The translations under genes were made by a program, and so were the position numbers. This document shows, one piece after another, positions 1-64,000 of a stretch of DNA of 64,000 nt; positions within the stretch are counted from its first letter, which is position 1, and the number at the start of each line of letters is the position of its first letter. Source of the stretch: Parcubacteria group bacterium 21-54-25 (lineage in GTDB: Bacteria > Patescibacteriota > Minisyncoccia > Phycocordibacterales > Phycocordibacteraceae); assembly GCA_002255585.1 (NCBI GenBank), contig NCBJ01000003.1, positions 21,571 to 85,570 on the forward strand, given 5' to 3'. The notes beneath the pieces are model-generated. The model was given only the letters and a program-made list of their open reading frames with translations. It searched no databases and was not told the origin of the DNA.

Positions 1-3
1 AGC

Positions 4-1038
4 GTGACCGTCGCCACCAGCACGTTGGGTGATTTGACGGCGATCGGTGGGTCTGTCACCACATCTTCCTTTGTGGGAGGTGACGCACTATTAGCTGGCG
101 GATCGATATTATTGCAAGGCCGGGTTGTCGGAGATGCCCGGCTGGTGGGCGGCCAGGTGACCGTGAGCGCCCCGGTGGGTGGCGATTTGGCCGTCGCCGC
201 GGCCTCCATCGAGGACACTGCCGCTCACGCAAGGCGAATATTTGCGGTAGGGGGGACCGTTCGATTGGAGTCCGGGTCGCGCGGTGCGGTAACGGTATAC
301 GGGAATGATGTCTATTTGTCTGGTACGTTTGATGGAAACGTGCATATTAGCGCCCTGAATACGCTCACGCTCGCACCGCATACCGTTATTCACGGTACGT
401 TGCGTTACGAAGCTTCTGAAGTAGCACTAATTCCCGATTCTGCGTCGGTTGATGGTGGAGTGACATACACGGGCGCGTCATTCCTTCCCACGTCACAGGA
501 GGCAGCAGCATTCGCGCTTGCGGGCATCGGTATCTTCTTCCTCGTGCGTATTTTAGGGGCGCTTATCATTGCTGGTCTTTTGGCCGGACTCTTCCCAGTT
601 TTTACTAACCGTGTCGCCAATGACGTGCTCAAAAAGTCGGCGCGACATGTATTGCTCCTCCTTCTCCTTGGTTTCGGTGTCCTAGTTGCTACACCGGTAT
701 TGATTATCCTGCTTGCACTCACGTTCGTTGGGCTTGGCATTGCGTTTATTCTCGGCGCGGCATATGCACTACTTATTATCTTGGCGATTGCGTACGCTGG
801 CATCATTTCTGGGGCCGCACTTTCTCGTGCACTTATGAAGCGTCCATACACCACATGGCGGGATGCTATCTTTGGTATGTTAGTGCTTATGCTCGTCGGT
901 ATCATTCCATTCGTCGGAGGCATCGTGACCATACTTCTTACCTGTCTTGCTGCAGGTGCGCTCGTCTCGCTATTTTACACTGCCGCTTTCACCCGCACTG
1001 ATGCGGGGGAAGGATCGGTGACGTATACCAACAAATAA
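4..1038 (+). CDS. Membrane protein with an N-terminal bactofilin-like (DUF583/polymer-forming) repeat region and a C-terminal multi-TM domain. It may be 5'-truncated by the window edge.
   Basis: Repeated G-x-V-x-GD/V-x-A patterns (VGGDALLAGGSILLQGRVVGDARLVGGQVTV...) followed by 5-6 hydrophobic helices. The ORF starts at a GTG at position 4. Confidence 0.4.
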   Translation: MTVATSTLGDLTAIGGSVTTSSFVGGDALLAGGSILLQGRVVGDARLVGGQVTVSAPVGGDLAVAAASIEDTAAHARRIFAVGGTVRLESGSRGAVTVYGNDVYLSGTFDGNVHISALNTLTLAPHTVIHGTLRYEASEVALIPDSASVDGGVTYTGASFLPTSQEAAAFALAGIGIFFLVRILGALIIAGLLAGLFPVFTNRVANDVLKKSARHVLLLLLLGFGVLVATPVLIILLALTFVGLGIAFILGAAYALLIILAIAYAGIISGAALSRALMKRPYTTWRDAIFGMLVLMLVGIIPFVGGIVTILLTCLAAGALVSLFYTAAFTRTDAGEGSVTYTNK

Positions 1039-1050
1039 TTTCTTCTATCT

Positions 1051-2493
1051 ATGAAAAATAAAACACCCACTCCCTACACAGCCCCACCAACCATTCTGGT
1101 CATCTTTGGCATAACCGGCGACTTGAGTCGCCGCAAGCTCCTGCCCGCACTTTGGCACCTTTTCTATACTAACCAGCTATCTGCGCCATTTCGGGTCATT
1201 GGTTTTGCTCGTCGTGATTTTAGTACTGACGAAATCCGTGCGTTTGTCCGAGAAACGCTTGATGATCTACTCGCCGCGGCAGACAAGAACACCGCACAGC
1301 GTTTTCTGGATAACTTTTTCTACCAGCAAGGACAATTTGATGCTGCCGCACCATATGATGCGTTAGCCGCTCGAATCAAGGATGCTGAGCAGGCACTTGG
1401 CGCTCCTGCTACTACTATCTTTTATTTATCGATTGCACCAGTGCACTACGAGACCGTTTTTCAAGCGCTGCATGATTCCGGGGTCGTTGACGTCGCAACT
1501 GATACGCGCACTCAATCACGTATTCTGGTTGAAAAGCCTTTTGGTCGAGACACAGAAACTGCGCAGGCACTCGATGAAAAACTCGGACATCTTTTTCGAG
1601 AAGAACAGATTTATCGCATCGATCACTACTTAGCGAAAGAGACCGTACAAAATATTCTCAATTTCCGCTTTTCGAATTTTATTTTTGAACCCATTTGGAA
1701 CAAGGATGGTATCGAGAAGGTACATATCGAGCTCTTAGAGACGCTTGGCATGGAGGGGCGCGGTGCGTTCTATAGCGATACGGGGGCTCTGCGTGACGTA
1801 GGGCAAAATCACCTACTACAGCTCTTGGCAATGGTGGCGATGGAGAACCCGGGGCAGTACGAGGCTGCGCACGTTCGCGTAAAACGCGCCGAGGTGCTCG
1901 CGCGGCTTCGTGCCGTATCAGAAACAGACCTTGCGCGCAGTGTCGTACGCGGCCAGTACGAAGGGTTTGCAAAAGAGCCTGGCGTTACACACGATCCCCA
2001 GACTGAAACATATTTCAAGCTGCGCGTTTTCCTGGATGACCCGGTGTGGGAGGGCGTGCCTTTTATTCTGGAAAGTGGTAAGCGCATGCGAAAAGATTTG
2101 ACGCGAGTCACCATTTACTTCAAACACGCCAGTCGCACGCTTTGTCCTTTGGACGATGATCATCCATGCCAAAATACGTTAACATTTGAGATAAAACCAA
2201 CTGAAGGCATCACCGTATCTTTTTGGGCAAAGAAGCCAGGATTTTCCAACGAAATCGAACAGCGCGCTCTACACTTTGACTACCGTGCCCGTTCGACAGA
2301 CGAACGGCTACCCGACGCATACGAACGCGTGCTCTACGACGCCATTCGAGGCGACCAAACACTTTTTGCCAGTACCGAGGAAGTGCATGCTGCGTGGCGC
2401 TACATCACACCGATACTTAAAGAATGGCAGAAGGTACCTCTTGAACCATACGCGCCTGGTGGTGACGGCCCTGAGTCACGCGCAACACTATGA
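1051..2493 (+). CDS. zwf: Glucose-6-phosphate 1-dehydrogenase
   Basis: N-terminal ILVIFGITGDLSRRKLLPAL NADP-binding motif and the RIDHYLAKE active-site motif. Length is 480 aa. Confidence 0.9.
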   Translation: MKNKTPTPYTAPPTILVIFGITGDLSRRKLLPALWHLFYTNQLSAPFRVIGFARRDFSTDEIRAFVRETLDDLLAAADKNTAQRFLDNFFYQQGQFDAAAPYDALAARIKDAEQALGAPATTIFYLSIAPVHYETVFQALHDSGVVDVATDTRTQSRILVEKPFGRDTETAQALDEKLGHLFREEQIYRIDHYLAKETVQNILNFRFSNFIFEPIWNKDGIEKVHIELLETLGMEGRGAFYSDTGALRDVGQNHLLQLLAMVAMENPGQYEAAHVRVKRAEVLARLRAVSETDLARSVVRGQYEGFAKEPGVTHDPQTETYFKLRVFLDDPVWEGVPFILESGKRMRKDLTRVTIYFKHASRTLCPLDDDHPCQNTLTFEIKPTEGITVSFWAKKPGFSNEIEQRALHFDYRARSTDERLPDAYERVLYDAIRGDQTLFASTEEVHAAWRYITPILKEWQKVPLEPYAPGGDGPESRATL

Positions 2494-3155
2494 CAAGTAG
2501 CGCAGCCGATCGCGCTCTGCGCATAAAGAAAATTGTTTCGTATCTAAAAAAAACATACCCCAACCCCAAGAGCGAACTTACCCACCGCACTCCGTTTCAG
2601 TTTGTTGCAGCGGTAATTCTTTCAGCCCAGTGCACCGACAAGAACGTGAACCGGCTCACCGAAACGCTTTTTAAGAAATACAAAACGGTAAGCGATTTTG
2701 CAGGTGCCGACTGTGCCATGTTTACGAAGGAGATTTCATCCATTCCATTTTTTCGTAACAAAGCAAAGAACATCATCGGCGCAGCGAAGGTGGTGCGCGA
2801 CAACTTTGGTGGGAAGGTGCCGCGTACCGAAAAAGAACTCATAACGCTCCCCGGCGTCGCATATAAGACCGCGCATGTCGTGCTCGGGGAGCTCTACTCA
2901 ACATGGGAGGGTATCGCTACCGATACGCATGTACGGCGGTTCGCGCTTCGGTTTGATCTCACGAATAACACCGACCTGACCAAGATTTCTAAAGACCTAG
3001 AGGCACTCATACCGAAAAAAGACTGGAAATATGTCAACAACGGTCTCGTGCTCTATGGCCGCTACGTGTGTCCAGCACGTCCACACGACTGCACAGAGCA
3101 CCCGCTCACACAGATCTGGCCGCCTGCCGCCTCGCGCTGGCCGAAGGCAAAGTAG
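2490..3155 (+). CDS. nth: Endonuclease III-like HhH-GPD DNA glycosylase
   Basis: FQFVAAVILSAQCTDKNVN and LPGVAYKTAHVVL (HhH) and THVRRF motifs, colinear with E. coli Nth. The C-terminus shows only C-x6-C-x2-H, not the full Cys4 cluster. Confidence 0.8.
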   Translation: MTSSAADRALRIKKIVSYLKKTYPNPKSELTHRTPFQFVAAVILSAQCTDKNVNRLTETLFKKYKTVSDFAGADCAMFTKEISSIPFFRNKAKNIIGAAKVVRDNFGGKVPRTEKELITLPGVAYKTAHVVLGELYSTWEGIATDTHVRRFALRFDLTNNTDLTKISKDLEALIPKKDWKYVNNGLVLYGRYVCPARPHDCTEHPLTQIWPPAASRWPKAK

Positions 3156-3401
3156 GACGCGAACACCCGCCTGGCTGTGATTTCTGGGTACGGAATATTT
3201 TTCTGCTGAAAAATTTTCTCCTGCTCGGCCCGTCGGCCTGTGCAGAACCCCGAAAATCACAGCCAAGCGGCGTGCGCGTAACCCCTAATCAGTTAGGTAG
3301 CATGTAACGTACTATTATGGACTGACAGGTAGTGTTCGACGTTTTTGTGGCTATTTCTTACGTACGAGACACCACTGAAGAGAGTAGTGTAGGATAGGGG
3401 C

Positions 3402-4094
3402 ATGTCAGGGAAACGGCCGGTAGCAGCGTTTGATATTGACGGAACGATTTTCCGCTCATCGCTTCTCATTGAGCTTGTGGAACGACTCATTGAAAAAGGT
3501 GTGTTTCCGCGCGAAACGCGTGCCGTCTACGCAAAAGAGCATCGGGAATGGCTTGACCGCAAAGGCGACTACGCCTCCTATATCCGTAAAGTCATCGACG
3601 CCTTCGGTGCGCAACTCAAGGGCGTACCATACGGCGACGTGGCGGATGCCGCGGGCGAGGTGATTGAAGAAATGAAGGACCGTGTATATCGCTACACGCG
3701 CGATCTGGTGAAAGACCTCAAGAGGCGCGGATATTATCTGCTCGCAATTTCCCACTCGCCAAAGTTCATTGTTGATGGTTTTGGATACGAAATGGGCTTT
3801 GATAAAACATATGGTATTTTTTACGCGACGGGTGCTTCGAGTGCCTTTACAGGTGCTATTGAAGACGAGGAACTTATCATGAACAAGGGTACTATATTGC
3901 AGCGCGCCGTCCACAAAGAAAATCTGACGCTTGATCAATCCGTCGCTGTTGGCGATACCGAGAGCGATTTGCCGATGCTCGAGCTCGTCACTACGCCAAT
4001 CGCGTTTAATCCAAACCAATTGCTCTATCGTGAGGCAAAGAGAAATAGTTGGAAGATCGTTGCGGAGCGCAAGGACGTGGTGTATGAGTTTTAA
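3402..4094 (+). CDS. HAD-superfamily hydrolase (subfamily IB, phosphoserine-phosphatase-like)
   Basis: AAFDIDGTI motif I (DxDGT), a downstream S/T and K, and GD motifs. Confidence 0.7.
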   Translation: MSGKRPVAAFDIDGTIFRSSLLIELVERLIEKGVFPRETRAVYAKEHREWLDRKGDYASYIRKVIDAFGAQLKGVPYGDVADAAGEVIEEMKDRVYRYTRDLVKDLKRRGYYLLAISHSPKFIVDGFGYEMGFDKTYGIFYATGASSAFTGAIEDEELIMNKGTILQRAVHKENLTLDQSVAVGDTESDLPMLELVTTPIAFNPNQLLYREAKRNSWKIVAERKDVVYEF

Positions 4095-5079
4095 GCAGTC
4101 TGGGTTCACAGCGACGCGTAAGAAACCATCTCGAGAGTACACGTCGCCTCGCCCAGCCGCTCGGCGCGATCACTCTCGGCTCGCAAATTCCGGCGCAGCT
4201 CCAAAACGGCGCCAGAATTACCATGCTGCTTCGCCTGCGAGAGTCTCTCGCGATGGTTTCTTACGCGCGCCGTACAAGGGCACTGTGGCGGCATTCCGCC
4301 GCGCGGTGTGGGTGTATTATCGAAAACATGGGCGACACAACCTACCTTGGCGAAAGACCACAAATCCCTACCGTCTCCTCGTATCGGAAGTGATGCTTCA
4401 GCAGACGCAGGTGGAGCGAGTCGTGCCGTTCTATCGCGCATTTTTGAAACAGTTCCCAACAGCGCAAGCGCTCGCAGAGGCGCCGCTCGCTCGTGTGCTC
4501 TTAGCCTGGCAGGGGCTCGGGTACAACCGTCGGGCAAAGATGCTCCAGGCGGCAGCACGTGCCATTGCTGTTCACGGAGTGCCGCGTAGTGTGGCGGCGC
4601 TCGAGGAATTGTCTGGTGTGGGGCCGTACACTGCACGCGCCGTCGCAGCGTTTGCGTGGAATACAGACGAAGTGCTTATCGAGACAAACATTCGCACCGC
4701 GGGTATCCATCATTTTTTTCCGCAGCGCCAGGACGTATCCGATACAGAAATCAAAGCCGTGCTCACGCGTGCCTTGCCGCCGGGCCGCTCACGCGAGTGG
4801 CACTGGGCACTTATGGACTACGGTGCGTATCTAAAACATTCAGGCATTTCTTACAATACGCACAGTCGTCACTACACCAAACAATCAAAGTTTACCGGTT
4901 CTTTTCGTGAGGCACGTGGAGTGGTGCTTCGTACGCTTGCTGCGGGACCCATGAGTGCGCAGCCGCTCTATTTCGTGCTTGGCAAGGACCGTGCCATACA
5001 AGTGAAAAGCGCGTGCAGGGCACTTATGTCTGAAGCACTTATCAAGAAAGTGAATCGTCGCTACCAGCTCCCAACCTAA
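4084..5079 (+). CDS. MutY/EndoIII-family HhH-GPD glycosylase (A/G-specific adenine glycosylase-like). It has no recognisable Cys4 Fe-S loop and no NUDIX-like C-domain.
   Basis: NLPWRKTTNPYRLLVSEVMLQQTQVERVVPFY...WQGLGYNRRAKML...LSGVGPYTARAV aligns to the MutY N-terminus. I moved the start to the ATG at 4084 (the track ORF starts at 3931 inside the upstream gene). Confidence 0.7.
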   Translation: MSFKQSGFTATRKKPSREYTSPRPAARRDHSRLANSGAAPKRRQNYHAASPARVSRDGFLRAPYKGTVAAFRRAVWVYYRKHGRHNLPWRKTTNPYRLLVSEVMLQQTQVERVVPFYRAFLKQFPTAQALAEAPLARVLLAWQGLGYNRRAKMLQAAARAIAVHGVPRSVAALEELSGVGPYTARAVAAFAWNTDEVLIETNIRTAGIHHFFPQRQDVSDTEIKAVLTRALPPGRSREWHWALMDYGAYLKHSGISYNTHSRHYTKQSKFTGSFREARGVVLRTLAAGPMSAQPLYFVLGKDRAIQVKSACRALMSEALIKKVNRRYQLPT

Positions 5080-6230
5080 CGGAAATCACGAATAGAAAGT
5101 GCCGCTGTCACGCCAATGATCCCGATGAGCACCCCAGTAATGAGGAAGAGGGCAAAGAAACCATCAATAAACAGCAGCATACTACCAATGAGTGGCGCAA
5201 TGAGACCCGAAAGCGGCCAGAGGATTCGATAGAACGCAATGGTCTCGATGTCGGTTTCTGACACACGCCGAAAGAAATGCGCTTCGGTCATGGACTCCAC
5301 AAGCGCTGCGCCAACGCGCGAAAGTAACAGGATGCCCACAATGAATGCGATAGACGAGGTACTCGTGATGAGTGAAACTGCTGCGAGCGCGCTGCCCATA
5401 ATAACAAAACCAAGCACCATGAGCTCTTTATCGCCCAGGTAGTTGTCTGCAATAAATCCAGCAGGATATTCGATAAATATAAACGGCAACAGAATGATTG
5501 CGAATATCCACCCGAGTGTGCTCCACGGAATATGCAGCGTGTCATGTAGATACAATGGCACATAGAGGGGTGCCCATATATAAAAGAGATATAGCAACAG
5601 GTGCCCCACCGAAACTGCCGTGAGATCGCGGTCGTGCAGTATGGTGAGAAATGTCTCTTTTGCGTGCGCGAGGCGAGGCGGTTTCCCGGCAGGGAGCGTG
5701 CGTGTAGCAAAAATAACAATCACCGGTATAAGCGCCACAGCTGCTGCCAGAAATACTCGCCCGTACGCATTGCTCGTGTCAAGTACTGCGCCAAGCACGA
5801 GTGGTGCGCCAAGTTCGGCAACATTCCACGCGGTAAGGAAGAGGGTACGTACACGCCCCGTTACGGTCTCCTCTTTTACTGTGGCTTCAAGGAGGAGATC
5901 GAGCGTGTAGCCAAGAAATGGTTGTAGCGCGACGGCAAGTGCGACCAATGGCACGACAGCAAATTTGTTTGGGCCTGCCGCAAGGGCAAAGAGTACAAAC
6001 ATTTGTGCAACCGTGAGCAGGATTGCTGCCTGTTGGGCACCGATGCGCGCGACAAGTTTAGGTAGAGCAAAGAAAGCTCCACTGGCGAGTGCCGCGCCAG
6101 CGGCGATTACCAGGCCAGTGTATTGTACGGGCATGAAGTTCGCCAAGTAGGGAAGGAGAACGTATACCACAATTGCGACCGAAAACCCAAAGAAGAAATT
6201 TGTGACGGAGAGCGTTATGCGTGGATGCAT
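5076..6230 (-). CDS. MFS-type transporter (12 predicted TM helices)
   Basis: 384 aa, almost entirely hydrophobic helices in a 6+6 arrangement with a central loop (HDRDLTAVSVG). Confidence 0.6.
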   Translation of the reverse strand: MHPRITLSVTNFFFGFSVAIVVYVLLPYLANFMPVQYTGLVIAAGAALASGAFFALPKLVARIGAQQAAILLTVAQMFVLFALAAGPNKFAVVPLVALAVALQPFLGYTLDLLLEATVKEETVTGRVRTLFLTAWNVAELGAPLVLGAVLDTSNAYGRVFLAAAVALIPVIVIFATRTLPAGKPPRLAHAKETFLTILHDRDLTAVSVGHLLLYLFYIWAPLYVPLYLHDTLHIPWSTLGWIFAIILLPFIFIEYPAGFIADNYLGDKELMVLGFVIMGSALAAVSLITSTSSIAFIVGILLLSRVGAALVESMTEAHFFRRVSETDIETIAFYRILWPLSGLIAPLIGSMLLFIDGFFALFLITGVLIGIIGVTAALSIRDFR

Positions 6231-6253
6231 TGTGGCTTTTACTGTAGCATACG

Positions 6254-6282
6254 AAAAACGCGCGCCCGCGGCGCGCGTTTTT
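6254..6282. terminator. Bidirectional rho-independent terminator (A5-CGCGCGCC-cgc-GGCGCGCG-T5) downstream of rnj
   Basis: Perfect 8-bp GC stem flanked by A5 and T5 between the rnj stop and the MFS start. Confidence 0.6.
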
Positions 6283-6300
6283 GTCGCACAGAAGGAGTGA

Positions 6301-8220
6301 CTACACCCCGATTAGCACTGGAATGACCATCGGTGCCTTGTTAGTACGAGTAAACAAGAAGCTGGCGACTGTGTCAGTGAGCACGTTCTTTACATAGTCG
6401 AGATCGACCGGATTCATACCGCGCGTTGAGTCCTCCACCGTCTTTTTGATGAGGAGTCGTGCTTGATTTAGAAGGTCTTGCGATTCACGCAAGTAGATGA
6501 ATCCGCGGGAAATAATGTCGGGCGATTTTCGAAGCCGACCAGTTTTTAGCTGCACCGTTGCGATGATGACGAACATGCCATCTTTGGCAAGCATCTGGCG
6601 ATCGCGAATGACGACTTCCTGCATATCGCCAATAGCGAACCCATCTACGACGAGGGGCGCAGAAGGCACTTTTTCTTTGTGTACTAGCATCTCTGTGCCG
6701 TTCACGATGTCGATGACGGTGCCGTTGTCCGGAATGATAATCGTGTCTCTCGGGCGACCTGCTTGCTCAACCGCTTTGGCGTGACATGTTGTCATGGAGC
6801 GGTAGCCGTAGCCCGGCATGAAGAAGTTTGCATGAACTTGCTGGTTAATCCACACCAGTTCACCGGAGTTTCCGTGGCCAGTTGAGTGCACATCTGAAGA
6901 ACGGTAGTGGATAATCGTCACATTGTGGCGGTACAGGTTATCTTTCAGTTTCTGCACCGCAATCTCGTTTCCTGGAATCACTGAGGACGAGAGCACAATC
7001 GTATCGCGTTCCGACAGCTGGATAAATTTGTGCTGCTTGGTCGCGATGCGCATGAGTGCCGCAAACTCTTCACCCTGAGCGCCAGTCGAAAGCACCACAA
7101 TCTTGTCGGGCGGGTAGTCGGCAATTTCTTGTGCCGGAATGATTGTGTCTTTCTTGACCTCAAGGAGGCCAGTTTTCTGGGCAATCTCAATGTTCGTGCG
7201 AATAGAGCGCCCTTCAGTAACGACTTTCTTACCAAGCGATTCAGCAATCTGAATAATGCGGATGATGCGCTCGAATTGTGACGCGAACGTGCCAATGATA
7301 AGGCGGCCGGAAACAGTCCGCACGATGTCTTCGAGCGTTTGGTGGACGCGTTTTTCCGGGATGGAGAAACCGTCTTTCTCTGCATTTGTGGAATCAGCAA
7401 TAAAGAAGATATTGTTGTCTTTGCTGATCTCTCCCCAGGTCTTCTTTTCGTGATCAGCCGGTACGCCATCGTCGTGATCGAGTTTGAGATCGCCGGTAAC
7501 GACGACGTTACCTTGCGGCGTTGAAAGCGAGACCCCCATGGAATCAGGAATCGAGTGCGTGACTGGAAAGAAACGAACTTTCGTGTTGCCAATGGTACGC
7601 TCAGTGCCGGTTTCTACCACAACAATCTCGGGCTTGGGGACATCAGGGTATTCTTCCTGGCGTTTGGCGATCATGACTGCCGTAAGATTTTGGGTATAAA
7701 TTGGTGGATTACCAAACCGATTCAAGACAAACGGAATGCCGCCGATGTGGTCGAGGTGGCCGTGTGTCACAATTGCACCGCGTATGCGGCTCTTATTTTT
7801 TTCAAGGTATTTCGTATTTGGCAGGATGTAGTCCACACCAGGTGAGGTGTCTTCGGAGACAAACTGGAAACCGACATCCATAACGAAAATATCGCCATTT
7901 ACGTCGATTGCCACCATGTTGCGGCCCACTTCTTCGACACCGCCGAGCGGCACAATGCGCGCGACGTTTGCCGCAGGTGCCTCTGGGAAATAATCAACGG
8001 CCCGTTTTGCTCGTGGTGTGTTCGCTGCGGGACGGCGTAACATGCGTTGGATACGTCGAGTGGCGCCGCCTGGTCGCGGTGGGCGCGCAGAACGTGCGCC
8101 GCTGCGCGCGCCCGGGCGCGCAGTACCACGAAATGGCATTCGATGCGCTCCTTGGTTTCCGGTAGAACGTTTGTTTGAATTCGGTGCTGGCGCTGGTGCT
8201 GGCGCTGGGGTAAAGGTCAT
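6301..8220 (-). CDS. rnj: Ribonuclease J (metallo-beta-lactamase/beta-CASP) with an Arg/Pro-rich N-terminal extension
   Basis: HGHLDHIGG motif plus beta-CASP region and C-terminal domain. N-terminal low-complexity tail (PAPAPAPAP...RSGARSARPPRPGG). Confidence 0.9.
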   Translation of the reverse strand: MTFTPAPAPAPAPNSNKRSTGNQGAHRMPFRGTARPGARSGARSARPPRPGGATRRIQRMLRRPAANTPRAKRAVDYFPEAPAANVARIVPLGGVEEVGRNMVAIDVNGDIFVMDVGFQFVSEDTSPGVDYILPNTKYLEKNKSRIRGAIVTHGHLDHIGGIPFVLNRFGNPPIYTQNLTAVMIAKRQEEYPDVPKPEIVVVETGTERTIGNTKVRFFPVTHSIPDSMGVSLSTPQGNVVVTGDLKLDHDDGVPADHEKKTWGEISKDNNIFFIADSTNAEKDGFSIPEKRVHQTLEDIVRTVSGRLIIGTFASQFERIIRIIQIAESLGKKVVTEGRSIRTNIEIAQKTGLLEVKKDTIIPAQEIADYPPDKIVVLSTGAQGEEFAALMRIATKQHKFIQLSERDTIVLSSSVIPGNEIAVQKLKDNLYRHNVTIIHYRSSDVHSTGHGNSGELVWINQQVHANFFMPGYGYRSMTTCHAKAVEQAGRPRDTIIIPDNGTVIDIVNGTEMLVHKEKVPSAPLVVDGFAIGDMQEVVIRDRQMLAKDGMFVIIATVQLKTGRLRKSPDIISRGFIYLRESQDLLNQARLLIKKTVEDSTRGMNPVDLDYVKNVLTDTVASFLFTRTNKAPMVIPVLIGV

Positions 8221-8315
8221 GGTGTATTGTTTAATGAATAGGTTATTAAGCTAAGATGATTAAGGGCAAGGCCCGTACGGAAAAACGAAATACTATAGGT
8301 CGTGGTCTTGTGTAC

Positions 8316-10103
8316 TTACTGGTAGCGAGTCAAAAAAGGCCACACGAGGTCGGTTTGCTCGTACCACGAAGCGATTGAGGCGAACCGATCCGATGGAACG
8401 GCGATGGGTGGCAGTACAACGCCCTTGAGAGAAGTAGGGAGTGTATACGTGAAGCGTGGTGTGTACAGGAACGCTGCAGGGTAGTCAGCACTCACTGCCT
8501 TCTCGATGCCGTTGAGGTCCGCGAGACGTTGTTTGGGGCTGCTGGTTGCGCGCGCATCTGCCAAAAGACTATCCACAGTCTTATTGGCGTACATCGCGAT
8601 ATTCAGGCCCGGGTCGTTGCGCTCAGACGAATGCCAAAACGGATACAGATCTTGATCATGTCCGATTACCATGCCGAACAAAAGGGCGGAATATTTACGC
8701 GGCCGAATCACGTTGGTGTTCAAGTCTCCTGGCTCGTATAGTTCAATGGAGACGGCGATACCGAGTTTCTCCCAGTCGTTTCGAACCGCAGAGGCGACCA
8801 ATTTTAGCTCCGGCGCGTTTGACGTTTTAATAGTAATCGAACCGAATGAGAGTTTCAGACGAGCGTTCTTCCATTGCCGAGCATTGCCGTCATACGTCCA
8901 GCCGGCGTTTTCAAGCACAGCTGCCGCATTGCGAATGGTATCGGTGCTGCTTGGCGGCGGTGTTTGTGTGACGCCTGTGCCGGGCGGTATTGGCCCGCCA
9001 AGTGTCGTCGCATATCCGCTAAGAATGTTGTTCACGATATATTTTCGATCGATTGCCACTGAAAGCGCTTGGCGAATTTCTTTATGCGTCAGAATAGGAT
9101 CCTCATTAGCATTGAAGAATACGCCGAAAACGCTTGACAATGGCGCGGTCACCATTCGTGCTCCGTTCCCGGGGGTATCGTACGCGCTTTGTATCGCACC
9201 GTTTGCGAGTGCCGCAGCAAGAGCTGCGCGGTTCGAATAGAATTTTATGTTCATACCGTCCAGATAGGGCTGCCCAAGTACGTAATTGTTTGAAGCCGAA
9301 AGATCGTACTCGGTGATAATGCCGTTTGAACGTATCGTGTTGCGCACAATAAACGGTCCTGCGCCTACCGGATCTATCTCAAGGTTCACAAACGGAAATT
9401 GCGCGTCAGAAACGTTGCGCCATAGGTGCGCAGGCAGGATGCCAAGCGTTGCGTTTTCCAGAAAAGGCGCATAGGGTGTTGGCAAGATAAAACGCACTGT
9501 GTGCGAATCAACTGCAGTAACCGTGACGCCGCTCCAATTAGCAAACTGCGGACTTTTGAGCGCAGGATCCTGTGCTTTCTCAACCGTAAAGACCACATCT
9601 TCGGCAGTAACCGGTGTACCGTCTGAGAAGCGTGCATTTTGTCGGATGGTAAACGTGTAGGTTTTTCCATCAGGCGATACGGTATAACTTTTAGCAAGTA
9701 CGGGAACCAACGTGCCGTTGTTTGAGAGCCCCATGAGGCCCGCGTAGGTGAGCGCCGTGATGTCGCGATCTGCGTCTGAGATTGCGAGCAACGGATTCAC
9801 GTAGCGTGGCGAGCCGAGATCGCCTTCGACGAGCGTGCCACCGTGTGCCGGAACCGAAACAAGAAACGTACGCTCAAGCGCGCGTAGCCCGACCATGCTG
9901 GTAACGATTATTGCTAGCGCAAAGATGGTGAGAAGCGCCTGATCACCCCTGGTAAGGGTGCGCGTATAGGCATCTAGGCGTGTGAGCGGTCTCCACGATC
10001 GGTGTCGCGTTGCGGCATTAATCAGCTCCGTCCAGCGGCCGGTCGCTTTGTCTGGTCTCGAAGAAGGTATCGGATCAGCATCCTTTTTTCTGAATAGTCT
10101 CAT
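8316..10103 (-). CDS. ABC transporter substrate-binding protein, family 5 (oligopeptide/nickel type), membrane-anchored
   Basis: SBP_bac_5-like motifs (YTFTIRQNARFSDGTPVTAEDVVFTVE) and an N-terminal TM anchor. Confidence 0.8.
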   Translation of the reverse strand: MRLFRKKDADPIPSSRPDKATGRWTELINAATRHRSWRPLTRLDAYTRTLTRGDQALLTIFALAIIVTSMVGLRALERTFLVSVPAHGGTLVEGDLGSPRYVNPLLAISDADRDITALTYAGLMGLSNNGTLVPVLAKSYTVSPDGKTYTFTIRQNARFSDGTPVTAEDVVFTVEKAQDPALKSPQFANWSGVTVTAVDSHTVRFILPTPYAPFLENATLGILPAHLWRNVSDAQFPFVNLEIDPVGAGPFIVRNTIRSNGIITEYDLSASNNYVLGQPYLDGMNIKFYSNRAALAAALANGAIQSAYDTPGNGARMVTAPLSSVFGVFFNANEDPILTHKEIRQALSVAIDRKYIVNNILSGYATTLGGPIPPGTGVTQTPPPSSTDTIRNAAAVLENAGWTYDGNARQWKNARLKLSFGSITIKTSNAPELKLVASAVRNDWEKLGIAVSIELYEPGDLNTNVIRPRKYSALLFGMVIGHDQDLYPFWHSSERNDPGLNIAMYANKTVDSLLADARATSSPKQRLADLNGIEKAVSADYPAAFLYTPRFTYTLPTSLKGVVLPPIAVPSDRFASIASWYEQTDLVWPFLTRYQ

Positions 10104-10156
10104 GTGCGGTTACTTGCCGGAAGCCGGCCCACGTATGCGGTCTGCTTTTTACAGCA

Positions 10157-10393
10157 CTACGCCCCTTGCAGAAGGAAACTCGCAATAGCCGTGCCGACGA
10201 GGAGAACAGAAAGCGCAATCGTCGCGCGGAAAAGAAAAAGTTCCGCACCACGGCGCTTGTAGAACGTCGACGCAAAATTGTCACCTCCGAAGGCGCCGCC
10301 AAGGCTGGCACCGCGCTGCTGAAGAACGATAGCGAGGATAATCAGCAGTGAGAGGACGATTTCTGCGTACGGCAAAATAGTGAGTCCATCCAT
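10157..10393 (-). CDS. secG: Preprotein translocase subunit SecG
   Basis: 78-aa two-TM protein with a GGAFGG glycine-rich loop. The start is moved to an internal ATG (the track ORF runs to 10465). Confidence 0.6.
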   Translation of the reverse strand: MDGLTILPYAEIVLSLLIILAIVLQQRGASLGGAFGGDNFASTFYKRRGAELFLFRATIALSVLLVGTAIASFLLQGA

Positions 10394-10485
10394 CTGTGCT
10401 TGCGAGGATAGCATGGTCTGCCAGTGTCGCGCAAGCGTCGCGCAGTGTATTGCGTAGTCGCGCAATATTCTCTATAGTAGCGGGG

Positions 10486-10516
10486 TAGCGCACCAGCGCG
10501 AGCAAGGGTGCGCGCT
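10486..10516 (+). promoter_or_regulatory. CIRCE-like inverted repeat (TAGCGCACC-N12-GGTGCGCGCT) upstream of groES. It is a putative HrcA operator and is followed by an AT-rich promoter region.
   Basis: Inverted repeat seen directly. Its position 45-75 bp upstream of groES is typical for CIRCE, but the sequence diverges from the TTAGCACTC-N9-GAGTGCTAA consensus. Confidence 0.35.
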
Positions 10517-10560
10517 CTGTATTATTATCAGCATATCTGTGCGATATTTATTTATTACCT

Positions 10561-12518
<1,958 letters not shown>

Positions 12519-12540
12519 TGCTCATTCATATTTTTCTACA

Positions 12541-12580
12541 CAGCCCCGGCCACAGAGCGGCCGGGGCTGTGTCTTTTGTG
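12541..12580 (+). terminator. Rho-independent terminator after groEL
   Basis: CAGCCCCGGCC-acagagc-GGCCGGGGCTG followed by TGTCTTTTGTG. Confidence 0.7.
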
Positions 12581-12618
12581 CTACACTGCAGGTTATAAAC
12601 CATAACGTCATATATGCC

Positions 12619-13182
12619 ATGTCAACTACTCTGATCATTGTGCTTGGTATCATCGCCGTTCTTTTGGTCTGGATGGTGTTCATGTACAACGGCTTCATTT
12701 CGCGCATGAATCGTGCCAAAGAAGCATGGTCTGATATCGAAGTACAGATGAAGCGTCGCTACGACCTCATCCCCAATCTTATTGAGACCGTAAAGGGTTA
12801 CGCTGCGCACGAGAAGACAGTATTTGAGGACGTGACCAAAGCACGCACCGCTGCGATGGGCGCCTCGGGCACAGCAGGAAAGGCGCAGGCAGAGAACATG
12901 CTTTCGGGCACGCTTAAATCGCTCTTTGCGGTTGCGGAAAATTATCCCGATCTCAAGGCGAATCAGAATTTCTTGCAGCTGCAAGCAGAGCTCACCGATA
13001 CGGAAGACAAGATTCAGGCCGCGCGCCGTTTTTACAACGGCAACGTACGCGACTTCAACACCGCCATCGAACAATTTCCAGGGAACGCCATGGCGAGCAT
13101 GTTCCACTTCCAGCCGATGGACCTCTTTGAGCTCGACGAAGCAGACGCCGCTGCCAAAGCGCCAGTGGAGGTGCAATTCTAA
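12619..13182 (+). CDS. lemA: LemA family protein
   Basis: N-terminal TM then NGFISRMNRAKEAWSDIEVQMKRRYDLIPNL, typical of LemA. The start is moved to the ATG at 12619. Confidence 0.85.
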   Translation: MSTTLIIVLGIIAVLLVWMVFMYNGFISRMNRAKEAWSDIEVQMKRRYDLIPNLIETVKGYAAHEKTVFEDVTKARTAAMGASGTAGKAQAENMLSGTLKSLFAVAENYPDLKANQNFLQLQAELTDTEDKIQAARRFYNGNVRDFNTAIEQFPGNAMASMFHFQPMDLFELDEADAAAKAPVEVQF

Positions 13183-13218
13183 ATGATTGCCCCTAATCTG
13201 CGGTTCGAGTAATACGAC

Positions 13219-14109
13219 ATGGCCACGCTCTACACGACACAATCCGCAAACGTACGACGCACATGGCTACTCATGGGCGGGTTTCTCGTATTGGTCATTG
13301 TGGTGGGATTTGCTATCTCGTATATCTACAATTCACCCCTCATTCTCTACGTTGCCGTTGCGTTTGCGCTCCTTATGAACGTCTGGAGCTATTGGTATAG
13401 CGACCGTGTGGTACTTCGCATGACCAATGCACACCCGGCCACGCGTGAGCAATACTTTGATTTCTACACAGTGACCGAGAACCTCGCCATCACCGCCGGT
13501 CTGCCCATGCCAAAGCTCTACGTCATAGACGACCCGGCGCCAAACGCGTTTGCTACCGGCCGCGACCAAGAACATGCCGTAGTATGCGCAACGAGCGGCC
13601 TGCTCTCCATGATGGACCGCACCGAGCTTGAGGGCGTGGCGGCGCACGAGCTCTCGCACGTGAAAAACCGCGACATTCTCCTCATGACGGTGGCGGTCGT
13701 GCTCGCGGGGTTCCTTGCTATCCTCGCCGACATTTTCCTGCGTATGACGTTTTGGGGTGGGGGAGATCGCGAGCGTGGTGGAAATCAGATCGCATTCGTT
13801 CTTGCCATCGTCGGCATTATCCTCGCGCCCTTTGCCGCGCAGCTCATTCAGCTTGCCATTTCGCGTAAGCGCGAGTACTTGGCCGACGCTTCCGGTGCGC
13901 TTCTCACGCGCTATCCGGAGGGCCTGGCTTCTGCACTGCAGAAAATAGGCAGCTACAACAAACCGATGCGAAAGCCAAGCCACGCCACCGCGCATCTGTT
14001 CATCGGCGACCCATTCGGCGCCAAACCCACTGATTGGATTGAACGGCTTTTCTCTACGCATCCGCCCATTAAGGATCGCGTCGCTGCACTTCTAGGGAAC
14101 GCGCAGTAA
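13219..14109 (+). CDS. htpX: Zinc metalloprotease HtpX (M48)
   Basis: HELSHVKNRD HExxH motif, multiple TM helices, conserved lemA-htpX pair. Confidence 0.9.
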   Translation: MATLYTTQSANVRRTWLLMGGFLVLVIVVGFAISYIYNSPLILYVAVAFALLMNVWSYWYSDRVVLRMTNAHPATREQYFDFYTVTENLAITAGLPMPKLYVIDDPAPNAFATGRDQEHAVVCATSGLLSMMDRTELEGVAAHELSHVKNRDILLMTVAVVLAGFLAILADIFLRMTFWGGGDRERGGNQIAFVLAIVGIILAPFAAQLIQLAISRKREYLADASGALLTRYPEGLASALQKIGSYNKPMRKPSHATAHLFIGDPFGAKPTDWIERLFSTHPPIKDRVAALLGNAQ

Positions 14110-14118
14110 AATTATTTT

Positions 14119-14913
14119 ATGGAAAAACGGCCCGACGTTTCGCATGAGCGCAAGAAGGACTCGCGTGAGTCTGTGGCGGAAGGAGGGGTGCTTCGCATGG
14201 TAAGTGAATCTGTGCAGGACCTGATTATCGATGTGGAGAGAGGTCGCTCTGTTTCTCTGGAAACGCTGCAGCTTGTGCAGGCGCAGCTCGAGTACGCGCG
14301 CGAACAAGTCGCAAAACGAGAACAAGCTCTCGAAGAGGCCGAGCGCACTGCACACGAGCACCGCGAAGAAGCCACAAAAGATTCGTTGACCCATCTTTTC
14401 AACCGTCGCGGTTTCATGGAAGCCCTCAGTATGAAAATAGAACGCACGAAGGAATCGCCTACGGATCTGCTCTATGCTTTTTTTATCGATCTCGATAAGT
14501 TCAAATTTGTAAACGACACGTATGGGCACGAGATGGGTGATCGCTATTTAACAATAGTTACCGCACACTTACACAAAGCCCTGCGTCCGGACGATACTCT
14601 CGCGCGTTTCGGCGGTGACGAGTTCACTGCGCTATGTTTTGTGCGTTATAAAGGCGAACAGGCAGAAGAAAGTCACGATGTGGGAGCTTCTCACATAGCC
14701 CTCCGCATTCAATATGCCCTCGACGCTGCGCGTCAAGAATTGAACGAAGAAATTAAAAGAATATTTCCCGATGCTCCACTAGCACACGATGTCGGGAGCG
14801 TCGGATATGCTTTTTATGACCCCACCGAATCTGTCGACGCCGCAGCATTTATCAGGCAAGCTGATAGACGTATGTATGAACAAAAACAAAAAGACAGTGC
14901 TGACAAGCGCTGA
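14119..14913 (+). CDS. GGDEF-domain diguanylate cyclase with an N-terminal coiled-coil
   Basis: [27 protein letters not shown], and RFGGDEF motifs. Confidence 0.8.
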
Positions 14914-16507
14914 GGGATGGTGAGAGAGTATGGTATACCGATAGGGCACGTACGTGCATGGAGAGGTGGCTGAGCGGTCGAAGGCACCGCCTTGGAAAGG
15001 CGGCGTACGGGAAACTGTACCAAGGGTTCGAATCCCTTCCTCTCCGCAGAGTCGGACGGTCAGCACTTTTCGAGAAGCATAGGAAGGGCTTCTTGGCCTC
15101 AATGCTGAGGATCCTGCCCTTTAGAGTGGGGTTCGAACCGACCGTGCTTATGATTCGCCTCTTCAGCGCGTCATCGCCCTCGGTGTACCATTTCGCGGCC
15201 CTACTGCTAAACGAGATCAGAGCCTTGGCGGGTTCGAACCATTTGCCGTCGGAGTTCGATAGCGCTTCCTGAAGACGGGCTTGTTCTTGCTGGAGCGCGG
15301 CGCGTTGTGCCGTAAATTCCTCGTCCCCGATCAAATCTCGAATCCTCAGCGTCGTCAAATTTACGAGTGCTCTCCCCGCTTCATCAGCTGCATGCTGATG
15401 TGACGCCTTTTGCTGCGCAGACACCTCTTGCTCGGCTCTGCGTGCCTTCGCCACTTGCTCGATTCCCCAGATGTGTAGGGGATCCGGTATGCGTAGCGTG
15501 GCGAGAAACTCGCGAAAGGCTTGGTCGAGCTGGGCGGCCGACAAGGAGCGCTGCCGGCAGCGGTAATCGAGTCGACGCCTACTGCAGTGGTAGTACGTAT
15601 AATGCCGGCCGTGGCGGTTGACTTTGTGTTCTGCAGTGACCATGAAGCCGCATTCACCGCAGCGTATAAGGCCGGTAAAGGGAAAGGAGTGGCGGATCGA
15701 TTGCGGTTTCCCCGGCTTGGCGAGAAGTGCCCGCACGCGATCGTGCTCGTCGAGCGTAATCATTCGGGCGTGAGCGCCAGGGTAGATTTGTCCGCCCCAG
15801 ACGAGCACGCCCGCGTAGAACGAGTTGTGCAGGATTCGATGGATACCGCCAATGGTGAGATATTTCCCACCAATACGCTTATGCTGCCGGGTTCGCAGTC
15901 CCCACGCACGGGAATGCTCCATGAGGTCACGGAGTGAATAGGTCCCGGTGAGCGCTAGGTCGAAGAGCTTCCTCACCAAAGCGAATCGGTCAGGATCTTT
16001 GACGATTGTGCGTGACGCGGGGTCATTGAGATAGCCGATCGGCGCGCCGTTGGGGCGCCATCCACGGGCTACCTTTGCGCGATTTCCGCGCTTTACATTT
16101 TCGCTCAGGTTGTCCACGTAGTACTTCGAGTACCCGAAGATGATCGAGAGCATGAACTTCCCCTGGGAGTTGTTTTCGAAGCTGAACGTGGAGAACTTGA
16201 GGTCTTTAAGCGAGCGGCGGTCGAGGAGGTAGATGATCTTCCCGCCATCCACCGAATTGCGTGCCAGGCGATCTGGGTGCCACGTGATGATCCCGTCGGC
16301 TTCCCCGCGCTCAATCCGCTCGAGCATCACGTTGAATATCGGCCGCCCCGGGGCCTTCGCGCTATACGACTCCCGTAGGACTTCAACGACCTCCACTTCC
16401 GGGCGACCCTCAAACGCCCGTTTCAACTCCGCCTCTTGCGAGTCAATGGAAAGTACTTGGCGGTCTTCCGCTTCGCTGGATTTTCGGCAATACACAAAAT
16501 ATTTCAT
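14852..16507 (-). CDS. Large serine recombinase (resolvase/invertase-type catalytic domain plus recombinase, zinc-ribbon and coiled-coil domains). The true 3' end is uncertain because the ORF reads across tRNA-Ser on the opposite strand.
   Basis: N-terminal [19 protein letters not shown]...[13 protein letters not shown] catalytic-Ser domain. Cys cluster (CGECGF...YYHC). C-terminal tail contains GRDSNPW, which is the translation of the tRNA T-arm. Confidence 0.8.
14960..15046 (+). tRNA. tRNA-Ser (anticodon GGA), type II with a long variable arm. No CCA is encoded.
   Basis: Acceptor GGAGAGG/CCTCTCC, D arm GCTGAGCGGTCGAAGGC, anticodon stem CCGCC/GGCGG with loop TTGGAAA, variable stem GTAC/GTAC, T arm AAGGG-TTCGAAT-CCCTT. 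Confidence 0.8.
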
Positions 16508-16936
16508 AGGGTTGTGAGTAACGACGATTAAACAGTACCACGCTTCTGGCGACCGCCCGAGCCACGGGGTCGGGAGGGCGCGGCGACATGTACCCAGGCC
16601 AATCAAGGGAGGCGATCACCCCCCCGGGGGGGCGAGTGAGCGTGCAGAGCCTTTCCAGGGCGCATTTGTTGACGCAATTTGTAGCGGAGCCCGCACGGCA
16701 GTAGCGGGGCGGACGGTATAGCGCCGAAATCCAGATCCGTGCGATAGAGCGTACGGACCGTAACCCAAAGGAGCTAGGGAGGGACACGAGCCGCCCGGGT
16801 GCAATTCGCCCGTATCGGTTTGCCCGACGAGAGCGTATCCCCCGGCGGCCGGAAAACGCCGCGGGGCGGGAATACGGATGCCCTCGGCAGTGTACGGCGC
16901 CTTTCTCACGTTCGCTTCTCCAGGTACCGTGGCGGC

Positions 16937-18268
16937 ATGTCTGAAGGACAACAACCGGCGAACCATATCAACCCGCCAAGCGACAACAAAGAGCGTGTCG
17001 GCAGCGCCCGCCCGAGGGCGACGGCCGCCGCGATCGCAGACGGGAAGGTCCTTGTTGAACTGGTATACGACGCAGAGCGGGAGCGTACGGGGTTCGCGCG
17101 CTTTGAGGAGGGCCACTGGCGCCTCGTATCCGAGTACACGTCGAGCAAAGGGCGGCGCCTCGTGCCGTACGCGGCCCAGAACAACCTCATCAGCAATCGT
17201 GTCGTCCTGCTGCCGTCGGCACCGGAGGAGTACGGCACGCACGGACAACTTTTAGGCGAGATCGAAGCTTTCATCCACCGCTATGTGGATGTCAGCCCGA
17301 CGTTTGAGAAGATCGCGAGCCACTACGTGCTTCTCTCCTGGCTCTATGACGGCTTTAATGAGCTGCCGTACCTGCGCCTCCGAGGCGACTACGGAAGCGG
17401 CAAGACCCGTTTCCTCCTTACCGTCGGCGCCCTTTGCTATAAGCCCATCTTTGCGAGCGGGGCGTCGACCATATCGCCCATCTTCCACATCCTCGACGCC
17501 TTTCAAGGCACGCTCGTGATCGACGAGGCGGACTTTCGCTTCAGCGACGAGAAAGCGGACATGGTGAAGATTTTGAATAACGGCAATGTGCGGGGGATCC
17601 CCATCCTCCGCAATGAGCTTTCGCCGACCAAAGAGTACAACCCCCGGGCCTTCCAGGTCTTCGGCCCTAAAATCGTCGCCACCCGTGGCTACTACCAAGA
17701 CCGCGCCCTCGAAAGCCGGTTCATCACCGAGGAGATGGGCACGACGGCCCTGCGCGACGAGATCCCGATCAACCTGCCGACGGCATACCAAACGGAAGCC
17801 CTGGCGCTCAGGAACAAGCTTCTCCTGTATCGTTTCCACCGCTATGGGCGGGCGTACGCGGCACAGCCGGATCTCGATCGCACGATCGAGCCGCGACTTC
17901 GCCAAATTCTCGCCCCGCTTATGAGCGTGGGCGATGAGTCCCTCAAGGAGGATCTGCGCCTCCTCGCCCGTCAATATCACCGCGACATGCTCGCCGAGCG
18001 CGGCATGGACACGGAAGCGCGCGTCCTTGAGGCGATCCGGGAGCTCGCAACGGAATCGTCTGCCGAGCCGCTCACCGTTAAGGCCGTCACGGAGCGATTC
18101 ACGGCACGCTTCGGCGGCGAGGCCGACCGCCCTCCAACGAACAAATGGATTGGTGGGGTCATCCGCAGACGCCTCAACCTGCACACCCAAAAGAGCCACG
18201 GAAACTTCATCATCCCGCGGCACGAACAGGAAAAGCTCGCCCGCCTCTACGAGCGCTACGGCCTCTAG
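16937..18268 (+). CDS. P-loop NTPase (Walker A GDYGSGKT, Walker B VIDEADF), probably a replication/primase-associated ATPase of the integrated element
   Basis: Walker motifs seen directly. It is divergently transcribed from the recombinase. The family assignment is an inference. Confidence 0.5.
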   Translation: MSEGQQPANHINPPSDNKERVGSARPRATAAAIADGKVLVELVYDAERERTGFARFEEGHWRLVSEYTSSKGRRLVPYAAQNNLISNRVVLLPSAPEEYGTHGQLLGEIEAFIHRYVDVSPTFEKIASHYVLLSWLYDGFNELPYLRLRGDYGSGKTRFLLTVGALCYKPIFASGASTISPIFHILDAFQGTLVIDEADFRFSDEKADMVKILNNGNVRGIPILRNELSPTKEYNPRAFQVFGPKIVATRGYYQDRALESRFITEEMGTTALRDEIPINLPTAYQTEALALRNKLLLYRFHRYGRAYAAQPDLDRTIEPRLRQILAPLMSVGDESLKEDLRLLARQYHRDMLAERGMDTEARVLEAIRELATESSAEPLTVKAVTERFTARFGGEADRPPTNKWIGGVIRRRLNLHTQKSHGNFIIPRHEQEKLARLYERYGL

Positions 18269-18629
18269 CGGGTGGACATGGGGGATGTGGGGACATATAG
18301 CGACGTGGATACGAGTCGCCGTGCCGGGCCAAAAGCAAAGGAAACGCCTAGTGGGTATCCGCTAGCGCACCCGAGGGAACGTCCCCAACATCCCCAACGC
18401 CCCCATTGTCTACCCGACCCGGAGTCCGCCGCCCCCTTCCCGCACCGTCGGCATACATTGACAAATCGGCAACTCCATGTTGTTCTTATACCCCACTTGC
18501 CGATGTGCCTTGCCGATTCGCGCGACCTGCCGTGGGCGGCAAGTTTCCCTTTCTTTCCCCGAGCGTCTCGGCGCCTATGCTTGTCCTTGCGACACGACCC
18601 GACGTGGCCGTGTCGATCCCGACTTGCTT

Positions 18630-19004
18630 ATGTATCGACGAACGCACAACTACATTCGCGCATACCGCAAGCGCGCGGGCTTAAGCCAAGACGAGCTGGC
18701 GCTTTTGCTCGGATGCCGTAGCGGCACCAAGGTGTCTCGCTACGAACGGCACGCCCGTACGCCAACACTTGAAACCGCACTTGCGTGCCAGGCGATATTC
18801 GGCGTTCCGGTGCATGAGCTCTTTCCGGGCATGTATAGGGAGGTCGAACAAGTAACACACGCACGGGCACAGACGCTTGCGCGACAGCTTCGCTCCACGC
18901 CCGGCACGCCGCTGCCGGAGCGTAAGGCGCAGCTACTCGACATGATGGGTGCGCCGCGCGACGTCATCGCCCACCCAAGGAACTATGAAGCATACACGAG
19001 ATGA
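18630..19004 (+). CDS. XRE-family helix-turn-helix transcriptional regulator
   Basis: RAYRKRAGLSQDELALLLGCRSGTKVSRYERHARTP matches the Cro/C1 HTH pattern. The start is moved to the ATG at 18630. Confidence 0.6.
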   Translation: MYRRTHNYIRAYRKRAGLSQDELALLLGCRSGTKVSRYERHARTPTLETALACQAIFGVPVHELFPGMYREVEQVTHARAQTLARQLRSTPGTPLPERKAQLLDMMGAPRDVIAHPRNYEAYTR

Positions 19005-19506
19005 TGCCCTCGTCCTTGGCATCCACCCCGCTTCACGAGGCATCGGGTATACGGTCTTTGAGGGACCGCTCCGCCTCGTCGACTGGGGCGTCAAGGAGAC
19101 GCGGGAAAACAAAAACCGCGCGGGTATACAGAAAATCGGGGAACTCCTCGCGCTCTACCATCCTTCGGTACTTGTCATAGAAGCGTATCGGGGCGAGGGC
19201 TCGCGGCGCGCGAAGCGCATCCAGGCGCTTCTGGATAGCGTTACGGCATTGGCGAGAGCACGCAGGGTGCCGCTCCGGCGCTATTCCCGCGGCCACGTGC
19301 GCGCGTTCTTTTCGAACTACGACGCGACAACCAAGTACCAGATTGCGACGGCGATCGCGGCGTGGCTCCCCGAGCTCGAACCGCGCCTGCCGCCCGTCCG
19401 TAAGCCATGGATGAGCGAAGACTACCGCATGGCGATCTTCGACGCGGCGTCTTTGTCGCTCACGCACTTCCACCACAGCCGTGGCGAGGAGCGGGGCGCG
19501 GCGTAG
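18985..19506 (+). CDS. RuvC/YqgF-like (RNase H fold) resolvase-like protein. The first catalytic Asp is replaced (LGIHPASR instead of LGIDPGSR).
   Basis: N-terminus LVLGIHPASRGIGYTVFEG is colinear with the RuvC ILGIDPGSRVTGYGV motif. VIEAY (Glu) and FDAASLSLTHF (Asp) occur at the expected positions. Confidence 0.45.
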   Translation: MKHTRDDALVLGIHPASRGIGYTVFEGPLRLVDWGVKETRENKNRAGIQKIGELLALYHPSVLVIEAYRGEGSRRAKRIQALLDSVTALARARRVPLRRYSRGHVRAFFSNYDATTKYQIATAIAAWLPELEPRLPPVRKPWMSEDYRMAIFDAASLSLTHFHHSRGEERGAA

Positions 19507-19624
19507 AGGGCACCCGATTGTTCTTTGTCGGGCGGGCACGCGCGCGTGCCCGCCCGAGCCAACGTCTCCCTGCTACTGAGGAGCACCGAATCCCCGGTGT
19601 TCCTGGCGTGGCAAGGAGATACCC

Positions 19625-20536
19625 ATGGATACCGACCGTTCTTTCAAGAAGTCCGACCTCTATGCCCGGGTGACCGACCACATCATCCAGGCGATCGAAG
19701 CGGGAGCCACGGACTATGTCATGCCCTGGCATGAGCAGTCCGGGGCGGGCCTCCCCCGAAACGCCTCGACCGGAAACCTCTACCACGGGGTCAACACCGT
19801 ATCGCTCTGGACAAGTGCGTCGCGCCACGGATACGGCGTGCCGTACTGGGCGACGCTCCGACAGTGGGGTGCGCTCGGGGCCCGCGTCCTGCGCGGCGAG
19901 AAAGCCTCGCTCGTGGTCTTCTACAAGCGGGAGGAGGCGCCGGCCGACACAGAAACGAGCGAGAGCGTGGGGAAGAGGCGGGGCGTTCTCCGGGCCTCCT
20001 TCGTCTTCAATGCCCTCCAGGTTGACGGTTGGTCGCCGCCGGTACCCGAGAAGACCGATCGCACCGAGCGGCTCCAGGCGGCAGACGACCTCATCGAGGC
20101 GCTCGGGGCCGAGATCCTCTACGGGAGCACCCGCGCCTGCTACAGCCCGACCCTCGACCGCATCTTTATGCCCGGGCGTCCCCAGTTCATTGATGGAAGC
20201 ACGAGCACCGCGACCGAAGGATTCTATTCGGTCTTGCTCCATGAGCACATTCATTGGTCGGGGTACCGCACGCGGCTCAATCGAGACCTCACGGGGCGCT
20301 TCGGCGATAGCGCCTACGCCATGGAGGAGCTCGTCGCAGAACTGGGCGCGGCGTTCCTCTGCGCCGAGCTTGGCATCGAAGATCACCCGCGGCACGACCA
20401 CGCCGCGTACGTGGCAAGCTGGCTGGAGGTCCTTCGCCGGCAGAAGTCGGCAATCTTCACGGCGGCCAGTACCGCAACGGCGGCTTGCCGCTACCTCTCG
20501 GAGGTGGCAAGCCGGGTGGCCCAATCGTCCCTGTGA
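19625..20536 (+). CDS. ardC: ArdC-like antirestriction protein (N-terminal ssDNA-binding DUF1738 domain plus C-terminal zinc metalloprotease)
   Basis: ArdC_N-like N-terminus (DLYARVTDHIIQAIEAG...MPW). C-terminal LLHEHIHWSGY HExxH motif. Confidence 0.75.
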   Translation: MDTDRSFKKSDLYARVTDHIIQAIEAGATDYVMPWHEQSGAGLPRNASTGNLYHGVNTVSLWTSASRHGYGVPYWATLRQWGALGARVLRGEKASLVVFYKREEAPADTETSESVGKRRGVLRASFVFNALQVDGWSPPVPEKTDRTERLQAADDLIEALGAEILYGSTRACYSPTLDRIFMPGRPQFIDGSTSTATEGFYSVLLHEHIHWSGYRTRLNRDLTGRFGDSAYAMEELVAELGAAFLCAELGIEDHPRHDHAAYVASWLEVLRRQKSAIFTAASTATAACRYLSEVASRVAQSSL

Positions 20537-20949
20537 CCCTCCTCACCGCTGTCCTTTCCGTAGCCCGGCCGCGTGGCCGGGCTTTTTCTATCCATTCGCT
20601 TGAAGCGCCGCCGCAGCGGCAGGGTGCCGGCGTGGCAACTTTCCCCGTCTTTTTGGCGGCCTTCGTATCCGTATGCTACGGGCACGCCGCAGCCGTAGGG
20701 TGAGCGGCGTACAGATCCCACACGTTCCCACGCTCGTCCTCGTTTGGACGGGTAGCCCCCGGGAAGCCGGGGGGAAGTCGCCTGCCGTGTTGTACCACGG
20801 GGGAAAGCGTATCCATCGCATGGGCGCCACCGTTTCAACCTTCACACGGTTCCCCCCCCCTCCAGAGTGCATTGACCCCCGCTCGGGGGTCGCCCGAAGC
20901 CCGGTTCGGCGAAGCGGGCTTCCAAACGGCAACCGAGCGGAGGTGTGCA

Positions 20950-21453
20950 ATGAGCGATAAACAAGATGTACTGAGGGTCGTCGAGATGAACGGGCCGTAT
21001 GTAGCCGTCCGCGACCTTTCCCCCGACGACGTGATCGAAGCCGCCAAGAAGATCCTCAGGGCGCGTTTCCAGCGCGGGAAGAAACTTGATTGTTCCGCCG
21101 ACGCCAAGGATTATGTGATCCTCACCCTCGGCGACCGGGATCACGAGGCGTTTGCCTGCCTGTTTCTTGACACGCGCCATCGGGTGATTCGCTGCGACCT
21201 TATGGCCACCGGCTCGCTTGCGGAGGCGCGGGTGTACCCGCGGGAGGTCGTGAAGCGGGCACTACTCTACAACGCAGCCGCGGTGATTTTCGCCCACAAC
21301 CATCCCTCGGGCGTCGCCGAGCCGAGCAAGGGCGACAAGGCGCTCACGGACCGGCTCGCAAGCGCTTTGCAGCTCATCGACGTACAGGTACTCGACCACC
21401 TTGTCGTGGGCGGTGACGAGACCGTGAGCTTTGCCGATCGCGGGATGTTATGA
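20950..21453 (+). CDS. radC: RadC-like JAB/MPN domain protein
   Basis: HNHPSGVAEPSKGDKALT JAMM motif with an upstream E and S. The start is moved to the ATG at 20950. Confidence 0.85.
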   Translation: MSDKQDVLRVVEMNGPYVAVRDLSPDDVIEAAKKILRARFQRGKKLDCSADAKDYVILTLGDRDHEAFACLFLDTRHRVIRCDLMATGSLAEARVYPREVVKRALLYNAAAVIFAHNHPSGVAEPSKGDKALTDRLASALQLIDVQVLDHLVVGGDETVSFADRGML

Positions 21454-21461
21454 GGTCTTCG

Positions 21462-21488
21462 GTCGCTCCTTCGGGGGCGACTTTTTTA
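21462..21488 (+). terminator. Rho-independent terminator after radC copy A
   Basis: GTCGCTCC-ttcg-GGGGGCGAC followed by TTTTTTAT. Confidence 0.6.
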
Positions 21489-21624
21489 TGCAAAGCGGCC
21501 GTGACGCGTCTGGTGCCATCCCGCCTTCGAGGGTGTATAATCCCCACATTTCCCGTGTTAGGGCACCCACGACCAGTCGGGGCCAACACACGAGCGCGTT
21601 TCTGCGCGCTACGGTAGGCGTACC

Positions 21625-21930
21625 ATGCCCGCATCGATCAGCGAAATCATCGCGAATTTCGTGGCCTTCATCAATGAGCACGGCGGCGCGGGCGACTCGT
21701 GGTACGTCGGAATCGCATCCGACCCGCGCGATCGGCTCGTGCGTACCCACGGTGTCCAGGAGGACGTCGACATCTGGCTTTTCCGCGGAGCGCCTACGGT
21801 CACCGCCGCTCGCGGTGTCCTGTATTATTTTGTGAACGAGTTTGGTGTTGATGGGGGGCACCCCGACGACGGCACGGATGAGGGACCGTTTGTCTACCTA
21901 TACAAGAAGGCGGTCACTACGCGGCCGTAG
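21625..21930 (+). CDS. Hypothetical small protein
   Basis: 101-aa ORF in a GC-rich segment with no recognised motif. Confidence 0.3.
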   Translation: MPASISEIIANFVAFINEHGGAGDSWYVGIASDPRDRLVRTHGVQEDVDIWLFRGAPTVTAARGVLYYFVNEFGVDGGHPDDGTDEGPFVYLYKKAVTTRP

Positions 21931-22066
21931 TGAGCGCGTGTCGCCTACCGGATGTACAGGTAGCCAAACTAATCAGTATAGGCTGGTCATAAAGATTCGT
22001 GACACCCAGGACTGATCGCTACGCGTTCTTTTTCATGCATACTCTCCAACCATCCTCGGGGTCCAA

Positions 22067-22090
22067 CCGACCCTTCCGGTCGGGTTTTTT
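22067..22090 (+). terminator. Rho-independent terminator (CCGACC-cttcc-GGTCGG-T6). A convergent minus-strand hairpin plus T-run at ~22107-22140 probably terminates the Dcd-like gene.
   Basis: Hairpins with U-runs seen on both strands between convergent genes. Confidence 0.5.
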
Positions 22091-22207
22091 GTGCAGTAAA
22101 TACTATGCGCACAAAAACCGGCCACCTAAAACTAGGTAACCGGTAAGCAACCAGGAGTCCTTGGCCACGAAGCGCTCTCAATTCGGCCTTCGTATCGTAC
22201 AACTTGC

Positions 22208-23104
22208 TCACAACCAGTGCCGGAGTCCTAACAGCACCGCGCTAACCACTACCGTAACGAGAGCACCAATGACGGCGGCAAAAATCGCAATCTTAACAGT
22301 TCGGCGGTGATCTTTCTGTTGCTCCAACTGACCGAATCTGGATTCGATTTTGACGAAGTCTCGATGAAGGTCTTGGTCGCCGCTGACTCTAAGACTTTTT
22401 TCGTTCTCGAGACCGTCTGTTAGTTTCTTCACCTCTTCCTTCAGGGCCCGGATACCTTGCAACACATTTCCAAGGTCTTCCCTGAATTCCTTCTTCCAGT
22501 CGTCTTGCTCTCGGACCTCGTTCTTAAGAGAGGTAACTTCTTGTTGCGTAGCCCGGATGGCGTCTCGGAGCCCCTCTAGCCTGATCGGCTGATAGTTCTG
22601 CATGAGACGCACGACGTCGTCCGGGAAGTCCGAGATTGATTCCGGCTGAGGAAACGTATCGATCTCCCCCTCCTCAAGGACATAGAAGACGGCCGCGATG
22701 AGTTTTTTGCGCGGCCGTAATGGCCATCGTGTCGTTGAGAAGTTGTAAAGGCCGACGAGCAGATTCCCCCGGTAGAGCGGATCGATGAAAAATCCCCCGA
22801 GAACAAGGATCCCTTCGTGGCTGAGTTTCCGCTTGGGGCTCAGCATTGCAGCCATGGTGTTTGGCAGATTAAGGACTTCTTCCGTAAGGACAAACGCGAC
22901 TTCGCCTGGATCAATGAAGAGCGCGCTGCGCTGCGTCTCGGTTAGTTTCATCACATCAATCGGTCCACCTCCCGCTTTGAGGAGCCGATTGCCCATCCTA
23001 AGGTCGTACTTCGCTCCTTCTACGCACGTCTCCTCGCCGCCTCGAATGAAAGTTTGGTCCCGGACCGCCGCAAGAAGACGTTGTCCCGTGACTATTGTTG
23101 GCAT
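22208..23104 (-). CDS. dCTP deaminase/dUTPase-fold (Dcd-like) domain fused to a ~70-aa coiled-coil and a C-terminal transmembrane anchor
   Basis: GAKYDLRMGN...IDPGEVAFVLTEEVLNLP...SPKRKLSHEGILVLGGFFIDPLYRGNLLVGLYNFS is colinear with Dcd motifs. Then heptad-rich KNEVREQDDWKKEFREDLGNVLQGIRALKEEVKKL and a terminal hydrophobic helix. The start is moved to the ATG at 23104. Confidence 0.6.
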   Translation of the reverse strand: MPTIVTGQRLLAAVRDQTFIRGGEETCVEGAKYDLRMGNRLLKAGGGPIDVMKLTETQRSALFIDPGEVAFVLTEEVLNLPNTMAAMLSPKRKLSHEGILVLGGFFIDPLYRGNLLVGLYNFSTTRWPLRPRKKLIAAVFYVLEEGEIDTFPQPESISDFPDDVVRLMQNYQPIRLEGLRDAIRATQQEVTSLKNEVREQDDWKKEFREDLGNVLQGIRALKEEVKKLTDGLENEKSLRVSGDQDLHRDFVKIESRFGQLEQQKDHRRTVKIAIFAAVIGALVTVVVSAVLLGLRHWL

Positions 23105-23340
23105 TGTAATGGCGCCTCCCGTGTCTTGGACGTGCTGCGGAGTACCGTCGACCCGTCCATCGGTTTGTTTGCGTGGGGTCATGGCTTTTTCCTCCTTGTT
23201 GAACTGACCGGCAGAACACCACGAGAACCGTGCCGTGCTGCCGGCAGTTCGCAAGAAGAACCACCCCGCGATCTTTCCGCGTCAAAGAGCTACCCAAGAA
23301 CCAGTATATCAGGTAAAAAATTTCAGGAACGCAACCGGAC

Positions 23341-23883
23341 ATGAAGGATGCTGCGGCCAATTCAGTCCTCGTGCTTGCCGTGAGTCCCGTGGCCCGTGGG
23401 TTTGCGTATGCCGCTTTCGAGGGTCCGCAGACGCTTCTTGACTGGGGACGAAAGGAGGCGCGCGTCAACCGCTACGCGTACGCGCGCCGGGAGCTTGCGG
23501 TTCTAGTCGGCTGGTACCGGCCGGAGCTCGTGGTGCTTGAGGGGGCTCGGCGCCACGAGGTCGAAGCGTTCGTCGATCAGTTTGAGCGGCATGCGCGCGC
23601 GGGCTATTCGCACCGAGCGGTTTGGCCAGCAGCGGGTTGCGGAGGTGTTCTCGGAGTTTGGCGCCACCCGGAAGTTCCAGCGCGACCGACTGCTCGGGCA
23701 ATGGTTCCCGGAGCTTGCGGGCGTGGTCAGAATGCGCCCGCCAACCTCGACGACAGAGCGCTGCGCCGCGAATGCATTCGACACCATCGCTCTCGCGCTC
23801 GTCCACTTCTACCTCGCCGCCTGATCGGGCAGGCCCGCTCGGGGACCGAACGAAGTCCAGTTCGAAGGAACCGGGCTTCGTGA
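23341..23883 (+). CDS. RuvC/YqgF-like resolvase-like protein, paralog of 18985..19506. The first catalytic Asp is replaced (LVLAVSPVARG).
   Basis: AFEGPQTLLDWGRKEARVNRYAYARRELAVLVGWYRPELVVLE parallels VFEGPLRLVDWGVKETRENKNRAGIQKIGELLALYHPSVLVIE in copy A. Confidence 0.4.
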   Translation: MKDAAANSVLVLAVSPVARGFAYAAFEGPQTLLDWGRKEARVNRYAYARRELAVLVGWYRPELVVLEGARRHEVEAFVDQFERHARAGYSHRAVWPAAGCGGVLGVWRHPEVPARPTARAMVPGACGRGQNAPANLDDRALRRECIRHHRSRARPLLPRRLIGQARSGTERSPVRRNRAS

Positions 23884-23909
23884 CGGCAACGGAGCAGGAG
23901 ATAGGCACG

Positions 23910-24413
23910 ATGAGCGAGAAACGGGAAGTGTTCCGTCGTGTGGAGACCGATGGCCCCTGCACGGCCATACGCGAGCTCACGCCCGACGAGGTGATCGGGG
24001 AAGCGAAGCGGATCATCAAGGCGCGCTTCCGGCGCGGGCGCAGGATCGCCCAGCCCAGGGACGCCGAGGATTACCTCATCCTCACCCTTGGCGACCGCGA
24101 GCAGGAGGTCTTCTCCTGCCTCTATCTCGACCAGCGCCACCGGGTAATCAGCTGCGACCTCATGGCCTTCGGCACCCTGGCCGAGGCCCGAGTCTACCCG
24201 CGGGAGATCGTCAAACGAGCCATCCTTTACAACGCGAGTTCGATCATCTTCGCCCACAACCATCCCTCGGGCGTCGCCGAGCCCAGTAAGGACGACGAGG
24301 CGCTCACGCGCCGACTTTCCGACGCCCTTCGCCTCATCGACGTCCGCGTACTCGACCACTTCGTCGTAGGGGGAGGCGAGACGGTGACCTTCGCCGAGCG
24401 CGGGTTGCTGTGA
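23910..24413 (+). CDS. radC: RadC-like JAB/MPN domain protein (second copy, ~70% identical to 20950..21453)
   Basis: HNHPSGVAEPSKDDEALT motif and the same length (167 aa). Confidence 0.85.
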   Translation: MSEKREVFRRVETDGPCTAIRELTPDEVIGEAKRIIKARFRRGRRIAQPRDAEDYLILTLGDREQEVFSCLYLDQRHRVISCDLMAFGTLAEARVYPREIVKRAILYNASSIIFAHNHPSGVAEPSKDDEALTRRLSDALRLIDVRVLDHFVVGGGETVTFAERGLL

Positions 24414-24420
24414 GGCATTT

Positions 24421-24447
24421 GGTCGCCCTTTTAGGGCGGCCTTTTTT
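24421..24447 (+). terminator. Rho-independent terminator after radC copy B
   Basis: GGTCGCCC-ttttag-GGCGGCC followed by TTTTTTG. Confidence 0.6.
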
Positions 24448-24530
24448 GTCATTGGATGACCGATGGTCGGAGGATGCCGATTTGACAGATAAGCATAAAC
24501 TTAGTATATTACTTATACAGGAGCTTAGTT

Positions 24531-24800
24531 ATGACACCCAGCGAAATTGTAAATGTTCGGCGTGCCTTGGGGCTTTCCCAGGTTGAGTTTGCGCGCTTAT
24601 TGGACGTTCATTCTATGACCGTGAGTAAATGGGAGCGCGGCCTCGTTCCACCGACCCCATATCAGGTTGCACTTATGGACCAGTTTCGTCGCGCGACCCA
24701 AGCGCAACAGGCCAAGGTCGACGAGCAGCTAAAGCATCTGCTGGTCAGTGCCGGCGTCATAGCGGCCCTGTTTTTCCTCCTCAAATCCGCTAACGAGTGA
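24531..24800 (+). CDS. XRE-family HTH protein with a C-terminal transmembrane helix
   Basis: RRALGLSQVEFARLLDVHSMTVSKWERG HTH. C-terminal LLVSAGVIAALFFLL helix. Confidence 0.6.
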   Translation: MTPSEIVNVRRALGLSQVEFARLLDVHSMTVSKWERGLVPPTPYQVALMDQFRRATQAQQAKVDEQLKHLLVSAGVIAALFFLLKSANE

Positions 24801-24806
24801 GGCGGT

Positions 24807-25187
24807 ATGTCTCCATTTAACCCCTTCGCCATTCTTGTACTCTCCCGTCCAAAGCTCACCGGTCTCGGTGAACATTGGGGGGTCCGACTTCCCGATGGTC
24901 GCGTAGCGCATTGTATGCCTGTGATTGGGGTCTGCATTAGCTCATTTGAAGACTTTTCGGCAGGCAAGGACGTCGTGGTGCGACGTGAGGTGTCTCCGGC
25001 GCTACTTAGCGAAGTGTATCGTCGACTGAACGTGGCCCTTTTTTATCCGCGGCCATACGACTTGCTCTCGTGGAACTGCGAGAGCTTCGCGAACTGGCTA
25101 ACTTGTGGGGAGCCCGAAAGCGCGCAAGTCGCCGGCATCGGCATCCTTTTCTTCCTAACTTTAGTAGTGGCTGGGCTTTCCAGGTGA
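24807..25187 (+). CDS. LRAT/NlpC-P60-superfamily (H-box ... NCE-x-F catalytic Cys) domain protein with a C-terminal TM helix
   Basis: HWGV (His) and LSWNCESFANWL (catalytic Cys motif NCExF), as in LRAT/PPPDE-type domains. Confidence 0.45.
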   Translation: MSPFNPFAILVLSRPKLTGLGEHWGVRLPDGRVAHCMPVIGVCISSFEDFSAGKDVVVRREVSPALLSEVYRRLNVALFYPRPYDLLSWNCESFANWLTCGEPESAQVAGIGILFFLTLVVAGLSR

Positions 25188-25444
25188 AGCGCCCCAGTCT
25201 TTACGCACCCTTCGGCCTTACACAACGGCCCGGACCATTGGCCACACGTCATACCATTGTGGTCAACACGGGGATAACGAGACACGGGTGTTGTACCTTC
25301 TTGATACCTGAATAGGTGTGCGTACGGTGAGGAGGGGAGGAGCGAGGCGCAGCCTCGTGGGCAAGGACCTGTTAGGATCTAGCCACATCGAACAATGCAG
25401 TAGGACTGGAGGAACGGCGTGCTATCATTAGCGCATTCAGTAGG

Positions 25445-27220
25445 ATGCGCGCGCAGAATATGAGTATGAGCTTAACTCGCCAACACGTGCTCGATTTGGA
25501 AGACTACAAGGTGCGACCGGCGTTATCCCCGATCGTGCAAAATGCCGTTGATGTCTTGGCCAGCGCGCATGGGACAGAGCGTGGGGCTATCTACACCCGC
25601 CAGGAAGTCGTGGAGTTTATTCTCGATCTCGTTGGGTACACAACGGATCATCCACTTCATGAGGCGCGATTGCTGGAACCCTCGGTGGGCGAGGGCGACT
25701 TTCTCGTTCCAGCGGTTAAGCGTCTGCTGGCTTCCTACGCAACCAGCCGTCGTCCGCACTCGGCGCTTGTGGATGACCTCGCTCCCGCGCTCACGGCGGT
25801 CGAGCTGCATTCCGACAGTTTGACGCTAGTCAAGGAGAAGGTTCTTGGCGTGCTCGGCGAATTTGACGTTACGGGGCCTTCGGCGCGCCAGTTGCTCGAT
25901 GCTTGGCTGAGTAACGGCGACTTCCTCCTTACAAACCTTCCCCGTCCATTCACGCATGTTGTGGGTAATCCGCCGTATGTCCGGCAGGAGCTCGTCCCCG
26001 ACGCGCTCCTGCAAGAGTACCGGCGGCGATACGAAAGCATCTATGATCGGGCGGATCTGTATGTGCCATTCATCGAGCGCTCGCTAACGTCCCTTGAGCC
26101 GGGTGGCGTTGTGGGCTTTATATGTACAGATCGATGGATGAAGAATCGGTACGGAAAGCGGCTTCGGCAGATCATTTCTGAGGGCTACCACCTCCGCAGC
26201 TATGTCGACATGGTTGGGACGGACGCATTCCATTCCGATGTCACGACCTATCCGGCAATTACCGTGATCGCGCGCGAGAAGGCGGGCCCCACGCGGCTTG
26301 CAGGGCAGCCTAAGATCGATCGGGACTCGTTGCGTCAGCTCGCCGAGCTGATGAATGCAAGGCAAATCGCACCCGACGGCCCTGTCGCTGAACTAGCGGG
26401 GGTCGTCGACGGCGCAGATCCCTGGCTGCTGCAATCTGCCGATCAGCTCCAGGTGGTCCGGCGCCTAGAGCAGGAGTTTCCGATGCTCGAAGAAACGGGT
26501 TGCCAGGTAGGTATTGGCGTTGCAACTGGTGCCGATCGGGTGTTCGTAGCCCCGTTCGAGGAGCTGGACGTTGAGCCATCCCGCAAGCTGCCACTGGTGA
26601 TGACGAAGGACATTGCTTCGGGAGTGGTGAAGTGGCGGGGGTTCGGCGTCGTGAATCCCTTTGAGGCGGACGGCCAGCTGGTGGATCTTGCGGCTTACCC
26701 GCGGCTACGGCGGTATCTTGAGCACCACCGGGACACGGTCGCGCGTCGTAATTGCGCGACGAGACATCCGAATGGCTGGTACCGGACGATTGACCGGATT
26801 TACCCTGAGCTAGCCACGACGCCAAAACTCCTAATTCCAGATATCAAGGGTGAAGCGAACGTAGTATACGAGAGCGGGAAGCTCTATCCTCACCACAACC
26901 TGTATCACGTGACCTCGAAAGCGTGGGATCTTCGGGCGCTTCAGGCAGTCCTGCGCTCCTCGGTTGCGAAGCTCTTCGTGTCGACGTACTCAACCCGGAT
27001 GCGCGGAGGCTATTTGCGGTTTCAGGCGCAGTACCTTCGCCGTATTCGGATCCCTCAGTGGGATGAGGTACCAGACGACCTCCGGAGGAGTCTCACTGAG
27101 GCCGCAAAGTCGGGTGATACCGAAGCATGCAACCGCGCGGTATTTGTGCTCTATAGGCTGACACAAGAAGAACAAGCCGCAATTGGTGGCAGCGGAGCCC
27201 AAGATCGATATGACAATTGA
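25445..27220 (+). CDS. N6-adenine DNA methyltransferase (gamma class, Eco57I/TaqI-like family), the modification subunit of a Type II R-M system
   Basis: Motif [11 protein letters not shown]-terminal AdoMet-binding region. 591 aa with a C-terminal target-recognition region. Confidence 0.8.
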
Positions 27221-27947
27221 CCTCGCGGATTTCGATACCAAGGCACGGGAGGCGATTAAGGCGTTCTGGGGAAACCGCGAGGCGGCGCGCCAGCGGCAGA
27301 TCGCACAAGGAAAAGCGGACCAAGGAGAGCGGGCGGGTGTCACGGCGGGCAAGAACATGGACGGTTTCGTGTTGCTCGCGCAGGACATCGTACGCCAAAA
27401 CGGCTTACCGCACGCCGACATTTTCCTTAAGCGACGTGTCCTCACCCTCCCAGGCTATTTTCGTCCGACTAAGCAATGGGACATGCTCGTGATGAACCAA
27501 GGCCGCCTTGTGGCTGCCATTGAATTCAAGAGCCAGGTGGGGCCCTCTTTCGGGAATAACTTTAACAATAGGACAGAGGAGGCGATTGGCACCGCTCTCG
27601 ACCTACGAACCGCGTTCCGAGAAGGTGCCTTTGGGGATAGCCAGGCTCCATTCGTCGGTTGGTTGATGTTGGTCGAAGACTGTGAAGGTTCTCGATCTCC
27701 GGTGCGGGATCGCTCCCCCCACTTCCCGGTATTCGCAGATTTCCAAGGCTCCTCGTACGCGGATCGCTATAACATCCTGTGCAGGAAGCTTGTCCAGGAA
27801 CAGCTGTATACGGCAGCGTCGGTGATTATCTCCAGCCGATCCGCGGTTGACACCGGAGCCTTCGCAGAGCTGCTACCGTTGACTGGCTTGCGGACGTTCG
27901 TAGCAAGCTTGGGAGGACACGTTGCGGCCGAGGCGGCTCGGGGCTGA
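27210..27947 (+). CDS. Type II restriction endonuclease (PD-(D/E)xK). Its start overlaps the MTase stop by 11 nt.
   Basis: [21 protein letters not shown] carries D...ExK. The M-then-R layout and sizes (~590/245 aa) resemble PaeR7I/XhoI-type systems. The family is not confirmed. Confidence 0.5.
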
Positions 27948-28279
27948 GCCGAAATCAATCGTCCCGGGACCGTTTTTCCCGAGGCCATTTCACTCAAGAA
28001 TGCGAAAATGGTGGCGGCGTTGGGTCCGATGGCGGGCTACGGCGGCGGAGGATGCGGCCTGGGGGCGCGCGCGTCTACCAAAGATATACAAGCTTGCTCT
28101 GAGTGGCTGGGTACGGCATATGGTGGCGAGAAAGCGGAGCCAGGTCTGCGGAAACGTTACGAGACAGTATTGCAGTGGCCAGTTTAGGCCGAGCATAGAT
28201 TTGGGACATAGTCAGTCCCGGCGGACTCTTGCCCAAAGTGACGTGAGTGGGCGGCGCTCATGAGACATAGGTAAATTTT

Positions 28280-28570
28280 ATGGTCAAAGTTCTCAGTCCT
28301 CTACAAATCGTGGGCCTGGTTTGGTTCTGCGCATCCATTATATTGGCGCTTAGCACCACAGTTTATTTCAGATTCTGGTTGCGTAGGCGCGACGTAAAGG
28401 TAATGCTGGGTTTGGCGGCGGTTCCCGGCTATCTAGAGATGCTCTATATGAAATGGTGTCGAGAACACTCGCAGAGCGGGACGGTAGTTCTTTCGCTCCG
28501 TTTCGTGCTGCTTGTTAATGTATTGTTGTCAGCACTGATCGTGGTTCCGTTTGTAATCATGAAAAATTGA
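28280..28570 (+). CDS. Small membrane protein (3 predicted TM helices) upstream of the SIR2-like gene
   Basis: 96 aa, hydrophobic, low-GC segment. Confidence 0.35.
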   Translation: MVKVLSPLQIVGLVWFCASIILALSTTVYFRFWLRRRDVKVMLGLAAVPGYLEMLYMKWCREHSQSGTVVLSLRFVLLVNVLLSALIVVPFVIMKN

Positions 28571-28716
28571 TGACTCGTGAATTATTTTTCACGGCTACCC
28601 AAAGACCCCTACCCCGTCGGCGTGGTTTGCGGCATTCAGCGGGATCCCATAGAAAAGAACGAGGCAAGAATATCACAATGCTGCATTATTTATGGCGTCG
28701 TGTTTAGAAACGCACT

Positions 28717-30486
28717 ATGGAAGACCCGCTCATGCAAATGCCCGTTGCCTCTACTGTCGAGTCGCAGAAAAACCAAGTCGCTTTCCTATTTGGCGCGGGG
28801 GCGTCAATGGAAGCGGGCGTTCCTGATACCGTGTCGCTAATCAACGAATTCCGTGTGAAAGATGACGATGCTAATGTCAGCGAATTTCTGGAACTGCTTG
28901 GCAGATGGGCTAAGCAGCAGGATCGTCCTCTTGATATAGAACTCGTCCTCGAAACACTCCAGCGTCTGGCCGACTGGAAAGAAGACCCGTTGTCAGGGTT
29001 TGCGGACAAACCAATCAAGATCGACGGGCTGGATGCCCAAACGCTTCTCAACCGACTACGGGATTTCATAAAAAATAAGGTCTTGGTCGATGCCGAGCAT
29101 ATTACCTATCTGGAACCGCTCCGCGGCTTCATCGACGCATACCGACCCCTCCATCTCTACTCCGCGAACTACGATACCGCTATCGAGGTGCTCTGCGCCG
29201 AGCACAAACTGAAATACCGGGACGGATTTGATGAGGCATGGAATCCCGCTCTCTTAGATGAGCCGAACGTTGATCTCCGTCTATTCAAGCTTCATGGCTC
29301 GGTGACGTGGTATCGAAGCAACCGTGGGCGATTTTTGAAAATCCCGGTCCTGCTCCACGACAGCTCCGTCGAATTGGTGACTAAGGAACGCGCTGAAGCC
29401 CTAATGCTTTACCCCGCACAGAAATTCGAGTATGTGGAGCCACTGTTTGAACTGTTGCTGGCCGCCAAGCGGCGGTTAGCGGAGAGTCAGGTGTTAATCG
29501 TGGTCGGCTACTCATTTCGGGACGAGCATATTCGTCAGTTGCTATGGGATATAGCCCGCGAATCGCCCAGGTTCATCGTCATTCTGATCGGACCCAAGGC
29601 ACGAGATATTTATCAAGAGCGACTCAAATGGTACGAACGAGACAGGATCCCCTCGGCGCTCCAGGGGCGGGTGCTCTGCCTCCCTTTTTTGTTCGGGAGG
29701 GTCTTTCCCGCGCTGCAACCGGAATTGTTACCACGGGTGCTCCAGTTTCGCGAGGACTTGGAGCAACAGTTAGCACAGGAGCGACGAGGTCATCCTGGGA
29801 TTTGGGAGGGTGCTGTGCTGAATGCGGCTCGCGGCGGAGATTACGAAGTAGTCCGCAGAATCCTAGAAAAGCCGCAGGTGTTAGCGCAACAGCTCAACTA
29901 TGCGCAACAATTTGATTGCCTGGTTCTAAGCCTTTTCCATGCGGCTGCAAACAGCGATGTTGTCGCAGGAAGATATTTCTGGGACAAGCTGCATGATACG
30001 TTGCGAGAGATCATTGACCGTATCACTCTCAACGTACAATTCGGCGGATCTTCCAGCTGGCTCGTAGTGTCCGTTAATAAAAACAACCGAAGCGAGAATT
30101 TTCAGAATCTTATCCGCGGGCTTGCGGCTCCGCATCAGGAGATAGATCGGCGGCGTCGGTGGATGGGTGATGCCGAGTCCTCATCAGAATACCTGCGGGC
30201 GGTGAATCGGGTCTTAACGGATCTACAGAGTGCGATGCAGATCTGGTCCAACGTAGGGCAAGTCGCGCCGAGCGACTATGCGGCAGCACGCCAACAGGAA
30301 ATTCCAGGGGATCTAAAGGGGGAGATTCTGGATAAACTTGATCGGTTGCGGGAAAAAAATTCCGAGTCCTGGTCGGACGTCGACGAGCGGCAACTAGAGC
30401 AGGGGCTCAGGGGAACCGAACAAGCCGTCATTAACAAGGTGTTTCAGGAGTTAGACCAGTTGTGGGGCGAGAATAGGGAATTGTAA
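28717..30486 (+). CDS. SIR2_2-family (defence-type sirtuin-like NADase fold) protein with a ~300-aa helical C-terminal domain
   Basis: VAFLFGAGASMEAGVP (Rossmann Gly-rich), LYSANYDTAIE (catalytic Asn), FKLHGSVTW (catalytic His), VVGYSFRDEHI, as in ThsA/DSR SIR2 domains. Confidence 0.75.
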   Translation: MEDPLMQMPVASTVESQKNQVAFLFGAGASMEAGVPDTVSLINEFRVKDDDANVSEFLELLGRWAKQQDRPLDIELVLETLQRLADWKEDPLSGFADKPIKIDGLDAQTLLNRLRDFIKNKVLVDAEHITYLEPLRGFIDAYRPLHLYSANYDTAIEVLCAEHKLKYRDGFDEAWNPALLDEPNVDLRLFKLHGSVTWYRSNRGRFLKIPVLLHDSSVELVTKERAEALMLYPAQKFEYVEPLFELLLAAKRRLAESQVLIVVGYSFRDEHIRQLLWDIARESPRFIVILIGPKARDIYQERLKWYERDRIPSALQGRVLCLPFLFGRVFPALQPELLPRVLQFREDLEQQLAQERRGHPGIWEGAVLNAARGGDYEVVRRILEKPQVLAQQLNYAQQFDCLVLSLFHAAANSDVVAGRYFWDKLHDTLREIIDRITLNVQFGGSSSWLVVSVNKNNRSENFQNLIRGLAAPHQEIDRRRRWMGDAESSSEYLRAVNRVLTDLQSAMQIWSNVGQVAPSDYAAARQQEIPGDLKGEILDKLDRLREKNSESWSDVDERQLEQGLRGTEQAVINKVFQELDQLWGENREL

Positions 30487-30859
30487 CGCTTCCGTCACCT
30501 GTAGGAACGCGGAGCTCGAAGCGATGCCGAGGAAGGCCAGTTTGGGCTGGAAGGCATCGTTCAGGTACGGCGAACCATGGTCATGAGGTAAGGACGGACC
30601 GTCGGTTCTTTCCTCGGCAAAGTCGTCAACGCACAAGTTCCTGCCCGGGGAGGACCGATCACAGGATCTCGATTGGGCAGTCGCCGTGTCAGTGTTGATG
30701 CGAGTGGGGATGTTGCCGGGATCGGACGGGATTGCATCACAATCCCATCACAGTCACCGAGTGATGGATCCGGTAACATCCTGAAAAATAATGTGATGGA
30801 ATGTGATGAAAACCGCCCCAACCAGATCGACTAAAAACTACTTAACTGCTTGTTTAAAT

Positions 30860-30891
30860 TGGCGCCCCGGTCAGGATTCGAACCTGAGACC
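30860..30891 (-). other. Partial tRNA 3' end (T arm plus acceptor 3' strand plus CCA). It is a putative att site remnant next to the tyrosine integrase.
   Basis: The minus strand reads GGTCTCAGG-TTCGAAT-CCTGACC-GGGGCG-CCA. No matching 5' half is present upstream. Confidence 0.5.
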
Positions 30892-30986
30892 TTCCCCTTA
30901 GGAGTGGAAAGGTCGCTGTGCAACCTATTGAACTCGTGATGGATAAATGGCACCATCACAAAACCATCACACGAGAACCGGCACTC

Positions 30987-31997
30987 ATGGCCACCTTCCG
31001 GAAAATGGCATCCGGCCACTGGCAAGCGATCGTGCGGCGCAAGGGCTACCCGCACGCCGCGCGTACCTTCCGCACCAAGGCGCTCGCAGAGCGCTGGGCA
31101 CGCGGTATCGAGAACAGCATCGACGAGGGCGAGTATGCGGCCGCCTCCCGCATATCCGTTGGCGAACTTCTCGCTCGCTACGAGGAGCGCTTCACGCCAG
31201 CCAAGCGATCCCGCGTGAAGGAGAGGTCCCGAATCAAGACACTGACCCGGCACCTCGGCGAACTGCCGCTCTCCGTCCTCACGCCAGAGGCCATCGTCTC
31301 CTACATTGAGGACCGGTTGGAAGAGGTGGCTTCCGATACAGCGCGCAAGGAGCTGCACACGCTCTCCGTCATCGTGGACACCGGCATGGCGCTTTGGGAG
31401 ATCGGCCTGCGCGTGAATCCGGTGGTGGTCGCCAAGGCCATCCTGCACGCCACGAAACTCCTCAAGCCCGGGGTGAAGCGCGAGCGCCGGCCGACCCCCA
31501 AGGAGCTTGCGGCACTGGCGAAATCGAGCCACTGGCCGCTGTGGGAGTATGCCATCGAGACGGCCATGCGCCGCGGCGAGATCGCAGTGCAGCGGCGCGA
31601 ACACCGATCCGGAAACGTGCTGCATATTCCGCAGACGAAGACCGACCAGCCCCGTACCATTCCTCTGTCGCGGCGGGCCATGGAGATCCTCGACGGCCTG
31701 CTGGAGCGCGGCGACGGCGCGGTTTGGGGCATTACGGCCGACGCCATGACCCGCGCGTTCGCGCGCGAGTGCCGGGCGGCCAACATCGCCGACCTGCGCC
31801 TGCACGACCTGCGGCACGAAGGAACGTCACGGCTGTTCGAGAAGGGATGGACCATCCCGCAGGTGGCGGCGGTCACCGGCCATTCGGACTGGTCCTCCCT
31901 GAAGCGCTACACCAAGCTGAACCCGTCGCGGCTGGCGGCGAAGCTGGGTCGACGTGGCAAACGCCGCCAGGCCCGGGCCGACCTCTCGGATGGTTAA
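30987..31997 (+). CDS. int: Tyrosine recombinase/phage-type integrase
   Basis: C-terminal LHDLRHEGTSRLFEKGWTIPQVAAVTGHSDWSSLKRYTKL (R...HxxR...Y catalytic box). N-terminal SAM-like arm. Adjacent to the tRNA fragment. Confidence 0.85.
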   Translation: MATFRKMASGHWQAIVRRKGYPHAARTFRTKALAERWARGIENSIDEGEYAAASRISVGELLARYEERFTPAKRSRVKERSRIKTLTRHLGELPLSVLTPEAIVSYIEDRLEEVASDTARKELHTLSVIVDTGMALWEIGLRVNPVVVAKAILHATKLLKPGVKRERRPTPKELAALAKSSHWPLWEYAIETAMRRGEIAVQRREHRSGNVLHIPQTKTDQPRTIPLSRRAMEILDGLLERGDGAVWGITADAMTRAFARECRAANIADLRLHDLRHEGTSRLFEKGWTIPQVAAVTGHSDWSSLKRYTKLNPSRLAAKLGRRGKRRQARADLSDG

Positions 31998-32226
31998 CCT
32001 ACACCCCGATGAACAGGGAGGCCGACTGCGGCGCGAGCGTGGGTTTACTCATGGAACAGTGCGGCTAACGGGCCGCAGAGTGAGTGTGGCACTGTGTAGA
32101 ATGCAGGTATGCACCAAGACGGCCTGTGCCTTGCCCATGCATCTGAGCCCCGTTATTGGGGCACGTGAAGACAGCTAACGGCCGGGACCATCCTGGCGGT
32201 TAACGCAAACAAAGGACGGAGAACGC

Positions 32227-33399
32227 ATGAACAACACCGAGGATTCGAATTGGTTCGATGACTACGCCGAGGGTGTAGATGACCTCCAAGTCGAGGAGTA
32301 CGACATAACGGCTTCTCCAAACGATTTCAATGTCATGACCCTTCATAGCTTCGTTGAGTCTGGAGCAGTACGCATCCCTGGCTTTCAGCGCAACTTCGTT
32401 TGGGACCTCGGGCGAGCGTCAAAACTCATAGAATCCCTGATCCTGGGTTTGCCGGTGCCGCAGCTCTTCCTCTACGAGCAGGCACGCAACAGGTTCCTGG
32501 TTATCGACGGACAACAACGGCTCATGTCCATCTACTACTTCATCAAGAAACGCTTCCCTCGGAAGGAGAAGCGGGTTGAGCTTCGCGCGATCTTCGATCG
32601 TGAGGGCCGGATTCCTGACGAGATACTTCATGAAGATGAGTACTTCCAGACCTTCAACTTAAGGCTACCGGAGCGGCTGCCAAATCACGAGAACAAGTTC
32701 AAGGGCCTGAACTATGCAACACTCGGCGAATACAAGGCGCAGTTTGATCTTAGGCCAATCCGGAACATAGTGGTGAAGCAGAATGCTCCTTCAGGAGATG
32801 ATTCATCAATGTATGAGGTCTTCAACCGACTCAATTCTGGCGGCATCAACCTGCGGCCGCAGGAGATCCGCACCAGCATGTATCATTCTGCATTCTATGA
32901 AATGCTGTACCACATCAACGCGGAGCCGGGGTGGCGGAAGATACTGCAGTGGTCTGAACCGGACCTACATATGAAGGACATCGAGATCCTTCTGCGCGGT
33001 TTCGCTATGCTCATCGATGGCGAGCACTACGCGCCATCGATGGTGAAGTTCCTGAATCAGTTCTCAAAGAAATGCGAAACGCACGATGCACAGCAGAACA
33101 CCTATCTCCGTGATCTGTTCTTTTCGTTCCTCGGCGCGTGTCACGATCTTCCGGACGACGCGTTCGTGAACAAGAAGAACAAGCGGTTCAATATCGCTCT
33201 TTTCGAGGCTATCTTCTCGGCCTCATGCGAACGCGCATTCGGCGAACGACGCCCGGTCGCGGGTGAACTACAGCGTGAGGCCATCGAAGCGCTCGAGACA
33301 GATGAGGAGTTTCTCGAAGCGGCACTTGAAGGAACAACGCGAACGGTCAATGTACAGAAACGCCTCAGCCGAGCACGGGAAATCGTGGGCGCAATGTAG
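32227..33399 (+). CDS. DUF262 (ParB-like/GmrSD N-terminal-type) domain protein
   Basis: IPGFQRNFVWDLGRASKLIESLILGLPVPQLFLYE...FLVIDGQQRL (DGQQR motif). Confidence 0.8.
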   Translation: MNNTEDSNWFDDYAEGVDDLQVEEYDITASPNDFNVMTLHSFVESGAVRIPGFQRNFVWDLGRASKLIESLILGLPVPQLFLYEQARNRFLVIDGQQRLMSIYYFIKKRFPRKEKRVELRAIFDREGRIPDEILHEDEYFQTFNLRLPERLPNHENKFKGLNYATLGEYKAQFDLRPIRNIVVKQNAPSGDDSSMYEVFNRLNSGGINLRPQEIRTSMYHSAFYEMLYHINAEPGWRKILQWSEPDLHMKDIEILLRGFAMLIDGEHYAPSMVKFLNQFSKKCETHDAQQNTYLRDLFFSFLGACHDLPDDAFVNKKNKRFNIALFEAIFSASCERAFGERRPVAGELQREAIEALETDEEFLEAALEGTTRTVNVQKRLSRAREIVGAM

Positions 33400-33404
33400 G
33401 GAAA

Positions 33405-33974
33405 GTGGAGATGAGCCCAACCGTTGTCGACCGTCTACACGGTGAGTATTCTGCCCTCCTTGAGCTCCCCCAACTCGCCGGAGAGCCCTCCCTGCGCAGT
33501 GCCGCTGACGATAGTTTCCGCAAGGCGTTGCTGATGGCCGCTGCGAGCCACTTCGAGCAGCGCATGACTGATGCAGTACTCCAGTTCACAGCAGAAGCAA
33601 CGGCTAACAATCATGTCCTGACGTGGCTTGTAAGGAACCGTGTGGTCAGGAGGCAATATCACACGTGGTTCGATTGGGATGGGAAGAACGCCAACAGCTT
33701 CTTTGGGATGTTCGGCGACGAGTTTCGCAAGGCCATGAATGCTTCTGTCGCTCAGGATGACGACATTAAGGCATCCATTCAGGCGTTTTTGGAAGTCGGT
33801 CGCGAGCGAAATCGTCTGGTCCACCAGGATTTTGGGAGCTTCACGCTGGAAAAGACCTCGGAAGAGATCTATATACTCTATGGAACGGCGCTTCGCTTCG
33901 TTGATTGGTTCCCGGGAGCAATCAAGAGGTACGATGGTGAGCAGAGTTTGACGACAGAAAGCTCGGACGGATGA
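33405..33974 (+). CDS. HEPN-like (Rx4-6H) domain protein. It is the partner of the DUF262 gene, separated by a 5-nt gap.
   Basis: A conserved RERNRLVHQDF (R-x4-H) motif near the C-terminus with a helical context. The assignment is tentative. Confidence 0.4.
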   Translation: MEMSPTVVDRLHGEYSALLELPQLAGEPSLRSAADDSFRKALLMAAASHFEQRMTDAVLQFTAEATANNHVLTWLVRNRVVRRQYHTWFDWDGKNANSFFGMFGDEFRKAMNASVAQDDDIKASIQAFLEVGRERNRLVHQDFGSFTLEKTSEEIYILYGTALRFVDWFPGAIKRYDGEQSLTTESSDG

Positions 33975-34033
33975 AGGCCAACAACCGGAAGGACCCGGGC
34001 ACTCCCTTGCCCGGACCCGGGGACGACACCCCT

Positions 34034-34279
34034 TCAGGCCATCTCGTACCGCGAAAGCGCTCTGGCGCGGCGGGTGTCGATGTACTCCGCGATGTCCCGA
34101 ACGTCGGCGACCCGTGCCTTCCCGATCTTGAAGGTCCGCACGGGACAGGTCTCCGCCGAAACCGCGTTCAGGAGAACGCGGGTCGTTTTGTAGTGCAATA
34201 CCTCGGCCAGTTGCCTCGTCGTCAAGGTCAGCGAGCCGTACTTCTCGTAGAGCAGTTGGGCAGTGTCACTCAGGTTCAT
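34034..34279 (-). CDS. xis: Excisionase/AlpA-like HTH (MerR-type HTH_17) DNA-binding protein
   Basis: LTTRQLAEVLHYKTTRVLLNAVSAETCPVRTFKIGKARVADVRDIAEYI pattern. The start is moved to the ATG at 34279. Confidence 0.5.
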   Translation of the reverse strand: MNLSDTAQLLYEKYGSLTLTTRQLAEVLHYKTTRVLLNAVSAETCPVRTFKIGKARVADVRDIAEYIDTRRARALSRYEMA

Positions 34280-34774
34280 GGCAGTATCCCGTAGGCCATG
34301 ACCCAAGTCCCAACGCATGTCGTCCTGGAGGTCCCGAGTCAGCGACCTCACGCCGGGAAGGGCGATCGGTACGTGAGCAGCGGCCCGTCCAGAGACGGTA
34401 CTTCTTGCCGTATGCCTCACTTGCACCATGACCGCAGGTCATGGGGCGTTGGTGCATACAGCCACCCCAGTATAGATCCCTACCCCCGTCCCTGCGGAGT
34501 CCCTAGAGGGTAGGGAAGGGCGTAGGGACAGGGTGGGGTCCGTAACCCATTGTTTGGGAATGGCGAGAAGCTCTGGGGCAGGGAGGCCGATCACCCCCCG
34601 CCTTAGGGCCTCGTTTCCACTTGTCCCCCCAGCCCCGCCACCCCTCCGGCGCCGCTGGTGTACCACCCATCCTCCCCGCGTGGCAGGATAGATCGCAGCC
34701 GCGGGAGAGGGGATGCCCCGTCGGCAGGATGGGTACCCCATAACAATCAACAAAACAGCAGGGGGAAAAGACCA

Positions 34775-35155
34775 ATGAAACTGCTTCTGCGCCGGAACCA
34801 GAAGTCGGGCCTGATCGGCAAGGTCAGCTTTACCCTCGACGTGCGAGCGGAACTCTCCGCGGACGAGCAGCGCAACATCGCCAAGTACAAGCTCGGGGGT
34901 ACCATGCTCTATGAGCGCGAGAAGATCCTTGACCCAGGCAAGGGGCTCCTCGGGGCGGCCTCCCGGCTTGCCTTCAAGATGATGAACCTCTCGATCTCGG
35001 TCGATGACCTTGCCAAGGGCAAGCAGGTCGAGTGCAAGGACATCGTCGAGATGCTTGCCGTCGAGGACCAGATCAAGGAGGCCTGCGAGACCTTCGCCGC
35101 GGTCCTCCGGGCCGCCGCGACCTTCGGCGGCGAGGAGGTGATCGAGTTCGCATAG
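34775..35155 (+). CDS. Conserved hypothetical protein upstream of the T4CP-like ATPase. A truncated homolog occurs at 41279-41386.
   Basis: ATG with a GGGGGAAAAG RBS. MKLLLRRNQKSGLIGKVSFTLDVRAELSADEQRN is repeated as a fragment elsewhere. Confidence 0.45.
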   Translation: MKLLLRRNQKSGLIGKVSFTLDVRAELSADEQRNIAKYKLGGTMLYEREKILDPGKGLLGAASRLAFKMMNLSISVDDLAKGKQVECKDIVEMLAVEDQIKEACETFAAVLRAAATFGGEEVIEFA

Positions 35156-37216
35156 GTGTCCTCGAACTGGCGGAATTGGTTTCGGACGCCCGGGGCCCTC
35201 GGGGAGGCGAAGGACACCGAGCGGCTATACGCTGAGGTGCAGGAGGCCTCCGCGCGATCCCCCCTTGCCGATGAGCATGCCCTGGACACGTTCCTGCTCG
35301 AATTGATCGATGAGATCTGCGCCCGGCACGACCTCACCCCCTCCATACCCCTCGGCGAGGCCCTCTGGGCCGCGATCCGGGGCCTCCTCTATGCCGAGGG
35401 CTTCCTCCTCGACCTGCCCGACCGGGCGTCGCTTGCACGGCTCACGGTGGAGGAGGGCGTGCTCCTGCGCGCCGCCCTTACGCGCCACCTGCGGTTCCTC
35501 ACCGACCATGCGCGCCTCCTTTCCATCTGGCGCGAGAAGCTCGTCTGGCTCTTCTCCGGCATCCTGGGATCCCTCCCGGTATCGGCCCTCCGGGAACCCA
35601 CGGAGGGCGCAGATGACACTCTGGTGTTCCCAGAGGCCCCGATCGCCGCGCTCCTGGAGAACCTGCCGGAGGCCCTCGACCGCACCATCGCGACCTTCTT
35701 CGACGAGGACATCGCAAACGCCCACCTCTTCGAGCGGATGCGGGAGCGCCTGGAGGACAACGCCCTTGTCGCCTCCGGCATCCCGCGGGAGCGCGGGAAC
35801 GCCCCCTCGGGCAAGGCCCTGCTCCCGAGCGAACGCCACGACAAGTCGGGTGACTACCTGGTCGAGGCATACTTCCGCGGGACCCCGCTCCTCGACTTCT
35901 TCCGGAGCCCTCTCCCGTTTGCCATCCCCGCGCCGGTACGCCTTGAGCACATGCATATCCTCGGCGGTACCGGACACGGCAAGACCCAGTTGATCCAGTA
36001 CCTCCTCACGAGGGAGCAGGGCGGGTTCTGCGTCATCGATTCCCAGGGCGACATGATCGAGAAGATCGCCAGGCGCTTTCCGGACGTGATCCTCCTTGAC
36101 CCCACGGACGTGGCCCATCCGCTTGCCCTCAACATGTTCGACATGAAGACCAAGGACGAGGCGGAGTTGAACGCCACCATCGCCCTCTACGAGTACATCT
36201 TCAGCGGTCTGTTGGGCGCCGAGCTCACCCAGCGGCAGAGCCTCCTCTTCGGGTCGATCGCTCGCCTCATGCTCCTGGTCCCTGACGCGACCATCCATAC
36301 GCTGATCGACGTCATGGAGCATGGGGAGCGGTTCAAGCCGTACATGGAGCGCCTCGGCGGCACCGCCGCCCGGTTCTTCGAGGAGCAGTTCTTCCAGAAG
36401 TCGTTCCAGGCCAACAAGCAACAGATCCTTGCCCGCCTCTATGGCGTCCTGGAGAACCGGACCTTCGACCGGATCTTCTCGGCACCCAGGAACAAGATCG
36501 ACTTCTTCGAGGCGATGAACGCGGGCAAGATCGTGCTCGTCAACACCGCCAAGTCGTTCTTCCAGGCGGAGCGCTCCTCGATCTTCGGCCGGTTCGTGAT
36601 CGCGATGATCGCGCAGGCCGCAGTCCGGCGGGCGTCCATCCCTGAGTCGAAACGCACCCCCTGGTTCGTCTACATCGACGAGTTCCACGAGTACGTGCGC
36701 GGTGGTGACCGCCAGGTTGAGGACCTCTTCAACCAGGCGCGCAAGTACCGGGTGGGACTCATCTGCTCACACCAGAACCTGGGCCAGCTCGAGGACAAGC
36801 TCCGGGCCACCATCATGGCCTCGACCGCGATCAAGATCGCGGGCGGCGTCTCGGCCAAGGATGCGCAGTTCCTCGCCCAGGAGATGCGCTGCCAGAAGGA
36901 GGCGATCCTGAATACCCGCAAGCGCGAGCGCGGCGCCGAGTGGATCTGCGCGGTGCGCAACCTCGGCACCCAGAAGGTGACCTGCCCGTTCGGAGCGCTC
37001 GAAGCCATGCCCGAGCGCCCCGACTATGATGCATTCCTCGAAGAGAACCGCCGCCGGTATGCGATGCAGCCCGAAGAGCGCACCAAGCACCACGAGGAAG
37101 AGCAAGTACAACCGCGGGAGAGCGAATCAAAATCAGCAACAGGATCAGGTGGGCAAAAACCAGTACAACCGGACCAACGGGAACGGGATGATTCGAATGA
37201 CGACATCTGGGGATAG
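35156..37216 (+). CDS. Type IV coupling protein-like (TraD/TraG/VirD4-family) P-loop ATPase
   Basis: Walker A HILGGTGHGKTQL, Walker B FVYIDEFHEY, SHQNLGQL motif, acidic C-terminal tail. GTG start. Confidence 0.55.
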   Translation: MSSNWRNWFRTPGALGEAKDTERLYAEVQEASARSPLADEHALDTFLLELIDEICARHDLTPSIPLGEALWAAIRGLLYAEGFLLDLPDRASLARLTVEEGVLLRAALTRHLRFLTDHARLLSIWREKLVWLFSGILGSLPVSALREPTEGADDTLVFPEAPIAALLENLPEALDRTIATFFDEDIANAHLFERMRERLEDNALVASGIPRERGNAPSGKALLPSERHDKSGDYLVEAYFRGTPLLDFFRSPLPFAIPAPVRLEHMHILGGTGHGKTQLIQYLLTREQGGFCVIDSQGDMIEKIARRFPDVILLDPTDVAHPLALNMFDMKTKDEAELNATIALYEYIFSGLLGAELTQRQSLLFGSIARLMLLVPDATIHTLIDVMEHGERFKPYMERLGGTAARFFEEQFFQKSFQANKQQILARLYGVLENRTFDRIFSAPRNKIDFFEAMNAGKIVLVNTAKSFFQAERSSIFGRFVIAMIAQAAVRRASIPESKRTPWFVYIDEFHEYVRGGDRQVEDLFNQARKYRVGLICSHQNLGQLEDKLRATIMASTAIKIAGGVSAKDAQFLAQEMRCQKEAILNTRKRERGAEWICAVRNLGTQKVTCPFGALEAMPERPDYDAFLEENRRRYAMQPEERTKHHEEEQVQPRESESKSATGSGGQKPVQPDQRERDDSNDDIWG

Positions 37217-38183
37217 CGGCTATGCTCTTTACCCAATGGGCGCTCTCCGACAATCGAAGTTCACACGCTCCGCGGCTAGGTCCTCGGTCCGCATCGGCGC
37301 GTACCAGATCGACATCGTCGATGCCGTCTACCGCTTCCGCTACCTCACGGCGCCCCAGATCGCCGCGGTCCTTGATCGCCATCCCGACTCGGTGAAGCGC
37401 GCGGTGCGGGGGCTATACGACGCGCGATACCTGCTTCGCCCTCGCTGCCAGCGCGATCCCGCACCCTGGCAGACCACCCCCATCTATCACGCCATCTCCG
37501 CAAAGGGCGCGGAACTCCTGAGGGAAGAGCGCGGCTACAACGTGCCGAAGAACGGCTTCGACGCCAAAGAAAGTCAGGAGCACATCGCTAACTGGAGGCA
37601 TGACACCGCGCTCTCTGAGTTCCTGGTGAAGCTGCTCGTCGACGTTAGAAAAGAGGGCCAGCTTGAACTCTTGTTCCCGCGGGACCTATTGGAGCGGGGT
37701 ATCATCGCACCCGACGTGCCTTGGCAGCCCTACGCTTGGAAGCCGCTTCAATGGAGCACGGCCAAAGGCACGGTGGTGCCGGACCAAGCGGTCATGTTCC
37801 AGGATCCCGGCCGGCCCGAAGGGCAGAACCGCTCGCTCCTCCTCATTGAACTAGATCGAGGTACCGAGGCCATGGAGCGGGTTCGCAACGATAGCAACAC
37901 GATCCGAGGCAAACTGGAGAAGTACATCGCGGCGTATGGGGAAGGCAAACACACCGAGACCTTTGGCGTCCGGAACATGCGGGTCGCGTTTGTCACGACT
38001 TCTCAGCAGCGTATTCACGGTATGCAGAGACTCCTGTACGATATGGGTGTTGAGCGGCGCATGTTCCTGTTCTCAACGATCAAGGAGACGCGGGAGTGCG
38101 TGAGCCTGCTTGCTCTTTCGTGGGCGGACAACCGGGGCGATGTCGCCTATCTTACACGCATTGATAGGCGAGGAAGCGGCTAG
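37188..38183 (+). CDS. Replication-relaxation (Replic_Relax) family protein
   Basis: Winged-helix N-terminus (YRFRYLTAPQIAAVL) and LLLIELDRGTE region, typical of this ICE/plasmid family. The start is uncertain (ATG at 37188). Confidence 0.5.
   Translation: MIRMTTSGDSGYALYPMGALRQSKFTRSAARSSVRIGAYQIDIVDAVYRFRYLTAPQIAAVLDRHPDSVKRAVRGLYDARYLLRPRCQRDPAPWQTTPIYHAISAKGAELLREERGYNVPKNGFDAKESQEHIANWRHDTALSEFLVKLLVDVRKEGQLELLFPRDLLERGIIAPDVPWQPYAWKPLQWSTAKGTVVPDQAVMFQDPGRPEGQNRSLLLIELDRGTEAMERVRNDSNTIRGKLEKYIAAYGEGKHTETFGVRNMRVAFVTTSQQRIHGMQRLLYDMGVERRMFLFSTIKETRECVSLLALSWADNRGDVAYLTRIDRRGSG
37660..37757 (+). repeat. ~98-bp imperfect direct repeat (about 88% identity) with 39390-39487
   Basis: ttgttcccgcgggacc..ttggagcgggg..atcatcgca..ccgacgtgccttggcagccctacgc..agccgcttcaatggagc occurs at both loci. 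Confidence 0.7.
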
Positions 38184-38449
38184 CGTGCCTGAGGGCGGTG
38201 AGCCCCAACCTCTGATAGGAAGATGCGTGGCCTTCTGGATACGTGTCTGCCGGTTATTCTCCGGTTTCCGGGTATTGCCCGATACAATCTCGCAAACGCA
38301 GGGAGTCCGGTTGACGGTTCGACGCTGGTTGCAGGCGTGGTCGACCAAACACGCGGAACGATGTCTCCGAGTGGACCCGATCGACGCGAGCGGCCTAGGA
38401 AACTCGTAGGCCAGTGCCGGGAAGGCGCCTGAGCTGCATAGTGTGACGT

Positions 38450-38615
38450 TATGGCACTAGTCATCTGAGACTAGAGGCTCGCTTTAGTTCTCTTTGCGTT
38501 CTGCGGTTCAGTTATATCCTGCTCATAGTCATACTTATTTATCGGTCGCGTGAGACCACTGCTACACGTCGGAAGGGACTATGGGCTATAGTCTCTCAAG
38601 ACTAGTGGTGTCTCC
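38450..38615. promoter_or_regulatory. Putative origin/iteron region. Repeated GAGACTAG/GACTAGTGG motifs flank an AT-rich stretch, upstream of the RepA-like gene.
   Basis: cactagtcatctgagactagagg and tatagtctctcaagactagtggtg around the AT-rich cagttatatcctgctcatagtcatacttatttatc. Confidence 0.3.
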
Positions 38616-38669
38616 TTGTTTGGGCTGGTGGTTCTCTATATGGTTAGCCTATCGTTGTTCCGGAGGACC

Positions 38670-39176
38670 ATGAAAATGACGGAAGGTCAGAATACCGCGA
38701 TCGCGGAAGTCATCTCGCTCCCAAAGAAGGATTCCTCACGGGCGTCCACGAAGAAATGGGGCGCGGCGGTGATGCAGCTTGGCTTCAGTGTCCTCCCATC
38801 CCTCGTTTTCCGCGCGCAGGCACGCCTTGGGCTAAGCCCGACACAGCTAGCAATCCTGCTCCAGTTGGCCGACTACTGGTGGGACCATCAGCGCAAGCCC
38901 TATCCGAGCAAGAGAGCGCTCAGCGAACGTCTCGGCCTGGGTCCCCGCCAAATTCAGCGTCACATCGCTGAGCTCGAGGCTGCGGAATTGGTGCGGCGGA
39001 TTGAACGGCGAGCCGCGCATCGGGGTAAGCTCAGCAATGAGTACGATCTCAGTGGACTTGTGGAGCGCCTGAAGAAGCTTGAGCCCGAGTTTCGCGAAGC
39101 GGGTCAATCGAAACGCCGCGCGAGCCGTCGTGGCGGTCTCGGGAAGCATGGGTTGTCCGGTAGCAAGAAGCGTTAA
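38670..39176 (+). CDS. Winged-helix DNA-binding protein (RepA/HTH_36-like, putative replication initiator or regulator)
   Basis: LSPTQLAILLQLADYWWDHQRKPYPSKRALSERLGLGPRQIQRHIAELEAAELVRR, basic C-terminal tail, GGAGGA RBS. Confidence 0.45.
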   Translation: MKMTEGQNTAIAEVISLPKKDSSRASTKKWGAAVMQLGFSVLPSLVFRAQARLGLSPTQLAILLQLADYWWDHQRKPYPSKRALSERLGLGPRQIQRHIAELEAAELVRRIERRAAHRGKLSNEYDLSGLVERLKKLEPEFREAGQSKRRASRRGGLGKHGLSGSKKR

Positions 39177-39183
39177 TCGTAGA

Positions 39184-39293
39184 AGCGGCGTAGCTCAGCG
39201 GGAAGAGCGTCCCTGCTTTCGACATCCACTGAAGCCAACATCTCCAGTGTATGGGCGGGAAGGTCACAGGTTCAAGTCCTGTCGCCGCTACCA
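39184..39293 (+). tRNA. tRNA gene with a ~30-35-nt intervening sequence in the anticodon region. The probable anticodon is UCG (Arg), uncertain. CCA is encoded.
   Basis: Perfect acceptor (AGCGGCG/CGCCGCT), D arm (GCTC-AGCGGGAA-GAGC) and T arm (ACAGG-TTCAAGT-CCTGT), then A-CCA. The anticodon stem CCTGC/GCGGG encloses loop TTTCGAC plus an insert with its own hairpin (CCACTG..CAGTG). Confidence 0.55.
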
Positions 39294-39393
39294 AATTCCC
39301 GTGTGTCGAGCGCGACGATGCCCTCGGCGGTTGCGTGTAAACCATGGGTTCCGAGCGAAGCGGAGGCCCATCTTATACCACTAAGGAACCTCT

Positions 39394-39487
39394 GAGCTGT
39401 TGTTCCCGCGGGACCGATTGGAGCGGGGCCTCATCGCATCCGACGTGCCTTGGCAGCCCTACGCCTGAGAGCCGCTTCAATGGAGCC
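39394..39487 (+). pseudogene. Relic fragment of a Replic_Relax-family gene
   Basis: Translates to LLFPRDRLERGLIASDVPWQPYA*, matching LLFPRDLLERGIIAPDVPWQPYAW of 37188..38183, with TGG changed to TGA. Confidence 0.5.
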
Positions 39488-39714
39488 ATGATAAGTGGTA
39501 AGTATCAGAGTGCTCGGCCCGCTGGTTGCACTCTACTAAAATCAATTCCTACACTCTAGGCGGTAGCGGTTCTACGGGAACGTAAAGACGCGCAAGGAAG
39601 ACGGCGCTATGCGTGTCAAGTGGCAATCTAGGAAAGCCTTTCCATTTGAGACGCTGTAATATTCTCAGCCACCCAATGCTGGGTCGCAGTAGCACCCAGA
39701 GTCCAGGCCCCCAA

Positions 39715-40374
39715 TTAGTAAGTAAACACATCTCCTATACCCTGTATATCGAGTTTTACACGTGTCGGAAGATATTCGAAGGAGGCAAGTGCCTGATCCC
39801 ATCTAGCCTTCTCCTCTAGGCGGCTCTGCAGTGCAGCCAACAGAGACGGCAAATAAATTACATCGTCCACAGCATACTGTAGTTGATTCTGCGATAGCTC
39901 ATGCGAAAACCAATCTGACCGCGCGTACCCCTTGGGAATGCCTATTCCAAGGTGGTAATTGAGGATATCTTTCAAGCTGTGAGAGCCAATCGGATTGTCA
40001 TTCAGAATCTTTGAGGCGACCTTTGTGCAGGAAATATTCTTGATGTCACACTTCCAATGGGCGGCCATGAAACGCAAATCAAAAACAGCGTGGTGAAATA
40101 TCTTTTTTACATTCTGGCTCGCTATTAGCTTGGCAAGATTAATTGGCGGCCGCTCTTTCTGGATACGCACAATCACCGCTATCCCGTTAGGCCTGTATAG
40201 CTGACAGGTGGCAATGTCATCGTGCTCCCAACTCAAGCCAGTGGTTTCAATATCCAAGGCAACGACCTTTCCATCTACGAAAGATAGAAACAAGTCATCA
40301 CTGATGTCAGCGCCGACGACCTTCACCCCAACAGTGCCATCAACACTAGGAAGTATCGTATCAATTTCGGACAT
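39715..40374 (-). CDS. DEDDy-type 3'-5' exonuclease (RNase D/WRN-exo-like)
   Basis: VALDIETTGL (Exo I), HHAVFDLRF (Exo II), YAVDDV (Exo III, Y-x3-D). Confidence 0.8.
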   Translation of the reverse strand: MSEIDTILPSVDGTVGVKVVGADISDDLFLSFVDGKVVALDIETTGLSWEHDDIATCQLYRPNGIAVIVRIQKERPPINLAKLIASQNVKKIFHHAVFDLRFMAAHWKCDIKNISCTKVASKILNDNPIGSHSLKDILNYHLGIGIPKGYARSDWFSHELSQNQLQYAVDDVIYLPSLLAALQSRLEEKARWDQALASFEYLPTRVKLDIQGIGDVFTY

Positions 40375-40398
40375 TGTTTAAATACTAACACGCAATTG

Positions 40399-41256
40399 TT
40401 ATGTAGGTTGGGATCCTTCTTCCAACGTTCTAATCTGCTTTTCTAGGAAGTGCCAGAGAAATCCACCTTTTTTAAACGTGACTACGATAATGCCACCTCG
40501 CCCAGAATTGTACTTTGGCAAACTAAATAACGCGATATCTTTAAAGCGGTAAAACGGAAGAGATGGCGCTACACTAACAACATCGACTGACAAATGTGCT
40601 GTCCCGTCTTGAAATATCTGCTTAATATCACGAATTGCACCAGCCACCCTCTCCTTAACACTCCCCGGGTCCGTTGCGTACATATTAGCCAACTGCCCCA
40701 TGAGCGTCTCGTCTTCCGGGTTAGGCAATAGGAACTTCACGTCGGCACCCGGAGTTTTTGCGAGCTTTACGAAACTCTGCTCTCGGGAATGTCTCCAGGA
40801 GCTGGCATACCCAAAAAAGAACCGATAAGGGCCGCCACTCTCAAATAACACATCCCAATCGATCTCGCCTTGAAAATCGTCTACGCTGGAGATTGATACA
40901 AGTCCCGCCTCCTTGATCGCCAGCGACACGCCTACATGAGATAGGAGCTCGCGAGTCAGTCGTCTCTTAAGCAAGAGATCCCAGAATGCGGCCAGTACCG
41001 ACGAGGTCGAAATTACTGCGCCGCCCTCGCGCATGAGCGCCGAATACCAGTGTGGGTTCTTAGGGCTATCCGTCAAGTGTGCGAGATACATGAGGAACAG
41101 CCCGAAAAAAAATGCGACAAGTACCCACACGATTGTCCAAGCGGTTGTCAATTCCTTTTCTGGCATCCATTGTTTTTGTTTGTTCACGTTGTCCTCCCAT
41201 GACATCGACGCCCCCCACGGACTTGAGTGGCGCGCCGATTTAGAGTCCAATCCCAC
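40399..41256 (-). CDS. Membrane-anchored protein of unknown function, co-oriented with and 25 nt upstream of the exonuclease gene
   Basis: N-terminal TM helix (TTAWTIVWVLVAFFFGLFLMYLAHL) and a ~230-aa soluble domain with no recognised motif. Confidence 0.45.
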   Translation of the reverse strand: MGLDSKSARHSSPWGASMSWEDNVNKQKQWMPEKELTTAWTIVWVLVAFFFGLFLMYLAHLTDSPKNPHWYSALMREGGAVISTSSVLAAFWDLLLKRRLTRELLSHVGVSLAIKEAGLVSISSVDDFQGEIDWDVLFESGGPYRFFFGYASSWRHSREQSFVKLAKTPGADVKFLLPNPEDETLMGQLANMYATDPGSVKERVAGAIRDIKQIFQDGTAHLSVDVVSVAPSLPFYRFKDIALFSLPKYNSGRGGIIVVTFKKGGFLWHFLEKQIRTLEEGSQPT

Positions 41257-41278
41257 ACGGAGAGGAGATTAGGCATTG

Positions 41279-41386
41279 CGCCTCTCGTCTGCCGAGAGCT
41301 CTGCTTGCACATCGAGGACAAAGGCGACCTTTTCGATGAGCCCGGATTTCTGATTCTTGCGCAGCAACAGCTTCATGGCGTTCCTC
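41279..41386 (-). pseudogene. Truncated homolog (36 codons then stop) of the 34775..35155 small protein
   Basis: MKLLLRKNQKSGLIEKVAFVLDVQAELSADERRNA* against MKLLLRRNQKSGLIGKVSFTLDVRAELSADEQRNIAKYK. Confidence 0.5.
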
Positions 41387-41418
41387 CCGTGAATTGGTGA
41401 TGCCCCAATCCCATCCGA

Positions 41419-42630
41419 TTATTGTCCCAAAGTGCCGCCAGCCTCAAGCTCCCCGGGATGAAGCGTCCGGGCGCTAAAGGGCCGCGAGGGTGTCCCGTCG
41501 ATCATAAGGCGCAGGTATATATGGTGGTTGGGGAGGTTCACGAGATCCTCCGTGGAGAACGTCGGCGCGAACTCCCGGGCAAGGAATGGCGCGTCGTGGG
41601 GCCCCACCCGAAAGGAGATCACCGTGCCCACGTTCCCCAAGACTGCGTGACGGATCTCCGGCGCAAGCTGGTCGAGGTACTGGTGCACAAGCACCATGCC
41701 GACCCCGTACTTCCTGAGTTCCGAGGCCATGGTGACCAGGGCGAGCGTGGTGAAGTGCTGGAACTCGTCGAGATAGAGGAAGAAAGGGCGGCGCTCGCGC
41801 TCCGGCACCTCCGCCCGGCTAAAGGCCGCAAGCCCGATCGTGGTCACGAGGAGACCCCCAAGGAGGTGCGCTGCGTCCTCGCCAAGCCTTCCTTTTGAGA
41901 GGTTCACAAGGAGGACGACGCCGCCCTCGTCCATGAGCCGCCGGACCCCGATCGGTTTCTCGGGAGCGCAGAGAATCCGACGAAGGGTCGGATCGGCGAG
42001 AAACGCCCCCACCTTGTTCTGGATCGGGGCGATCGCCTCGGAGCGCATCCGGGGCGTATATCGCTCGTATTCGCGAAGCAGGAACTCGGCCACCTGCGGG
42101 TTCGTCGTGGTCCGCCCCACCCGACGCCGGAATTCGCGTTCGTCAAGCAGCCGGGGCAGGTCGAGGAGTGTTGCGTCCGGATAGTCCAGGAGCGCGAGGA
42201 GCGCGTTGCGGAGGATGTGCTCCATCCTGGGGCCCCAGGCGTCTTCCCACATCTTCTTGAACACCTCAAGCATCCCGGCGGCCGCAAGCGGCCGCTTCTC
42301 GGGCGCCACCTGTTTGAGAGGATTGTATCCATAGGGCTGATGCGGATCCGGAGCGTCCATGTATATGCACGTCTCCCGGCGGGCCGGGGGAACCTGAGCC
42401 GCAAGTCGCTCGACGAGATCGCCGTGGGGGTCAAGGAGAGCGAGTCCACGGCCCGCAGCGAGATCCTGGCGGATGAGCGTCTCTAGGAGCGTGCTCTTTC
42501 CGGTTCCGGTTTGACCGATCGCGTACAGGTGCAGCAACCGATCACGCTCTTTGATGCCAAAGCGGGTACGCTGGTTGCGGAAGTCGGTTTTGGCGAGGTA
42601 CGTAACCTGATGTCTTTCAGTGCGGGGCAT
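41419..42630 (-). CDS. T4SS coupling-protein-like/HerA-FtsK-like P-loop ATPase (TraD/TraG_D_C-type), shorter paralog of the family seen at 35156..37216
   Basis: Walker A YAIGQTGTGKSTLL, Walker B FFLYLDEFQHF, LVHQYLDQL motif. It lies in an isolated GC-rich 1.2-kb patch. Confidence 0.55.
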   Translation of the reverse strand: MPRTERHQVTYLAKTDFRNQRTRFGIKERDRLLHLYAIGQTGTGKSTLLETLIRQDLAAGRGLALLDPHGDLVERLAAQVPPARRETCIYMDAPDPHQPYGYNPLKQVAPEKRPLAAAGMLEVFKKMWEDAWGPRMEHILRNALLALLDYPDATLLDLPRLLDEREFRRRVGRTTTNPQVAEFLLREYERYTPRMRSEAIAPIQNKVGAFLADPTLRRILCAPEKPIGVRRLMDEGGVVLLVNLSKGRLGEDAAHLLGGLLVTTIGLAAFSRAEVPERERRPFFLYLDEFQHFTTLALVTMASELRKYGVGMVLVHQYLDQLAPEIRHAVLGNVGTVISFRVGPHDAPFLAREFAPTFSTEDLVNLPNHHIYLRLMIDGTPSRPFSARTLHPGELEAGGTLGQ

Positions 42631-43007
42631 CGTTACTCAATGGTGTATGAGCCGCGTTCACGTGGGTAGAGGGGGAATGCTGCCTTGTACAAGTACCGAA
42701 CGACCACATGGTAAACATCGACAGGTCACGGTATCACCATGCGCCGCGTCTCGCTGCCGGCCGGCGCGCGTTCGCTTAACTTACTGGCAGTCCCAGTAGT
42801 AGGGAAATCTCAGCTGAATACAGGCTCCTCTGATGCCCCGGCTTTGACAAGACCGCCCCATGAGCGTATATACTCGCGGGCAATGCCATTCTTGGACAAC
42901 GGGTCGACTGACGACCCGCGGTGGCGGCCAGACCAAAGAATAATGTGCCTCGCCCTGCGCACGAACGCGCAGCTAGATGGTAAGAGGGCATAGAGGGCAA
43001 ATGTCGG

Positions 43008-43379
43008 ATGGACAGCCACTCATCAGATCATGCCGCTGGCGAGCGCGCTGATCTAGAGACCACGAGAACCGTCCTCAGATATCAACTCGCTGCCCTTATT
43101 GCGAAGCTCCTCGGAGTGGCATTATGGATATTTTTTGCGGTGGTTTGGCCGTTAAAGATAACCGCGGGTAAGACCACTATCGTTAATGTCCTTTTCCATA
43201 TGATCGCGAACGTACACGCATCGGTAGCGATCTCGTGGGCAACGACAGCGGGGTTCGGATATCTCTGGGTTCGTGAACGACGTATTCGTAAGAAGAGTGT
43301 AAGGCGTGAACACGTCCGCATAGTGGAATTAGAGCAACTTCTAGATCCGAATCGATCCTCAAGTGGAATCGACGAATGA
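43008..43379 (+). CDS. Hypothetical membrane protein
   Basis: 123 aa with 3 hydrophobic helices. Confidence 0.35.
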   Translation: MDSHSSDHAAGERADLETTRTVLRYQLAALIAKLLGVALWIFFAVVWPLKITAGKTTIVNVLFHMIANVHASVAISWATTAGFGYLWVRERRIRKKSVRREHVRIVELEQLLDPNRSSSGIDE

Positions 43380-43529
43380 GTTCGACGGTACTGTGGATAA
43401 CGCGCTTGCCAAGAACGCACGCATCTGCTTCCCTGGTATTGGAAGCATCGATGTCCCAATTCGAAAATTTGGACATCCGCGGTCAGCCTCAGCCTTGCCA
43501 CCATGTACAGAATATAGGAGCGCACGACG

Positions 43530-44141
43530 ATGAGCGTGTCTGATCATGTGCTCATTGTGGAGGTATGCGTTAGCGTTGCGTTGCTGTGGTTTGCGTATTC
43601 CTTCATGTTCCAGAAAACCCGCACCGACGCATTCCAAGAAGATTTATTTACCATCCGCGATGAGCTCTTCGATTATATGTCGAGGTACAATGTACCATTC
43701 GACCTTCCCGCGTACCGTGCGATGCGTGACCTGCTTAACGGAGCTATCCGCGTTGCGCATTTCCTCAGCCTTTTCTCGATCGTGTACGCAGGCGTTGTGC
43801 GGTCTAGGAGTGCCGTATCTCCAAACACCGTCCAACTCGCAATAGGCAACATTGACGATACCGATGTGAGGGAACACTACCAGTACGTATATCTGAAGGT
43901 TCAGAAGCGCTTTTTGCAGTACTTCTTTCTGGAAGGGCTGCGTAGTCTCATCTTTACGCCTCTGTATCGCTATATGAAGCGACTAGGAATGAGGCCGCGC
44001 GTGCGCGCATTCGTTAGTGGTATGCGAAACGAACTCCTGGAGGAATTCGTCCAGTTCGGCAAAAAGGATTCGCTGGGGGCGCATATCTTACTGGCCGTGA
44101 CACGTGGCCAACGTCATCGTAAATCGTCAAAGGCAGCCTAA
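43530..44141 (+). CDS. Hypothetical protein with an N-terminal TM helix
   Basis: 203 aa with no recognised motif. A terminator-like GCCAACC-agggatg-GGTTGGC lies downstream. Confidence 0.4.
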   Translation: MSVSDHVLIVEVCVSVALLWFAYSFMFQKTRTDAFQEDLFTIRDELFDYMSRYNVPFDLPAYRAMRDLLNGAIRVAHFLSLFSIVYAGVVRSRSAVSPNTVQLAIGNIDDTDVREHYQYVYLKVQKRFLQYFFLEGLRSLIFTPLYRYMKRLGMRPRVRAFVSGMRNELLEEFVQFGKKDSLGAHILLAVTRGQRHRKSSKAA

Positions 44142-44362
44142 TGAGCCAACCAGGGATGGTTGGCTTCTCTATACTATCGGCTATATTTTGTCGCCTATTC
44201 GAATCCGGTGGCTACACGGGCCTGATTTGGTGCAGAAAGTGACATAGCACATCTATATACACTTCTGGTGTTTCCCTTTCTGCTCGACTGTGCTTATAAT
44301 ACTATAAGTTAATTGTTCTTTATAACATACTGATTCAACGGTGGTTATGTAGGAGATCAGAA

Positions 44363-44869
44363 ATGATTAACGCTGCTCTGCTCGAAACGGTCAGTGACGA
44401 GAGCGATGCGCGGCCTCCGGTATTTTGGGCTCTAGACCCGCGCCTACCACGGATCGCAGCCCAAGCAGCAGTTGAATTTGACTGGCTTGTGCAACAGAAG
44501 ACCGGTAACAATCTTCCGCATGTCTCTCGCGAAGCAATCAATGCACTTCACTTGCTATTGAGCGAGTCTACGGGGACCGCTCAGCCGGGTGGTCCAGACA
44601 ACAAGGGGTTCGTCGATACGCTAGGGCTAAATCTATTTGCCAAAGCGTATAACGCGTCGCACACGGGCCATCCTGTACGCACCCGAGACGAGTTGGATAC
44701 CGCAATGCGGCAGCTCGTAGACTCACTTTATCGGGCTGGGGAGAATAACGAGCTTGCCGAGAACATCTTGGCCGATATGCGGGATTTTTGTGCGAAACTT
44801 TCTGACTATGGTTCCGCCTATCGCAAGATGATTTACGGTAGCCGACAAGAACATCCTTACAGGAAGTAG
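44363..44869 (+). CDS. Hypothetical protein
   Basis: 168 aa, low-GC, immediately upstream of the HExxH/Dcd-like pair. Confidence 0.4.
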   Translation: MINAALLETVSDESDARPPVFWALDPRLPRIAAQAAVEFDWLVQQKTGNNLPHVSREAINALHLLLSESTGTAQPGGPDNKGFVDTLGLNLFAKAYNASHTGHPVRTRDELDTAMRQLVDSLYRAGENNELAENILADMRDFCAKLSDYGSAYRKMIYGSRQEHPYRK

Positions 44870-44949
44870 TGCTCGGCGCGCACATAACACACAATCAGCA
44901 GCCAATGTTTACGACTGAAGAACTGGATTAGAAGGTCCAGTTCTTTTTT

Positions 44950-46233
44950 ATGTTGGACTGGAGTTCGGAGCAGGAGGGCCGGCTGATGACGCCAGTCGAC
45001 TGTGCGAAGCAGAAGGTCAGTGCTGTAATTGATACCATCAATTCTGTACGCGAGCTCGATTTTCCGTACGAGCCTCCGCGCGAAGCGGTAGATTTTATTC
45101 GTAACATTTTCAGCGACCATCTCCAGCACCTAGACGGTATTTCAGCGGGGGGAACAGCCGCTCGCACCATGTGCAGGCAGGTTTCCGAAGATATTGATAA
45201 TTTCCTACTTGCTGTCGGCTTCATGGTGCGCGCCTGTGACAACCATGGCGCACTTGAGTTGCAAAGGCCACTGATGAGGCTGACACATCGAGCGATCGCC
45301 CCCCAGATAAAACTCATCATCTCTTCAGACTGGCGTTTTTCACCCTTCACTCTCTTATATCCCGGAGAATTCGGGGATAAGTTTGTCCTGGTTGGTCTTC
45401 CGATTTCCGAGGCGAGTAATCCACTCATAGCTCCCCTTGCCGGACACGAGCTAGGGCACAACATTTGGCGACGTCTGCCAGCATTCAATGTTCATATAAG
45501 CGAACAAGTAAAAAGCAAAGTGACCGAAACGATCAAGTCAGGCTTATGGGAGGAGTTTTCGAAGGCGTTCAACTTGAAGAACAAGGAAGACATAGATCAG
45601 GACGATCTCTTTGGAGCTATTTCTCCGTGGCAGCTAGCGAAAGTTTGGGCGCTATCACATTGCGAAGAGATGTTCTGCGATTTTATCGCGCTTACGATAT
45701 TTGGAGAAGGCTATCTGCATGCCTTCCAATACTTAATATCACCCGGCGGCGGCTTCCGAAATCCCACCTATCCCAGCATGCGAGATCGTATCGCTGCGTT
45801 AGTCGTGGCGTGTCAGGGGATCGGACTTACCGTTTCGAGAGGGTTTAGCGAGGAGTTTGATGAGTCGGACGTAAGCTCCGACCATCGGCAGCAGCTTCTC
45901 CTGCAAGTAAGTGACGATGTGTCACGAAGCCTGACAACCGACCTCGCCGAAGCAGCCAAGACTTGGTGCGAACAGCGGGGCGTAATCAATCGAAATCCCA
46001 ACGATGTCAATCGTATTGTATCGCTATTCAAGCGCGTCATTCCGGCCACCGGTGCTGAGAGTTTGGCAGATATAATCAATGCAGCTTGGTGCATTTATCT
46101 AGATCCCGTGAATCCGTGGGAGCACGACTACCCAATTACGAATAAACCGGAACGGCGAGCGTCGCTTACTCGCGAGCTTGCCCTGAAAAGCTTCGAGGTG
46201 TTTGAGATCGAAAGAACGCAGGAGGATACGTAA
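44950..46233 (+). CDS. HExxH zincin-like metallopeptidase-domain protein (AGHELGHNIW plus downstream Glu)
   Basis: A single HELGH motif at ~residue 165 with acidic residues ~50 aa later (HCEEMFCDF). Its stop overlaps the start of the Dcd-like gene (ATGA at 46231-46234). Confidence 0.45.
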   Translation: MLDWSSEQEGRLMTPVDCAKQKVSAVIDTINSVRELDFPYEPPREAVDFIRNIFSDHLQHLDGISAGGTAARTMCRQVSEDIDNFLLAVGFMVRACDNHGALELQRPLMRLTHRAIAPQIKLIISSDWRFSPFTLLYPGEFGDKFVLVGLPISEASNPLIAPLAGHELGHNIWRRLPAFNVHISEQVKSKVTETIKSGLWEEFSKAFNLKNKEDIDQDDLFGAISPWQLAKVWALSHCEEMFCDFIALTIFGEGYLHAFQYLISPGGGFRNPTYPSMRDRIAALVVACQGIGLTVSRGFSEEFDESDVSSDHRQQLLLQVSDDVSRSLTTDLAEAAKTWCEQRGVINRNPNDVNRIVSLFKRVIPATGAESLADIINAAWCIYLDPVNPWEHDYPITNKPERRASLTRELALKSFEVFEIERTQEDT

Positions 46234-46907
46234 TGCCTCTATCCGCAAACGAGATTGCGAGACATCTAGATGGCGCCCCTGACCTGGCTGTCGAGGAACA
46301 ATTTGTGTTGGCGCCACGGCCGAGTACCACTAACATACGCGAAAAAGGGGCGGCGTCCGTAGATCTGAGGTTAGGCACATGGTTTGTTACGACTAAAGCC
46401 AGCCGTCACTCTCTACTCGATATTTACGCAGACGAAGCGCAACAGCCTCCTGAGCACAACCTAACGGATAGGCACTACATACCGCTTGGGAGTTACTTTA
46501 TTTTGCATCCACATTCATTTGTTCTAGCGGGAACGTTGGAGTGGATAAAGATGCCCAAAGGTTTGTGTGGGTACATTACGGGAAAGTCATCATGGGGCAG
46601 AAGAGGCCTTATCATCGAGACAGCACCCGGTATCCATCCTGGCTTCGCGGGCTGCCTCACGCTCGAGCTTGCGAATGTCGGAGAAATACCGATAAAGCTT
46701 GTTACTGGTACTGCTGTGTGCCAGCTGTTCTTGCACGAGATGGTCGGCCAAGTAAATAATGTAGATCCAAGTAGTTTCCTCGGACAAAGGCAGCCGACGC
46801 TCGGCAGGGTAACACCAGATGAGTTCGTATTGAGGCTGATGCGTGCATCAACATCGGCGACCAGTCACAACACAAAAACTGCCGATACATCAGGCTCACA
46901 ATCTTGA
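46233..46907 (+). CDS. dCTP deaminase/dUTPase-fold (Dcd-like) protein
   Basis: SVDLRLG...FILHPHSFVLAGTLEWIKMP...GKSSWGRRGLIIETAPGIHPGFAGCLTLELANVGEIPIKLVTGTAVCQLFLHEM is colinear with E. coli Dcd motifs. Confidence 0.75.
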   Translation: MPLSANEIARHLDGAPDLAVEEQFVLAPRPSTTNIREKGAASVDLRLGTWFVTTKASRHSLLDIYADEAQQPPEHNLTDRHYIPLGSYFILHPHSFVLAGTLEWIKMPKGLCGYITGKSSWGRRGLIIETAPGIHPGFAGCLTLELANVGEIPIKLVTGTAVCQLFLHEMVGQVNNVDPSSFLGQRQPTLGRVTPDEFVLRLMRASTSATSHNTKTADTSGSQS

Positions 46908-47063
46908 ATTTTGGTCGACTTTGTACCATCTGTTCATAATATGACGTGCTTATGCGTGACCCGCTGCGCGCGGGGCTTGAACAGACCGGTCTATCGTCGT
47001 GGCCTGCAAACCGCTCGCGCCGCTTGAGTAGCAGACCAGTCACACGAGTCCTATGGTAATCCG

Positions 47064-47843
47064 CTACGGCCTTCGAAGTACCTTCGCTGCTGACGAGCCC
47101 ACCTTGCGCGGGAGCAGATCAGAGAGCGCCGCTTTTGCAAAATCGAGAGTGATCGGCGCGCCGACAAAGTGCGCGTTCGCCGCCAGCCGCCGAAGGGCGC
47201 CGTCGAGTTCGCCGCCACCAGAACGCAAGTGCTTGGCCATGTAGCGGGCCACGTCGCCCGGCAACTCCACCCGTGCCGCCTGCGCCTTGCTACGGAGGAT
47301 GGCCACGCGGGTTTCAAGCTCGGGCGCCGCAAGGGCGACCGTGAGCCCCCAATTGAAGCGCGAGCGGAGGCGCGCCTCCAGCCCATCGAGCTCTTTAGGA
47401 AACCGGTCGCAGGTAACGACGACCTGCTGGTCGTTTTCAAGCAGCCACATGAAGGTGTGAAAAAACTCCTCCTGGGGCTGCTCCCTGCCGGCGAAGCACT
47501 GAATGTCATCGATCAGGAGGGCATCGGCTGAACGGTAGGAGGGGGTCTTGTCACGAAGGGTGTTGTGCTGCAGCGCGTCGTCTACCTCTGCCACAAAGCG
47601 CTCCGCGTGCCGATAGAGCACGCTGGCACCCGGGCGCTCCTGCAGCATCCCATTACCTATCGCATGGAGGAGGTGGGTCTTGCCACAGCCGGCACCCCCG
47701 TAGATAAAGAGCGGGTTGTGCGCATGCCCGGGGCACTTCGCTACCTGATGGGCAGCGGCGTACGCACGCTCACTCGATTTTCCAGTAACAAAGCGCTCGA
47801 ACGTGAGGTCGGGGTTGACGTCGCCACCTGGGGTAAATTCCAC
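47064..47843 (-). CDS. DnaA domain-III-only AAA+ protein. It lacks DnaA domains I/II and the C-terminal DNA-binding domain IV.
   Basis: LTFERFVTGKSSERAYAAAHQVAKCPGHAHNPLFIYGGAGCGKTHLLHAIGN and ALLIDDIQCFAGREQPQEEFFHTFMWLLENDQQVVVTCDRFPKEL...LRSRFNWGLTVALAAPELETRVAIL are colinear with DnaA domain III. GC-rich patch. Confidence 0.75.
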   Translation of the reverse strand: MEFTPGGDVNPDLTFERFVTGKSSERAYAAAHQVAKCPGHAHNPLFIYGGAGCGKTHLLHAIGNGMLQERPGASVLYRHAERFVAEVDDALQHNTLRDKTPSYRSADALLIDDIQCFAGREQPQEEFFHTFMWLLENDQQVVVTCDRFPKELDGLEARLRSRFNWGLTVALAAPELETRVAILRSKAQAARVELPGDVARYMAKHLRSGGGELDGALRRLAANAHFVGAPITLDFAKAALSDLLPRKVGSSAAKVLRRP

Positions 47844-48583
47844 GGAGAAATCCCTCGCTCACTTTGTCGGCTGATGCAACGGGTGCTCAGGGAGGACAAA
47901 CAGTCTACGGCGTACGCTCTCCCCGCGCCACGTCCACATACGTAGCGAGAGGATTCCTCATCCCGACCGCGGAGGCAGCGCGGTAGCGACTTCCCGCGGG
48001 GCCGCCTCGGATATCGCCGTCGTTCCGGGCTCGCGCTTCATAATCGCTGCTGCGGGGCTCTAATTTGGCGCCGCGCGAGCGCGATCCGGCCGTGAGCGGC
48101 AGAAAAGCATCGCTCACCCCCAGACAGTGTCCGTTTTCTTTACACCGGATCTTCGCCTGAAATCTCTATATTGCGCAGGCGGTTGCCTGCGCCACCTTCT
48201 TGGCCTGCCCGCTTCACTACTACCCGCCCTATCGCTGGTGGAACTACTATGGGCGGATTACTTCCCGATGCGGTATCTCTCCCACAACTACCGGTTATTC
48301 CGATTGTTTGTGAGATTCTTCGAGCCATAGGCGTCCCCGATCATGTCACGTTTTTTTACATTTTAAATTCGTTCTAGCCAGATCGTAGCCACCACCGCGC
48401 TTCAACTTATTGTTTTAACGCCAGGCGCTACGCATTGGCCCGCATATTGCTGCGGGATTGGGCCATTGATTGAGAGGATGCACGAGCCCCGATTGGACGT
48501 AACACGGAACCGCACAGGCTCGATTCGGGTCGTCAGACCGACCCGAGTACCACAAGTGACGAAAGCGTGGCTCAGGAGGAGGC

Positions 48584-48953
48584 ATGAGACAGTTTGGTAC
48601 ATACGTGAGTTCTGCGACCTTGCTTGCCTTTGTTGTCACGTGGCCATCCCTCCTATACGTAACAGATTTCGTCGCAGGCGATATTTTTATCGGCGTGAAT
48701 GGCGGGACCTATTACCATTACGACTCCAATGGCCACCTCTCTCGAAACGCTGAGTGACGGTCTTGGCGGGTATACAACAGGCTGTGCATTCGATGCGAAC
48801 GGAAATCTCTATACGACCAACTTTAGTAATACCTTTGCGATTAGAGACGCAAGAGATCAGCGCACCGAGTCGTGGATTGCAAGTGGAACGCTGTCCCAGT
48901 TACCTCGCCGATCTGTCAATGGGATTGTTCGACTGCGCGGGAGAAGGCCATGA
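48584..48953 (+). pseudogene. Possible frameshifted NHL/SMP30-like beta-propeller gene fragment with an N-terminal signal peptide
   Basis: ATG with a GGAGGAGG RBS gives MRQFGTYVSSATLLAFVV...GDIFIGVNGGTYYHYDSNGH, then a stop. Related repeats (GGYTTGCAFDANGNLYTTNFSNTFAIRD) continue in another frame. Confidence 0.25.
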
Positions 48954-50311
48954 ACCACCAGATTAGCGCTACGACCACAGCGGGACTAATGCTCGGGATA
49001 CTCTCGTTCTTCGTAGTCCAAGCTAGCGCCGGGGTTTGTCCTCCGATTGGCAACGACAGTGGTTGTGGCGTTGTCATCAATGTGACAAACACCGGCGGGG
49101 CTCTTTCATTTAATCAGAACCAGGGACCTTATGACGGCATTGACGACACCTTGGTGGGGATCACCAATAACAGCAGTCAATCGCTCCATGATATCGGCTT
49201 GGCATCCACTAACTCCATTTTCGGCTTCGACTTTGACGGCATCGATGCCTATGGATCGCAGGGTAACCCTTCCGACGCAAACGGATATGGCGGCCCCAAC
49301 GCCTACTACTCCCACATCAACGCTACGCAAACATCAGGAACGGTAAATTTTGTGAGCCCGATACCTCCTGGCGGGGTGGGGTATTTTTCGTTAGAGAACG
49401 CGTTAACGGCTCCGACGCCCTGTCAGCAGATTGTCAATAACGCCGTCTCCGGACCGATCCTCGGTGGCCGACTTGGCAGCTTCCTTGCTGAACCGACCGA
49501 CATCGGGAGTAGCTTTACACCGAACCTCGGTCTCGGCCTCTCTCAAGCCGCCGCAGATTGCGGCTTTACGAACTTTGACTGGGTGCAGACCATTACAAAT
49601 GAGCCAGATCCGAGCCCCTTCTATGCAGTCAATGCTCAGGATCCGTCCTCGCCTATCCACATGACGAACGCGCGTACCCCCTTCAACGATCCACCCCCCG
49701 GTGGCTATACGTATTGTCTGCCGAGCTTTGGCTACACCTGTAACGATGCGCCTTTTTATTACAGCGTGACTGCTCCAAGCACAAACGGGTTTGCGCTGCA
49801 AAATCATGAGACGACGAACGTACTTTCCTTCTTCGACGCCCCCAAAGATCCGTGTTTAGGAATCCAGGGCCTATTGCTAGCTGAGTGTGATTACAGCATG
49901 GCTCCAATAGGCAGCAAGGAAGCATTCACGACCGATCTGGCTGGGGTACTTCCAGACGGTTCTGCCCTTGATCTAGGAATAGGCTTTAGCTGGACAGATG
50001 ATTTCAACGATATTAGTGGAGGGATCGCGACTACGTTGAATAACATGCCGGTCGATCCGGGTAGCGGAACTGGTGGAATCACCGTTACCCATATACAGCC
50101 CACTACGGATTACCAGTTTCAGCTACCTCCCGTAACCGTGACGACTGTCAACGGGGTTCCGACGGTGGCCGAGCCGCCGACTCTTTGCCTAGTTGCGCTA
50201 GGGCTGCTCCTGATGTGGGGGATGAGTACCGCTCACCTGCGTCACCAGCGGCTGCGGTCTTCCCAAACCGCTTTGTGGCCGCGGCACTCAGGATCGGATA
50301 GGCAATGCTGA
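48950..50311 (+). CDS. Secreted protein with an N-terminal signal peptide and a PEP-CTERM-like C-terminal sorting signal
   Basis: MNHQISATTTAGLMLGILSFFVVQASAG signal. The C-terminus VAEPPTLCLVALGLLLMWG plus an R/H-rich tail resembles a PEP-CTERM variant. Confidence 0.5.
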   Translation: MNHQISATTTAGLMLGILSFFVVQASAGVCPPIGNDSGCGVVINVTNTGGALSFNQNQGPYDGIDDTLVGITNNSSQSLHDIGLASTNSIFGFDFDGIDAYGSQGNPSDANGYGGPNAYYSHINATQTSGTVNFVSPIPPGGVGYFSLENALTAPTPCQQIVNNAVSGPILGGRLGSFLAEPTDIGSSFTPNLGLGLSQAAADCGFTNFDWVQTITNEPDPSPFYAVNAQDPSSPIHMTNARTPFNDPPPGGYTYCLPSFGYTCNDAPFYYSVTAPSTNGFALQNHETTNVLSFFDAPKDPCLGIQGLLLAECDYSMAPIGSKEAFTTDLAGVLPDGSALDLGIGFSWTDDFNDISGGIATTLNNMPVDPGSGTGGITVTHIQPTTDYQFQLPPVTVTTVNGVPTVAEPPTLCLVALGLLLMWGMSTAHLRHQRLRSSQTALWPRHSGSDRQC

Positions 50312-50732
50312 TGATAAACGCAAGGACGAGGCCGACGGCTGCGTGTGGCCCGGGTGCTATCGGGACAGCTAAGCTGATAATGCCCCAAAACCCGCCAAGC
50401 ACGCCAAGCAACATAAGGATGCCCGCTGCAGCGGTGATAAGGCGTGGAGGCACGTATTTATAGTAGCAGATCCAGGCGACAAGTACTTTGACACGCACCG
50501 CGCACGAGTGGGTCCATCCTCGATGGAGATCCCGCTACACCGACGACCAGATCTGGCAGTATGCGCGGATAATTGGCATAGAAAGCGTGACGCGCAACCC
50601 CCCTTTCGCAGGTACTCTACGTAAACATTCGATACGCTCCGTACGTCTATAACAGGGGATATAATATAGGAGTCGTTTCGCGATAGCGCCACCCCCTCTC
50701 CAAGAGCCAGTGGGTATCAAGCTCAAGCACTA

Positions 50733-51207
50733 TTGGCGAACGGAACCAACAGCTGTATCGTTCCGGTGGTCCCTGCCAAAATTAATAACAGGTATCAATT
50801 TACCTTTACGGCACAACCAAACAAGTTGTACTGGGTTGACCCCACAATCGCAACCGGCTACGACTATCAGGTTCTGTCCGGGCCGAACTTCGCTTCGGTC
50901 GTATTGCCATACGAAGGGGGCGGTTTATACAACCTATCGCTGTTCGATTCAATGAGCGCTACCTACATATTTGACACCACCGTTACGGCCGGCATTTTAC
51001 AGCGCTCCGGGAACTGCTGTTCCGGAGCCAAATTCATTTGCTTTGGTGGGTCTCGGACTGGCGATCTTATTCATGTATAGGCGCCGTCGCCATCGACGTG
51101 CTCGCCTTGCCAATCAGAAGGGAGACGGTCCAGGTACCAGCGCTCCTCCGGAGGAACAGGACGTATGGTGGTACTCCCCGAGAAGGGGCTCTTTTGTTGG
51201 CCAGTGA
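50733..51207 (+). pseudogene. Frameshifted PEP-CTERM protein. The body is in one frame and a canonical VPEP-TM-RRRRHRR anchor in another.
   Basis: The frame starting at 50733 encodes 115 aa. The frame starting at 50971 encodes AVPEPNSFALVGLGLAILFMYRRRRHRR. Confidence 0.4.
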
Positions 51208-52010
51208 GTGAAGCCGGTGCACATTGGGTCAGTGCACTCATAGCCAATGAGTAGAAGGGTGACTGTTGGAGTTGATGCGCAAGCAGACATCTGACCGATC
51301 TCTTTGGTCCAACGAACGGTCTGATTCTTGAGGTCTATGAAAAGGGTATAGTTGTCGCTGCCGCAGTCAGCGACACAGGTTGGCAAGGATTGTTCGCCAC
51401 CAGTACCATGCGCAACCACGGTCGTTTTGCTCCAGCTATCGATCGTAAACGAACCAAGGGATACGTGTGCGCTCAAGGGCTCAGGAGGCGTACTCGCACC
51501 AGGTTGCAGATACGTTGTGGTGGTGGACACATACGCAATGTCTATGTCACAGGTCATTGAGGTCTTCCAGCACCATACCTGGGCCACGTTGTCCTCGGGT
51601 TGCCAGCCTCCGGCCCAGTCAACCGTTTTCTCGGCGACAAATGCGCCCGATGCATATAGCTCCACTACTCCCGGCCCGAGATCATGATAATAGACGCCAT
51701 TGCCGGGTGAGGTTTCCTGAGGCGTCCCGTTGTCGAAGATGAAATCGTAAGGAGGAAGTTCTATCAAATGTGCCGTGCCTCTGATAGAGGAAGCGATGTT
51801 CGTATTGGGCGTTCTCTGTGAATTAATGTTTGTGTTTTTGCCGTTTCGGAAGACCGGAGTGGAAGAGCTGACGGGTGTCGTTGTTGAGGCGGCATCGGTT
51901 CGGTGCGGATATGCGGACGAGTACCGCAGCAATACTGTCCCCACCACAACAACTACAAGCAGTGCGAGCGCAATAGCAAGTGCAACGAGCCAACTTCTCT
52001 GGGCGGGCAT
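51114..52010 (-). CDS. Membrane-anchored secreted/surface protein (N-terminal TM, Thr/Ser-rich, several Cys)
   Basis: LVALAIALALLVVVVVGTVLL anchor, 298 aa, no recognised domain. Confidence 0.45.
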   Translation of the reverse strand: MPAQRSWLVALAIALALLVVVVVGTVLLRYSSAYPHRTDAASTTTPVSSSTPVFRNGKNTNINSQRTPNTNIASSIRGTAHLIELPPYDFIFDNGTPQETSPGNGVYYHDLGPGVVELYASGAFVAEKTVDWAGGWQPEDNVAQVWCWKTSMTCDIDIAYVSTTTTYLQPGASTPPEPLSAHVSLGSFTIDSWSKTTVVAHGTGGEQSLPTCVADCGSDNYTLFIDLKNQTVRWTKEIGQMSACASTPTVTLLLIGYECTDPMCTGFTHWPTKEPLLGEYHHTSCSSGGALVPGPSPF

Positions 52011-52595
52011 AGAATTCGTGATGGACGTACACCAAGCGTACCATTCCGGGAAACACGGTCAAGGCGACCGTGGTGGATAGATCGGGAAGAAAAAAGGGTG
52101 CTTACGTACGTTTGTGTCCCCACGCTGGTTCTGAAGAGCGATCCGCCCCGGTTATCGTGAAGGGACTCTGCGAGCCAAGAACCGGAGCTTCGGCTTCACA
52201 ACGCGCCTCTCACCCGGCAGGCTACCACTCTTTGTTCGCAGCCTCGGCGGACGTAAAGTACCGCCTAAGCTTGGTGACGAGTTTGTCGAGTGTTTGACGA
52301 CCGGTTCGAGGGTTGTCTCGTTGTACTGCACCAGTAGCCCAAAGCGGCAGGTTTTCCGCCGAGACGCATGTAGTCCCGTAGGTGCGGGCTATATTTTGTC
52401 TGCGGGAGCTGGCACGTCCGGTAGAAAACAACCCCATCCCATGGAGACTCGAACGCCACAATCGCTCGCTCGTGCCTATCAAACAGCGGGGACTTGTAGA
52501 AACTGCCACGTGTTGTAGGTTATGCAGTATGAGGAAAGCTCGGACAGCCTCTCGTCGAAGTTTGACCAACCTAGCGCAGCCATCATTAGGAAACT

Positions 52596-53282
52596 TTGGT
52601 ATACGGATTCTGTAAAGCAATGAACGATAACGATCTCAGTCAATATTATAAGGACATCATTGAAGGCAATTTTCGCTTCCTGAGAAGCGGGGATGGCGAG
52701 TCCATCCTCAACGCGGCTCTGGAACTTGCAAACGCAGTCTCGGAGAAATTCCGGGACCATGTGCGGTCACCGAAGGACTATATGGAGGAACCGGAGGGGC
52801 TATACCTCACCCTTTTCCACTCGCCTTACAGCTACGGCCTCATAAAGGACCTGTTTACGGGCGATCTCTCAGGGTGCTACTGCAAGCTACGAATCATGCT
52901 TGAAGGTCTGGCCTACTGCTGCGAAATCAAGAGTCGGGGAAAGCCGGAGCCCGGGATGAACTATGAGAAGCTCCTTCATTACGTCGAGTCAAAACGTCAA
53001 TCCAGAGATTCAACCACGAAGGTGATGAAGAAGCTCGACAATAACTTTCATCTGAAAGGCTGCGCGTCCTTCGCGCACCTATGGAGGGAGACTTCCAATG
53101 ACTATCTGCACCCCGCGGGACCAGTGAGGAGATTCGTGTCCAGCATGGACGATAGGGGCACCATCCCGGTTGGCGCTCTTATTCTCCCGGCGCAATACGT
53201 GTCAGCGGACTTGGGCGATCTACAGACCCTGGGTTTGTACCTGAGCGCGTTTCGACGACTGCTCGATGTTGTGATGCCTTGA
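52596..53282 (+). CDS. Hypothetical protein
   Basis: 228-aa ORF with normal composition and no recognised motif. Confidence 0.35.
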   Translation: MVYGFCKAMNDNDLSQYYKDIIEGNFRFLRSGDGESILNAALELANAVSEKFRDHVRSPKDYMEEPEGLYLTLFHSPYSYGLIKDLFTGDLSGCYCKLRIMLEGLAYCCEIKSRGKPEPGMNYEKLLHYVESKRQSRDSTTKVMKKLDNNFHLKGCASFAHLWRETSNDYLHPAGPVRRFVSSMDDRGTIPVGALILPAQYVSADLGDLQTLGLYLSAFRRLLDVVMP

Positions 53283-54426
53283 TCCGTGATGCGTGCTCGG
53301 TGTCTATGAGATCAAATAGAGAAGCGTCTAGAGGACTGTGGATTGTTCACGGTCTGGAGATCCAGCCGGATCGGGAGCGCTGGGGGGATGGAGGGGATCC
53401 CATCGCACCTACGACCCAAACGGATCCAGAGGATCAAGATTCGCGGGCCGGATTGGCGTGGTTACTCCCTTTGTTGTGGTCCGCGGTGCAACGCCGGATG
53501 AAAGGACGTAATAACCTGCGCAACCCCGCGCAGGGTGCAGGTCAGTTCTCCCTAGATCCTTCCAATCGTAGAGATCCAACGCGAACATACACATCCAGGG
53601 ACCTTGATTGCCGGCCTGATACCACACGTATTCATATCGTAACCAATGCTGGTTCACGGTAATTCGATCCTAAAGCTATTCCGTGCGGCTGAAAAGTACG
53701 ATAGCCATGAGCCTCAGTTTTTGCTCAGGTTAACCGCCCCGGAGTCTCCAGGTGCAAAACGGGGTCGCGAATACCGTCCACGCCGCCAAGGCAGGGAAGT
53801 GTCAGAATTGCGATATTTGCCGATATGGGAAACTATGCCAGTCTCGATGATTCGGTGCGCCGGCGGTACCTTCTATGAATGCTTATTAGTGACGCAGATC
53901 TCGAGGAATTCAGGAGGCGTTACAAAGCGGAATTCGGCGTAGCGTTGTTTCAGGCGGATGCCAGTGAAGCGGCCCACAATCTAGTCGAGCTCTACTTGCT
54001 CCTGTCTCAACCGCTACCGAGCGAACGGGGGACGCGCGCTACGCCGCACGCAGCAGATCGCGATCCTCCATCTGGGCCGTAATCTCGTTCACTTGCTCGA
54101 GCGTCGTTAGGAATTCGGAATCACGCTTGCGGTAAAGGGTGCGAACGGCATTGAGGCCCGCCCGCCCGAAGTATTTAGTATCGGCAGACCCGGACACATA
54201 GAAACCCAGCTCCTTGCGACTATGCCGGATCGCGAGCATAATTCTTCGATGGAGACACCCTCATTTAGAAGTCCATCCGAGGCTGCATTTGAAGCATTCG
54301 AGGCACTCGTAAGAGACGATGCTTTGCTTGAAACCGAAGACAAGTCGGGAGTTTTGGCGGATGTGAGATCGGACGACCCCGCGAAACTTTTGAGTCTTCA
54401 GGCGGCCATGGCCGCCAAAGCGCGAC

Positions 54427-55175
54427 ATGAAAATAAAGACATTAAAGATAAGTAGTGTTCGCGGCATTCCTCGGGAGTGGCCTACGTTAGACGTGGGTGA
54501 AAAAGGAATGGTCATCTACGGCCCAAACGGCGTTGGTAAAAGTTCCGTAATAGACGCAGTCGAGTTTGCTCTTACAGGCGCCTCGTCATTATTTCCTGAG
54601 ACCCGCTCGGTGTAAATTGGGATTCGGCCTCACCACACATTTCTCACGGCGATGGCTATGTAGTCATTGGTCTTCAAGATGGATCGAGCCTGGAAAATAT
54701 CGACACACGCAAGGCCCGTTCCGAACAGGACGCGCTTGCCGCGGCTTGGTTAGATCTCGCCGAACAACCGAACTTCGTTCTTCGGCGCCACATGCTGCTC
54801 CGGTTCATCCAGGAGCAGCCGCGTGGACGTTATGACTTGCTTGCGCCATTTTGTAATCTCGGGAAATTTGCTGCTTTTGAGTTTGCTCTGAAAACGGTCT
54901 CTGACCGAGCGGAAAGCGATCGTGTTAATCGTGTTTCCGAAAAGGATTCTCAGGAGCAGAGGGCCCGACGAGTATTCAGGATGGCGCCCGACCAATCTGT
55001 AGAAGAAAGCGCACTGCTTGCGAAACTTAACGCAACGCTTGCTCAGGTTGATTTGAAGAGCAGCTCGATGGACGATCTTGAAACTCGGTCTAAAGAGATT
55101 GCCGACCGATTGGGTGGCAGCGATAGATCTAGCCGCATCGCCAATTTGGGCGGTTTGAAGGGGCAGGGCGACTAG
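54427..55175 (+). pseudogene. Decayed SMC/RecF/OLD-type AAA ATPase gene. The Walker A-bearing N-terminus (62 aa) is followed by stops and frameshifts.
   Basis: MKIKTLKISSVRGIPREWPTLDVGEKGMVIYGPNGVGKSSVIDAVEFALTG then a stop. Coiled-coil-like continuation lies in two other frames (54566..54835, 54792..55175). Confidence 0.45.
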
Positions 55176-55218
55176 TGCTTCTGGTTACGCTATTAATTTT
55201 GATTGTTCAAATTGCGAC

Positions 55219-55626
55219 GTGGAGACTTCTTGGCGTCCTGTGTCAGCCACTACCAACACCACGTCAGCACCCTCCGGCGGCTTCGTTCCGGTATTCGTTG
55301 CCGCACCACAGCAGACACCATCTGCGGCACCTGGCCCTACGTCTTCGGCCCGCACTCTCTCGCCACAGTCTTCATTACTGCCCACGCCGTCTCTTTCTGG
55401 ATCAGTGTTGTATATTCCCAGGTATAGTACATTTAGGACACGGCGTGTCCTAAATGGTGGTGCGCCGTCCAGTGCGTCTATTACTCCCACTGCATCTACC
55501 ACTCCCACGACATCTGTGACCAGCACTTCTTCTTCTGCGCACACAGCACTGTCTCTAGTAGCTCTGGGCGCGTTCGTTCTCGTTGCGCTCGTGGCGCTGT
55601 TCTTCCTGCTCCGCTACCTACTCTGA
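55219..55626 (+). CDS. Ser/Thr/Pro-rich low-complexity surface protein with a C-terminal TM anchor
   Basis: TSS/TPT-rich sequence ending in LSLVALGAFVLVALVALFFLLRYLL. Confidence 0.35.
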   Translation: METSWRPVSATTNTTSAPSGGFVPVFVAAPQQTPSAAPGPTSSARTLSPQSSLLPTPSLSGSVLYIPRYSTFRTRRVLNGGAPSSASITPTASTTPTTSVTSTSSSAHTALSLVALGAFVLVALVALFFLLRYLL

Positions 55627-55739
55627 TTGCATCTTAAAATAGCTTTTAGGCTATCCACAGCCTCCATCTGTGTTGCCTGTTCACGAACGCGCCGTATGCT
55701 ACAATACTCATATTGCTATAAACATGAGAATATATTCAT

Positions 55740-56240
55740 ATGCACAATAGACATCTATCGACAAAAGAAACTTGGCTCGCACTGTTGGTAGGAGTTTTGA
55801 CGGGCGCAGTGCTGTTCGTTATTGCAATCCTACAGGTACGCTTCGGTATTTCGCCATTCCCTAAACTTCCAGCACTCGCGTTTGCTAGCACGCTGCTCGG
55901 TGCGCCGCAGCCGCCTCTCGTGGGGCTACTGTTTCATCTGGTCTATGTGACTTTCTGGAGCTACATCTTTGTAGCGTTCTTTCGTTCGCGTAGTTTCCTG
56001 AACGCCCTGTGGCTTGCGCTTGCGCTTGCGATCTTGGTATTTATTATTTTCTTCCCCTACATTGGTTGGGGTTTCTTTGGCCTTGCTATTGGCAAAAAGC
56101 TCATCGTGGGTGCTCTTGTTTCGCACCTGCTTTTTGCCATCGTGCTGTGGCTACTTGTTCGCCTATTCTTCGGGCGCGACAATGTGTCGACGCCGACTAT
56201 TCACGCAGATGAAACACCCGCCCCACAAGTCGTATCGTAA
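55740..56240 (+). CDS. Integral membrane protein (4-5 TM)
   Basis: 166-aa hydrophobic protein. Confidence 0.5.
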   Translation: MHNRHLSTKETWLALLVGVLTGAVLFVIAILQVRFGISPFPKLPALAFASTLLGAPQPPLVGLLFHLVYVTFWSYIFVAFFRSRSFLNALWLALALAILVFIIFFPYIGWGFFGLAIGKKLIVGALVSHLLFAIVLWLLVRLFFGRDNVSTPTIHADETPAPQVVS

Positions 56241-56520
56241 GATACGCTGTACACAGACGCTGGTACAGCGCGCGCGCGTGCTTGCGCTATCGGGCGACGA
56301 GACGCGCATTCGTATTCTTTGCTTCTTATCCGAATATCACGAGGCGTGCGTTTCGGACATCGCTGAAAGTTTGGAGACGTCAATTAATACGGTTTCGCAC
56401 CACCTGCGGATGATGCGCGACAACGGCCTTCTCGCCTCTGAGCGCACCGGCACGCGTATCTGCTACAAACTTGTTCCGAATGACTTTGTCGAGCAGGTGT
56501 GCCATGCTATTTGTGTATAG
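56209..56520 (+). CDS. ArsR/SmtB-family transcriptional regulator
   Basis: RILCFLSEYHEACVSDIAESLETSINTVSHHLRMMRDNGLL HTH. The start is moved to the ATG at 56209. Confidence 0.75.
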   Translation: MKHPPHKSYRKIRCTQTLVQRARVLALSGDETRIRILCFLSEYHEACVSDIAESLETSINTVSHHLRMMRDNGLLASERTGTRICYKLVPNDFVEQVCHAICV

Positions 56521-56557
56521 TGATGCGCATTACCCATTAATCCAAACCAATACTCGT

Positions 56558-57013
56558 ATGACAAAACGTATATTCACGGTCGGTATCATCACCAGCATCG
56601 CAATGGCGATGATTGAAATGATTTATGAAGGACTTTTCGGTGTTGGGTTTTGGTCGGCACCAGTCTTTATCGCTGCAGTTCTGTTGCGAAATCTCCAGGC
56701 GGTGGCGCTCCCGGTTCCGTTTGGCGTGGTGCCAGTCGTTGTTGGTCTCATGGGCCACATGATGAATTCCATTATTTTTACGTTCGTGTTCATGGTGTTT
56801 ATTGCTAAGCGATTTACATCACGCGCCACGGCGATAACGGGAGGTATCGTCTATGCGCTCATGATCTTCTTCATCATGTGGTTCTTGGTGCTCCCCGCAA
56901 TTGATCCCGTAATGCTTAACCTGAATCCGTACGTCTTTGCCTTTGCGCATATTGTGTGGGGTACGGTTCTTGGTCTCATGGCGCGCATTGCGGTCACTTC
57001 GAAGAGTGCATAA
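56558..57013 (+). CDS. Integral membrane protein (4 TM)
   Basis: Hydrophobic 151-aa protein. The start is moved to the ATG at 56558. Confidence 0.5.
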   Translation: MTKRIFTVGIITSIAMAMIEMIYEGLFGVGFWSAPVFIAAVLLRNLQAVALPVPFGVVPVVVGLMGHMMNSIIFTFVFMVFIAKRFTSRATAITGGIVYALMIFFIMWFLVLPAIDPVMLNLNPYVFAFAHIVWGTVLGLMARIAVTSKSA

Positions 57014-57026
57014 TTTCTAGCGCGGT

Positions 57027-57308
57027 ATGAAAGCGTCATGGAATAACAGGATTATTGCCGAAAGCAACGACACGCGGATCGTTGAGAACAATCACTACTT
57101 CCCATCGGAGTCTGTGCACAGGGAATATCTGAAGAAAAGCAAGGACACGTACACCTGTCCCTGGAAAGGGTTGGCCGAATATTATGACGTGACGGTCGAT
57201 GGAGAAACAGTAACGAATGGCGCGTTTAGTTACCCCGACCCAACGCCAGCTGCAAAAGAAATTCAAGGACGCTTCGCGTTTTGGAATGGTGTAGACGTAG
57301 CACCATGA
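57027..57308 (+). CDS. DUF427-family small protein
   Basis: NHYFPSESVHREYL...YTCPWKGLAEYYDVTVDGE...FSYPDPTPAAKEIQGRFAFWNGV matches the conserved DUF427 pattern. Confidence 0.6.
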   Translation: MKASWNNRIIAESNDTRIVENNHYFPSESVHREYLKKSKDTYTCPWKGLAEYYDVTVDGETVTNGAFSYPDPTPAAKEIQGRFAFWNGVDVAP

Positions 57309-57871
57309 GCAAGACGCACGACGCCGCTGGTACGAAACACCCACGCGGCCGACGTGTTTTGTCGATGCGCCGAGTCCGCACACTGCTTCGCGCCGGGAGG
57401 GATGTATTTGGTCGTCCAGCGTACTTTGGCATTGCCGTTGTGGGCGCGTTGATATTTTTCGGTCTATACCTGTTTGTGCCTGTGTGGTTGGTGCCGAGCA
57501 ACACAGTCACTTTTGAGCTGTTGAACATAACGCCGTTACAATACGGCCTCCTCTCTCTACTTGCGCTCATGACGGGTATGCTCGTTTCGTTTGAAGTGTT
57601 CGCTTTTCGATCTACTCGTACACAAAAATTGCGAGCGGCGGGTGAAGGCGGTGTTGGGTTGGTGGCTTCTCTTTTCGGCGGCATTATCGCTGCTGCTTCG
57701 TGCGGATGTGGCATCGGCATCTTGCTCGGTGTCGTTGGTTTTGGGGGCGGCGCACTGTTCGTGGCGGAAAACCAAACCAGCATTGTTCTCGTCATGCTCG
57801 GCGTGGTTGCCATTGGAGTATATTTCTCTGCAACGCGCGCTGCAGGACTGTGTGCTACGTGCCGTGTATGA
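57305..57871 (+). CDS. Integral membrane protein, translationally coupled to the neighbouring genes (ATGA overlaps at both ends)
   Basis: 4-5 hydrophobic helices and a CGCG motif (AASCGCGIGI). Confidence 0.5.
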   Translation: MSKTHDAAGTKHPRGRRVLSMRRVRTLLRAGRDVFGRPAYFGIAVVGALIFFGLYLFVPVWLVPSNTVTFELLNITPLQYGLLSLLALMTGMLVSFEVFAFRSTRTQKLRAAGEGGVGLVASLFGGIIAAASCGCGIGILLGVVGFGGGALFVAENQTSIVLVMLGVVAIGVYFSATRAAGLCATCRV

Positions 57872-59298
57872 ATGCAAAACGTACCCAGGATCTATACGAT
57901 GTCATTGTGCTCGGGGCGGGTTCTGGTGGACTTAATATCGCATCATTTATAAATCGTGTTGGGCTGCGCGTGCTATTGGTTGATCGATCGGCCGAAGCAA
58001 TTGGCGGCGATTGTCTTAATTACGGCTGCGTTCCCTCAAAAGCACTTATCCACGTCGCGCGTGAAGTGGCTGCCGCTCGGCGCGCAACGCGTTTCGGCCT
58101 CTCTGTTTCTAGCGCAGTGGACATGGCAGCGGTACGCGCGTATGTCCGCGAGAAACAAGACGTATTTCGTGCCAACGAGAATCCAGACTATTTGCGCAGT
58201 ACCGGCGTCACGGTTGCGCTTGGTGCGGCAGCTTTTGTCGGTCCGGACACGGTACGAGTGGGGGACACACACTATCGCGGCAAGCATATCGTGATTGCGA
58301 CGGGTTCGCGCCCGCGGCCGTACACGCTTCCGGGTGCTGAAAATATGGTAATTCACTCAAATGAAACCATATTCGATATTGAAACTATTCCCGATACGTT
58401 AGTACTTATCGGCGGAGGACCTATTTCGCTTGAAATCGGCCAAGCGTTCCACATGCTCGGTTCGAACGTACATGTCATACAGACAGGACCTGAAATACTC
58501 GGGAAAGAGGATCCCGTCGTTGCGATGCGTTTACGGGAAAAGATGTCAGCAGACGGCATGATATTCCATTTGAATACCAAGCCGGTGCGTGTCGAGAAAG
58601 GCAACGCGCTTGTTGTTTCGAACAACGGTGCCGAAGAAATCATTCCTTTCGATGCACTTTTTGCGGCGGTTGGGAGAATCCCTAACATCGATGCGCTCAA
58701 CCTCGAAGCCGCGCACGTTATGGTGAAGGACGGGAAAATTGTCTCAGACGCCTTTCTCCGTACCACCAACCATCGTGTGTATGTCTGCGGGGACGCGGTA
58801 GGTGGCTATCAGTTTACGCACGCAGCGGAGCTCCATGCGAGCGTGTTACTGCGCAACTTCTTCGCACCATTTCGACAGCGGGTAGGGTATGCGGGTATAT
58901 CCTGGGTTACGTACACGGACCCCGAGCTCGCTACATTTGGCGCATCTGAGCAGGAACTCACGAAAGCGGGGGTAAACCATTCAGTCATAGAGACCTCATT
59001 TACCGAAGACGATCGAGCGATACTCGATGAGTATGAACAAGGGCTGGTACGATTATTCATCTCTTCGAAAGGACTTCTTCTTGGCGGTACCATGCTTGCG
59101 CCAAATGCTGGTGAGCTCGTACAGGAACTGACGCTAGCCATGGCGCAAGGTATCCCACTCACGGCTCTTTCAGAGAAGGTATACCCGTACCCAACCGCCG
59201 GTCGCATGAATCGACGGACTGCGCTTTTGCTCCGCGCGCAGAAACTCTCGCCCTTTGCAAAGAAAGTGTTGCGTACTATCTTTTCGTTTCGCTCGTGA
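57868..59298 (+). CDS. FAD-dependent pyridine nucleotide-disulfide oxidoreductase (dihydrolipoamide dehydrogenase/MerA-like class I flavoprotein disulfide reductase)
   Basis: YDVIVLGAGSGGLNIA (FAD GxGxxG), redox-active GGDCLNYGCVPSK (CxxxxC), NAD-binding and dimerisation regions. No C-terminal Cys pair. Confidence 0.8.
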   Translation: MNAKRTQDLYDVIVLGAGSGGLNIASFINRVGLRVLLVDRSAEAIGGDCLNYGCVPSKALIHVAREVAAARRATRFGLSVSSAVDMAAVRAYVREKQDVFRANENPDYLRSTGVTVALGAAAFVGPDTVRVGDTHYRGKHIVIATGSRPRPYTLPGAENMVIHSNETIFDIETIPDTLVLIGGGPISLEIGQAFHMLGSNVHVIQTGPEILGKEDPVVAMRLREKMSADGMIFHLNTKPVRVEKGNALVVSNNGAEEIIPFDALFAAVGRIPNIDALNLEAAHVMVKDGKIVSDAFLRTTNHRVYVCGDAVGGYQFTHAAELHASVLLRNFFAPFRQRVGYAGISWVTYTDPELATFGASEQELTKAGVNHSVIETSFTEDDRAILDEYEQGLVRLFISSKGLLLGGTMLAPNAGELVQELTLAMAQGIPLTALSEKVYPYPTAGRMNRRTALLLRAQKLSPFAKKVLRTIFSFRS

Positions 59299-59499
59299 TG
59301 TTGCGAAAACACCTGTGGATATTGGAGCACTTGCGTATTGTGCGAGGAGCTGTTAGACTCCATGTACCAGAGTAAGATTGAGTGGCGGGGGGAGTGTCTG
59401 GGGGTTAAGGAAAATTTATTATGAGCGTCTGAGAAAGCGCGAGGCGCTCTTGTCGTCGTTGGTACGCGTATATTATTTCTTATTTTCACATCACCTCAC

Positions 59500-62400
59500 A
59501 TGCATACAAAACTCCCGCAAAAAACGTTTGGTGCGTACCGGGCTCCGAAAGTAGCGTTTCCTGATCTCGTCGCCCATCAGCGCGATTCTTTCGCCTGGCT
59601 CGTGAAGAACGGTCTCGGCGAGCTCTTTAAAGAATTTTCTCCTATTTCGGATTACTCGGGGAAAAAATTCGAACTGAAATTCGAAGGGTTCGAAATAGGT
59701 GCACCGAAATACGACGAAGAATTTGCGCGTGAGAATATGCGTACCTACGAAGCGCCGATTAAAATTTCTGTGCGGCTCATCAACAAAACGCTTGGCTCGG
59801 AGAAAACACAGGACGTATTTCTCGCGGACATGCCGATTATGACGCCGCACGGCAGTTTTATTGTTTCAGGAGTGGAGCGGGTTATTGTGCCGCAACTCGC
59901 ACGATCCTTTGGCGCATTCTTCATCGCTGAGTCCATTAAAGGTAAAAATTGGTTTGGCGCTAAAATTATTCCCGCACGTGGCGTGTGGATTGAAATTGAC
60001 TCGGAAGCAGATGGCGCTATTTATGTGAAGATTGATCGCAAACGCAAGTTTCCTATCACACAACTCCTCGCCATATTCGGTGCAGGCCTTCGTGAGGAAG
60101 TGTTGAAAGCCTTTAAGGGAGACGAGACCGCCATTGCTGCGCTTCAGGCGACCTTGGCGCACGACACCGCGGAATCACTTGATGACACGTATGTTGAAGT
60201 TCACCGCCGCATGCGTGACGGTGATTTGGCAACGCCGGAAAATGCAAAAGAATATGTGAAGTCGCTTTTTTCTTCTGAACGATATGACTTGTCTCGCGTT
60301 GGTCGCTACCGCCTGAATCAACGTTTTGGCCTCTCGACAGAGAGCAAGGCGCTCGCCGAGCGCGCGCTATCACTCGCAGATTTGGTGCGCATTACTCGTG
60401 AAGTGGCGCGATTAAACGTTGACCCTACAGCAGTACCGGATGATATTGATCACCTCGGTTTTCGTCGCGTGCGTTTTGTGGGAGAGCTATTGCAATCTCG
60501 TATGCGTGTGGGCATGAGCCGCATGAAGCGCAATATTCAAGACCGCATGTCGACCATCGAAAGCGAAACCTCGCTCCCTATGGCGCTGGTGAATCCGCGC
60601 CCATTCCAAGCATCAGTGCGCGAATTTTTTACTGCAAACCAGCTATCGCAATTTATGGATCAGCAGAATATCCTTGCCGAACTGGAGAACCTCCGTACGC
60701 TCTCGGCGCTTGGCCCGGGGGGTCTCACTCGTGAGCGTGCTGGTTTTGAAGTGCGTGACGTACATCCCAGTCACTTCGGTCGCCTTTGTCCTATCCACAC
60801 GCCAGAAGGGCAAAACATTGGTCTTATTCTGCACCTTGCGCTCCACGCACGCACCAATGAGTTTGGTGTTATTGAAACGCCATATGCGCAAGTAAAGAAA
60901 GGTATCGTGACAGATAACATTGTATACCTGAACGCCCTTGAAGAGGCTGACGAAGTCATCGCACATAGTGCAACTCTCCTCGACGAGAAAGGGCATATCC
61001 AAGCCGACGTGGTTGAGGTGCGTCGTGGTGGAGAACCAGCCATTGTTCCACGCGAGGAAGTGACACTTATGGACTCCTCGGCGTATCAAATGTTTTCCGT
61101 TGCGCCGTCACTTATCCCATTCGTCGACCATGATGACGCGAACCGCGCCTTGATGGGTTCGAACATGCAGAAACAGGCAACCCCTGTGTTGATTCCCGAA
61201 GCACCGCTGGTCGCAACCGGCATTGAAGAGCACGCAGCGCGCAACACTGGCCGCCTCATCGTTGCCGAAGAATCTGGTGAAGTGAGCTATGTCGATGCGC
61301 GTACGGTTACGATTACTCCAAAAGAAGGGAAGCCGCATACGTACCGGCTGCAGGGGTTGACTCAAACGAACCAAAACTCGGCGTTTGCACAACGACCAAT
61401 CGTGCGTATCAACGACAAGGTGAAGAAGGGTGATGTGCTGGCTGATGCAACGTCTTCCGACCGTGGGCAATTGGCACTTGGGCAGAATGTACGCGTTGCT
61501 TTTATGAGCTGGTCGGGCGCCAACTATGAAGATGCCATTATCATCTCTGAGCGTCTCGTTGAAGAGGCAAAGTTCACGACGGTGCACATCGAAGATTTCG
61601 AATGTGCGGTGCGCGACACAAAACTCGGGCCGGAAGTAACGACGCACGACATTCCAAACGTGGGTGAGCTGCGTCTTAAAAATCTTGATGAAGAAGGCGT
61701 CGTACGCATCGGCGCGGAAGTGCGCTCGGGGGACATTCTCGTAGGGAAAGTAACGCCAAAGGGCGAGACACAATTGACGCCCGAGGAGCGTCTCCTGCGC
61801 TCTATCTTTGGGGATAAGGCAAAGGACGTGAAGGACTCGTCGCTCCGTATGGAGGGCGGGAAGCGTGGTCGTATTATCGGCGTGCGGGTATTTAGCCGCG
61901 AAAATGGCGACCAGCTTGAAACCGGCATTATCAAAAAAATTGTCGTGACCGTCGCGCAGGTGCGCAACGTGTCGGTGGGGGACAAGCTCGCTGGGCGTCA
62001 CGGCAATAAAGGTGTCATCAGCCGCGTGTTGCCGGCGGAAGACATGCCCTACGACAAAGACGGTAACCCGGTCGATGTCATCCTTACGCCGCTTGGCGTG
62101 CCAAGCCGTATGAATCTTGGGCAAATTTTGGAAATGCATCTTGGTCTTGCTGCGCACGCCCTCGGCTATCAAGCAATCGTGCCGCCGTTTGCTGGCGCAT
62201 CGCCAGATGAAATTCGTAACGAACTTGTTGCGGCTGGCTTTGATCGCTCTGGCAAAATGACGCTCTTTGACGGTCGTACAGGCGAAGCGTTCGCGCAACC
62301 GATTGCTGTCGGCTACATGTATATTTTGAAACTGCACCACATGGTTGAGGACAAGATCCACATGCGTTCAATTGGTCCGTACTCGCTCATCACACAGCAA

Positions 62401-62679
62401 CCGCTCGGTGGCAAGGCACAAAATGGCGGACAACGTTTTGGAGAAATGGAGGTATGGGCACTGTTGGGTTATGGCGCAGCGTATATGCTGCGCGAGATGC
62501 TCACCATCAAGTCAGACGACATTCAAGGCCGCTCCGCTGCCTTCGACGCGATCGTGAAAGGAGACCCGATCAGCCACACCGGCACCCCGGCTTCATTCTC
62601 TGTCCTTACTAATCAAATACGCGGTCTCGCGCTCGACGTCGAGCCGGTAGAACTTCCGCCTGGCGCTGAAGTCGAATAA
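59500..62679 (+). CDS. rpoB: DNA-directed RNA polymerase subunit beta
   Basis: 1059 aa with canonical rpoB blocks (e.g. [21 protein letters not shown]). Confidence 0.97.
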
Positions 62680-62690
62680 CCTTATCTCGT

Positions 62691-64000
62691 ATGCCAACAT
62701 CATTCTCTCAACGAAAACCGTTTATCCCGCGCGCTGATTGGAACGCACTACGACTTTCGCTCGCGTCTCCTGAGCGCATTCTTTCGTGGTCGAGCGGCGA
62801 GGTGACCAAACCGGAAACAATCAATTACCGTACCCAGCGTTCTGAAAAACACGGGCTCTTCGACGAGAAGATTTTTGGTCCGGAAAAAGACTACGAATGT
62901 TACTGCGGTAAATTTAAAGGCATCCGCTATAAAGGCATTGTGTGTGACAAGTGCGGAGTCGAGATTACTCGTTCTATCGTGCGACGCGAGCGTATGGGGC
63001 ACATTGAGCTTGTTACGCCCGTTGCCCATATTTGGTTTCTGCGCTCAGTTCCTTCGCGTATGGCACTTGTGCTCGGTATCTCCGGTGCCGATCTTGAAAA
63101 GGTGGTCTATTTCGCTGGCTACATTGTTACGAAAGTGTCTGAGGATGTGAAGAAGCGCCTTATGGGCGAACTCGATGCCGAGTACAAGAGCAAGTACCAA
63201 CAGGCAAAGAATGACGAGGCACGCGACGCGCTTAAGGAGCGCATGACGCAAGCAAAAAACGAGATAGACGGCATTGCAGTAGGCCGTGTTCTTGACGAGC
63301 TTGCCTACCACCGCTTCTCGGTCAAATACGGCGCCCTCTTCGAGGCGCGTATCGGGGCTGAAGCAATTTATGACATTCTCCATGCACTTGACATTAAAGA
63401 GCTTCGCGACACGCTCCAGGTACGCTATGCGACCGCCGGCGTTGCTGAGCGCGAAAAGCTGGCCAAGCGTCTCCTACTTATTAACGGCATGCTCGCTGCC
63501 GGCGTGCGTCCTGAGTGGATGTTCCTTACGCGTATCCCCATTATCCCCCCAGCACTGCGGCCGATGGTCGCACTTGAAGGCGGTCGCCATGCCACGAGTG
63601 ACGTGAATGATTTGTATCGTCGCGTTATCAACCGTAATAACCGCTTGAAAAAGCTGCTCGACATTCATGCGCCGGAAGTAATTTTGCGTAACGAACGGCG
63701 CATTCTTCAAGAAGCGGTGGATGCACTTCTCGACAATTCTATTCGCAAGGGGGGAGCAAACGCAGGTGCCCTAACGCCTTCGCAGCGTCGACCATTGAAG
63801 TCTCTCGCCGACTATCTCAAGGGCAAGCAAGGATATTTCCGCCAAAACCTGCTTGGTAAGCGCGTGGATTATTCGGGTCGTTCGGTAATCGTCGTTGGTC
63901 CAGATCTGGAGCTTGATGAGTGCGGGCTTCCGAAACACATGGCGCTCGAACTCTTCCGCCCGTTTGTTATCGCCGGGCTGCTTTCTCGCGAACTTGCGTT
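62691..64000 (+). CDS. rpoC: DNA-directed RNA polymerase subunit beta' (5' part, continues past the window end)
   Basis: The ATG at 62691 gives [11 protein letters not shown]... with the [23 protein letters not shown] zinc finger and NADFDGD-proximal blocks. No stop before position 64000, which is why it is absent from the ORF track. Confidence 0.95.

What the first reader, a model, noticed from the sequence alone, without database searches (positions are those of the whole stretch)
28280..30486. Stand-alone SIR2_2-family protein (589 aa) with a small upstream membrane protein, adjacent to the R-M system
The N-terminal ~280 aa carry the defence-type sirtuin signature (GAGAS...NYD...KLHGS...GYSFRD) found in ThsA/DSR/SIR2-HerA NADase effectors. 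The C-terminal ~300 aa are helical and unassigned. No SLOG, HerA, pAgo or STAND partner is present. A 96-aa 3-TM protein lies 146 nt upstream in the same orientation. It could be a single-protein (or two-gene) NAD-depletion abortive-infection system with an unknown sensor domain.
Basis: partly seen in the sequence, partly recalled or inferred. Interest (0 to 1): 0.6.

Follow-up and report, generated by a model that had tools for sequence, protein, structure and literature searches.

The report
Stand-alone SIR2 enzyme with private tail domain
This is an intact gene for a probable NAD-destroying "suicide" immunity enzyme fused to a tail domain that resembles nothing known; it sits among other anti-phage genes on a mobile element, belongs to a rare uncharacterised family found in bacteria and archaea, and appears unconnected to the small membrane gene next to it.

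Summary
There is a 96-aa hydrophobic ORF at 28280-28570 and a 589-aa SIR2_2 protein at 28717-30486 (likelier start 28732, 584 aa), directly downstream of an XhoI-type R-M pair.

The SIR2 half (aa 1-320) is intact. GAGxS, the catalytic N146/D148/H188 and GYSFRD are invariant in 38 homologues and align to the catalytic N163/D165/H212 of PsSIR2. Its closest solved relatives are the SIR2 subunits of SIR2-HerA.

The C-terminal half (aa 321-584) folds confidently (pLDDT 91). It matches nothing in Pfam, in PDB by sequence or fold, or in a viral structure library. A profile of it finds only 246 clusters among 1.84 billion representatives, all with this same architecture.

No neighbouring gene is conserved across about 35 loci. 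The small membrane ORF is an orphan: its only hit in 5.8 billion proteins is itself. The two-gene reading is therefore not supported.

Close relatives repeatedly sit on conjugative or integrative elements next to R-M, GmrSD, HEPN or Abi genes.

Best reading: a single-protein, DSR-like NADase abortive-infection effector with a fast-evolving private sensor/regulatory domain. It does not meet the membership tests run for DSR2, ThsA, SIR2-HerA, SPARSA or Avs5 (DSR1 and Kongming only partly testable). Function is inferred, not shown. I rate it a new variant of a known kind, of moderate interest.

The parts
28732..30486 (+). Gene for the SIR2-CTD protein (584 aa from the likely start; the longest ORF starts at 28717 and gives 589 aa)
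   Evidence: ORF list and translation. A 100% identical 584-aa protein, P0001, is called on the public contig DAICZD010000003.1. It aligns end to end with homologues of 570-600 aa.
28732..29691 (+). N-terminal SIR2_2 (Rossmann) domain, aa 1-320, with a helical 'small domain' insert at about aa 33-136 and no CxxC zinc-ribbon cysteines
   Evidence: Pfam SIR2_2 9e-12. PADLOC SIR2 and Aga_SIR2 models about 1e-24, covering aa 13-300. AF2 model with pLDDT 85 and pTM 0.85. Foldseek best hits are the SIR2 subunits of SIR2-HerA (8sub, 8wld, 8w9l; E about 2e-7, TM 0.5-0.58 normalised to the target).
28792..28806 (+). GAGAS NAD-binding glycine-rich loop (G21-S25 in 584-aa numbering)
   Evidence: G21, A22, G23 and S25 are invariant in 38 family members. 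Codons read directly from the sequence.
29167..29175 (+). N146-Y147-D148, putative catalytic Asn and Asp
   Evidence: Invariant in 38 sequences. They align to N163 and D165 of PsSIR2 (8w9l) in the phmmer alignment; these are named as putative catalytic residues in PMC11472057.
29293..29295 (+). H188, putative catalytic His of the KLHGS motif
   Evidence: Invariant. Aligns to H212 of PsSIR2. It is the counterpart of DSR2 H171, whose mutation abolishes defence (bioRxiv 10.1101/2021.12.14.472415).
29692..30483 (+). Family-specific C-terminal domain (aa 321-584): helical bundle with long helices plus a three-stranded antiparallel sheet (aa about 431-456). Proposed sensor/regulatory domain.
   Evidence: AF2 model of the domain alone: pLDDT 91, pTM 0.88. 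No Pfam family. No PDB match by sequence profile or by Foldseek against PDB (best E 0.16) or BFVD (best E 0.19). The profile finds only 246 representatives in 1.84e9, all in the same architecture. Mean pairwise identity is 21%, against 51% for the SIR2 half.
28280..28570 (+). Orphan 96-aa hydrophobic ORF, 146 nt upstream on the same strand. Listed because the finding includes it; a functional link to the SIR2 gene is not supported.
   Evidence: Its only hit in 5.8e9 proteins is an identical copy from the same organism. No family hit in Pfam, PADLOC, NCBIfam or PHROGs. Codon statistics weakly favour its frame over the other five, and GC1/2/3 = 0.52/0.34/0.56, so it may be a real gene. It is absent from the homologous loci.

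Best explanation
The gene encodes a stand-alone, single-polypeptide SIR2-type NAD+ hydrolase that is cargo of a defence cluster on an integrative mobile element.

Proposed mechanism, by analogy with DSR1/DSR2, ThsA, Avs5 and SIR2-HerA. In uninfected cells the SIR2 active site is kept closed, probably by its own helical small domain and/or by the C-terminal domain. On infection, the fast-evolving family-specific C-terminal domain binds a trigger, most likely a phage protein and less likely a small molecule or nucleic acid. This changes the conformation or oligomeric state and opens the N146/D148/H188 site. NAD+ is then hydrolysed, and the infected cell stops growing or dies before the phage completes its cycle.

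Shown here: the gene, its intact and invariant catalytic motifs, the fold, the exclusivity and rapid divergence of the C-terminal domain, the lack of any conserved partner gene, and the mobile/defence genomic context.

Inferred, not shown: NADase activity, autoinhibition, what the trigger is, oligomerisation, and anti-phage function itself.

The upstream 96-aa membrane ORF is treated as an unrelated orphan neighbour.
For: 1. SIR2_2 domain with invariant GAGxS, S-x-NYD, K-x-HGS and GYSFRD motifs in 38 homologues. N, D and H align with the catalytic N163/D165/H212 of PsSIR2.
2. The closest solved folds are all anti-phage SIR2 NADases: SIR2-HerA (E about 2e-7), DSR2 (2e-3) and SPARSA (5e-3). Canonical deacylase sirtuins come later (E >= 1e-2).
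3. There is no canonical-sirtuin Pfam hit and no zinc-ribbon cysteines. The NCBIfam deacylase models score only about 13-20 bits against cut-offs of 221-252.
4. The architecture is fixed and self-contained. The C-terminal profile hits only proteins of about 560-660 aa, with the domain at about 310-590, or N-truncated fragments of them.
5. The effector half is conserved (51% mean identity) and the C-terminal half is divergent (21%; entropy 2.2-3.2 bits against 0.7-1.8). This is the pattern expected of effector plus sensor under an arms race.
6. No neighbour is conserved in all-against-all clustering of ORFs within +/-6 kb in 39 loci (the window plus 38 fetched; about 35 carry a near-full-length gene). 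No PADLOC or Pfam family occurs in more than 6 of 141 flanking ORFs.
8. Distribution is patchy across Proteobacteria, Nitrospirota, Chloroflexota, Methanoperedens, Bathyarchaeia, Thermoplasmata and Nitrososphaeria, at 31-48% identity (61% for one truncated gene).
Against: - No activity or phage-resistance data exist for any member. I found none in the literature searches.
- Defence association is by neighbourhood only and was not tested against a background rate.
- In Methanoperedens-type genomes the gene sits in a stable position among housekeeping genes such as RsmB and an ABC transporter. That is less typical of mobile defence cargo.
- No family member was found on 72,556 plasmids or 50,697 phage genomes.
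- The sensor role of the C-terminal domain is purely an analogy. It could equally be only an oligomerisation or scaffold domain.
Confidence: 0.55

Rival explanations
1. It is a two-gene system. The upstream 96-aa membrane protein works with the SIR2 protein, for example as a membrane anchor or sensor or as a second, pore-forming effector.
For: The two ORFs share a strand and lie 146 nt apart. The pair occurs on both contigs that carry this exact gene. The ORF shows a weak coding signal in its own frame. Small membrane effectors do exist in other defence systems (general knowledge).
Against: The ORF's only hit in 5.8 billion proteins is itself. It hits no family. None of about 35 homologous loci has a similar or consistently placed small hydrophobic ORF. 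The 57-60% identical relative P0003 has a soluble, unrelated protein upstream. P0007, P0039, P0004 and P0037 have different neighbours. The two contigs with the pair appear to be the same organism, so they are not independent evidence.
Confidence: 0.06
2. It is not an immune gene. The protein could be a regulatory sirtuin-like enzyme (a protein deacylase or ADP-ribosyltransferase acting on a cellular or mobile-element target), or a toxin/addiction function that stabilises the mobile element.
For: SIR2-fold enzymes include deacylases and ADP-ribosyltransferases (general knowledge). In Methanoperedens-type genomes the gene is syntenic among housekeeping genes. Many copies sit on conjugative or integrative elements, where maintenance functions are also common.
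Against: The domain belongs to SIR2_2, not the canonical sirtuin family, and lacks the zinc module. Deacylase models score far below their cut-offs. The nearest structures are anti-phage NADases. The rapid divergence of the C-terminal half and the rarity and patchiness of the family fit conflict genes better than housekeeping regulators. No adjacent antitoxin-like gene is conserved.
Confidence: 0.2
3. It is the effector of a multi-gene system whose partner is unlinked or variable. Examples would be activation in trans by a signal-producing enzyme (as ThsB, KomA or a cyclase does), or functional coupling to the adjacent R-M system.
For: Several SIR2 effectors depend on partners: ThsA on ThsB, KomC on KomA/B, SIR2 on HerA, and SIR2-APAZ on pAgo (papers listed). 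R-M genes lie next to the gene in the window and next to P0039. R-M-type hits (type I, IIG, MADS) recur among flanking ORFs.
Against: No partner family recurs; the maximum is 6 of 141 flanking ORFs, and those are methyltransferase-like. No SLOG, SAVED, CARF or other known ligand-sensor domain was detected in the C-terminal half. The fixed two-domain architecture, with a private domain, is what stand-alone sensors such as DSR2 look like.
Confidence: 0.12

Closest known systems
DSR1/DSR2 (defence-associated sirtuins; single-protein SIR2 NADase systems)
   Same: One polypeptide with an N-terminal SIR2 domain carrying catalytic Asn and His, plus a non-enzymatic C-terminal region. In DSR2 that region senses a phage protein. 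No partner gene is needed. This is the system it most likely works like.
   Different: It has about 585 aa, against chains of 900-plus residues in the DSR2 structure (932 residues in 8wy9). DSR2's C-terminal domain is an alpha-solenoid (abstract of PMC11850899). Here the tail is a compact ~265-aa bundle with a small sheet. It gives no Foldseek or profile match to any PDB chain, and DSR2 entries are in that library (8wy9 appears). The full-length match to DSR2 is weak (E 2e-3, TM 0.19-0.29). No PADLOC model named Dsr is among the listed hits.
SIR2 subunit of SIR2-HerA (Nezha)
   Same: It is the closest SIR2 fold and sequence. Foldseek gives E about 2e-7 and TM up to 0.58 normalised to the target. 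The family profile hits 8j4u and 8w9l at about 2e-7. The N/D/H residues are shared, and so is a helical small domain, which autoinhibits PsSIR2.
   Different: There is no adjacent HerA gene. The NCBIfam SIR2_antiphage model scores 40 bits against a cut-off of 500. This protein carries an extra 265-aa C-terminal domain that those ~380-415-aa SIR2 subunits lack.
SIR2-APAZ of short pAgo systems (SPARSA)
   Same: The best PADLOC hits are Aga_SIR2 models (E about 1e-24), over the SIR2 region. Foldseek hits 8jl0 at 5e-3.
   Different: No pAgo gene lies in the neighbourhood. The C-terminal half does not match APAZ or any PDB chain. The PADLOC match covers the SIR2 part only.
Thoeris ThsA (SIR2-SLOG)
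   Same: A SIR2 NADase effector with a C-terminal regulatory domain.
   Different: No SLOG domain was detected. No TIR (ThsB) gene was found among the neighbours scanned.
Avs5 (SIR2-STAND)
   Same: An N-terminal SIR2 effector fused to a sensor in one protein.
   Different: No NTPase/NOD domain was found by Pfam or PADLOC. No Walker A-type motif is visible in the sequence. The protein is far shorter.

Membership tests
Pfam SIR2_2 (PF13289) superfamily of non-canonical SIR2 domains | Match to the family model above the gathering score | tested here: met
   45.7 bits against a cut-off of 24.5, E = 9e-12, aa 147-287.
Pfam SIR2_2 (PF13289) superfamily of non-canonical SIR2 domains | Intact NAD-binding and catalytic motifs (GAGxS, N-x-D, H) | tested here: met
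   Invariant in 38 homologues. They align to N163/D165/H212 of PsSIR2.
DSR2 | Full-length similarity, including the MID and alpha-solenoid C-terminal domain that binds the tail tube protein | tested here: not met
   The full-length model against 8wy9 gives E 2.3e-3 and TM 0.29/0.19. The C-terminal model and profile give no PDB hit at E < 0.1. The length is 584 aa, against 932 residues in the 8wy9 chain.
DSR1 | Similarity to the DSR1 protein or model | tested here: inconclusive
   None of the 25 listed PADLOC hits is a Dsr model, and the 4 unlisted hits have E above 2e-3. I had no DSR1 sequence for a direct comparison.
DSR1/DSR2 | Phage-triggered NAD+ depletion and protection by the single gene | not testable with these tools
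   Needs experiments.
SIR2-HerA (Nezha) | Adjacent HerA-type ATPase gene in the same operon | tested here: not met
   The neighbours are the XhoI endonuclease, an orphan ORF and a tyrosine integrase. The only proteins with a DUF87-like region are TrwB-type coupling proteins 4.7 kb and 11 kb away.
SIR2-HerA (Nezha) | NCBIfam SIR2_antiphage (NF042942) equivalog score | tested here: not met
   40.2 bits against a cut-off of 500.
Thoeris type I (ThsA/ThsB) | SLOG domain C-terminal to SIR2, and a TIR-domain ThsB gene nearby | tested here: not met
   No SLOG or TIR hit in Pfam or PADLOC for the protein or its neighbours. The C-terminal fold has no PDB match.
SPARSA (short pAgo + SIR2-APAZ) | APAZ region and an adjacent pAgo gene | tested here: not met
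   The Aga_SIR2 models match only the SIR2 part, aa 16-298. No pAgo was found among the neighbours.
Avs5 / SIR2-STAND | Central STAND NTPase (NOD) domain | tested here: not met
   No NTPase family in Pfam or PADLOC.
Kongming (KomA/KomB/KomC) | SIR2 protein encoded together with KomA and KomB | tested here: inconclusive
   The listed PADLOC and Pfam hits of the flanking genes are R-M, integrase, GmrSD and HEPN only. PADLOC-DB v2.0.0 (2023) may predate the Kongming models, so their absence is not decisive.

The most novel reading that the evidence does not exclude
The ~265-aa C-terminal domain could be a previously unseen class of infection sensor. The SIR2-CTD family, about 250 sequence clusters spread across Proteobacteria, Nitrospirota, Chloroflexota and many archaeal lineages (Methanoperedens, Bathyarchaeia, Thermoplasmata, Nitrososphaeria), would then be a new single-gene NAD-depletion immune system that works in both bacteria and archaea. 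Here it is carried on a mobile element of a genome that its source labels as Parcubacteria.
Probability: 0.4. Interest if true: 0.55.

Novelty: new variant of a known kind. Interest (0 to 1): 0.4.

Why it matters
SIR2 NADases are among the most common abortive-infection effectors, but what each one senses depends on the domain attached to it.

This family pairs a well-conserved SIR2 effector with a confidently folded domain that has no detectable relative and occurs nowhere else. It is found mostly in uncultivated bacteria and archaea, where few defence systems have been tested.

If it is active, it would add a compact (~585 aa) single-gene system and a new sensor fold to the catalogue. It would also give a handle on NAD-depletion immunity in archaea.

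It would not change the general picture of how SIR2 defence works.

Tried and rejected
- **Family scans of the C-terminal domain.** Pfam at E <= 1 gave only sub-threshold noise: DUF5601, DUF2281 and HdcB, at 12-15 bits. PHROGs gave nothing.
- **Conserved partner.** All-against-all BLAST clustering of flanking ORFs in 39 loci gave only fragments of the SIR2 gene itself, local synteny between near-identical contigs, and Methanoperedens RsmB synteny.
- **Recurring small hydrophobic ORF next to homologues.** None was consistent.
- **Homologues of the 96-aa ORF.** Only itself.
- **Repeats flanking the ORF pair as a possible mini-element.** Only short chance-level matches.
- **Promoter and terminator scan, 27.8-31 kb.** No more sites than in shuffled sequence, and none usefully placed.
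- **Rfam scan, 27.9-31.1 kb.** Nothing in the intergenic regions except a sub-threshold tRNA-like remnant.
- **tblastn against plasmids and phages.** Only distant SIR2-domain hits (~24% identity) on plasmids, and none on phages.
- **Literature searches for this architecture.** Nothing specific.
- **Considered and rejected as family assignments:** DSR2, ThsA, SIR2-HerA, SPARSA and Avs5 (see the membership table).
Full report
**1. What is in the sequence**

A 96-aa ORF runs from 28280 to 28570 and a 589-aa ORF from 28717 to 30486. Both are on the + strand and are separated by 146 nt.

The window is identical to the public contig DAICZD010000003.1 of assembly GCA_027311325.1. Gene callers there start the large gene at the second Met (28732, 584 aa). 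That start has a purine-rich GGAAGA stretch 7-12 nt upstream. I use 584-aa numbering below.

**2. The N-terminal half is an intact defence-type SIR2 domain**

Family scans:
- Pfam SIR2_2 matches at E = 9e-12, above its cut-off.
- PADLOC models named SIR2 and Aga_SIR2 match aa ~13-300 at E about 1e-24.
- The canonical deacylase models of NCBIfam touch only the glycine loop, scoring 13-20 bits against cut-offs of 221-252.

A search of 5.8 billion proteins returned 613 relatives. Most full-length ones are 560-620 aa.

In an alignment of 38 of them the following are invariant: G21-A-G-x-S25, D68, E70, S144-x-N146-Y-D148, D164-G-F, W170-N171, K186-x-H188-G-S190, Y227-P228, K231 and G259-Y-x-F-R-D264; S261 is nearly invariant (at least 90%).

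In the phmmer alignment to PsSIR2 (PDB 8w9l), N146, D148 and H188 fall on N163, D165 and H212. The structural paper on that protein names these as the putative catalytic residues (PMC11472057). The equivalent Asn and His of DSR2 (N133, H171) are required for defence (bioRxiv 10.1101/2021.12.14.472415).

An AlphaFold2 model built on the 38-sequence alignment is confident (mean pLDDT 85, pTM 0.85). Its best Foldseek matches in the PDB, in order:

| Match | E-value | Note |
|---|---|---|
| SIR2 subunits of SIR2-HerA (8sub, 8wld, 8w9l) | about 2e-7 | TM 0.5-0.58 per target |
| DSR2 (8wy9) | 2e-3 | |
| Human FAM118B (9r3e) | 4e-3 | |
| SPARSA (8jl0) | 5e-3 | |
| Classical sirtuins | 1e-2 or weaker | |

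**3. The C-terminal half is a private domain**

Residues 321-584 were modelled on their own with the family alignment. They give pLDDT 91 and pTM 0.88. The fold is a bundle with several long helices plus a three-stranded antiparallel sheet around aa 431-456.

It matches nothing I could search:
- no Pfam family;
- no PHROG;
- no PDB chain by sequence profile;
- no Foldseek hit with E < 0.1 in the PDB or in the BFVD viral structure library.

I then searched a profile of the C-terminal domain alone (23 sequences) against 1.84 billion representative proteins. It found only 246 hits at E <= 1e-3. Every full-length hit is a 560-660-aa protein with the domain at about residues 310-590. Nearly all of the shorter hits I inspected still carry the tail of the SIR2 domain (VVGYSFRD, NYD and so on) and are truncated gene calls; a few begin at or just before the CLPY motif.

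The domain therefore appears confined to this one architecture. I found no case of it attached to another effector.

**4. Conserved effector, divergent tail**

| | SIR2 half | C-terminal half |
|---|---|---|
| Mean pairwise identity | 51% | 21% |
| Column entropy, bits | 0.7-1.8 in the core | 2.2-3.2 throughout |

Entropy in the C-terminal half peaks over the sheet and the following helices (aa 436-495). This is the pattern seen in defence proteins where a conserved effector is fused to a target-recognition module. It is suggestive, not proof.

**5. No conserved partner, and the small ORF is an orphan**

I fetched 79 loci from species-representative genomes. About 35 carry full-length or nearly full-length family members, at 31-48% identity (61% for one truncated gene). 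They come from Proteobacteria, Dehalococcoidia, Zixibacteria, KSB1, Methanoperedens, Halobacteriota, Methanotrichaceae, Nitrososphaeria, Bathyarchaeia, Thermoplasmata and ANME-1.

All-against-all comparison of every ORF within +/-6 kb of the gene found no family shared by more than a handful of loci. The exceptions were fragments of the SIR2 gene itself and local synteny. Among 141 flanking ORFs, the most frequent PADLOC or Pfam family occurs 6 times.

The 96-aa ORF has exactly one hit in 5.8 billion proteins: an identical copy from the same organism. It matches no family. No equivalent small hydrophobic ORF recurs next to the homologues. The relative P0003 (57-60% identical) has a soluble, unrelated protein upstream.

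Codon statistics weakly favour the ORF's own frame. This contrasts with two other ORFs of similar length in the same intergenic region, which show no frame preference. It may therefore be a real gene, but nothing links it to the SIR2 protein.

**6. Genomic context**

The window has one tRNA, tRNA-Ser(GGA), at 14960-15047. To its right lies a ~28-kb stretch of raised GC content that carries mobile-element genes:
- a large serine recombinase (14852-16606, − strand);
- ArdC (19625-20536);
- two RadC genes;
- a TrwB-type coupling protein (35156-37216);
- a Replic_Relax relaxase;
- a second coupling-type ATPase (41419-42630, − strand).

The cargo in between reads as a defence cluster:
- a dCTP-deaminase-like gene;
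- an HTH plus LRAT-like pair;
- the XhoI-type R-M pair;
- the orphan ORF and the SIR2-CTD gene;
- a tyrosine integrase (30918-31997);
- a GmrSD_N protein (PADLOC NsnA 7.5e-59, PD-T4-2_A 4.9e-38) with a RiboL-PSP HEPN protein.

Closer relatives show the same kind of setting:

| Relative | Context |
|---|---|
| P0007 | On a T4BSS element 4.4 kb from a GmrSD_N gene |
| P0004 | Near an integrase, transposases and HEPN_AbiU2 |
| P0037 | Among DDE transposases |
| P0082 | On a Dehalogenimonas element with an integrase and ArdC |
| P0049 | Next to an AbiJ_NTD4 protein |
| P0065 (Methanoperedens) | Among housekeeping genes, next to the same RsmB-like gene as in two other Methanoperedens-type loci |

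No family member was found on 72,556 plasmids or 50,697 phage genomes. Only distant SIR2 domains appeared.

**7. Interpretation**

The best-supported reading is a stand-alone SIR2 NADase of the DSR kind: a conserved NAD-hydrolysing effector fused to a private, rapidly diverging domain that senses infection or controls assembly.

By analogy with PsSIR2, where the helical small domain blocks the NAD pocket, and with DSR2, ThsA and Avs5, I propose autoinhibition that is relieved by trigger binding and/or oligomerisation. NAD+ collapse and abortive infection would follow.

The anatomy, conservation, exclusivity and context are shown. Activity, trigger, oligomeric state and the immune phenotype are inferred.

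Rival readings are:
- a two-gene system with the membrane ORF (disfavoured);
- a non-immune regulatory or addiction role;
- dependence on an unlinked or variable partner.

**8. Comparison with known systems, and novelty**

It works most like DSR1/DSR2 but is not a member of DSR2. Its SIR2 domain is closest to that of SIR2-HerA, but HerA is absent and the equivalog model fails. It also fails the defining features of ThsA, SPARSA and Avs5 (see the membership table).

I found no paper describing this architecture, although the searchable library is incomplete.

I therefore rate it a new variant of a known kind. It is interesting for its unmatched C-terminal fold and its archaeal and bacterial spread, but it is not surprising in principle, and it remains untested.

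Noticed in passing
window 30858-30934 (-) and 30918-31997 (+): A tRNA-like remnant ending in CCA abuts the start of a tyrosine integrase gene. Rfam tRNA scores 20 bits against a gathering score of 29, ARAGORN does not call it, and the 25-nt 3' end is unique in the window. It looks like an att/attP relic, so the 3' flank of the SIR2 gene is a junction between mobile modules.
   Followed up: partly
window ~15050-43000: This is a large integrative mobile element beside tRNA-Ser(GGA) at 14960-15047. It carries a serine recombinase (14852-16606, -), ArdC, two RadC genes, a TrwB-type coupling protein, a Replic_Relax relaxase, a replication-initiator-like gene, a 3'-5' exonuclease and a second coupling-type ATPase (41419-42630, -). 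Its GC content is 0.58-0.67, against about 0.52-0.55 outside. I did not map the right-hand boundary.
   Followed up: partly
window 32227-33399 and 33405-33974 (+): This looks like a second defence module of two genes. The first is a GmrSD_N/DUF262 protein (PADLOC NsnA 7.5e-59, PD-T4-2_A 4.9e-38). It is immediately followed by a RiboL-PSP HEPN protein (Pfam 2.9e-14).
   Followed up: partly
window 22208-23254 (-): A dCTP-deaminase-like protein (Pfam DCD 1.4e-9) has a ~150-aa C-terminal extension. The extension gives only weak PADLOC hits (LeoC 2e-4, LmuB/HerA about 7e-3). It may be a nucleotide-depletion defence gene of unusual architecture.
   Followed up: no
window 24531-24800 and 24807-25187 (+): An HTH_3 (Xre-type) gene is followed by an LRAT/NlpC-P60-like gene, directly upstream of the XhoI-type R-M pair. 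They could be an R-M controller, a toxin-antitoxin-like pair, or unrelated.
   Followed up: no
whole window; RpoB at 59500-62679: The identical small ORF is labelled by its source as coming from 'Parcubacteria group bacterium 21-54-25' (taxid 1970248). The RpoB encoded in the window is only 1059 aa. If the host really is a CPR bacterium, a conjugative-type element with a four-module defence cluster would be notable. I did not verify host identity.
   Followed up: no
L006, L009, L010 (Methanoperedens-type loci); L088: In these genomes the SIR2-CTD gene occupies the same chromosomal position, next to an RsmB-like methyltransferase gene and among housekeeping genes. In bacterial relatives it sits in mobile-element contexts instead.
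   Followed up: partly
window 29299-29451 (aa ~190-240 of the SIR2 protein): A beta-hairpin region of the SIR2 domain is strongly conserved in sequence (W193, K203, L215, E219, Y227-P228 and K231 are invariant) but is the least confident part of the model (pLDDT 52-62). It may be a mobile gating or oligomerisation element.
   Followed up: no
L026 and L049 (same Thermoplasmata contig JBEKEY010000029.1): A family member and a second, distant SIR2_2 gene (~27% identity) lie on one 41.7-kb contig. This suggests a SIR2-rich defence region in that archaeon.
   Followed up: no

What the first reader, a model, noticed from the sequence alone, without database searches (positions are those of the whole stretch)
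32227..33974. DUF262 plus HEPN-like gene pair directly downstream of the tyrosine integrase
DUF262 (DGQQR motif) is the N-terminal module of GmrSD-type type IV restriction enzymes and other defence proteins, where it normally pairs with a DUF1524 HNH-like nuclease. Here the tightly linked partner (5-nt gap) is a 189-aa protein with an R-x4-H HEPN-like motif (RERNRLVH) and no His-Me/HNH signature. A DUF262-HEPN split system would be an atypical GmrSD-like or Abi-like module with an RNase-type effector.
Basis: partly seen in the sequence, partly recalled or inferred. Interest (0 to 1): 0.65.

Follow-up and report, generated by a model that had tools for sequence, protein, structure and literature searches.

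The report
PD-T4-2-type DUF262–HEPN defence gene pair
The two genes are real and correctly read as a DUF262 (ParB-like) protein plus a HEPN RNase-type partner, but this pairing is an already described and experimentally validated kind of anti-phage system (PD-T4-2 type), so this is a new, divergent member of a known kind.

Summary
Both ORFs exist as described. P1 (32227-33399, 390 aa) is a DUF262/GmrSD_N protein with DGQQR. P2 (33405/33411-33974, 189/187 aa) matches Pfam HEPN_RiboL-PSP (PF18735) above the curated cut-off. Its R135-N-x3-H140 motif is 99-100% conserved across 143 representatives only 29-50% identical to it.

The architecture is not new. The "RiboL-PSP-HEPN in operon with ParB" link was tabulated in 2013 (PMC3710099). 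PD-T4-2, "DUF262, HEPN", with top HHpred hits PF03235 and PF18735, was validated against T4 in E. coli in 2022 (PMC9519451).

In 79 of 80 related loci from many phyla a P1-like gene lies directly upstream of the P2-like gene. No third gene and no integrase recurs, so this is a self-contained two-gene cassette. Here it is low-GC cargo between the integrase and the conjugation genes of an integrative element in a defence-rich region.

P1 hits PADLOC PD-T4-2_A (4.9e-38). P2 is missed by PD-T4-2_B, so it is a divergent HEPN subfamily.

Likely mechanism (inferred): P1 senses DNA and controls a HEPN RNase. Interest is low to moderate.

The parts
32227..33399 (+). P1, 390 aa: ParB-like DUF262 (GmrSD_N) domain at about residues 45-219, plus a helical C-terminal domain at about 220-390. 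Full-length NsnA / PD-T4-2_A-like. Proposed DNA/NTP-binding sensor.
   Evidence: ORF. Pfam GmrSD_N 2.7e-29. PADLOC NsnA 7.5e-59 over residues 24-387 and PD-T4-2_A 4.9e-38. 28% identity over the full length to an E. coli P2-prophage DUF262 partner of a HEPN gene, E=8e-46. AF2 is confident only for residues 220-390, which are helical. A Shine-Dalgarno-like AAGGACGGAG lies upstream of the ATG.
32506..32520 (+). DGQQR motif of the DUF262 domain (residues 94-98), the nucleotide-binding/hydrolysis motif of GmrSD-like proteins.
   Evidence: Translation. D94, G95, Q97 and R98 are invariant and Q96 is >=90% conserved in 37 homologues. The QRxFVW (F53-W59) and FNRLNxGG (F199-G206) blocks are also invariant. 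The role of the motif is taken from the literature (PMC10952713; bioRxiv 2024.01.29.577857).
33405..33974 (+). P2, 189 aa from the GTG at 33405, more likely 187 aa from the ATG at 33411: RiboL-PSP-family HEPN protein. Proposed RNase effector.
   Evidence: ORF. Pfam PF18735 2.9e-14, 53.9 bits against a cut-off of 28.4, covering residues 18-168. The family has 869 representative clusters at E<=1e-3. AF2 pLDDT 87, all-helical. No PADLOC or NCBIfam hit.
33807..33824 (+). RNRLVH = R135-N136-x3-H140, the HEPN Rx4-6H catalytic motif.
   Evidence: Translation. R135 143/143, N136 141/143 and H140 142/143 in representatives 29-50% identical to P2. Also invariant or nearly invariant in the closer set.
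33651..33695 (+). Second conserved block, RQYHTWFDW..NAN (R83, Y85, H86, F89, W91, N95, N97). Function unknown; possibly the substrate or partner interface.
   Evidence: Translation. Conservation: R83 95%, Y85 91%, H86 89%, F89 99%, W91 99%. It lies in the lower-confidence part of the AF2 model, pLDDT 73-81.
31998..32226 (+). 229-nt spacer between the integrase stop and the P1 start. This is the presumed promoter region of the cassette and the GC break between the integrase (62-68% GC) and the cassette (50-57% GC).
   Evidence: Sequence. No sigma-70-like match was found here. GC profile.
30918..31997 (+). Tyrosine integrase of the surrounding integrative element. Context only, not part of the system.
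   Evidence: Pfam Phage_integrase 5.7e-15. Not found next to the pair in the 80 related loci.

Best explanation
The pair is a self-contained two-gene anti-phage cassette of the PD-T4-2 type (ParB-like DUF262 protein + RiboL-PSP-family HEPN protein). It is carried as low-GC cargo between the integrase and the conjugation/mobilisation genes of an integrative element, inside a defence-rich region.

Proposed mechanism, with shown and inferred steps marked:
1. SHOWN: P1 has an intact DUF262 NTP-binding core (QRxFVW, DGQQR, FNRLNxGG) and a C-terminal helical domain homologous to that of NsnA/PD-T4-2_A.
2. SHOWN: P2 is a HEPN protein with a strictly conserved R-N-x3-H motif.
3. SHOWN: the two genes are co-directional, 5-11 nt apart, and co-inherited in 79 of 80 loci across many phyla, with no third partner.
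4. INFERRED by analogy with SspE, BrxU/GmrSD and the model proposed for Menshen NsnA: P1 binds invading (possibly modified) phage DNA. Nucleotide binding or hydrolysis at DGQQR then switches its conformation.
5. INFERRED from the general behaviour of HEPN domains: this releases or activates a P2 dimer, whose two Rx4H motifs form a composite RNase site. The RNase cleaves host and/or phage RNA (tRNA, rRNA or mRNA) and stops phage replication, probably at the cost of growth arrest (abortive infection).
For: Domain identities. Motif conservation. Gene-pair conservation in 79/80 loci from Nitrospirota, Spirochaetia, Binatia, Acidobacteriota, Latescibacterota, Cyanobacteria, Proteobacteria, Chloroflexota and Bacteroidota. 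No conserved third gene (largest flanking cluster is 9 of 80 loci).

The same architecture occurs on E. coli, Exiguobacterium and Acinetobacter plasmids and in an E. coli P2-like prophage between CI and integrase.

PD-T4-2 = 'DUF262, HEPN', with HHpred top hits PF03235 and PF18735. It was validated against T4 both when cloned and by deletion in its native ECOR65 host: PMC9519451. The RiboL-PSP-HEPN 'operon with ParB' entry is in PMC3710099.

Defence-rich neighbourhood (XhoI-family RM, SIR2, dCTP-deaminase-like). Compositional break marking the pair as cargo.
Against: No experiment exists on this clade, and the PD-T4-2 mechanism is itself uncharacterised in the searched literature.

P2 is not recognised by the PADLOC PD-T4-2_B model at E<=0.1. 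It shows no BLASTP similarity to E. coli-type HEPN partners and only a non-significant profile-profile match confined to the motif helix (hhalign E=0.008 and 0.036). Homology of the partner to PD-T4-2_B therefore rests on the shared Pfam family.

Foldseek found no solved HEPN structure for the P2 model. The DUF262 half of P1 could not be modelled.

Most related loci sit among ordinary chromosomal genes and not in obvious defence islands.
Confidence: 0.7

Rival explanations
1. Toxin-antitoxin or addiction module of the mobile element. P2 is a HEPN RNase toxin held inactive by P1, and the pair mainly stabilises the integrative element or plasmid (post-segregational killing), not phage defence.
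For: The same architecture is almost the only cargo on about 4-kb E. coli plasmids (four such records). Here it sits inside an integrative/conjugative element. HEPN toxins are known TA components (PMC3710099; bioRxiv 2026.02.22.705581).
Against: In most of the 80 related loci the flanks are ordinary chromosomal genes with no recurrent mobile-element gene. The validated relative PD-T4-2 protects against phage in its native host. A 390-aa NTPase-like DNA-binding protein is an unusually elaborate antitoxin. The two roles are not mutually exclusive.
Confidence: 0.15
2. Split GmrSD-like type IV restriction system acting on DNA. P1 recognises modified phage DNA, and DNA cleavage is carried out by P2 or by P1 itself.
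For: DUF262 is the N-terminal module of GmrSD, BrxU and SspE, which act on modified DNA (PMC10952713). P1 gives weak PADLOC hits to HEC-05/06, SspE and a type II REase model.
Against: No DUF1524/His-Me or other DNase domain appears in either protein. P2 belongs to a HEPN family, and HEPN domains are RNases in characterised cases. P1 is far closer to NsnA/PD-T4-2_A (1e-38 to 1e-59) than to GmrSD-type models (1e-5 to 1e-9).
Confidence: 0.06
3. Remnant or variant of a Menshen (NsnABC) system. P1 is an NsnA whose NsnB ATPase and NsnC effector have been lost or replaced.
For: The best PADLOC hit of P1 is NsnA (7.5e-59, full length).
Against: No ABC-ATPase (AAA_15/DUF3696) or NsnC-like gene is adjacent. 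The HEPN gene follows P1 in 79 of 80 loci, so the two-gene form is the stable state and not a remnant. Bona fide HEPN-partnered E. coli DUF262 proteins also score higher on NsnA than on PD-T4-2_A, so the NsnA model is simply broad.
Confidence: 0.03

Closest known systems
PD-T4-2 (Vassallo et al. 2022, E. coli ECOR65; PADLOC PD-T4-2_A/B)
   Same: A two-gene, co-directional, tightly spaced cassette. Gene 1 is a DUF262/ParB-like protein without DUF1524; gene 2 is a small HEPN protein whose best Pfam family is PF18735 HEPN_RiboL-PSP (one search compared). P1 matches PD-T4-2_A at 4.9e-38. Both are carried on mobile elements.
   Different: P2 is not detected by the PD-T4-2_B model and is about 20 aa longer than that 168-position model. 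P2 has its own conserved RQYHTWFxW block. P1 is only about 28% identical to E. coli-type DUF262 partners. This clade is found mainly in environmental phyla. No experimental data exist for it.
RiboL-PSP-HEPN family 'in operon with ParB' (Anantharaman et al. 2013, PMC3710099 Table 1)
   Same: Exactly the association seen here: a RiboL-PSP-type HEPN with a conserved Rx4-6H motif, encoded next to a ParB-fold gene.
   Different: That was a purely computational class description. No fusion to an endoRNase L-PSP domain is present here.
Menshen NsnA (Millman 2022; Li et al. 2025, PMC12065111)
   Same: P1 has the NsnA architecture of ParB-DUF262 plus a C-terminal helical domain (ParBDB in that paper), with a full-length HMM match of 7.5e-59. 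NsnA is the proposed DNA sensor.
   Different: Menshen needs an NsnB ABC-ATPase transducer and an NsnC inPIN-nuclease effector. Here a single HEPN protein follows directly, with no ATPase.
GmrSD / BrxU / SspE type IV restriction-like enzymes
   Same: They share the N-terminal DUF262 domain with QRxFVW, DGQQR and FxRxNxGG motifs.
   Different: Those enzymes carry a C-terminal DUF1524 His-Me DNase on the same polypeptide and cut or nick DNA. No such domain exists in P1 or P2.

Membership tests
PD-T4-2-type system (DUF262 + RiboL-PSP HEPN) | Component A: DUF262/ParB-like protein homologous to PD-T4-2_A, lacking DUF1524 | tested here: met
   PADLOC PD-T4-2_A 4.9e-38; Pfam GmrSD_N 2.7e-29 with no DUF1524.
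PD-T4-2-type system (DUF262 + RiboL-PSP HEPN) | Component B: small HEPN protein of the RiboL-PSP family (PF18735), as found by HHpred for PD-T4-2B | tested here: met
   P2 hits PF18735 at 2.9e-14, above the gathering score. PD-T4-2B's top HHpred hit is PF18735 at 97.8% (PMC9519451 Table S3).
PD-T4-2-type system (DUF262 + RiboL-PSP HEPN) | Component B recognised by the PADLOC PD-T4-2_B HMM (strict, tool-level membership) | tested here: not met
   No PADLOC hit for P2 at E<=0.1. E. coli-type partners reach only 1e-3 to 1e-8. hhalign of the P2 family against the E. coli-type family gives E=0.036, restricted to the motif region.
PD-T4-2-type system (DUF262 + RiboL-PSP HEPN) | A and B adjacent, co-directional and co-inherited | tested here: met
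   5-11 nt gap; 79 of 80 related loci keep the pair.
PD-T4-2-type system (DUF262 + RiboL-PSP HEPN) | Protects against phage | not testable with these tools
   Only the E. coli ECOR65 representative has been tested.
HEPN superfamily | Conserved Rx4-6H motif | tested here: met
   R135 100%, N136 99%, H140 99% in 143 diverse representatives.
HEPN superfamily | All-alpha helical-bundle fold matching solved HEPN structures | tested here: inconclusive
HEPN superfamily | Metal-independent RNase activity | not testable with these tools
   Requires biochemistry.
GmrSD-type type IV restriction enzyme | N-terminal DUF262 with DGQQR | tested here: met
GmrSD-type type IV restriction enzyme | DUF1524 His-Me/HNH nuclease domain, fused or as a split partner | tested here: not met
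   No DUF1524/HNH hit in P1 or P2 at E<=0.1. The partner is HEPN in 79 of 80 loci.
Menshen (NsnABC) | NsnA-like ParB-DUF262 + C-terminal DNA-binding domain protein | tested here: met
   PADLOC NsnA 7.5e-59 over residues 24-387.
Menshen (NsnABC) | Adjacent NsnB ABC-ATPase and NsnC effector | tested here: not met
   The downstream gene is HEPN, followed by a convergent PrtN-like gene. There are no ATPase or NsnB/NsnC hits.
HEPN-MNT toxin-antitoxin | Minimal nucleotidyltransferase (MNT) partner | tested here: not met
   The partner is DUF262. No NTase domain was found.

The most novel reading that the evidence does not exclude
This clade could be a functionally distinct branch of the DUF262-HEPN class. 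Its HEPN partner has diverged beyond recognition by the PD-T4-2_B model and carries a second, almost invariant R83-x-Y-H86-x2-F-x-W block. The clade might therefore use a different trigger (for example a particular DNA modification or structure sensed by P1) or a different RNA target than PD-T4-2. If so, it would offer a compact and phylogenetically very broad model for how a ParB-fold NTPase gates a HEPN RNase, a coupling for which no mechanism has been published.
Probability: 0.2. Interest if true: 0.5.

Novelty: new member of a known kind. Interest (0 to 1): 0.25.

Why it matters
It adds little conceptually, because DUF262 + RiboL-PSP-HEPN pairs were predicted in 2013 and shown to defend E. 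coli against T4 in 2022.

The useful points are practical:
- This subfamily is large: 869 clusters at 50% identity for the HEPN partner.
- It is spread over many phyla.
- Its gene order is strictly conserved.
- PADLOC's PD-T4-2_B model misses it, so current defence-system annotation probably under-counts PD-T4-2-type systems, or mislabels P1 as an orphan Menshen NsnA.

The mechanism of the whole class is still unknown, so a well-conserved small representative could serve for structural and biochemical work.

Tried and rejected
- Structure of P1. The alignment allowed by the tool (68-86% identity) was too shallow, so residues 1-219 came out below pLDDT 50. The Foldseek search was meaningless. 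A PDB profile search gave only a sub-threshold BrxU match (E=0.16) at the three DUF262 motifs.
- Obtaining the true PD-T4-2 sequence from ECOR65. It is not in the accessible collections. The E. coli plasmid (L081) and P2-prophage (L084) pairs I found are relatives that hit PD-T4-2_B only at 8.5e-4 and 1.4e-8. A family built around the prophage partner also reached only 1e-5 to 1e-8. A direct P2 versus PD-T4-2B comparison was therefore not possible.
- Direct homology between P2 and the E. coli-type HEPN partners. BLASTP found nothing. hhalign gave E=0.008 to 0.4, aligning only the RN..H helix.
- A search for a conserved third gene or a recurrent integrase around the pair in 80 loci found none. 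The ORF calling there was crude (longest ORF within 1.5 kb) in GC-rich genomes.
- No convincing sigma-70 promoter or intrinsic terminator for the cassette. Only GC-rich palindromes without a T-run lie downstream.
- No att-like direct repeats bounding the integrase element were found.

Full report
**Observation**

The window contains two co-directional ORFs as described. P1 runs from 32227 to 33399 (+, 390 aa, ATG). P2 runs from 33405 to 33974 (+, 189 aa from a GTG).
- P1 is preceded by a Shine-Dalgarno-like AAGGACGGAG.
- For P2, three things favour the ATG at 33411 (187 aa, 11-nt gap): the NCBI gene model for the identical protein (P0001, 187 aa), the N-termini of homologues, and the purine-rich stretch upstream of that ATG. 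Either start gives a tightly coupled pair.
- DGQQR lies at 32506-32520 and RNRLVH at 33807-33824.
- The tyrosine integrase (30918-31997, Phage_integrase 5.7e-15) ends 229 nt upstream of P1.

**Domain identities**

P1 matches Pfam GmrSD_N/DUF262 (2.7e-29, residues 45-219). P2 matches Pfam HEPN_RiboL-PSP, PF18735, at 2.9e-14 (53.9 bits against a gathering score of 28.4), covering residues 18-168. Neither protein has any DUF1524/HNH hit at E<=0.1.

In PADLOC, P1 matches NsnA (Menshen) at 7.5e-59 over its full length and PD-T4-2_A at 4.9e-38. GmrSD-type models (HEC-05/06, SspE) reach only 1e-3 to 1e-9. P2 has no PADLOC hit and no NCBIfam hit.

In 43 homologues 50-70% identical to P2, residues E130, G132, R135, N136, R137 and V139 are invariant, and H140 is at least 90% conserved.

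An exhaustive HMMER scan of 1.84 billion representatives found 869 clusters at E<=1e-3 (718 at 1e-10, 356 at 1e-30). Among 143 of the best representatives, only 29-50% identical to P2:
- R135 is present in 143/143, N136 in 141/143 and H140 in 142/143.
- R133 is variable, so the true motif is R-N-x3-H.
- A second block is also highly conserved and unexplained: R83 95%, Y85 91%, H86 89%, F89 99%, W91 99%.

In P1, the three DUF262 motifs (QRxFVW, DGQQR, FNRLNxGG) are invariant in 37 homologues.

**Co-occurrence**

A scan of one genome per species returned 80 loci encoding P2 relatives. They come from Nitrospirota, Spirochaetia, Binatia, Acidobacteriota, Latescibacterota, Nostoc, Alpha-, Beta- and Gammaproteobacteria, Neisseria, Chloroflexota and Bacteroidota.
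- In 79 of 80, a P1 relative (52-77% identical) lies on the same strand directly upstream of the P2 relative (39-60% identical). The exception is a contig with only 130 nt upstream.
- Two loci (L019, L031) have 1-1.6 kb between the two matches.
- None of the window's other genes (integrase, SIR2, PrtN-like, T4CP, relaxase) recurs in those loci.
- No flanking protein cluster occurs in more than 9 of 80 loci.
- A batch Pfam scan of 91 flanking ORFs shows heterogeneous, mostly ordinary chromosomal genes with no recurrent integrase.

The pair is therefore an autonomous two-gene cassette, and the integrase adjacency is context only.

**Is the architecture known? Yes.**

- The 2013 HEPN survey lists "Ribo L-PSP-HEPN ... 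operon with ParB" with a conserved Rx4-6H motif (PMC3710099).
- Vassallo et al. 2022 recovered PD-T4-2, described as "DUF262, HEPN", from E. coli ECOR65. It protected K-12 against T4, and its deletion sensitised the native host (PMC9519451).
- Their HHpred table gives PF03235 DUF262 (99.7%) for PD-T4-2A and PF18735 HEPN_RiboL-PSP (97.8%) for PD-T4-2B. This is the same Pfam pair as here.
- Reviews list PD-T4-2 with Menshen and Dazbog as DUF262 systems that lack DUF1524.
- I found no mechanistic study of the class.

**How close is it to PD-T4-2?**

The same architecture is annotated in several public records:
- about 4-kb E. coli plasmids (L081)
- an Exiguobacterium plasmid (L082; its DUF262 protein is 47.7% identical to P1 and the HEPN partner hits PF18735)
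- an A. baumannii plasmid (L083)
- an E. coli P2-like prophage, between CI and integrase (L084)

The DUF262 partners are full-length homologues of P1, for example 28% identity and E=8e-46 to L084. Like P1, they score higher on NsnA than on PD-T4-2_A, so the NsnA model is simply broad.

The HEPN partners are much more diverged:
- The E. coli-type partners hit PD-T4-2_B only at 8.5e-4 to 1.4e-8.
- P2 does not hit PD-T4-2_B at all.
- BLASTP between P2 and an E. coli-type partner finds nothing.
- Profile-profile comparison aligns only the helix that carries RN..H, with non-significant scores.

The window pair therefore belongs to the DUF262 + RiboL-PSP-HEPN class at the Pfam level. It represents a separate, large HEPN subfamily that strict PADLOC rules would not call as PD-T4-2.

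**Structure**

For P1, only the C-terminal helical domain (residues 220-390) was modelled confidently, and fold searches were uninformative.

**Context**

The region is a mosaic of mobile and defence genes:
- tRNA-Ser with a large serine recombinase
- a dCTP-deaminase-like gene
- an Eco57I-type methylase with an XhoI-family endonuclease
- a 589-aa SIR2 protein
- the tyrosine integrase, followed by the pair
- a PrtN-like regulator, a T4 coupling protein, a Replic_Relax relaxase, a RepC/HTH_36 protein, and a second coupling-protein-like gene

The cassette has 50-57% GC. It is flanked by the integrase at 62-68% GC and the conjugation backbone at 61-69% GC. This is typical of cargo inserted next to an integrase.

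**Mechanism**

Shown: the domain identities, intact catalytic and nucleotide-binding motifs, tight operon structure, and co-inheritance without a third gene.

Inferred by analogy with SspE/BrxU/GmrSD and the proposed role of Menshen NsnA: P1 binds invading DNA, and nucleotide binding or hydrolysis at DGQQR changes its conformation.

Inferred from the general properties of HEPN domains: this activates or releases a P2 dimer, whose paired Rx4H motifs form an RNase site. RNA cleavage then blocks phage replication, probably through growth arrest.

The rivals are an addiction/TA role for the mobile element, a DNA-targeting split GmrSD, and a degenerate Menshen system. The evidence makes each of these less likely.

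**Verdict**

This is a new, divergent member of a known kind. Interest is low to moderate. The main practical value is that current defence-finder models appear to miss this large subfamily.

Noticed in passing
window 28717-30486 (+): A 589-aa SIR2-domain protein lies directly upstream of the integrase. It hits PADLOC Argonaute-associated SIR2 and stand-alone SIR2 defence models (about 1e-24) and Pfam SIR2_2, but no pAgo gene is adjacent. Its C-terminal ~290 aa have no domain hit.
   Followed up: partly
window 25445-27947 (+): A type II restriction-modification pair: an Eco57I/TaqI_C-type methylase (591 aa) overlapping an XhoI-family endonuclease (254 aa, Pfam XhoI 2.3e-93).
   Followed up: partly
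window 22208-23254 (-): A 348-aa dCTP-deaminase-like (DCD/dUTPase fold) protein in the same island. It could be a nucleotide-depletion defence gene.
   Followed up: no
window 14852-16606 (-) and 14960-15047 (+): A large serine recombinase ORF (Resolvase + Recombinase + Zn_ribbon_recom) abuts or overlaps the only tRNA gene in the window (tRNA-Ser GGA). This suggests a second integrated element inserted at the tRNA.
   Followed up: no
window 34034-42630: A conjugation/mobilisation module: PrtN-like regulator (34034-34429, -), TrwB-type coupling protein (35156-37216), Replic_Relax relaxase (ORF 37026-38183 overlaps the T4CP ORF by 190 nt, so its true start is probably downstream), HTH_36/RepC-like protein (38616-39176), 3'-5' exonuclease (39715-40374, -), and a second coupling-protein-like gene (41419-42630, -).
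   Followed up: partly
window 37664-37757 and 39393-39486: A 94-nt direct repeat, 90% identical. The second copy looks like a duplicated fragment of the relaxase gene, which points to rearrangement or decay of the element.
   Followed up: no
window 21100-21399 and 24060-24359: A 300-nt direct repeat at 78% identity, 2.96 kb apart, of unknown nature.
   Followed up: no
whole window (source record): Proteins identical to P1 and P2 are deposited under 'MAG: Parcubacteria group bacterium 21-54-25' (locus tags B7X04_01465/01470, 101-kb contig). A 54% GC contig with conjugation genes, several recombinases and a defence island is unusual for a CPR genome, so the binning may be wrong.
   Followed up: no
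P0362: One representative of the P2 family is 403 aa: the HEPN domain (residues 11-180) is fused to an uncharacterised C-terminal domain of about 220 aa. This is a possible alternative partner or sensor fusion.
   Followed up: no
L084 3916-5686 (E. coli NZ_CP025859 P2-like prophage): A DUF262 + HEPN pair occupies the slot between the CI repressor and the integrase of a P2-like prophage in at least 10 complete E. coli genomes. This is another integrase-adjacent cargo position for this class of system.
   Followed up: partly
L019 and L031: In two related loci the DUF262 and HEPN matches are separated by about 1.0 kb and 1.6 kb, and the DUF262 match is truncated in L031. These are possibly insertion-disrupted copies.
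   Followed up: no

What the first reader, a model, noticed from the sequence alone, without database searches (positions are those of the whole stretch)
39184..39293. Island-borne tRNA gene interrupted by a ~30-35-nt intervening sequence in the anticodon region
Acceptor, D and T arms and the encoded A-CCA end are textbook. However, the region between the D arm and the variable loop is ~40 nt too long. The best fold gives anticodon stem CCTGC/GCGGG with loop UUUCGAC (anticodon UCG, Arg) plus an insert that forms its own hairpin (CCACUG...CAGUG). Short non-group-I tRNA introns are rare in bacteria. It sits at the end of the RepA-like gene, followed by a relic gene fragment. It may be a cargo tRNA, or an att-site tRNA whose anticodon arm has been disrupted.
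Basis: seen in the sequence. Interest (0 to 1): 0.55.

Follow-up and report, generated by a model that had tools for sequence, protein, structure and literature searches.

The report
Long-armed tRNA-like RNA after HTH gene
What looked like a tRNA gene broken by a short intron is one copy of a widespread, apparently undescribed family of tRNA-shaped RNAs in which the anticodon loop is replaced by a conserved long hairpin, and which sits a few bases after a small DNA-binding-protein gene on plasmids and integrated mobile elements.

Summary
Window 39184-39293 is a tRNA cloverleaf (Rfam tRNA, 51 bits, E 5e-8) with about 32 extra nt in the anticodon arm and an encoded CCA. It is not a one-off disruption. 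I found over 90 copies with the same architecture, mainly in Alphaproteobacteria, also Beta/Gammaproteobacteria, Acidobacteria and Binatia, on plasmids and integrated elements. All four cloverleaf helices and the inserted helix show compensatory changes (104 double-change cells against 38±4 in shuffles). G-U pairs are common and A-C pairs rare, so the fold is read on the sense strand, as RNA. The arm has a lower stem of about 7 bp, a 5-nt bulge on the 5' side (U-N-C-G/U-A, the former anticodon), an upper stem of 8-11 bp and an apical loop. There is no bulge-helix-bulge motif, no group I core and no att duplication. In about 70 of 85 loci a DnaD-N/RepC-N-like winged-helix gene ends 5-20 nt upstream. 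RNA and protein co-diverge, and no other neighbour is conserved. Best reading: a non-decoding tRNA mimic, co-transcribed with that gene and released by RNase P. Its cellular role is unknown. No Rfam family or paper describes it.

The parts
38455..38607 (.). AT-richer stretch upstream of the HTH gene. It holds a 22-nt inverted repeat built from GACTAG-like units (38455-38476 / 38586-38607). It may be the promoter/operator of the cassette; this is inferred.
   Evidence: the repeat finder I1, 82% complementary; GC drops to 44-47% here; sequence read. Conservation in other loci was not tested.
38676..39176 (+). Gene for a 166-aa winged-helix protein (Pfam HTH_36, DnaD_N, RP-C N-terminal domain), with a long C-terminal helix and a basic RRGG tail. 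The longest ORF starts at 38616, but the called start is 38676, 8 nt after GGAGGA.
   Evidence: Pfam; identical 166-aa protein P0001 on public contigs; AlphaFold model pLDDT 70, best PDB folds DnaD N-terminal domain then MarR-type wHTH, E >= 1e-3; homologue directly upstream of the RNA in about 70 of 85 loci.
39177..39183 (+). 7-nt spacer between the stop codon and position 1 of the RNA. This would be the leader removed by RNase P (inferred).
   Evidence: The spacer distribution in the family has a sharp mode of 5-7 nt, and 4 loci overlap by about 10 nt. Position -1 is U in 52 of 83 copies but A in the window.
39184..39211 (+). Acceptor 5' strand (39184-39190), D arm (39193-39208, with G18 G19 A20) and connector.
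   Evidence: Rfam alignment; MFE fold; A20 kept in 80 of 83 copies, G18/G19 in 81 of 83; acceptor and D-stem pair counts.
39212..39217 (+). Lower stem, 5' strand (CCUGCU). It contains the former anticodon stem and pairs with 39254-39259.
   Evidence: MFE; 99.6% of cells paired, 4 of 6 pairs with double-sided changes, and a closing U-G pair in 39 of 41.
39218..39222 (+). 5-nt bulge UUCGA on the 5' strand only, corresponding to former anticodon-loop positions 33-37 (register uncertain by about 1 nt in some copies). Family consensus is U-N-C-(G/U)-(A/G).
   Evidence: U33 39/44, C35 43/44, G36 27 / U36 16, A37 39/44. Further variants CCG, ACG and GCU.
39223..39253 (+). Inserted hairpin: upper stem CAU-C-CACUG / CAGUG-U-AUG (39223-39231 / 39245-39253) and a 13-nt apical loop (39232-39244).
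   Evidence: All 8 anchored upper-stem pairs show double-sided changes; 104 covarying cells against 38±4 in shuffles (0 of 500 reach the observed value), and slid controls collapse. An apical motif U-(G/C)-R-C-A-(A/C)-Y is centred in about 44 of 83 copies. The extra length is 25-46 nt, median 32.
39254..39265 (+). Lower stem 3' strand (GGCGGG, 39254-39259) and variable loop (AAGGUC).
39266..39293 (+). T arm (39266-39282, loop UUCAAGU), acceptor 3' strand (39283-39289), discriminator A (39290) and encoded CCA (39291-39293).
   Evidence: T-stem covariation GC:45 / AU:32. CCA is encoded in about half of the copies, and the discriminator is a pyrimidine in 64 of 83.

Best explanation
The element is a functional, non-decoding tRNA-like RNA, one member of a conserved family carried by plasmids and integrative elements.

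Shown: it keeps a complete tRNA body (acceptor, D and T arms, G18G19/T-loop elbow). The anticodon stem-loop is replaced by a long, roughly 17-20-bp coaxial arm made of a lower stem, a 5-nt bulge on the 5' side (U-N-C-G/U-A) and an upper stem, capped by a loop with a semi-conserved motif. This arm is maintained by compensatory evolution on the sense strand. The gene is welded to the 3' end of a DnaD-N/RepC-N-like winged-helix gene.

Inferred: the RNA has no promoter of its own and is transcribed as the 3' end of that gene's mRNA. RNase P cuts about 7 nt after the stop codon, and the 3' end is trimmed and carries or receives CCA. This releases a stable L-shaped RNA and at the same time fixes the 3' end of the protein's mRNA. 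The released RNA then acts through tRNA mimicry rather than decoding. It is recognised by tRNA-handling proteins through its body, and by a specific partner through the bulge and apical loop. Candidate partners are ArgRS (given A20, C35 and G/U36), the cassette's own winged-helix protein, or a host tRNA-targeting enzyme. Which partner it binds, and what the mobile element gains (regulation of the HTH gene, establishment in a new host, or anti-defence), is not established.
For: Real tRNA shape: Rfam 51 bits, E 5e-8.

Selected RNA structure: 13 of 22 cloverleaf pairs have compensatory changes. All 8 insert-helix pairs do too, with a covariation score of 0.527 against 0.231 in shuffles and 0.12-0.15 in slid controls. 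G-U pairs are abundant and A-C pairs rare, so the fold is on the + strand. Insert length is narrowly constrained.

Coupling: an HTH homologue ends 5-20 nt upstream in about 70 of 85 loci. It is the only conserved neighbour and co-diverges with the RNA (Mantel 0/999). In HTH-negative loci another ORF still ends 3-11 nt upstream. There is no room for a promoter and none was found. Where the RNA is missing, a terminator or hairpin sits in its place. U at -1 in 63% of copies.

Non-decoding: the former anticodon is a bulge in a continuous helix. Position 34 is free, and a few copies read ACU or GCU, which would be serine codons. The discriminator is mostly a pyrimidine. Isotype calls are unstable.
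Against: There is no expression, processing or binding data, so RNase P cleavage, stability and any partner are inferred. U33, C35, G/U36 and a purine at 37 are kept as well as in a working anticodon loop, which would also fit a tRNA that is somehow spliced. The winged-helix protein functions without the RNA in about half of its close relatives and in tiny ColE1-type plasmids, so a dedicated RNP is not required. D- and T-arm conservation is partly an artefact of the search pattern used. The anchored alignment was selected on predicted folds, which inflates the percentage paired, though not the double-change counts relative to slid controls.
Confidence: 0.6

Rival explanations
1. It is a genuine intron-containing tRNA-Arg. 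The hairpin of about 32 nt is removed from the precursor by an unknown bacterial pathway, such as an endonuclease cutting at the helix junction followed by RtcB-type ligation. This yields a decoding tRNA-Arg that supplies rare arginine codons for the mobile element.
For: The insert lies at or next to the canonical 37/38 intron position. The bulge keeps U33, C35, G/U36 and purine 37, and the triplets seen are nearly all arginine anticodons: UCG, UCU, CCU, ACG and CCG. A20 is kept in 80 of 83 copies. ARAGORN with intron search of 83 copies as intron-containing tRNAs.
Against: No bulge-helix-bulge motif; the 3' strand has no bulge. Far too short for a group I intron, and no Rfam intron family matches. 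Bacteria are not known to have the tRNA splicing endonuclease (established knowledge). Excision of the hairpin leaves one or two extra nucleotides or a G at position 38, not a canonical 5-bp stem with a 7-nt loop, which is why isotype calls are unstable. Some copies read ACU or GCU and would misread serine codons if charged with arginine. No intron-less allele follows any related HTH gene. The insert helix is itself under structural selection with a conserved loop motif, which is unusual for a sequence destined only for removal.
Confidence: 0.12
2. The cassette is a replication or establishment module that works at the nucleic-acid level. The DnaD-N/RepC-N-like protein would be an initiator, and the tRNA-shaped transcript (or the same cloverleaf in transferred single-stranded DNA) would serve as primer or primosome-assembly signal immediately downstream of the rep-like gene. 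This resembles transcript-primed origins located just after rep genes.
For: The protein's only family resemblances are to replication proteins: DnaD_N, RP-C and NCBIfam RepC (weak), with DnaD N-terminal domain as the best fold match. The cassette lies on plasmids and conjugative or mobilisable elements, next to T4CP and Replic_Relax genes in the window. The tight gene-to-RNA spacing fits use of the rep transcript.
Against: Plasmids carrying the cassette have other replicons: a RepA on the Methylocaldum plasmid, a typed replicon on Caulobacter p1, and ColE1 RNA I/II in pMUT1-type plasmids that carry only the protein. No iterons or locus-specific repeats flank the RNA. Conservation of tRNA tertiary-contact nucleotides, frequent G-U pairs and a frequent encoded CCA point to a processed RNA rather than a DNA site. 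About half of close protein relatives lack the RNA.
Confidence: 0.1
3. It is a decaying tRNA pseudogene, or a hybrid att-site remnant left by integration or excision in the anticodon loop of a tRNA gene.
For: It lies inside a mosaic island with serine and tyrosine recombinases. Integrases commonly cross over in anticodon loops (established knowledge). In one related locus (L281) an integrase gene abuts the 3' half of the RNA.
Against: No duplicate of any part of the element exists in the 64-kb window. The same insert architecture recurs in over 90 loci from several phyla, with compensatory substitutions and constrained length. Its synteny is fixed to one gene rather than to recombinases.
Confidence: 0.02

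Closest known systems
Archaeal and eukaryotic intron-containing pre-tRNAs (canonical 37/38 intron, bulge-helix-bulge motif)
   Same: The extra sequence sits immediately 3' of the anticodon region, is short (tens of nt), and stacks as a helix on the anticodon stem. tRNA finders report it as an intron.
   Different: There is only one bulge (5 nt, on the 5' strand) and no 3-4-3 bulge-helix-bulge. The host is bacterial. The insert helix and its loop motif are conserved by covariation. The residual loop is non-canonical. True archaeal examples picked up by the same scan (Thermoproteota, Nanoarchaeota) look quite different.
Bacterial tRNA genes with self-splicing group I introns (such as cyanobacterial tRNA-Leu(UAA) and alphaproteobacterial tRNA-Arg(CCU))
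   Same: A bacterial tRNA gene interrupted in the anticodon loop. One classical case is an alphaproteobacterial tRNA-Arg (from my own knowledge).
   Different: Group I introns are 200 nt or longer with a catalytic core. Here the insert is 25-46 nt of simple hairpin, and no intron family matches in Rfam.
mascRNA/MALAT1-type tRNA-like 3'-end elements (RNase P/RNase Z processing of a longer transcript)
   Same: It works like this in the proposed model. A tRNA-shaped module at the 3' end of a longer transcript is cut out by tRNA-processing enzymes, which defines the upstream RNA's 3' end and releases a small non-decoding tRNA-like RNA.
   Different: mascRNA is eukaryotic, is unrelated in sequence and follows a non-coding RNA. 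Here the upstream transcript is a bacterial mRNA whose stop codon lies 7 nt from the cut. Processing has not been shown.
Bacterial tRNA-like domains of tmRNA and YrlA (Y RNA-like) RNAs
   Same: Bacterial RNAs that keep the acceptor/T-arm (and D-like) tRNA body for recognition by tRNA enzymes, while the anticodon arm is replaced by another module.
   Different: There is no tag reading frame, pseudoknots or Ro-binding module, and ARAGORN finds no tmRNA. Here the whole cloverleaf is kept and only the anticodon loop is turned into a bulged helix.
tRNA genes carried by phages, plasmids and ICEs, including variants with altered anticodon loops
   Same: A tRNA-derived gene carried as cargo of mobile elements. 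A role against tRNA-targeting host nucleases is conceivable.
   Different: Those are decoding tRNAs with 7-nt loops, usually in arrays. This one cannot present its triplet in a normal loop and is always tied to one winged-helix gene.

Membership tests
tRNA (Rfam RF00005, canonical decoding tRNA) | Cloverleaf with acceptor, D and T arms and elbow nucleotides | tested here: met
   51 bits against a gathering score of 29; MFE cloverleaf; helices covary across 83 copies.
tRNA (Rfam RF00005, canonical decoding tRNA) | 5-bp anticodon stem closed by a 7-nt loop presenting the anticodon | tested here: not met
   43 nt where the model has 9. The triplet lies in a 5-nt bulge of a continuous helix in the dominant fold.
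Archaeal/eukaryal-type tRNA intron | Bulge-helix-bulge (3-nt bulge, 4-bp helix, 3-nt bulge) or a relaxed variant at the exon-intron junctions | tested here: not met
   A single 5-nt bulge on the 5' strand and no bulge on the 3' strand in 44 of 44 canonical folds; window fold.
Archaeal/eukaryal-type tRNA intron | Insert at the canonical 37/38 position, with excision restoring a canonical anticodon arm | tested here: inconclusive
   The position fits to within about 1 nt. The remaining nucleotides give a 6-7-bp stem or a 9-nt loop, and ARAGORN's anticodon calls vary: Glu 19, Arg 29, His 14 and others.
Archaeal/eukaryal-type tRNA intron | Splicing endonuclease and ligase in the host, and a spliced product | not testable with these tools
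   Only a 64-kb window and 8-kb loci are held, and there is no transcript data.
Group I intron in a tRNA gene | Catalytic core (P3-P9) of about 200 nt or more | tested here: not met
   The insert is 25-46 nt, and no Intron_gpI match was found in the window.
tRNA-Arg (ArgRS substrate) | A20 in the D loop | tested here: met
   A at the aligned position in 80 of 83 copies. Its role as an ArgRS identity element comes from my knowledge of E. coli tRNA-Arg.
tRNA-Arg (ArgRS substrate) | C35 and G/U36 | tested here: inconclusive
   The bulge has C in 43 of 44 copies and G/U in 43 of 44 at the homologous positions, but presented in a bulge and with some register ambiguity. The body's 3' half resembles initiator tRNA-fMet more than any tRNA-Arg I could fetch.
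tRNA-Arg (ArgRS substrate) | Purine discriminator (A/G73) and aminoacylation with arginine | tested here: not met
   N73 is C 35, U 29, A 16, G 3; the window copy has A. Charging cannot be tested here.
att-site remnant / tRNA pseudogene | Partial duplicate of the tRNA at the other end of the element, and lack of selective constraint | tested here: not met
   No repeat of 12 nt or more of the element on the same strand in the window, and strong covariation.
tmRNA | Tag reading frame and pseudoknots | tested here: not met
   ARAGORN and Rfam report no tmRNA.

The most novel reading that the evidence does not exclude
Mobile elements of Proteobacteria carry a previously unrecognised class of tRNA mimic. 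The arginine-type anticodon is locked into a bulge of a long helix, and the RNA is made from the tail of a regulator's mRNA. Two readings are not excluded. One is a decoy, sensor or substrate for a tRNA-recognising enzyme, such as ArgRS or an anticodon nuclease of the host's defence repertoire, expressed when the element enters a cell. The other is the first example of a short, protein-dependent tRNA intron in Bacteria.
Probability: 0.3. Interest if true: 0.85.

Novelty: new variant of a known kind. Interest (0 to 1): 0.68.

Why it matters
tRNA-shaped RNAs that do not decode (tmRNA, Y-RNA partners, viral tRNA-like structures, mascRNA) have each revealed a distinct piece of biology. This one is widespread, strongly constrained and fixed to one gene on plasmids and integrative elements, yet it is invisible to default tRNA finders. 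Annotation pipelines most likely label it an odd or intron-containing tRNA; locus-tag gaps at its position in the RefSeq plasmids hint that something is annotated there. It offers a small, well-defined system of one gene plus one 110-nt RNA. With it one can ask how mobile elements exploit the host's tRNA-processing and tRNA-recognition machinery. It also gives a direct test of whether bacteria can remove short non-group-I inserts from tRNAs. Practically, it warns against counting such genes as tRNA-Arg, tRNA-Glu or tRNA-His in tRNA inventories.

Tried and rejected
- **Local target of the hairpin.** Complementary or repeated sequences within -900/+600 nt were no better in the element's own locus than across loci. 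The window's 12-nt perfect complement (38779-38790 against 39227-39238) is therefore probably chance.
- **Iterons or origin features.** Only the inverted repeat upstream of the HTH gene was found, and nothing downstream.
- **Conserved neighbours other than the HTH gene.** None occurs in more than 7 loci.
- **A specific name for the protein.** NCBIfam and PADLOC gave only weak generic wHTH, Csa3 or RepC hits. PDB sequence and fold searches gave only the DnaD N-terminal domain and MarR at E >= 1e-3.
- **'The HTH protein is simply the plasmid Rep'.** Rejected. The cassette-bearing Methylocaldum plasmid has its own annotated RepA. Related proteins without the RNA sit on ColE1-type plasmids that use RNA I/II.
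- **Ancestry from sequence.** A BLAST of the intron-less body against E. coli genomes found nothing. The best ordinary-tRNA look-alikes of the 3' half are initiator tRNA-fMet, with a different D arm. The isotype of origin stays open.
- **Orthogonal metagenome scan on the insert junctions.** 110 of 115 distinct hits were chance matches. The 5 real ones agreed with the family picture.
- **Intron-less alleles after HTH genes.** None found.
- **Literature.** Six full-text searches returned nothing describing this RNA. Absence from that library is not proof of novelty.
- **Not done.** I did not build a covariance model, because the anchored alignment already gave a clear answer.

Full report
**1. 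The observation**

Window 39184-39293 (+ strand) reads AGCGGCG-UA-GCUC-AGCGGGAA-GAGC…ACAGG-UUCAAGU-CCUGU-CGCCGCU-A-CCA. The Rfam tRNA model matches 39184-39290 at 51 bits (gathering score 29, E 5.2e-8). It places 43 nt where the model's anticodon stem-loop has 9. ARAGORN in default mode does not call it; the only ordinary tRNA in the window is tRNA-Ser(GGA) at 14960-15047. The minimum-energy fold keeps the cloverleaf and turns the anticodon region into one long arm:
- lower stem 39212-39217 / 39254-39259
- a 5-nt bulge UUCGA at 39218-39222
- upper stem CAU-C-CACUG / CAGUG-U-AUG
- a 13-nt apical loop

**2. It is a family, not an accident**

Three plasmids carry full-length copies that include the insert: Acidisoma sp. 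PAMC 29798, Caulobacter sp. FWC26 and Methylocaldum szegediense. I then scanned one genome per species with a pattern that fixes only the D- and T-arm boxes and demands an abnormally long spacing.
- 85 loci hold 88 full-length copies of the same architecture. Most are Alphaproteobacteria (Caulobacter, Phenylobacterium, Brevundimonas, Mesorhizobium, Elioraea, Roseomonas, Microvirga). Others come from Beta- and Gammaproteobacteria, Terracidiphilus and Binatia.
- True intron-bearing archaeal tRNAs and a few other classes came up in the same scan and look different.
- Further copies were found in 2 of 15 viral-contig hits, in 5 metagenome contigs, and next to 6 of 11 close relatives of the window's protein.

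**3. The structure is under selection as RNA**

- In an alignment of 83 distinct copies, 13 of 22 cloverleaf pairs show compensatory double changes. Examples are T-stem GC:45/AU:32 and anticodon-stem CG:35/UA:24/UG:22.
- Individual folds give one dominant design: a lower stem of about 7 bp, a 5-nt bulge on the 5' strand only, an upper stem of 8-11 bp and an apical loop.
- I built an alignment anchored on the two helix junctions and counted pairs. The lower stem is 99.6% paired. All 8 upper-stem pairs show double-sided changes. There are 104 covarying cells against 38±4 in shuffles (0 of 500 reach the observed value). The covariation score is 0.527, against 0.12-0.15 when partners are slid by 1-3 columns.
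- That alignment was chosen on predicted folds, which inflates the percentage paired. The comparison of double changes with slid controls does not depend on that.
- G-U pairs are frequent and A-C pairs rare, so the fold is read on the sense strand.
- The extra length is tightly constrained: 25-46 nt, median 32.
- The bulge reads U (39/44), N, C (43/44), G/U (43/44), A/G (43/44).
- About half of the apical loops carry a centred U-(G/C)-R-C-A-(A/C)-Y motif.

**4. Fixed genetic context**

- The ORF ending at 39176 encodes a 166-aa winged-helix protein matching Pfam HTH_36, DnaD_N and RP-C. Its probable start is 38676.
- A profile of this protein finds a homologue on the same strand ending 5-20 nt (mode 5-7) before the RNA in about 70 of 85 loci. 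Four loci overlap the RNA by about 10 nt.
- It is the only conserved neighbour. Every other gene family occurs in at most 7 loci and is typical plasmid or ICE cargo.
- RNA and protein identities are correlated (Spearman 0.38; Mantel 0/999), so they travel together.
- In most HTH-negative loci another ORF still ends 3-11 nt before the RNA, including an XRE-type HTH.
- Tandem arrangements occur: two RNAs after one gene in L016/L029, and two complete modules in L089 and L133.
- The protein family is broader than the RNA. It also occurs without any tRNA-like RNA on tiny ColE1-type plasmids such as pMUT1, on Acinetobacter plasmids, and in about half of the window protein's closest relatives.
- In RNA-less loci the stop codon is followed by an intrinsic terminator or a GC hairpin. 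It is never followed by an ordinary tRNA.

**5. What it is not**

- **Not an archaeal-type intron.** There is no bulge-helix-bulge and no bulge on the 3' strand.
- **Not a group I intron.** The size is wrong and no Rfam intron family matches.
- **Not an att remnant or pseudogene.** There is no duplicate in the window, and the structure covaries.
- **Not a leader for a downstream gene.** Downstream genes vary, and in the window the next gene is on the other strand.
- **No local antisense target or iteron.** The variable hairpin has none.
- **No described family.** No Rfam family other than generic tRNA matches, and six literature searches found no description.

**6. Most likely mechanism**

Shown: a complete tRNA body with a selected, bulged long arm, welded to the 3' end of a winged-helix gene on mobile elements.

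Inferred:
- The RNA is co-transcribed with that gene. There is no room for a promoter and none is detected.
- It is released by RNase P about 7 nt after the stop codon. Position -1 is U in 63% of copies.
- It is completed at the 3' end. CCA is encoded in about half of the copies.
- It acts as a non-decoding tRNA mimic, and the cut also sets the 3' end of the protein's mRNA.

Arguments for non-decoding:
- The triplet is buried in a continuous helix.
- Position 34 is free, and a few copies read ACU or GCU.
- The discriminator is mostly a pyrimidine.
- Excision would not restore a canonical loop, which explains ARAGORN's unstable calls of Glu 19, Arg 29 and His 14.

From my knowledge of E. coli tRNA-Arg, A20, C35 and G/U36 are the known ArgRS identity elements. 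Their retention makes ArgRS a candidate partner. The cassette's own protein and tRNA-targeting host enzymes are the other candidates. I put 0.6 on the processed, non-decoding tRNA-mimic reading. No specific partner rates more than about 0.2.

**7. Rivals**

- **Spliced tRNA-Arg (0.12).** It is favoured by the well-kept U33/C35/K36/R37 and the arginine-only majority of triplets. It is disfavoured by everything listed in section 5 and by the absence of intron-less alleles.
- **Replication or priming module (0.10).** It is favoured by the protein's DnaD/RepC-like fold. It is disfavoured by the presence of other replicons on carrier plasmids and by the lack of origin features.
- **Pseudogene or att remnant (0.02).**

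**8. Context in the window**

The cassette lies in a mosaic island that begins after tRNA-Ser, where GC content jumps. The island carries:
- a large serine recombinase
- a dCTP-deaminase-like gene
- an Eco57I-like methylase plus an XhoI nuclease
- a SIR2-like gene
- a tyrosine integrase
- GmrSD plus a HEPN protein
- two T4CP-like genes
- a Replic_Relax gene
- a 3'-5' exonuclease

The identical protein is on public contigs labelled 'Parcubacteria group bacterium 21-54-25'. All relatives of the cassette are proteobacterial or from other non-CPR phyla, so that label deserves caution.

**9. Verdict**

The 'intron / disrupted att tRNA' interpretation is replaced by a conserved tRNA-like RNA family with a bulged long arm, coupled to a winged-helix gene. 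It is a new variant of a known kind (tRNA-like non-coding RNAs). It appears to be undescribed and can be tested directly.

Noticed in passing
window 14852-16606 (-) and 14960-15047 (+): tRNA-Ser(GGA) is immediately followed by a jump in GC content. It is overlapped by the 3' end of the longest ORF of a large serine recombinase (Resolvase + Recombinase + Zn_ribbon_recom). This is probably the left boundary and integration site of the island that carries the cassette.
   Followed up: partly
window 22208-33974: A dense run of defence-type genes: dCTP deaminase-like (22208-23254, -), Eco57I-like methylase (25445-27220) plus XhoI nuclease (27183-27947), SIR2_2 (28717-30486), tyrosine integrase (30918-31997), GmrSD (32227-33399) and RiboL-PSP HEPN (33405-33974).
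   Followed up: partly
window 38455-38476 / 38586-38607: A 22-nt inverted repeat built from GACTAG-like units, in an AT-richer stretch 70-220 nt upstream of the HTH start codon. It may be an operator or promoter, or an oriT-like site after the Replic_Relax gene.
   Followed up: no
window 38779-38790 vs 39227-39238: A perfect 12-nt complementarity links the RNA's upper stem and loop (CACUGAAGCCAA) to a site inside the HTH coding region. No such pairing is seen in other loci, so it is probably chance.
   Followed up: yes
L281 2002-2111 (RNA) and 2089-3453 (-): A tyrosine integrase gene (Arm-DNA-bind_3 + Phage_integrase) ends inside the 3' half of a family RNA. This is the layout of an island integrated into a tRNA gene, so integrases may use this tRNA-like gene as an attB.
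   Followed up: no
L016 5091-5352, L029, L089 2069-2884, L133 3572-4390: Tandem arrangements: two RNA copies about 50 nt apart after one HTH gene (L016, L029), or two complete HTH-plus-RNA modules in a row (L089, L133/L134).
   Followed up: partly
L015, L022, L074 (Acinetobacter); L143, L146-L148, L150, L154 (IMG/VR): A different class of over-long tRNA-like sequences of about 95 nt, with the same D and T boxes but an unrelated insert. It recurs in Acinetobacter chromosomes and in several viral contigs.
   Followed up: no
L023, L046 (Candidatus Peribacteria); L047 (Saccharibacteria): CPR bacterial tRNA-like genes with long insertions, or partial tandem duplications, picked up by the same spacing pattern.
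   Followed up: no
L001/L004 (Acidisoma 13-kb plasmid) and L124 (Methylocaldum 25.7-kb plasmid): Both small plasmids that carry the RNA also share DUF2188, GIY-YIG nuclease and small serine-recombinase genes. In RefSeq numbering one locus tag is skipped exactly at the RNA, so PGAP probably annotates an RNA gene there.
   Followed up: no
window (whole); contigs DAICZD010000003.1 and DAOMBW010000002.1: The identical cassette lies on public 101-kb contigs labelled 'Parcubacteria group bacterium 21-54-25'. The gene content and all relatives of the cassette look proteobacterial, so the bin label may be wrong.
   Followed up: partly

What the first reader, a model, noticed from the sequence alone, without database searches (positions are those of the whole stretch)
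44950..46907. Candidate two-gene module: HExxH metallopeptidase-like protein translationally coupled to a Dcd-like (dCTP deaminase fold) protein
The 427-aa protein carries a single zincin HELGH motif. Its stop overlaps the start of a 224-aa protein (ATGA) that is clearly of the dCTP deaminase/dUTPase trimeric fold. The pair sits in a low-GC cargo segment of the island, downstream of three small hypothetical/membrane proteins. dCTP-deaminase-type enzymes are established anti-phage effectors that deplete dCTP. I do not know this peptidase-plus-Dcd pairing as a described system. It could be a protease-gated nucleotide-depletion defence or toxin module.
Basis: partly seen in the sequence, partly recalled or inferred. 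Interest (0 to 1): 0.75.

Follow-up and report, generated by a model that had tools for sequence, protein, structure and literature searches.

The report
Three-gene peptidase–Dcd cassette, function untested
The two flagged genes are real, but they belong to a strictly conserved, horizontally mobile three-gene cassette (small helical protein, M48-like zinc peptidase, atypical dCTP-deaminase-fold enzyme) that matches no described system and is probably a gated nucleotide-pool defence or addiction module.

Summary
B runs 44986-46233 (415 aa; the ORF is open from 44950) and carries an invariant HELGH. C runs 46233-46907 and is a Dcd/dUTPase-fold protein. The junction is TAATG, not ATGA.

The unit has three genes, not two. 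The upstream 168-aa gene A (44363-44869) precedes B in 58/61 genome loci. C follows B in about 55/61; nearly all exceptions are contig ends. Searching from C, 76/76 testable metagenome loci have B upstream. The three proteins co-evolve, flanks differ between lineages, and one true B-C fusion exists. C is therefore not a housekeeping dcd.

B matches no Pfam, NCBIfam or PADLOC model. It has the three M48 motifs in register, but statistical support is weak. C keeps the deamination residues and replaces the superfamily-conserved Asp with His.

Context is mixed. This window is a defence-rich integrative element, while other loci sit among housekeeping genes, one inside a ribosomal operon.

My best reading is a latent conflict cassette in which C is the effector and A and B are the gate. 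No function has been tested.

The parts
44363..44869 (+). Gene A: 168-aa soluble helical protein, the first gene of the cassette
44843..44866 (+). Extreme C-terminal tail of A (RQEHPYRK-COOH), the family motif R-P-x-H-P-[FY]-R-[RK] fixed at the free C-terminus
   Evidence: Counts for the last residues of 108 distinct A proteins: H at -5 in 53, P at -4 in 63, F/Y at -3 in 65, R at -2 in 64, R/K at -1 in 64. Alignment A5.
44917..44946 (+). Terminator-like hairpin (13-bp stem) followed by a T-run, in the 116-nt gap between A and B
   Evidence: Hairpins plus T-runs at the same position but with different stem sequences occur in the two closest relatives, L068 and L070. In most other loci A and B abut or overlap. 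Any role in expression is inferred.
44986..46233 (+). Gene B: 415-aa cytosolic HExxH protein with an M48-like motif set (the ORF is open from 44950)
45445..45459 (+). HELGH (H154 E155 H158 of the 415-aa protein)
   Evidence: Invariant in alignment A1. Aligned to HEISH of E. coli M48 peptidases by hhalign.
45667..45681 (+). E228-x3-D232 (EEMFCD), candidate third zinc ligand motif
   Evidence: E228 and D232 are invariant. The spacing is the same as E222-x3-D226, invariant in the four E. coli M48 paralogues. The motifs are in register in hhalign.
45772..45789 (+). P263-x4-R268 (YPSMRDRI), counterpart of the M48 HPxxxxR motif
   Evidence: P263 and R268 are invariant. M48 P277 and R282 are invariant. 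The motifs are in register in hhalign.
46233..46907 (+). Gene C: 224-aa Dcd/dUTPase-fold enzyme, translationally coupled to B
   Evidence: establish the fold. Coupling is family-wide. RefSeq annotates the Rhizobium orthologue as 'dcd, dCTP deaminase' next to two hypothetical proteins.
46587..46667 (+). Catalytic segment of C. S119, R123 and E145 correspond to E. coli Dcd S111, R115 and E138. H135 (46635-46637) replaces the superfamily-conserved Asp128. Gly sits at the Arg126 position.
   Evidence: Alignment of 46 family members to E. coli Dcd: S111, R115 and E138 in 46/46, H at position 128 in 43/46, G at 126 in 46/46, Q at 157 in 46/46. The roles of these residues are taken from PMC3360063.

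Best explanation
A-B-C is a self-contained, horizontally mobile three-gene conflict cassette. It is most likely a latent anti-phage or anti-invader (abortive-type) module.

**Proposed roles**
- C is a divergent Dcd-fold cytosine-nucleotide deaminase and acts as the effector. When unleashed it would deaminate dCTP or a closely related cytosine nucleotide. That would starve DNA synthesis of dCTP and possibly flood the pool with dUTP.
- B is a cytosolic M48-like zinc peptidase that is physically coupled to C.
- A is a fast-evolving helical protein whose conserved free C-terminal tail looks like a peptidase substrate or pseudo-substrate.
- A and B together form the gate that keeps C silent until a trigger arrives.

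**Status of each step**
- Shown: the three-gene unit, its mobility, its co-evolution, the fold of C, and the retention of C's deamination residues.
- Inferred: B is an active peptidase, A is its substrate or inhibitor, the substrate of C, the trigger, and any defence phenotype.
For: **The unit**
- A is upstream in 58/61 loci and C downstream in about 55/61.
- The reciprocal test gives 76/76.
- B-C junctions overlap by 4 nt in 66 of 123 cases and by 1 nt in 12.
- A true B-C fusion exists, P0112.
- Co-evolution: r = 0.85 for B-C and 0.79 for A-B, Mantel 0/2000.

**Mobility and accessory status**
- At least 10 phyla carry it, yet only 61 hits were found among 185,579 species genomes.
- No flanking gene is conserved.
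- It lies on conjugative Rhizobium plasmids and on conjugative or integrative elements.
- It is nearly absent from viruses.

**Defence company**
- This island also carries XhoI R-M, a SIR2 protein and a GmrSD/NsnA-like protein.
- Bub-type ubiquitin-like operons with CapH/CapP-like regulators lie next to the cassette in four loci. The literature places those operons in mobile elements and defence loci.
- About 12 of 191 immediate neighbours hit PADLOC models.

**Effector logic**
- S111, R115 and E138 are invariant. Both the Arg126 block and the superfamily Asp128 are lost.

**Latency**
- One copy sits co-directionally inside a ribosomal protein operon, so the resting state must be harmless.

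**Gate logic**
- A evolves fastest and carries a register-fixed C-terminal motif.
Against: - No phenotype, toxicity or biochemical data exist.
- Many loci have purely housekeeping flanks, so defence-island enrichment is modest and was measured crudely.
- No PADLOC model hits any of the three proteins.
- The peptidase assignment of B is not statistically secure. Pfam finds nothing. hhalign probability is 5-30%. Foldseek finds nothing.
- The fold of A is uninformative.
- The His-for-Asp change makes the substrate and product of C uncertain.
- Known nucleotide-depleting defence deaminases are of an unrelated fold.
Confidence: 0.42

Rival explanations
1. Addiction (toxin-antitoxin-like) cassette. 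C, or B+C, is a toxin. A is a labile antidote made in excess. The cassette persists by post-segregational killing or selfish retention, not by protecting against phage.
For: It is a small autonomous cassette that inserts alone among housekeeping genes, without any recombinase. It sits on large conjugative plasmids next to a Fic module. A comes first in the operon and evolves fastest. In this clade a terminator-like hairpin after A would give excess A.
Against: Three components that include a 415-aa peptidase-like protein are atypical for TA systems. A has no recognisable DNA-binding fold for autoregulation. In this window the cassette lies among defence genes. Many TA-like modules also act in defence, so this rival overlaps with the best explanation.
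Confidence: 0.2
2. Two-enzyme nucleotide or DNA-modification pathway, or an establishment or anti-defence function of mobile elements. C converts a cytosine nucleotide, B is a metal-dependent hydrolase or processing enzyme acting in the same pathway, and A is an accessory subunit.
For: B-C fusion and tight translational coupling are typical of consecutive enzymes or subunits. The closest clade lies beside ArdC, RadC and coupling-protein genes of conjugative elements. The altered sugar-pocket residue (Asp to His) could mean a non-standard substrate.
Against: Most loci are chromosomal and have no conjugation genes. No thymidylate synthase, glycosylase, polymerase or other modification gene is co-conserved. 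The cassette is essentially absent from phages, where such pathways are common. The motif set of B is that of a peptidase.
Confidence: 0.13
3. Ordinary accessory nucleotide metabolism. C is simply an extra dCTP deaminase supplying dUTP or dUMP for thymidylate synthesis, and A and B are unrelated neighbours.
For: C passes the NCBIfam dCTP_deam equivalog cut-off and is annotated 'dcd' in RefSeq. The deamination residues are intact. Some loci sit among housekeeping genes.
Against: Linkage to A and B is obligate in both directions. A fusion with B exists. The distribution is sporadic and the flanks are variable. The Asp conserved across the whole superfamily is lost, as are both the mono- and bifunctional signatures.
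Confidence: 0.07

Closest known systems
Housekeeping dCTP deaminase (E. coli Dcd) and bifunctional dCTP deaminase:dUTPase (M. tuberculosis Rv0321; best solved match 4xjc)
   Same: Same fold and family by sequence (PF22769, TIGR02274, PDB hits). Ser111, Arg115 and Glu138 are invariant. Gln at position 157, as in the dUTP-hydrolysing members.
   Different: [quoted passage not shown] Gly replaces both the Arg126 of monofunctional enzymes and the aromatic residue of bifunctional ones. C is always encoded with A and B, has no conserved housekeeping synteny and shows a sporadic distribution.
Anti-phage dCTP deaminase (Tal et al., preprint 10.1101/2021.04.26.441389; AvcD-type deaminases, from my own knowledge)
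   Same: The proposed outcome is the same: loss of dCTP from the pool to block invader DNA synthesis. Both are found in mobile or defence contexts.
   Different: That enzyme is a single 576-aa protein with a kinase domain plus a zinc-dependent (Cys-liganded) cytosine deaminase domain. That fold is unrelated to Dcd/dUTPase. No PADLOC model matches C. The cassette here has three genes.
M48 metallopeptidases (HtpX, BepA, LoiP, YcaL, Ste24/ZMPSTE24)
   Different: No PF01435 hit in any of 41 members. hhalign probability is only 5-30%. Foldseek finds nothing. B is cytosolic, with large N- and C-terminal helical domains and no membrane or periplasmic features (and by reading the sequence).
Protease-licensed immune effectors (bacterial gasdermin with its protease; CalpL-CalpT-CalpS; ImmA/ImmR and CapP/CapH), from my own knowledge
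   Same: A protease is encoded beside an effector or regulator, and cleavage acts as the switch. The proposed logic is the same.
   Different: The protease families are different (caspase-like, Lon-like, M78) and so are the effectors. Nothing here has been shown biochemically. B does not match Peptidase_M78, and A is not an HTH repressor.

Membership tests
Dcd/dUTPase superfamily, dCTP deaminase family (PF22769 / TIGR02274) | Sequence match above the curated cut-offs | tested here: met
   PF22769 108.5 bits (cut-off 27). TIGR02274 110.2 bits (cut-off 92.8). 4xjc 1e-24.
Dcd/dUTPase superfamily, dCTP deaminase family (PF22769 / TIGR02274) | Deamination residues Ser111, Arg115, Glu138 (E. coli numbering) | tested here: met
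   46/46 family members.
Dcd/dUTPase superfamily, dCTP deaminase family (PF22769 / TIGR02274) | Asp128 (E. coli) / Asp119 (Mtb), stated to be conserved in the whole superfamily; it contacts the 3'-OH and the catalytic water | tested here: not met
   His in 43/46 and Gln in 3/46. Role taken from PMC3360063.
Monofunctional dCTP deaminase | Arg126 occupying the nucleophile-water site | tested here: not met
   Gly in 46/46.
Bifunctional dCTP deaminase:dUTPase | Aromatic residue at position 126, the catalytic Asp, and Gln148 (Mtb) | tested here: not met
   Gln is present (46/46), but position 126 is Gly and the Asp is His.
Housekeeping dcd | Conserved chromosomal synteny and near-universal presence within a lineage | tested here: not met
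   Flanks differ in every lineage. Only 61 species genomes hit. Always linked to A and B.
Anti-phage dCTP deaminase (Tal et al.) | Zinc-dependent cytidine-deaminase-fold domain fused to an N-terminal kinase domain, in a single gene | tested here: not met
   C has the Dcd fold only. No PADLOC hit. Definition taken.
Anti-phage dCTP deaminase (Tal et al.) | Phage-triggered depletion of dCTP | not testable with these tools
   Needs infection assays and LC-MS.
Peptidase family M48 | HExxH, a downstream Glu in ExxxD, and a C-terminal HPxxxxR | tested here: met
   Invariant H154, E155, H158, E228, D232, P263 and R268, against M48 H139, E140, H143, E222, D226, P277 and R282. Collinear in hhalign. Tyr replaces the His before the Pro.
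Peptidase family M48 | Significant profile or fold match to the family | tested here: inconclusive
ImmA/IrrE (M78) peptidase with XRE repressor | PF06114 domain and an adjacent HTH substrate | tested here: not met
   No PF06114 hit. A is a helical bundle without an HTH match.
Rst_2TM_1TM_TIR (PADLOC 2TM-TIR / 1TM-TIR), considered for the two upstream membrane ORFs | 2TM + 1TM + TIR effector | tested here: not met
   Only weak hits (E 0.011 and 3.7e-4). No TIR gene. The pair is absent from every other A-B-C locus.
Defence-island resident (guilt by association) | High fraction of loci with known defence genes nearby | tested here: inconclusive
   About 12 of 191 genes within two genes of the cassette hit PADLOC at 1e-8. 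Context is defence-rich here and in L070, L073 and L027. Flanks are housekeeping elsewhere. No proper background was computed.

The most novel reading that the evidence does not exclude
A widespread and so far unnamed three-component immune system in which a cytosolic M48-like metallopeptidase licenses a Dcd/dUTPase-fold nucleotide deaminase by processing the conserved C-terminal tail of a small helical partner. It would be the first Dcd-fold enzyme used as an immune effector and the first M48-type protease acting as an immune switch. Its deaminase chemistry or substrate may also be altered by the His-for-Asp change, for example towards dUTP overproduction or a modified cytosine nucleotide.
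Probability: 0.28. Interest if true: 0.85.

Novelty: new variant of a known kind. Interest (0 to 1): 0.66.

Why it matters
If the cassette is a defence or addiction system, nucleotide-pool attack would have been invented a second time, with an enzyme fold unrelated to the known anti-phage dCTP deaminases. It would also come with a new kind of control, an M48-like peptidase and a tail-bearing partner.

Two of the three protein families have no annotation in any library searched here. One of them, B, has about 1,900 clusters at 50% identity.

Genome pipelines currently label C as housekeeping 'dcd'. That label is misleading for metabolic reconstruction.

The cassette is small, at 2.5 kb, and self-contained. 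It also occurs in culturable Rhizobium plasmids, so it can be tested directly.

Tried and rejected
- **Library scans of A and B.** Pfam, NCBIfam, PHROGs and PADLOC gave nothing usable.
- **PDB sequence searches for B.** The single sequence and the profile returned only chance hits to haemoglobin and UvrB.
- **Foldseek of the B model against the PDB.** Nothing was found. The afdb50 library was unavailable.
- **Full-length hhalign of B against four E. coli M48 proteins.** Only the HExxH helix aligned, with probability 4.8%. Trimming B to its core improved this to 30% with all three motifs in register. That is still not significant.
- **Enlarging the A alignment for structure prediction.** The second homologue search added only five sequences.
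- **The 2TM and 1TM upstream genes.** I rejected them as part of the module because they are absent from all other loci.
- **The L033 'fusion'.** I rejected it as a frameshift artefact. The B profile stops at position 391 and a junk linker follows.
- **Split B or C genes as evidence of decay.** I did not use them, because most are in long-read MAGs where indel errors are common.
- **Terminal repeats around the ribosomal-operon insertion.** No convincing repeats were found.
- **Rfam scan of the region.** No match.
- **Literature.** Searches for a described peptidase + Dcd system found none. One search was wasted on over-broad terms.
Full report
**1. Observation**

Both ORFs exist as described. 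They are 44950..46233 (427 aa) and 46233..46907 (224 aa), both on the + strand.

Two details need correction.
- The junction is ACG-TAA-TGC. The TAA stop and the ATG share one base, so it is not ATGA.
- The likely start of the first gene is ATG 44986 (415 aa). The public gene call uses it (P0001). GGAGGG lies 9 nt upstream. A 13-bp hairpin plus T-run occupies 44917-44946, just before the 44950 ATG.

The other points hold.
- GC is 0.51 across 43-47 kb, against 0.61 and 0.63 on the two sides.
- HELGH lies at 45445-45459.
- The second protein matches Pfam DCD (PF22769, 4.5e-31), NCBIfam TIGR02274 (110 bits, cut-off 92.8), phrog_1663, and solved dCTP deaminases (4xjc 1e-24; E. coli Dcd 1e-19).

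**2. The unit is three genes**

The peptidase-like protein (B) has 112 homologue clusters in the word-indexed search. All are about 415 aa, unnamed and without Pfam domains.

A profile scan of one genome per species found 61 loci in at least ten phyla. These include Acidobacteriota, Planctomycetota, Verrucomicrobiota, Nitrospirota, Gemmatimonadota, Bacteroidales, Saccharimonadales, and Alpha-, Gamma- and Delta-proteobacteria including Rhizobium, Bradyrhizobium, Mesorhizobium and Bosea.

In these loci:
- The Dcd-like gene (C) lies directly downstream of B in about 55 of 61. The exceptions are contig ends or truncated copies.
- A homologue of the 168-aa ORF at 44363-44869 (A) lies directly upstream of B in 58 of 61. 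Two of the three exceptions lack upstream sequence.
- Clustering all flanking ORFs found no other recurrent gene.

The reverse test agrees. I started from C and took the best 80 of 421 metagenome hits. B was directly upstream in all 76 loci that have at least 300 nt of upstream sequence, and A was present wherever there was room.

Further evidence that the three genes form one unit:
- Pairwise identities of the three proteins are strongly correlated. B-C gives r = 0.85 and A-B gives r = 0.79, with 0 of 2000 Mantel permutations as high.
- A evolves fastest (mean identity 25%), then B (35%), then C (49%).
- Of 123 distinct B-C junctions, 66 overlap by 4 nt and 12 by 1 nt.
- One in-frame B-C fusion exists, P0112 (665 aa), with A upstream.
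- A second apparent fusion, L033, is a frameshift artefact.

An exhaustive profile search gives 1858 B-family clusters at 50% identity with E ≤ 1e-3, and 704 with E ≤ 1e-30.

**3. Protein B**

No Pfam, NCBIfam, PHROG or PADLOC model matches B. No Pfam family recurs when all 41 aligned members are scanned at E ≤ 5.

The AF2 model is confident (pLDDT 91.8). It is almost entirely helical, with a two-stranded sheet just before the HELGH helix.

The invariant residues include H154, E155, H158, E228, D232, P263 and R268. The four E. coli M48 peptidases (HtpX, BepA, LoiP, YcaL) have invariant H139, E140, H143, E222, D226, P277 and R282. These are the same three motifs (HExxH, E-x3-D, P-x4-R) in the same order and with the same internal spacing.

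The statistical support is weaker than the motif match suggests.
- Profile-profile alignment of the B core against five M48 sequences puts all three motifs in register, but P is 5.7e-4 and probability 30%.
- With full-length B, only the HExxH helix aligns.
- Foldseek finds nothing.

I therefore call B 'M48-like'. It is a probable gluzincin peptidase but not a demonstrated family member. It has no signal peptide or membrane segment on reading the sequence.

**4. Protein C**

I aligned 46 family members to E. coli Dcd. The deamination residues Ser111, Arg115 and Glu138 are invariant.

Other diagnostic positions differ from both known subtypes. The residue roles come from PMC3360063.

| Position (E. 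coli numbering) | Known enzymes | C family |
|---|---|---|
| 128 | Asp, conserved in the whole dUTPase superfamily; contacts the 3'-OH and the catalytic water | His 43/46, Gln 3/46 |
| 126 | Arg in monofunctional enzymes (blocks dUTP hydrolysis); aromatic in bifunctional enzymes | Gly 46/46 |
| 157 | Gln in dUTP-hydrolysing members | Gln 46/46 |

C is thus deaminase-competent on paper but fits neither the monofunctional nor the bifunctional signature. Its sugar specificity cannot be predicted, nor can I say whether the product is dUTP or dUMP.

**5. Protein A**

Conserved features are an N-terminal LAxxAAIExD and a LRxFCxALS near the end. About 60% of 108 distinct sequences also carry R-P-x-H-P-[FY]-R-[RK] exactly at the free C-terminus. 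Here the tail is RQEHPYRK.

A motif fixed at the extreme C-terminus suggests that the chain end is recognised. One possibility is recognition by the groove of B. This is an inference.

In this clade only, a terminator-like hairpin plus T-run lies between A and B, with different stem sequences in the window, L068 and L070. That would favour excess A.

**6. Context**

The source contig is DAICZD010000003.1 of GCA_027311325.1.

The window region of about 14.8-48 kb is an integrative or conjugative element. It carries the following:
- a serine recombinase (14852-16606)
- ArdC and two RadC genes
- two TrwB-type coupling proteins
- Replic_Relax and RP-C genes
- a tyrosine integrase
- a methylase plus XhoI (25445-27947)
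- a SIR2 protein (28717-30486)
- a GmrSD/NsnA-like protein (32227-33399)

The closest relatives of the cassette also lie on conjugative elements. Ten conjugative Rhizobium plasmids carry it beside a Fic gene and a cluster of S8 peptidase, trypsin-like peptidase and AAA ATPase genes. It is annotated there as hypothetical / hypothetical / 'dcd'.

In four loci a ubiquitin-like E1/E2 operon of the Bub type, with HTH plus M78 regulators, lies next to the cassette. Such operons are reported to lie in mobile elements and defence loci, although no phage protection has yet been shown for them.

Many other loci have only housekeeping flanks. In one Verrucomicrobiaceae genome the cassette sits co-directionally inside the ribosomal spc operon, between the L24 and L5 genes.

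About 12 of 191 immediate neighbours hit PADLOC models at 1e-8. The cassette is absent from 50,697 phage records. It appears in only 3 of 2.9 million viral contigs.

**7. Interpretation**

- *Not housekeeping.* The data rule this out. Linkage to A and B is obligate, a fusion exists, the distribution is sporadic, flanks vary, and a superfamily-invariant residue is lost.
- *An autonomous mobile cassette.* The resting state must be harmless, given the ribosomal-operon insertion. Its conserved enzymatic end is a cytosine-nucleotide deaminase.
- *Most economical reading.* It is a latent conflict module. C attacks the dCTP pool when released, and A and B form the gate. Anti-phage or anti-invader defence (0.42) and addiction (0.20) are hard to separate without experiments.
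- *Less likely readings.* These are a two-enzyme modification or establishment pathway (0.13) and plain metabolism (0.07).

**8. Comparison with known systems**

The known anti-phage dCTP deaminase is a protein with a kinase domain plus a zinc-dependent cytosine deaminase domain. That fold is unrelated to Dcd. The similarity to the cassette is therefore functional analogy only.

No library or text search found this cassette described. Newer DefenseFinder models and subscription journals were not covered.

**9. Verdict**

The finding is real and larger than described. I rate the novelty as a new variant of a known kind. Function remains untested.

Noticed in passing
window 22208-23254 (-): A second, unrelated Dcd-fold protein lies in the same island (PF22769 1.4e-9; best PDB hit 9ln0, 4e-9). 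Its catalytic Glu position reads ..LLVGLYN (Gly). The domain is followed by a coiled coil and a C-terminal membrane helix, with a weak PADLOC LeoC match to the C-terminal part. The gene sits in a GC dip between two RadC genes (20872-21453 and 23622-24413).
   Followed up: partly
window 14852-33399: The island is rich in defence and mobility genes: serine recombinase 14852-16606(-), ArdC 19625-20536, type II methylase 25445-27220 plus XhoI endonuclease 27183-27947, SIR2-like protein 28717-30486, tyrosine integrase 30918-31997, and a GmrSD/NsnA-like protein 32227-33399. A genuine M48 peptidase (13219-14109) lies just outside the recombinase end.
   Followed up: partly
window 43008-43379 and 43530-44141 (+): A two-TM and a one-TM protein lie in the same order as the first two genes of the PADLOC 2TM-1TM-TIR system. 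The matches are weak (E 0.011 and 3.7e-4; phrog_13156 5e-13) and no TIR gene follows. The pair occurs with A-B-C only in this element.
   Followed up: partly
L160 9575-11948: In a Verrucomicrobiaceae MAG the A-B-C cassette is inserted co-directionally inside the ribosomal protein (spc) operon, between the L24 and L5 genes. No terminal repeats were found.
   Followed up: partly
L073 6041-11874; L070 5965-9260; L027 2507-5981: Ubiquitin-like (Multi_ubiq / E2 / ThiF-E1, Bub-type) operons with HTH plus Peptidase_M78 regulators lie next to the cassette in four loci (these three plus the P0036 contig, for which no DNA was available). In L073 all eight genes are co-directional and tightly spaced.
   Followed up: partly
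L074 and L075, about 7300-11900: Two different assemblies carry the cassette at the same chromosomal position, after an HNH gene and an APH/fructosamine kinase gene and near priA and argS. This indicates vertical inheritance within that lineage.
   Followed up: no
L038 9227-10825: The C gene is split by an insertion of about 1 kb that holds a 292-aa ORF (9419-10297). This may be an insertion element.
   Followed up: no
L033 7968-9854: This apparent B-C fusion is a frameshift. The B profile ends at position 391 and is followed by unrelated residues. The assembly is a long-read MAG.
   Followed up: yes
window 44363-44869 (protein P0113): The identical A protein is recorded in NCBI under the name 'Parcubacteria group bacterium 21-54-25'. 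The window, however, carries GroEL, RpoB, G6PD and RNase J at about 52-54% GC. The taxonomic label of that record may not be reliable.
   Followed up: no
L159 6074-6382: A protein with an Acb2/Tad1 hairpin domain (PF24729, a family of anti-defence nucleotide sponges) lies 3.6 kb upstream of the cassette in one 2.9-Mb contig.
   Followed up: no
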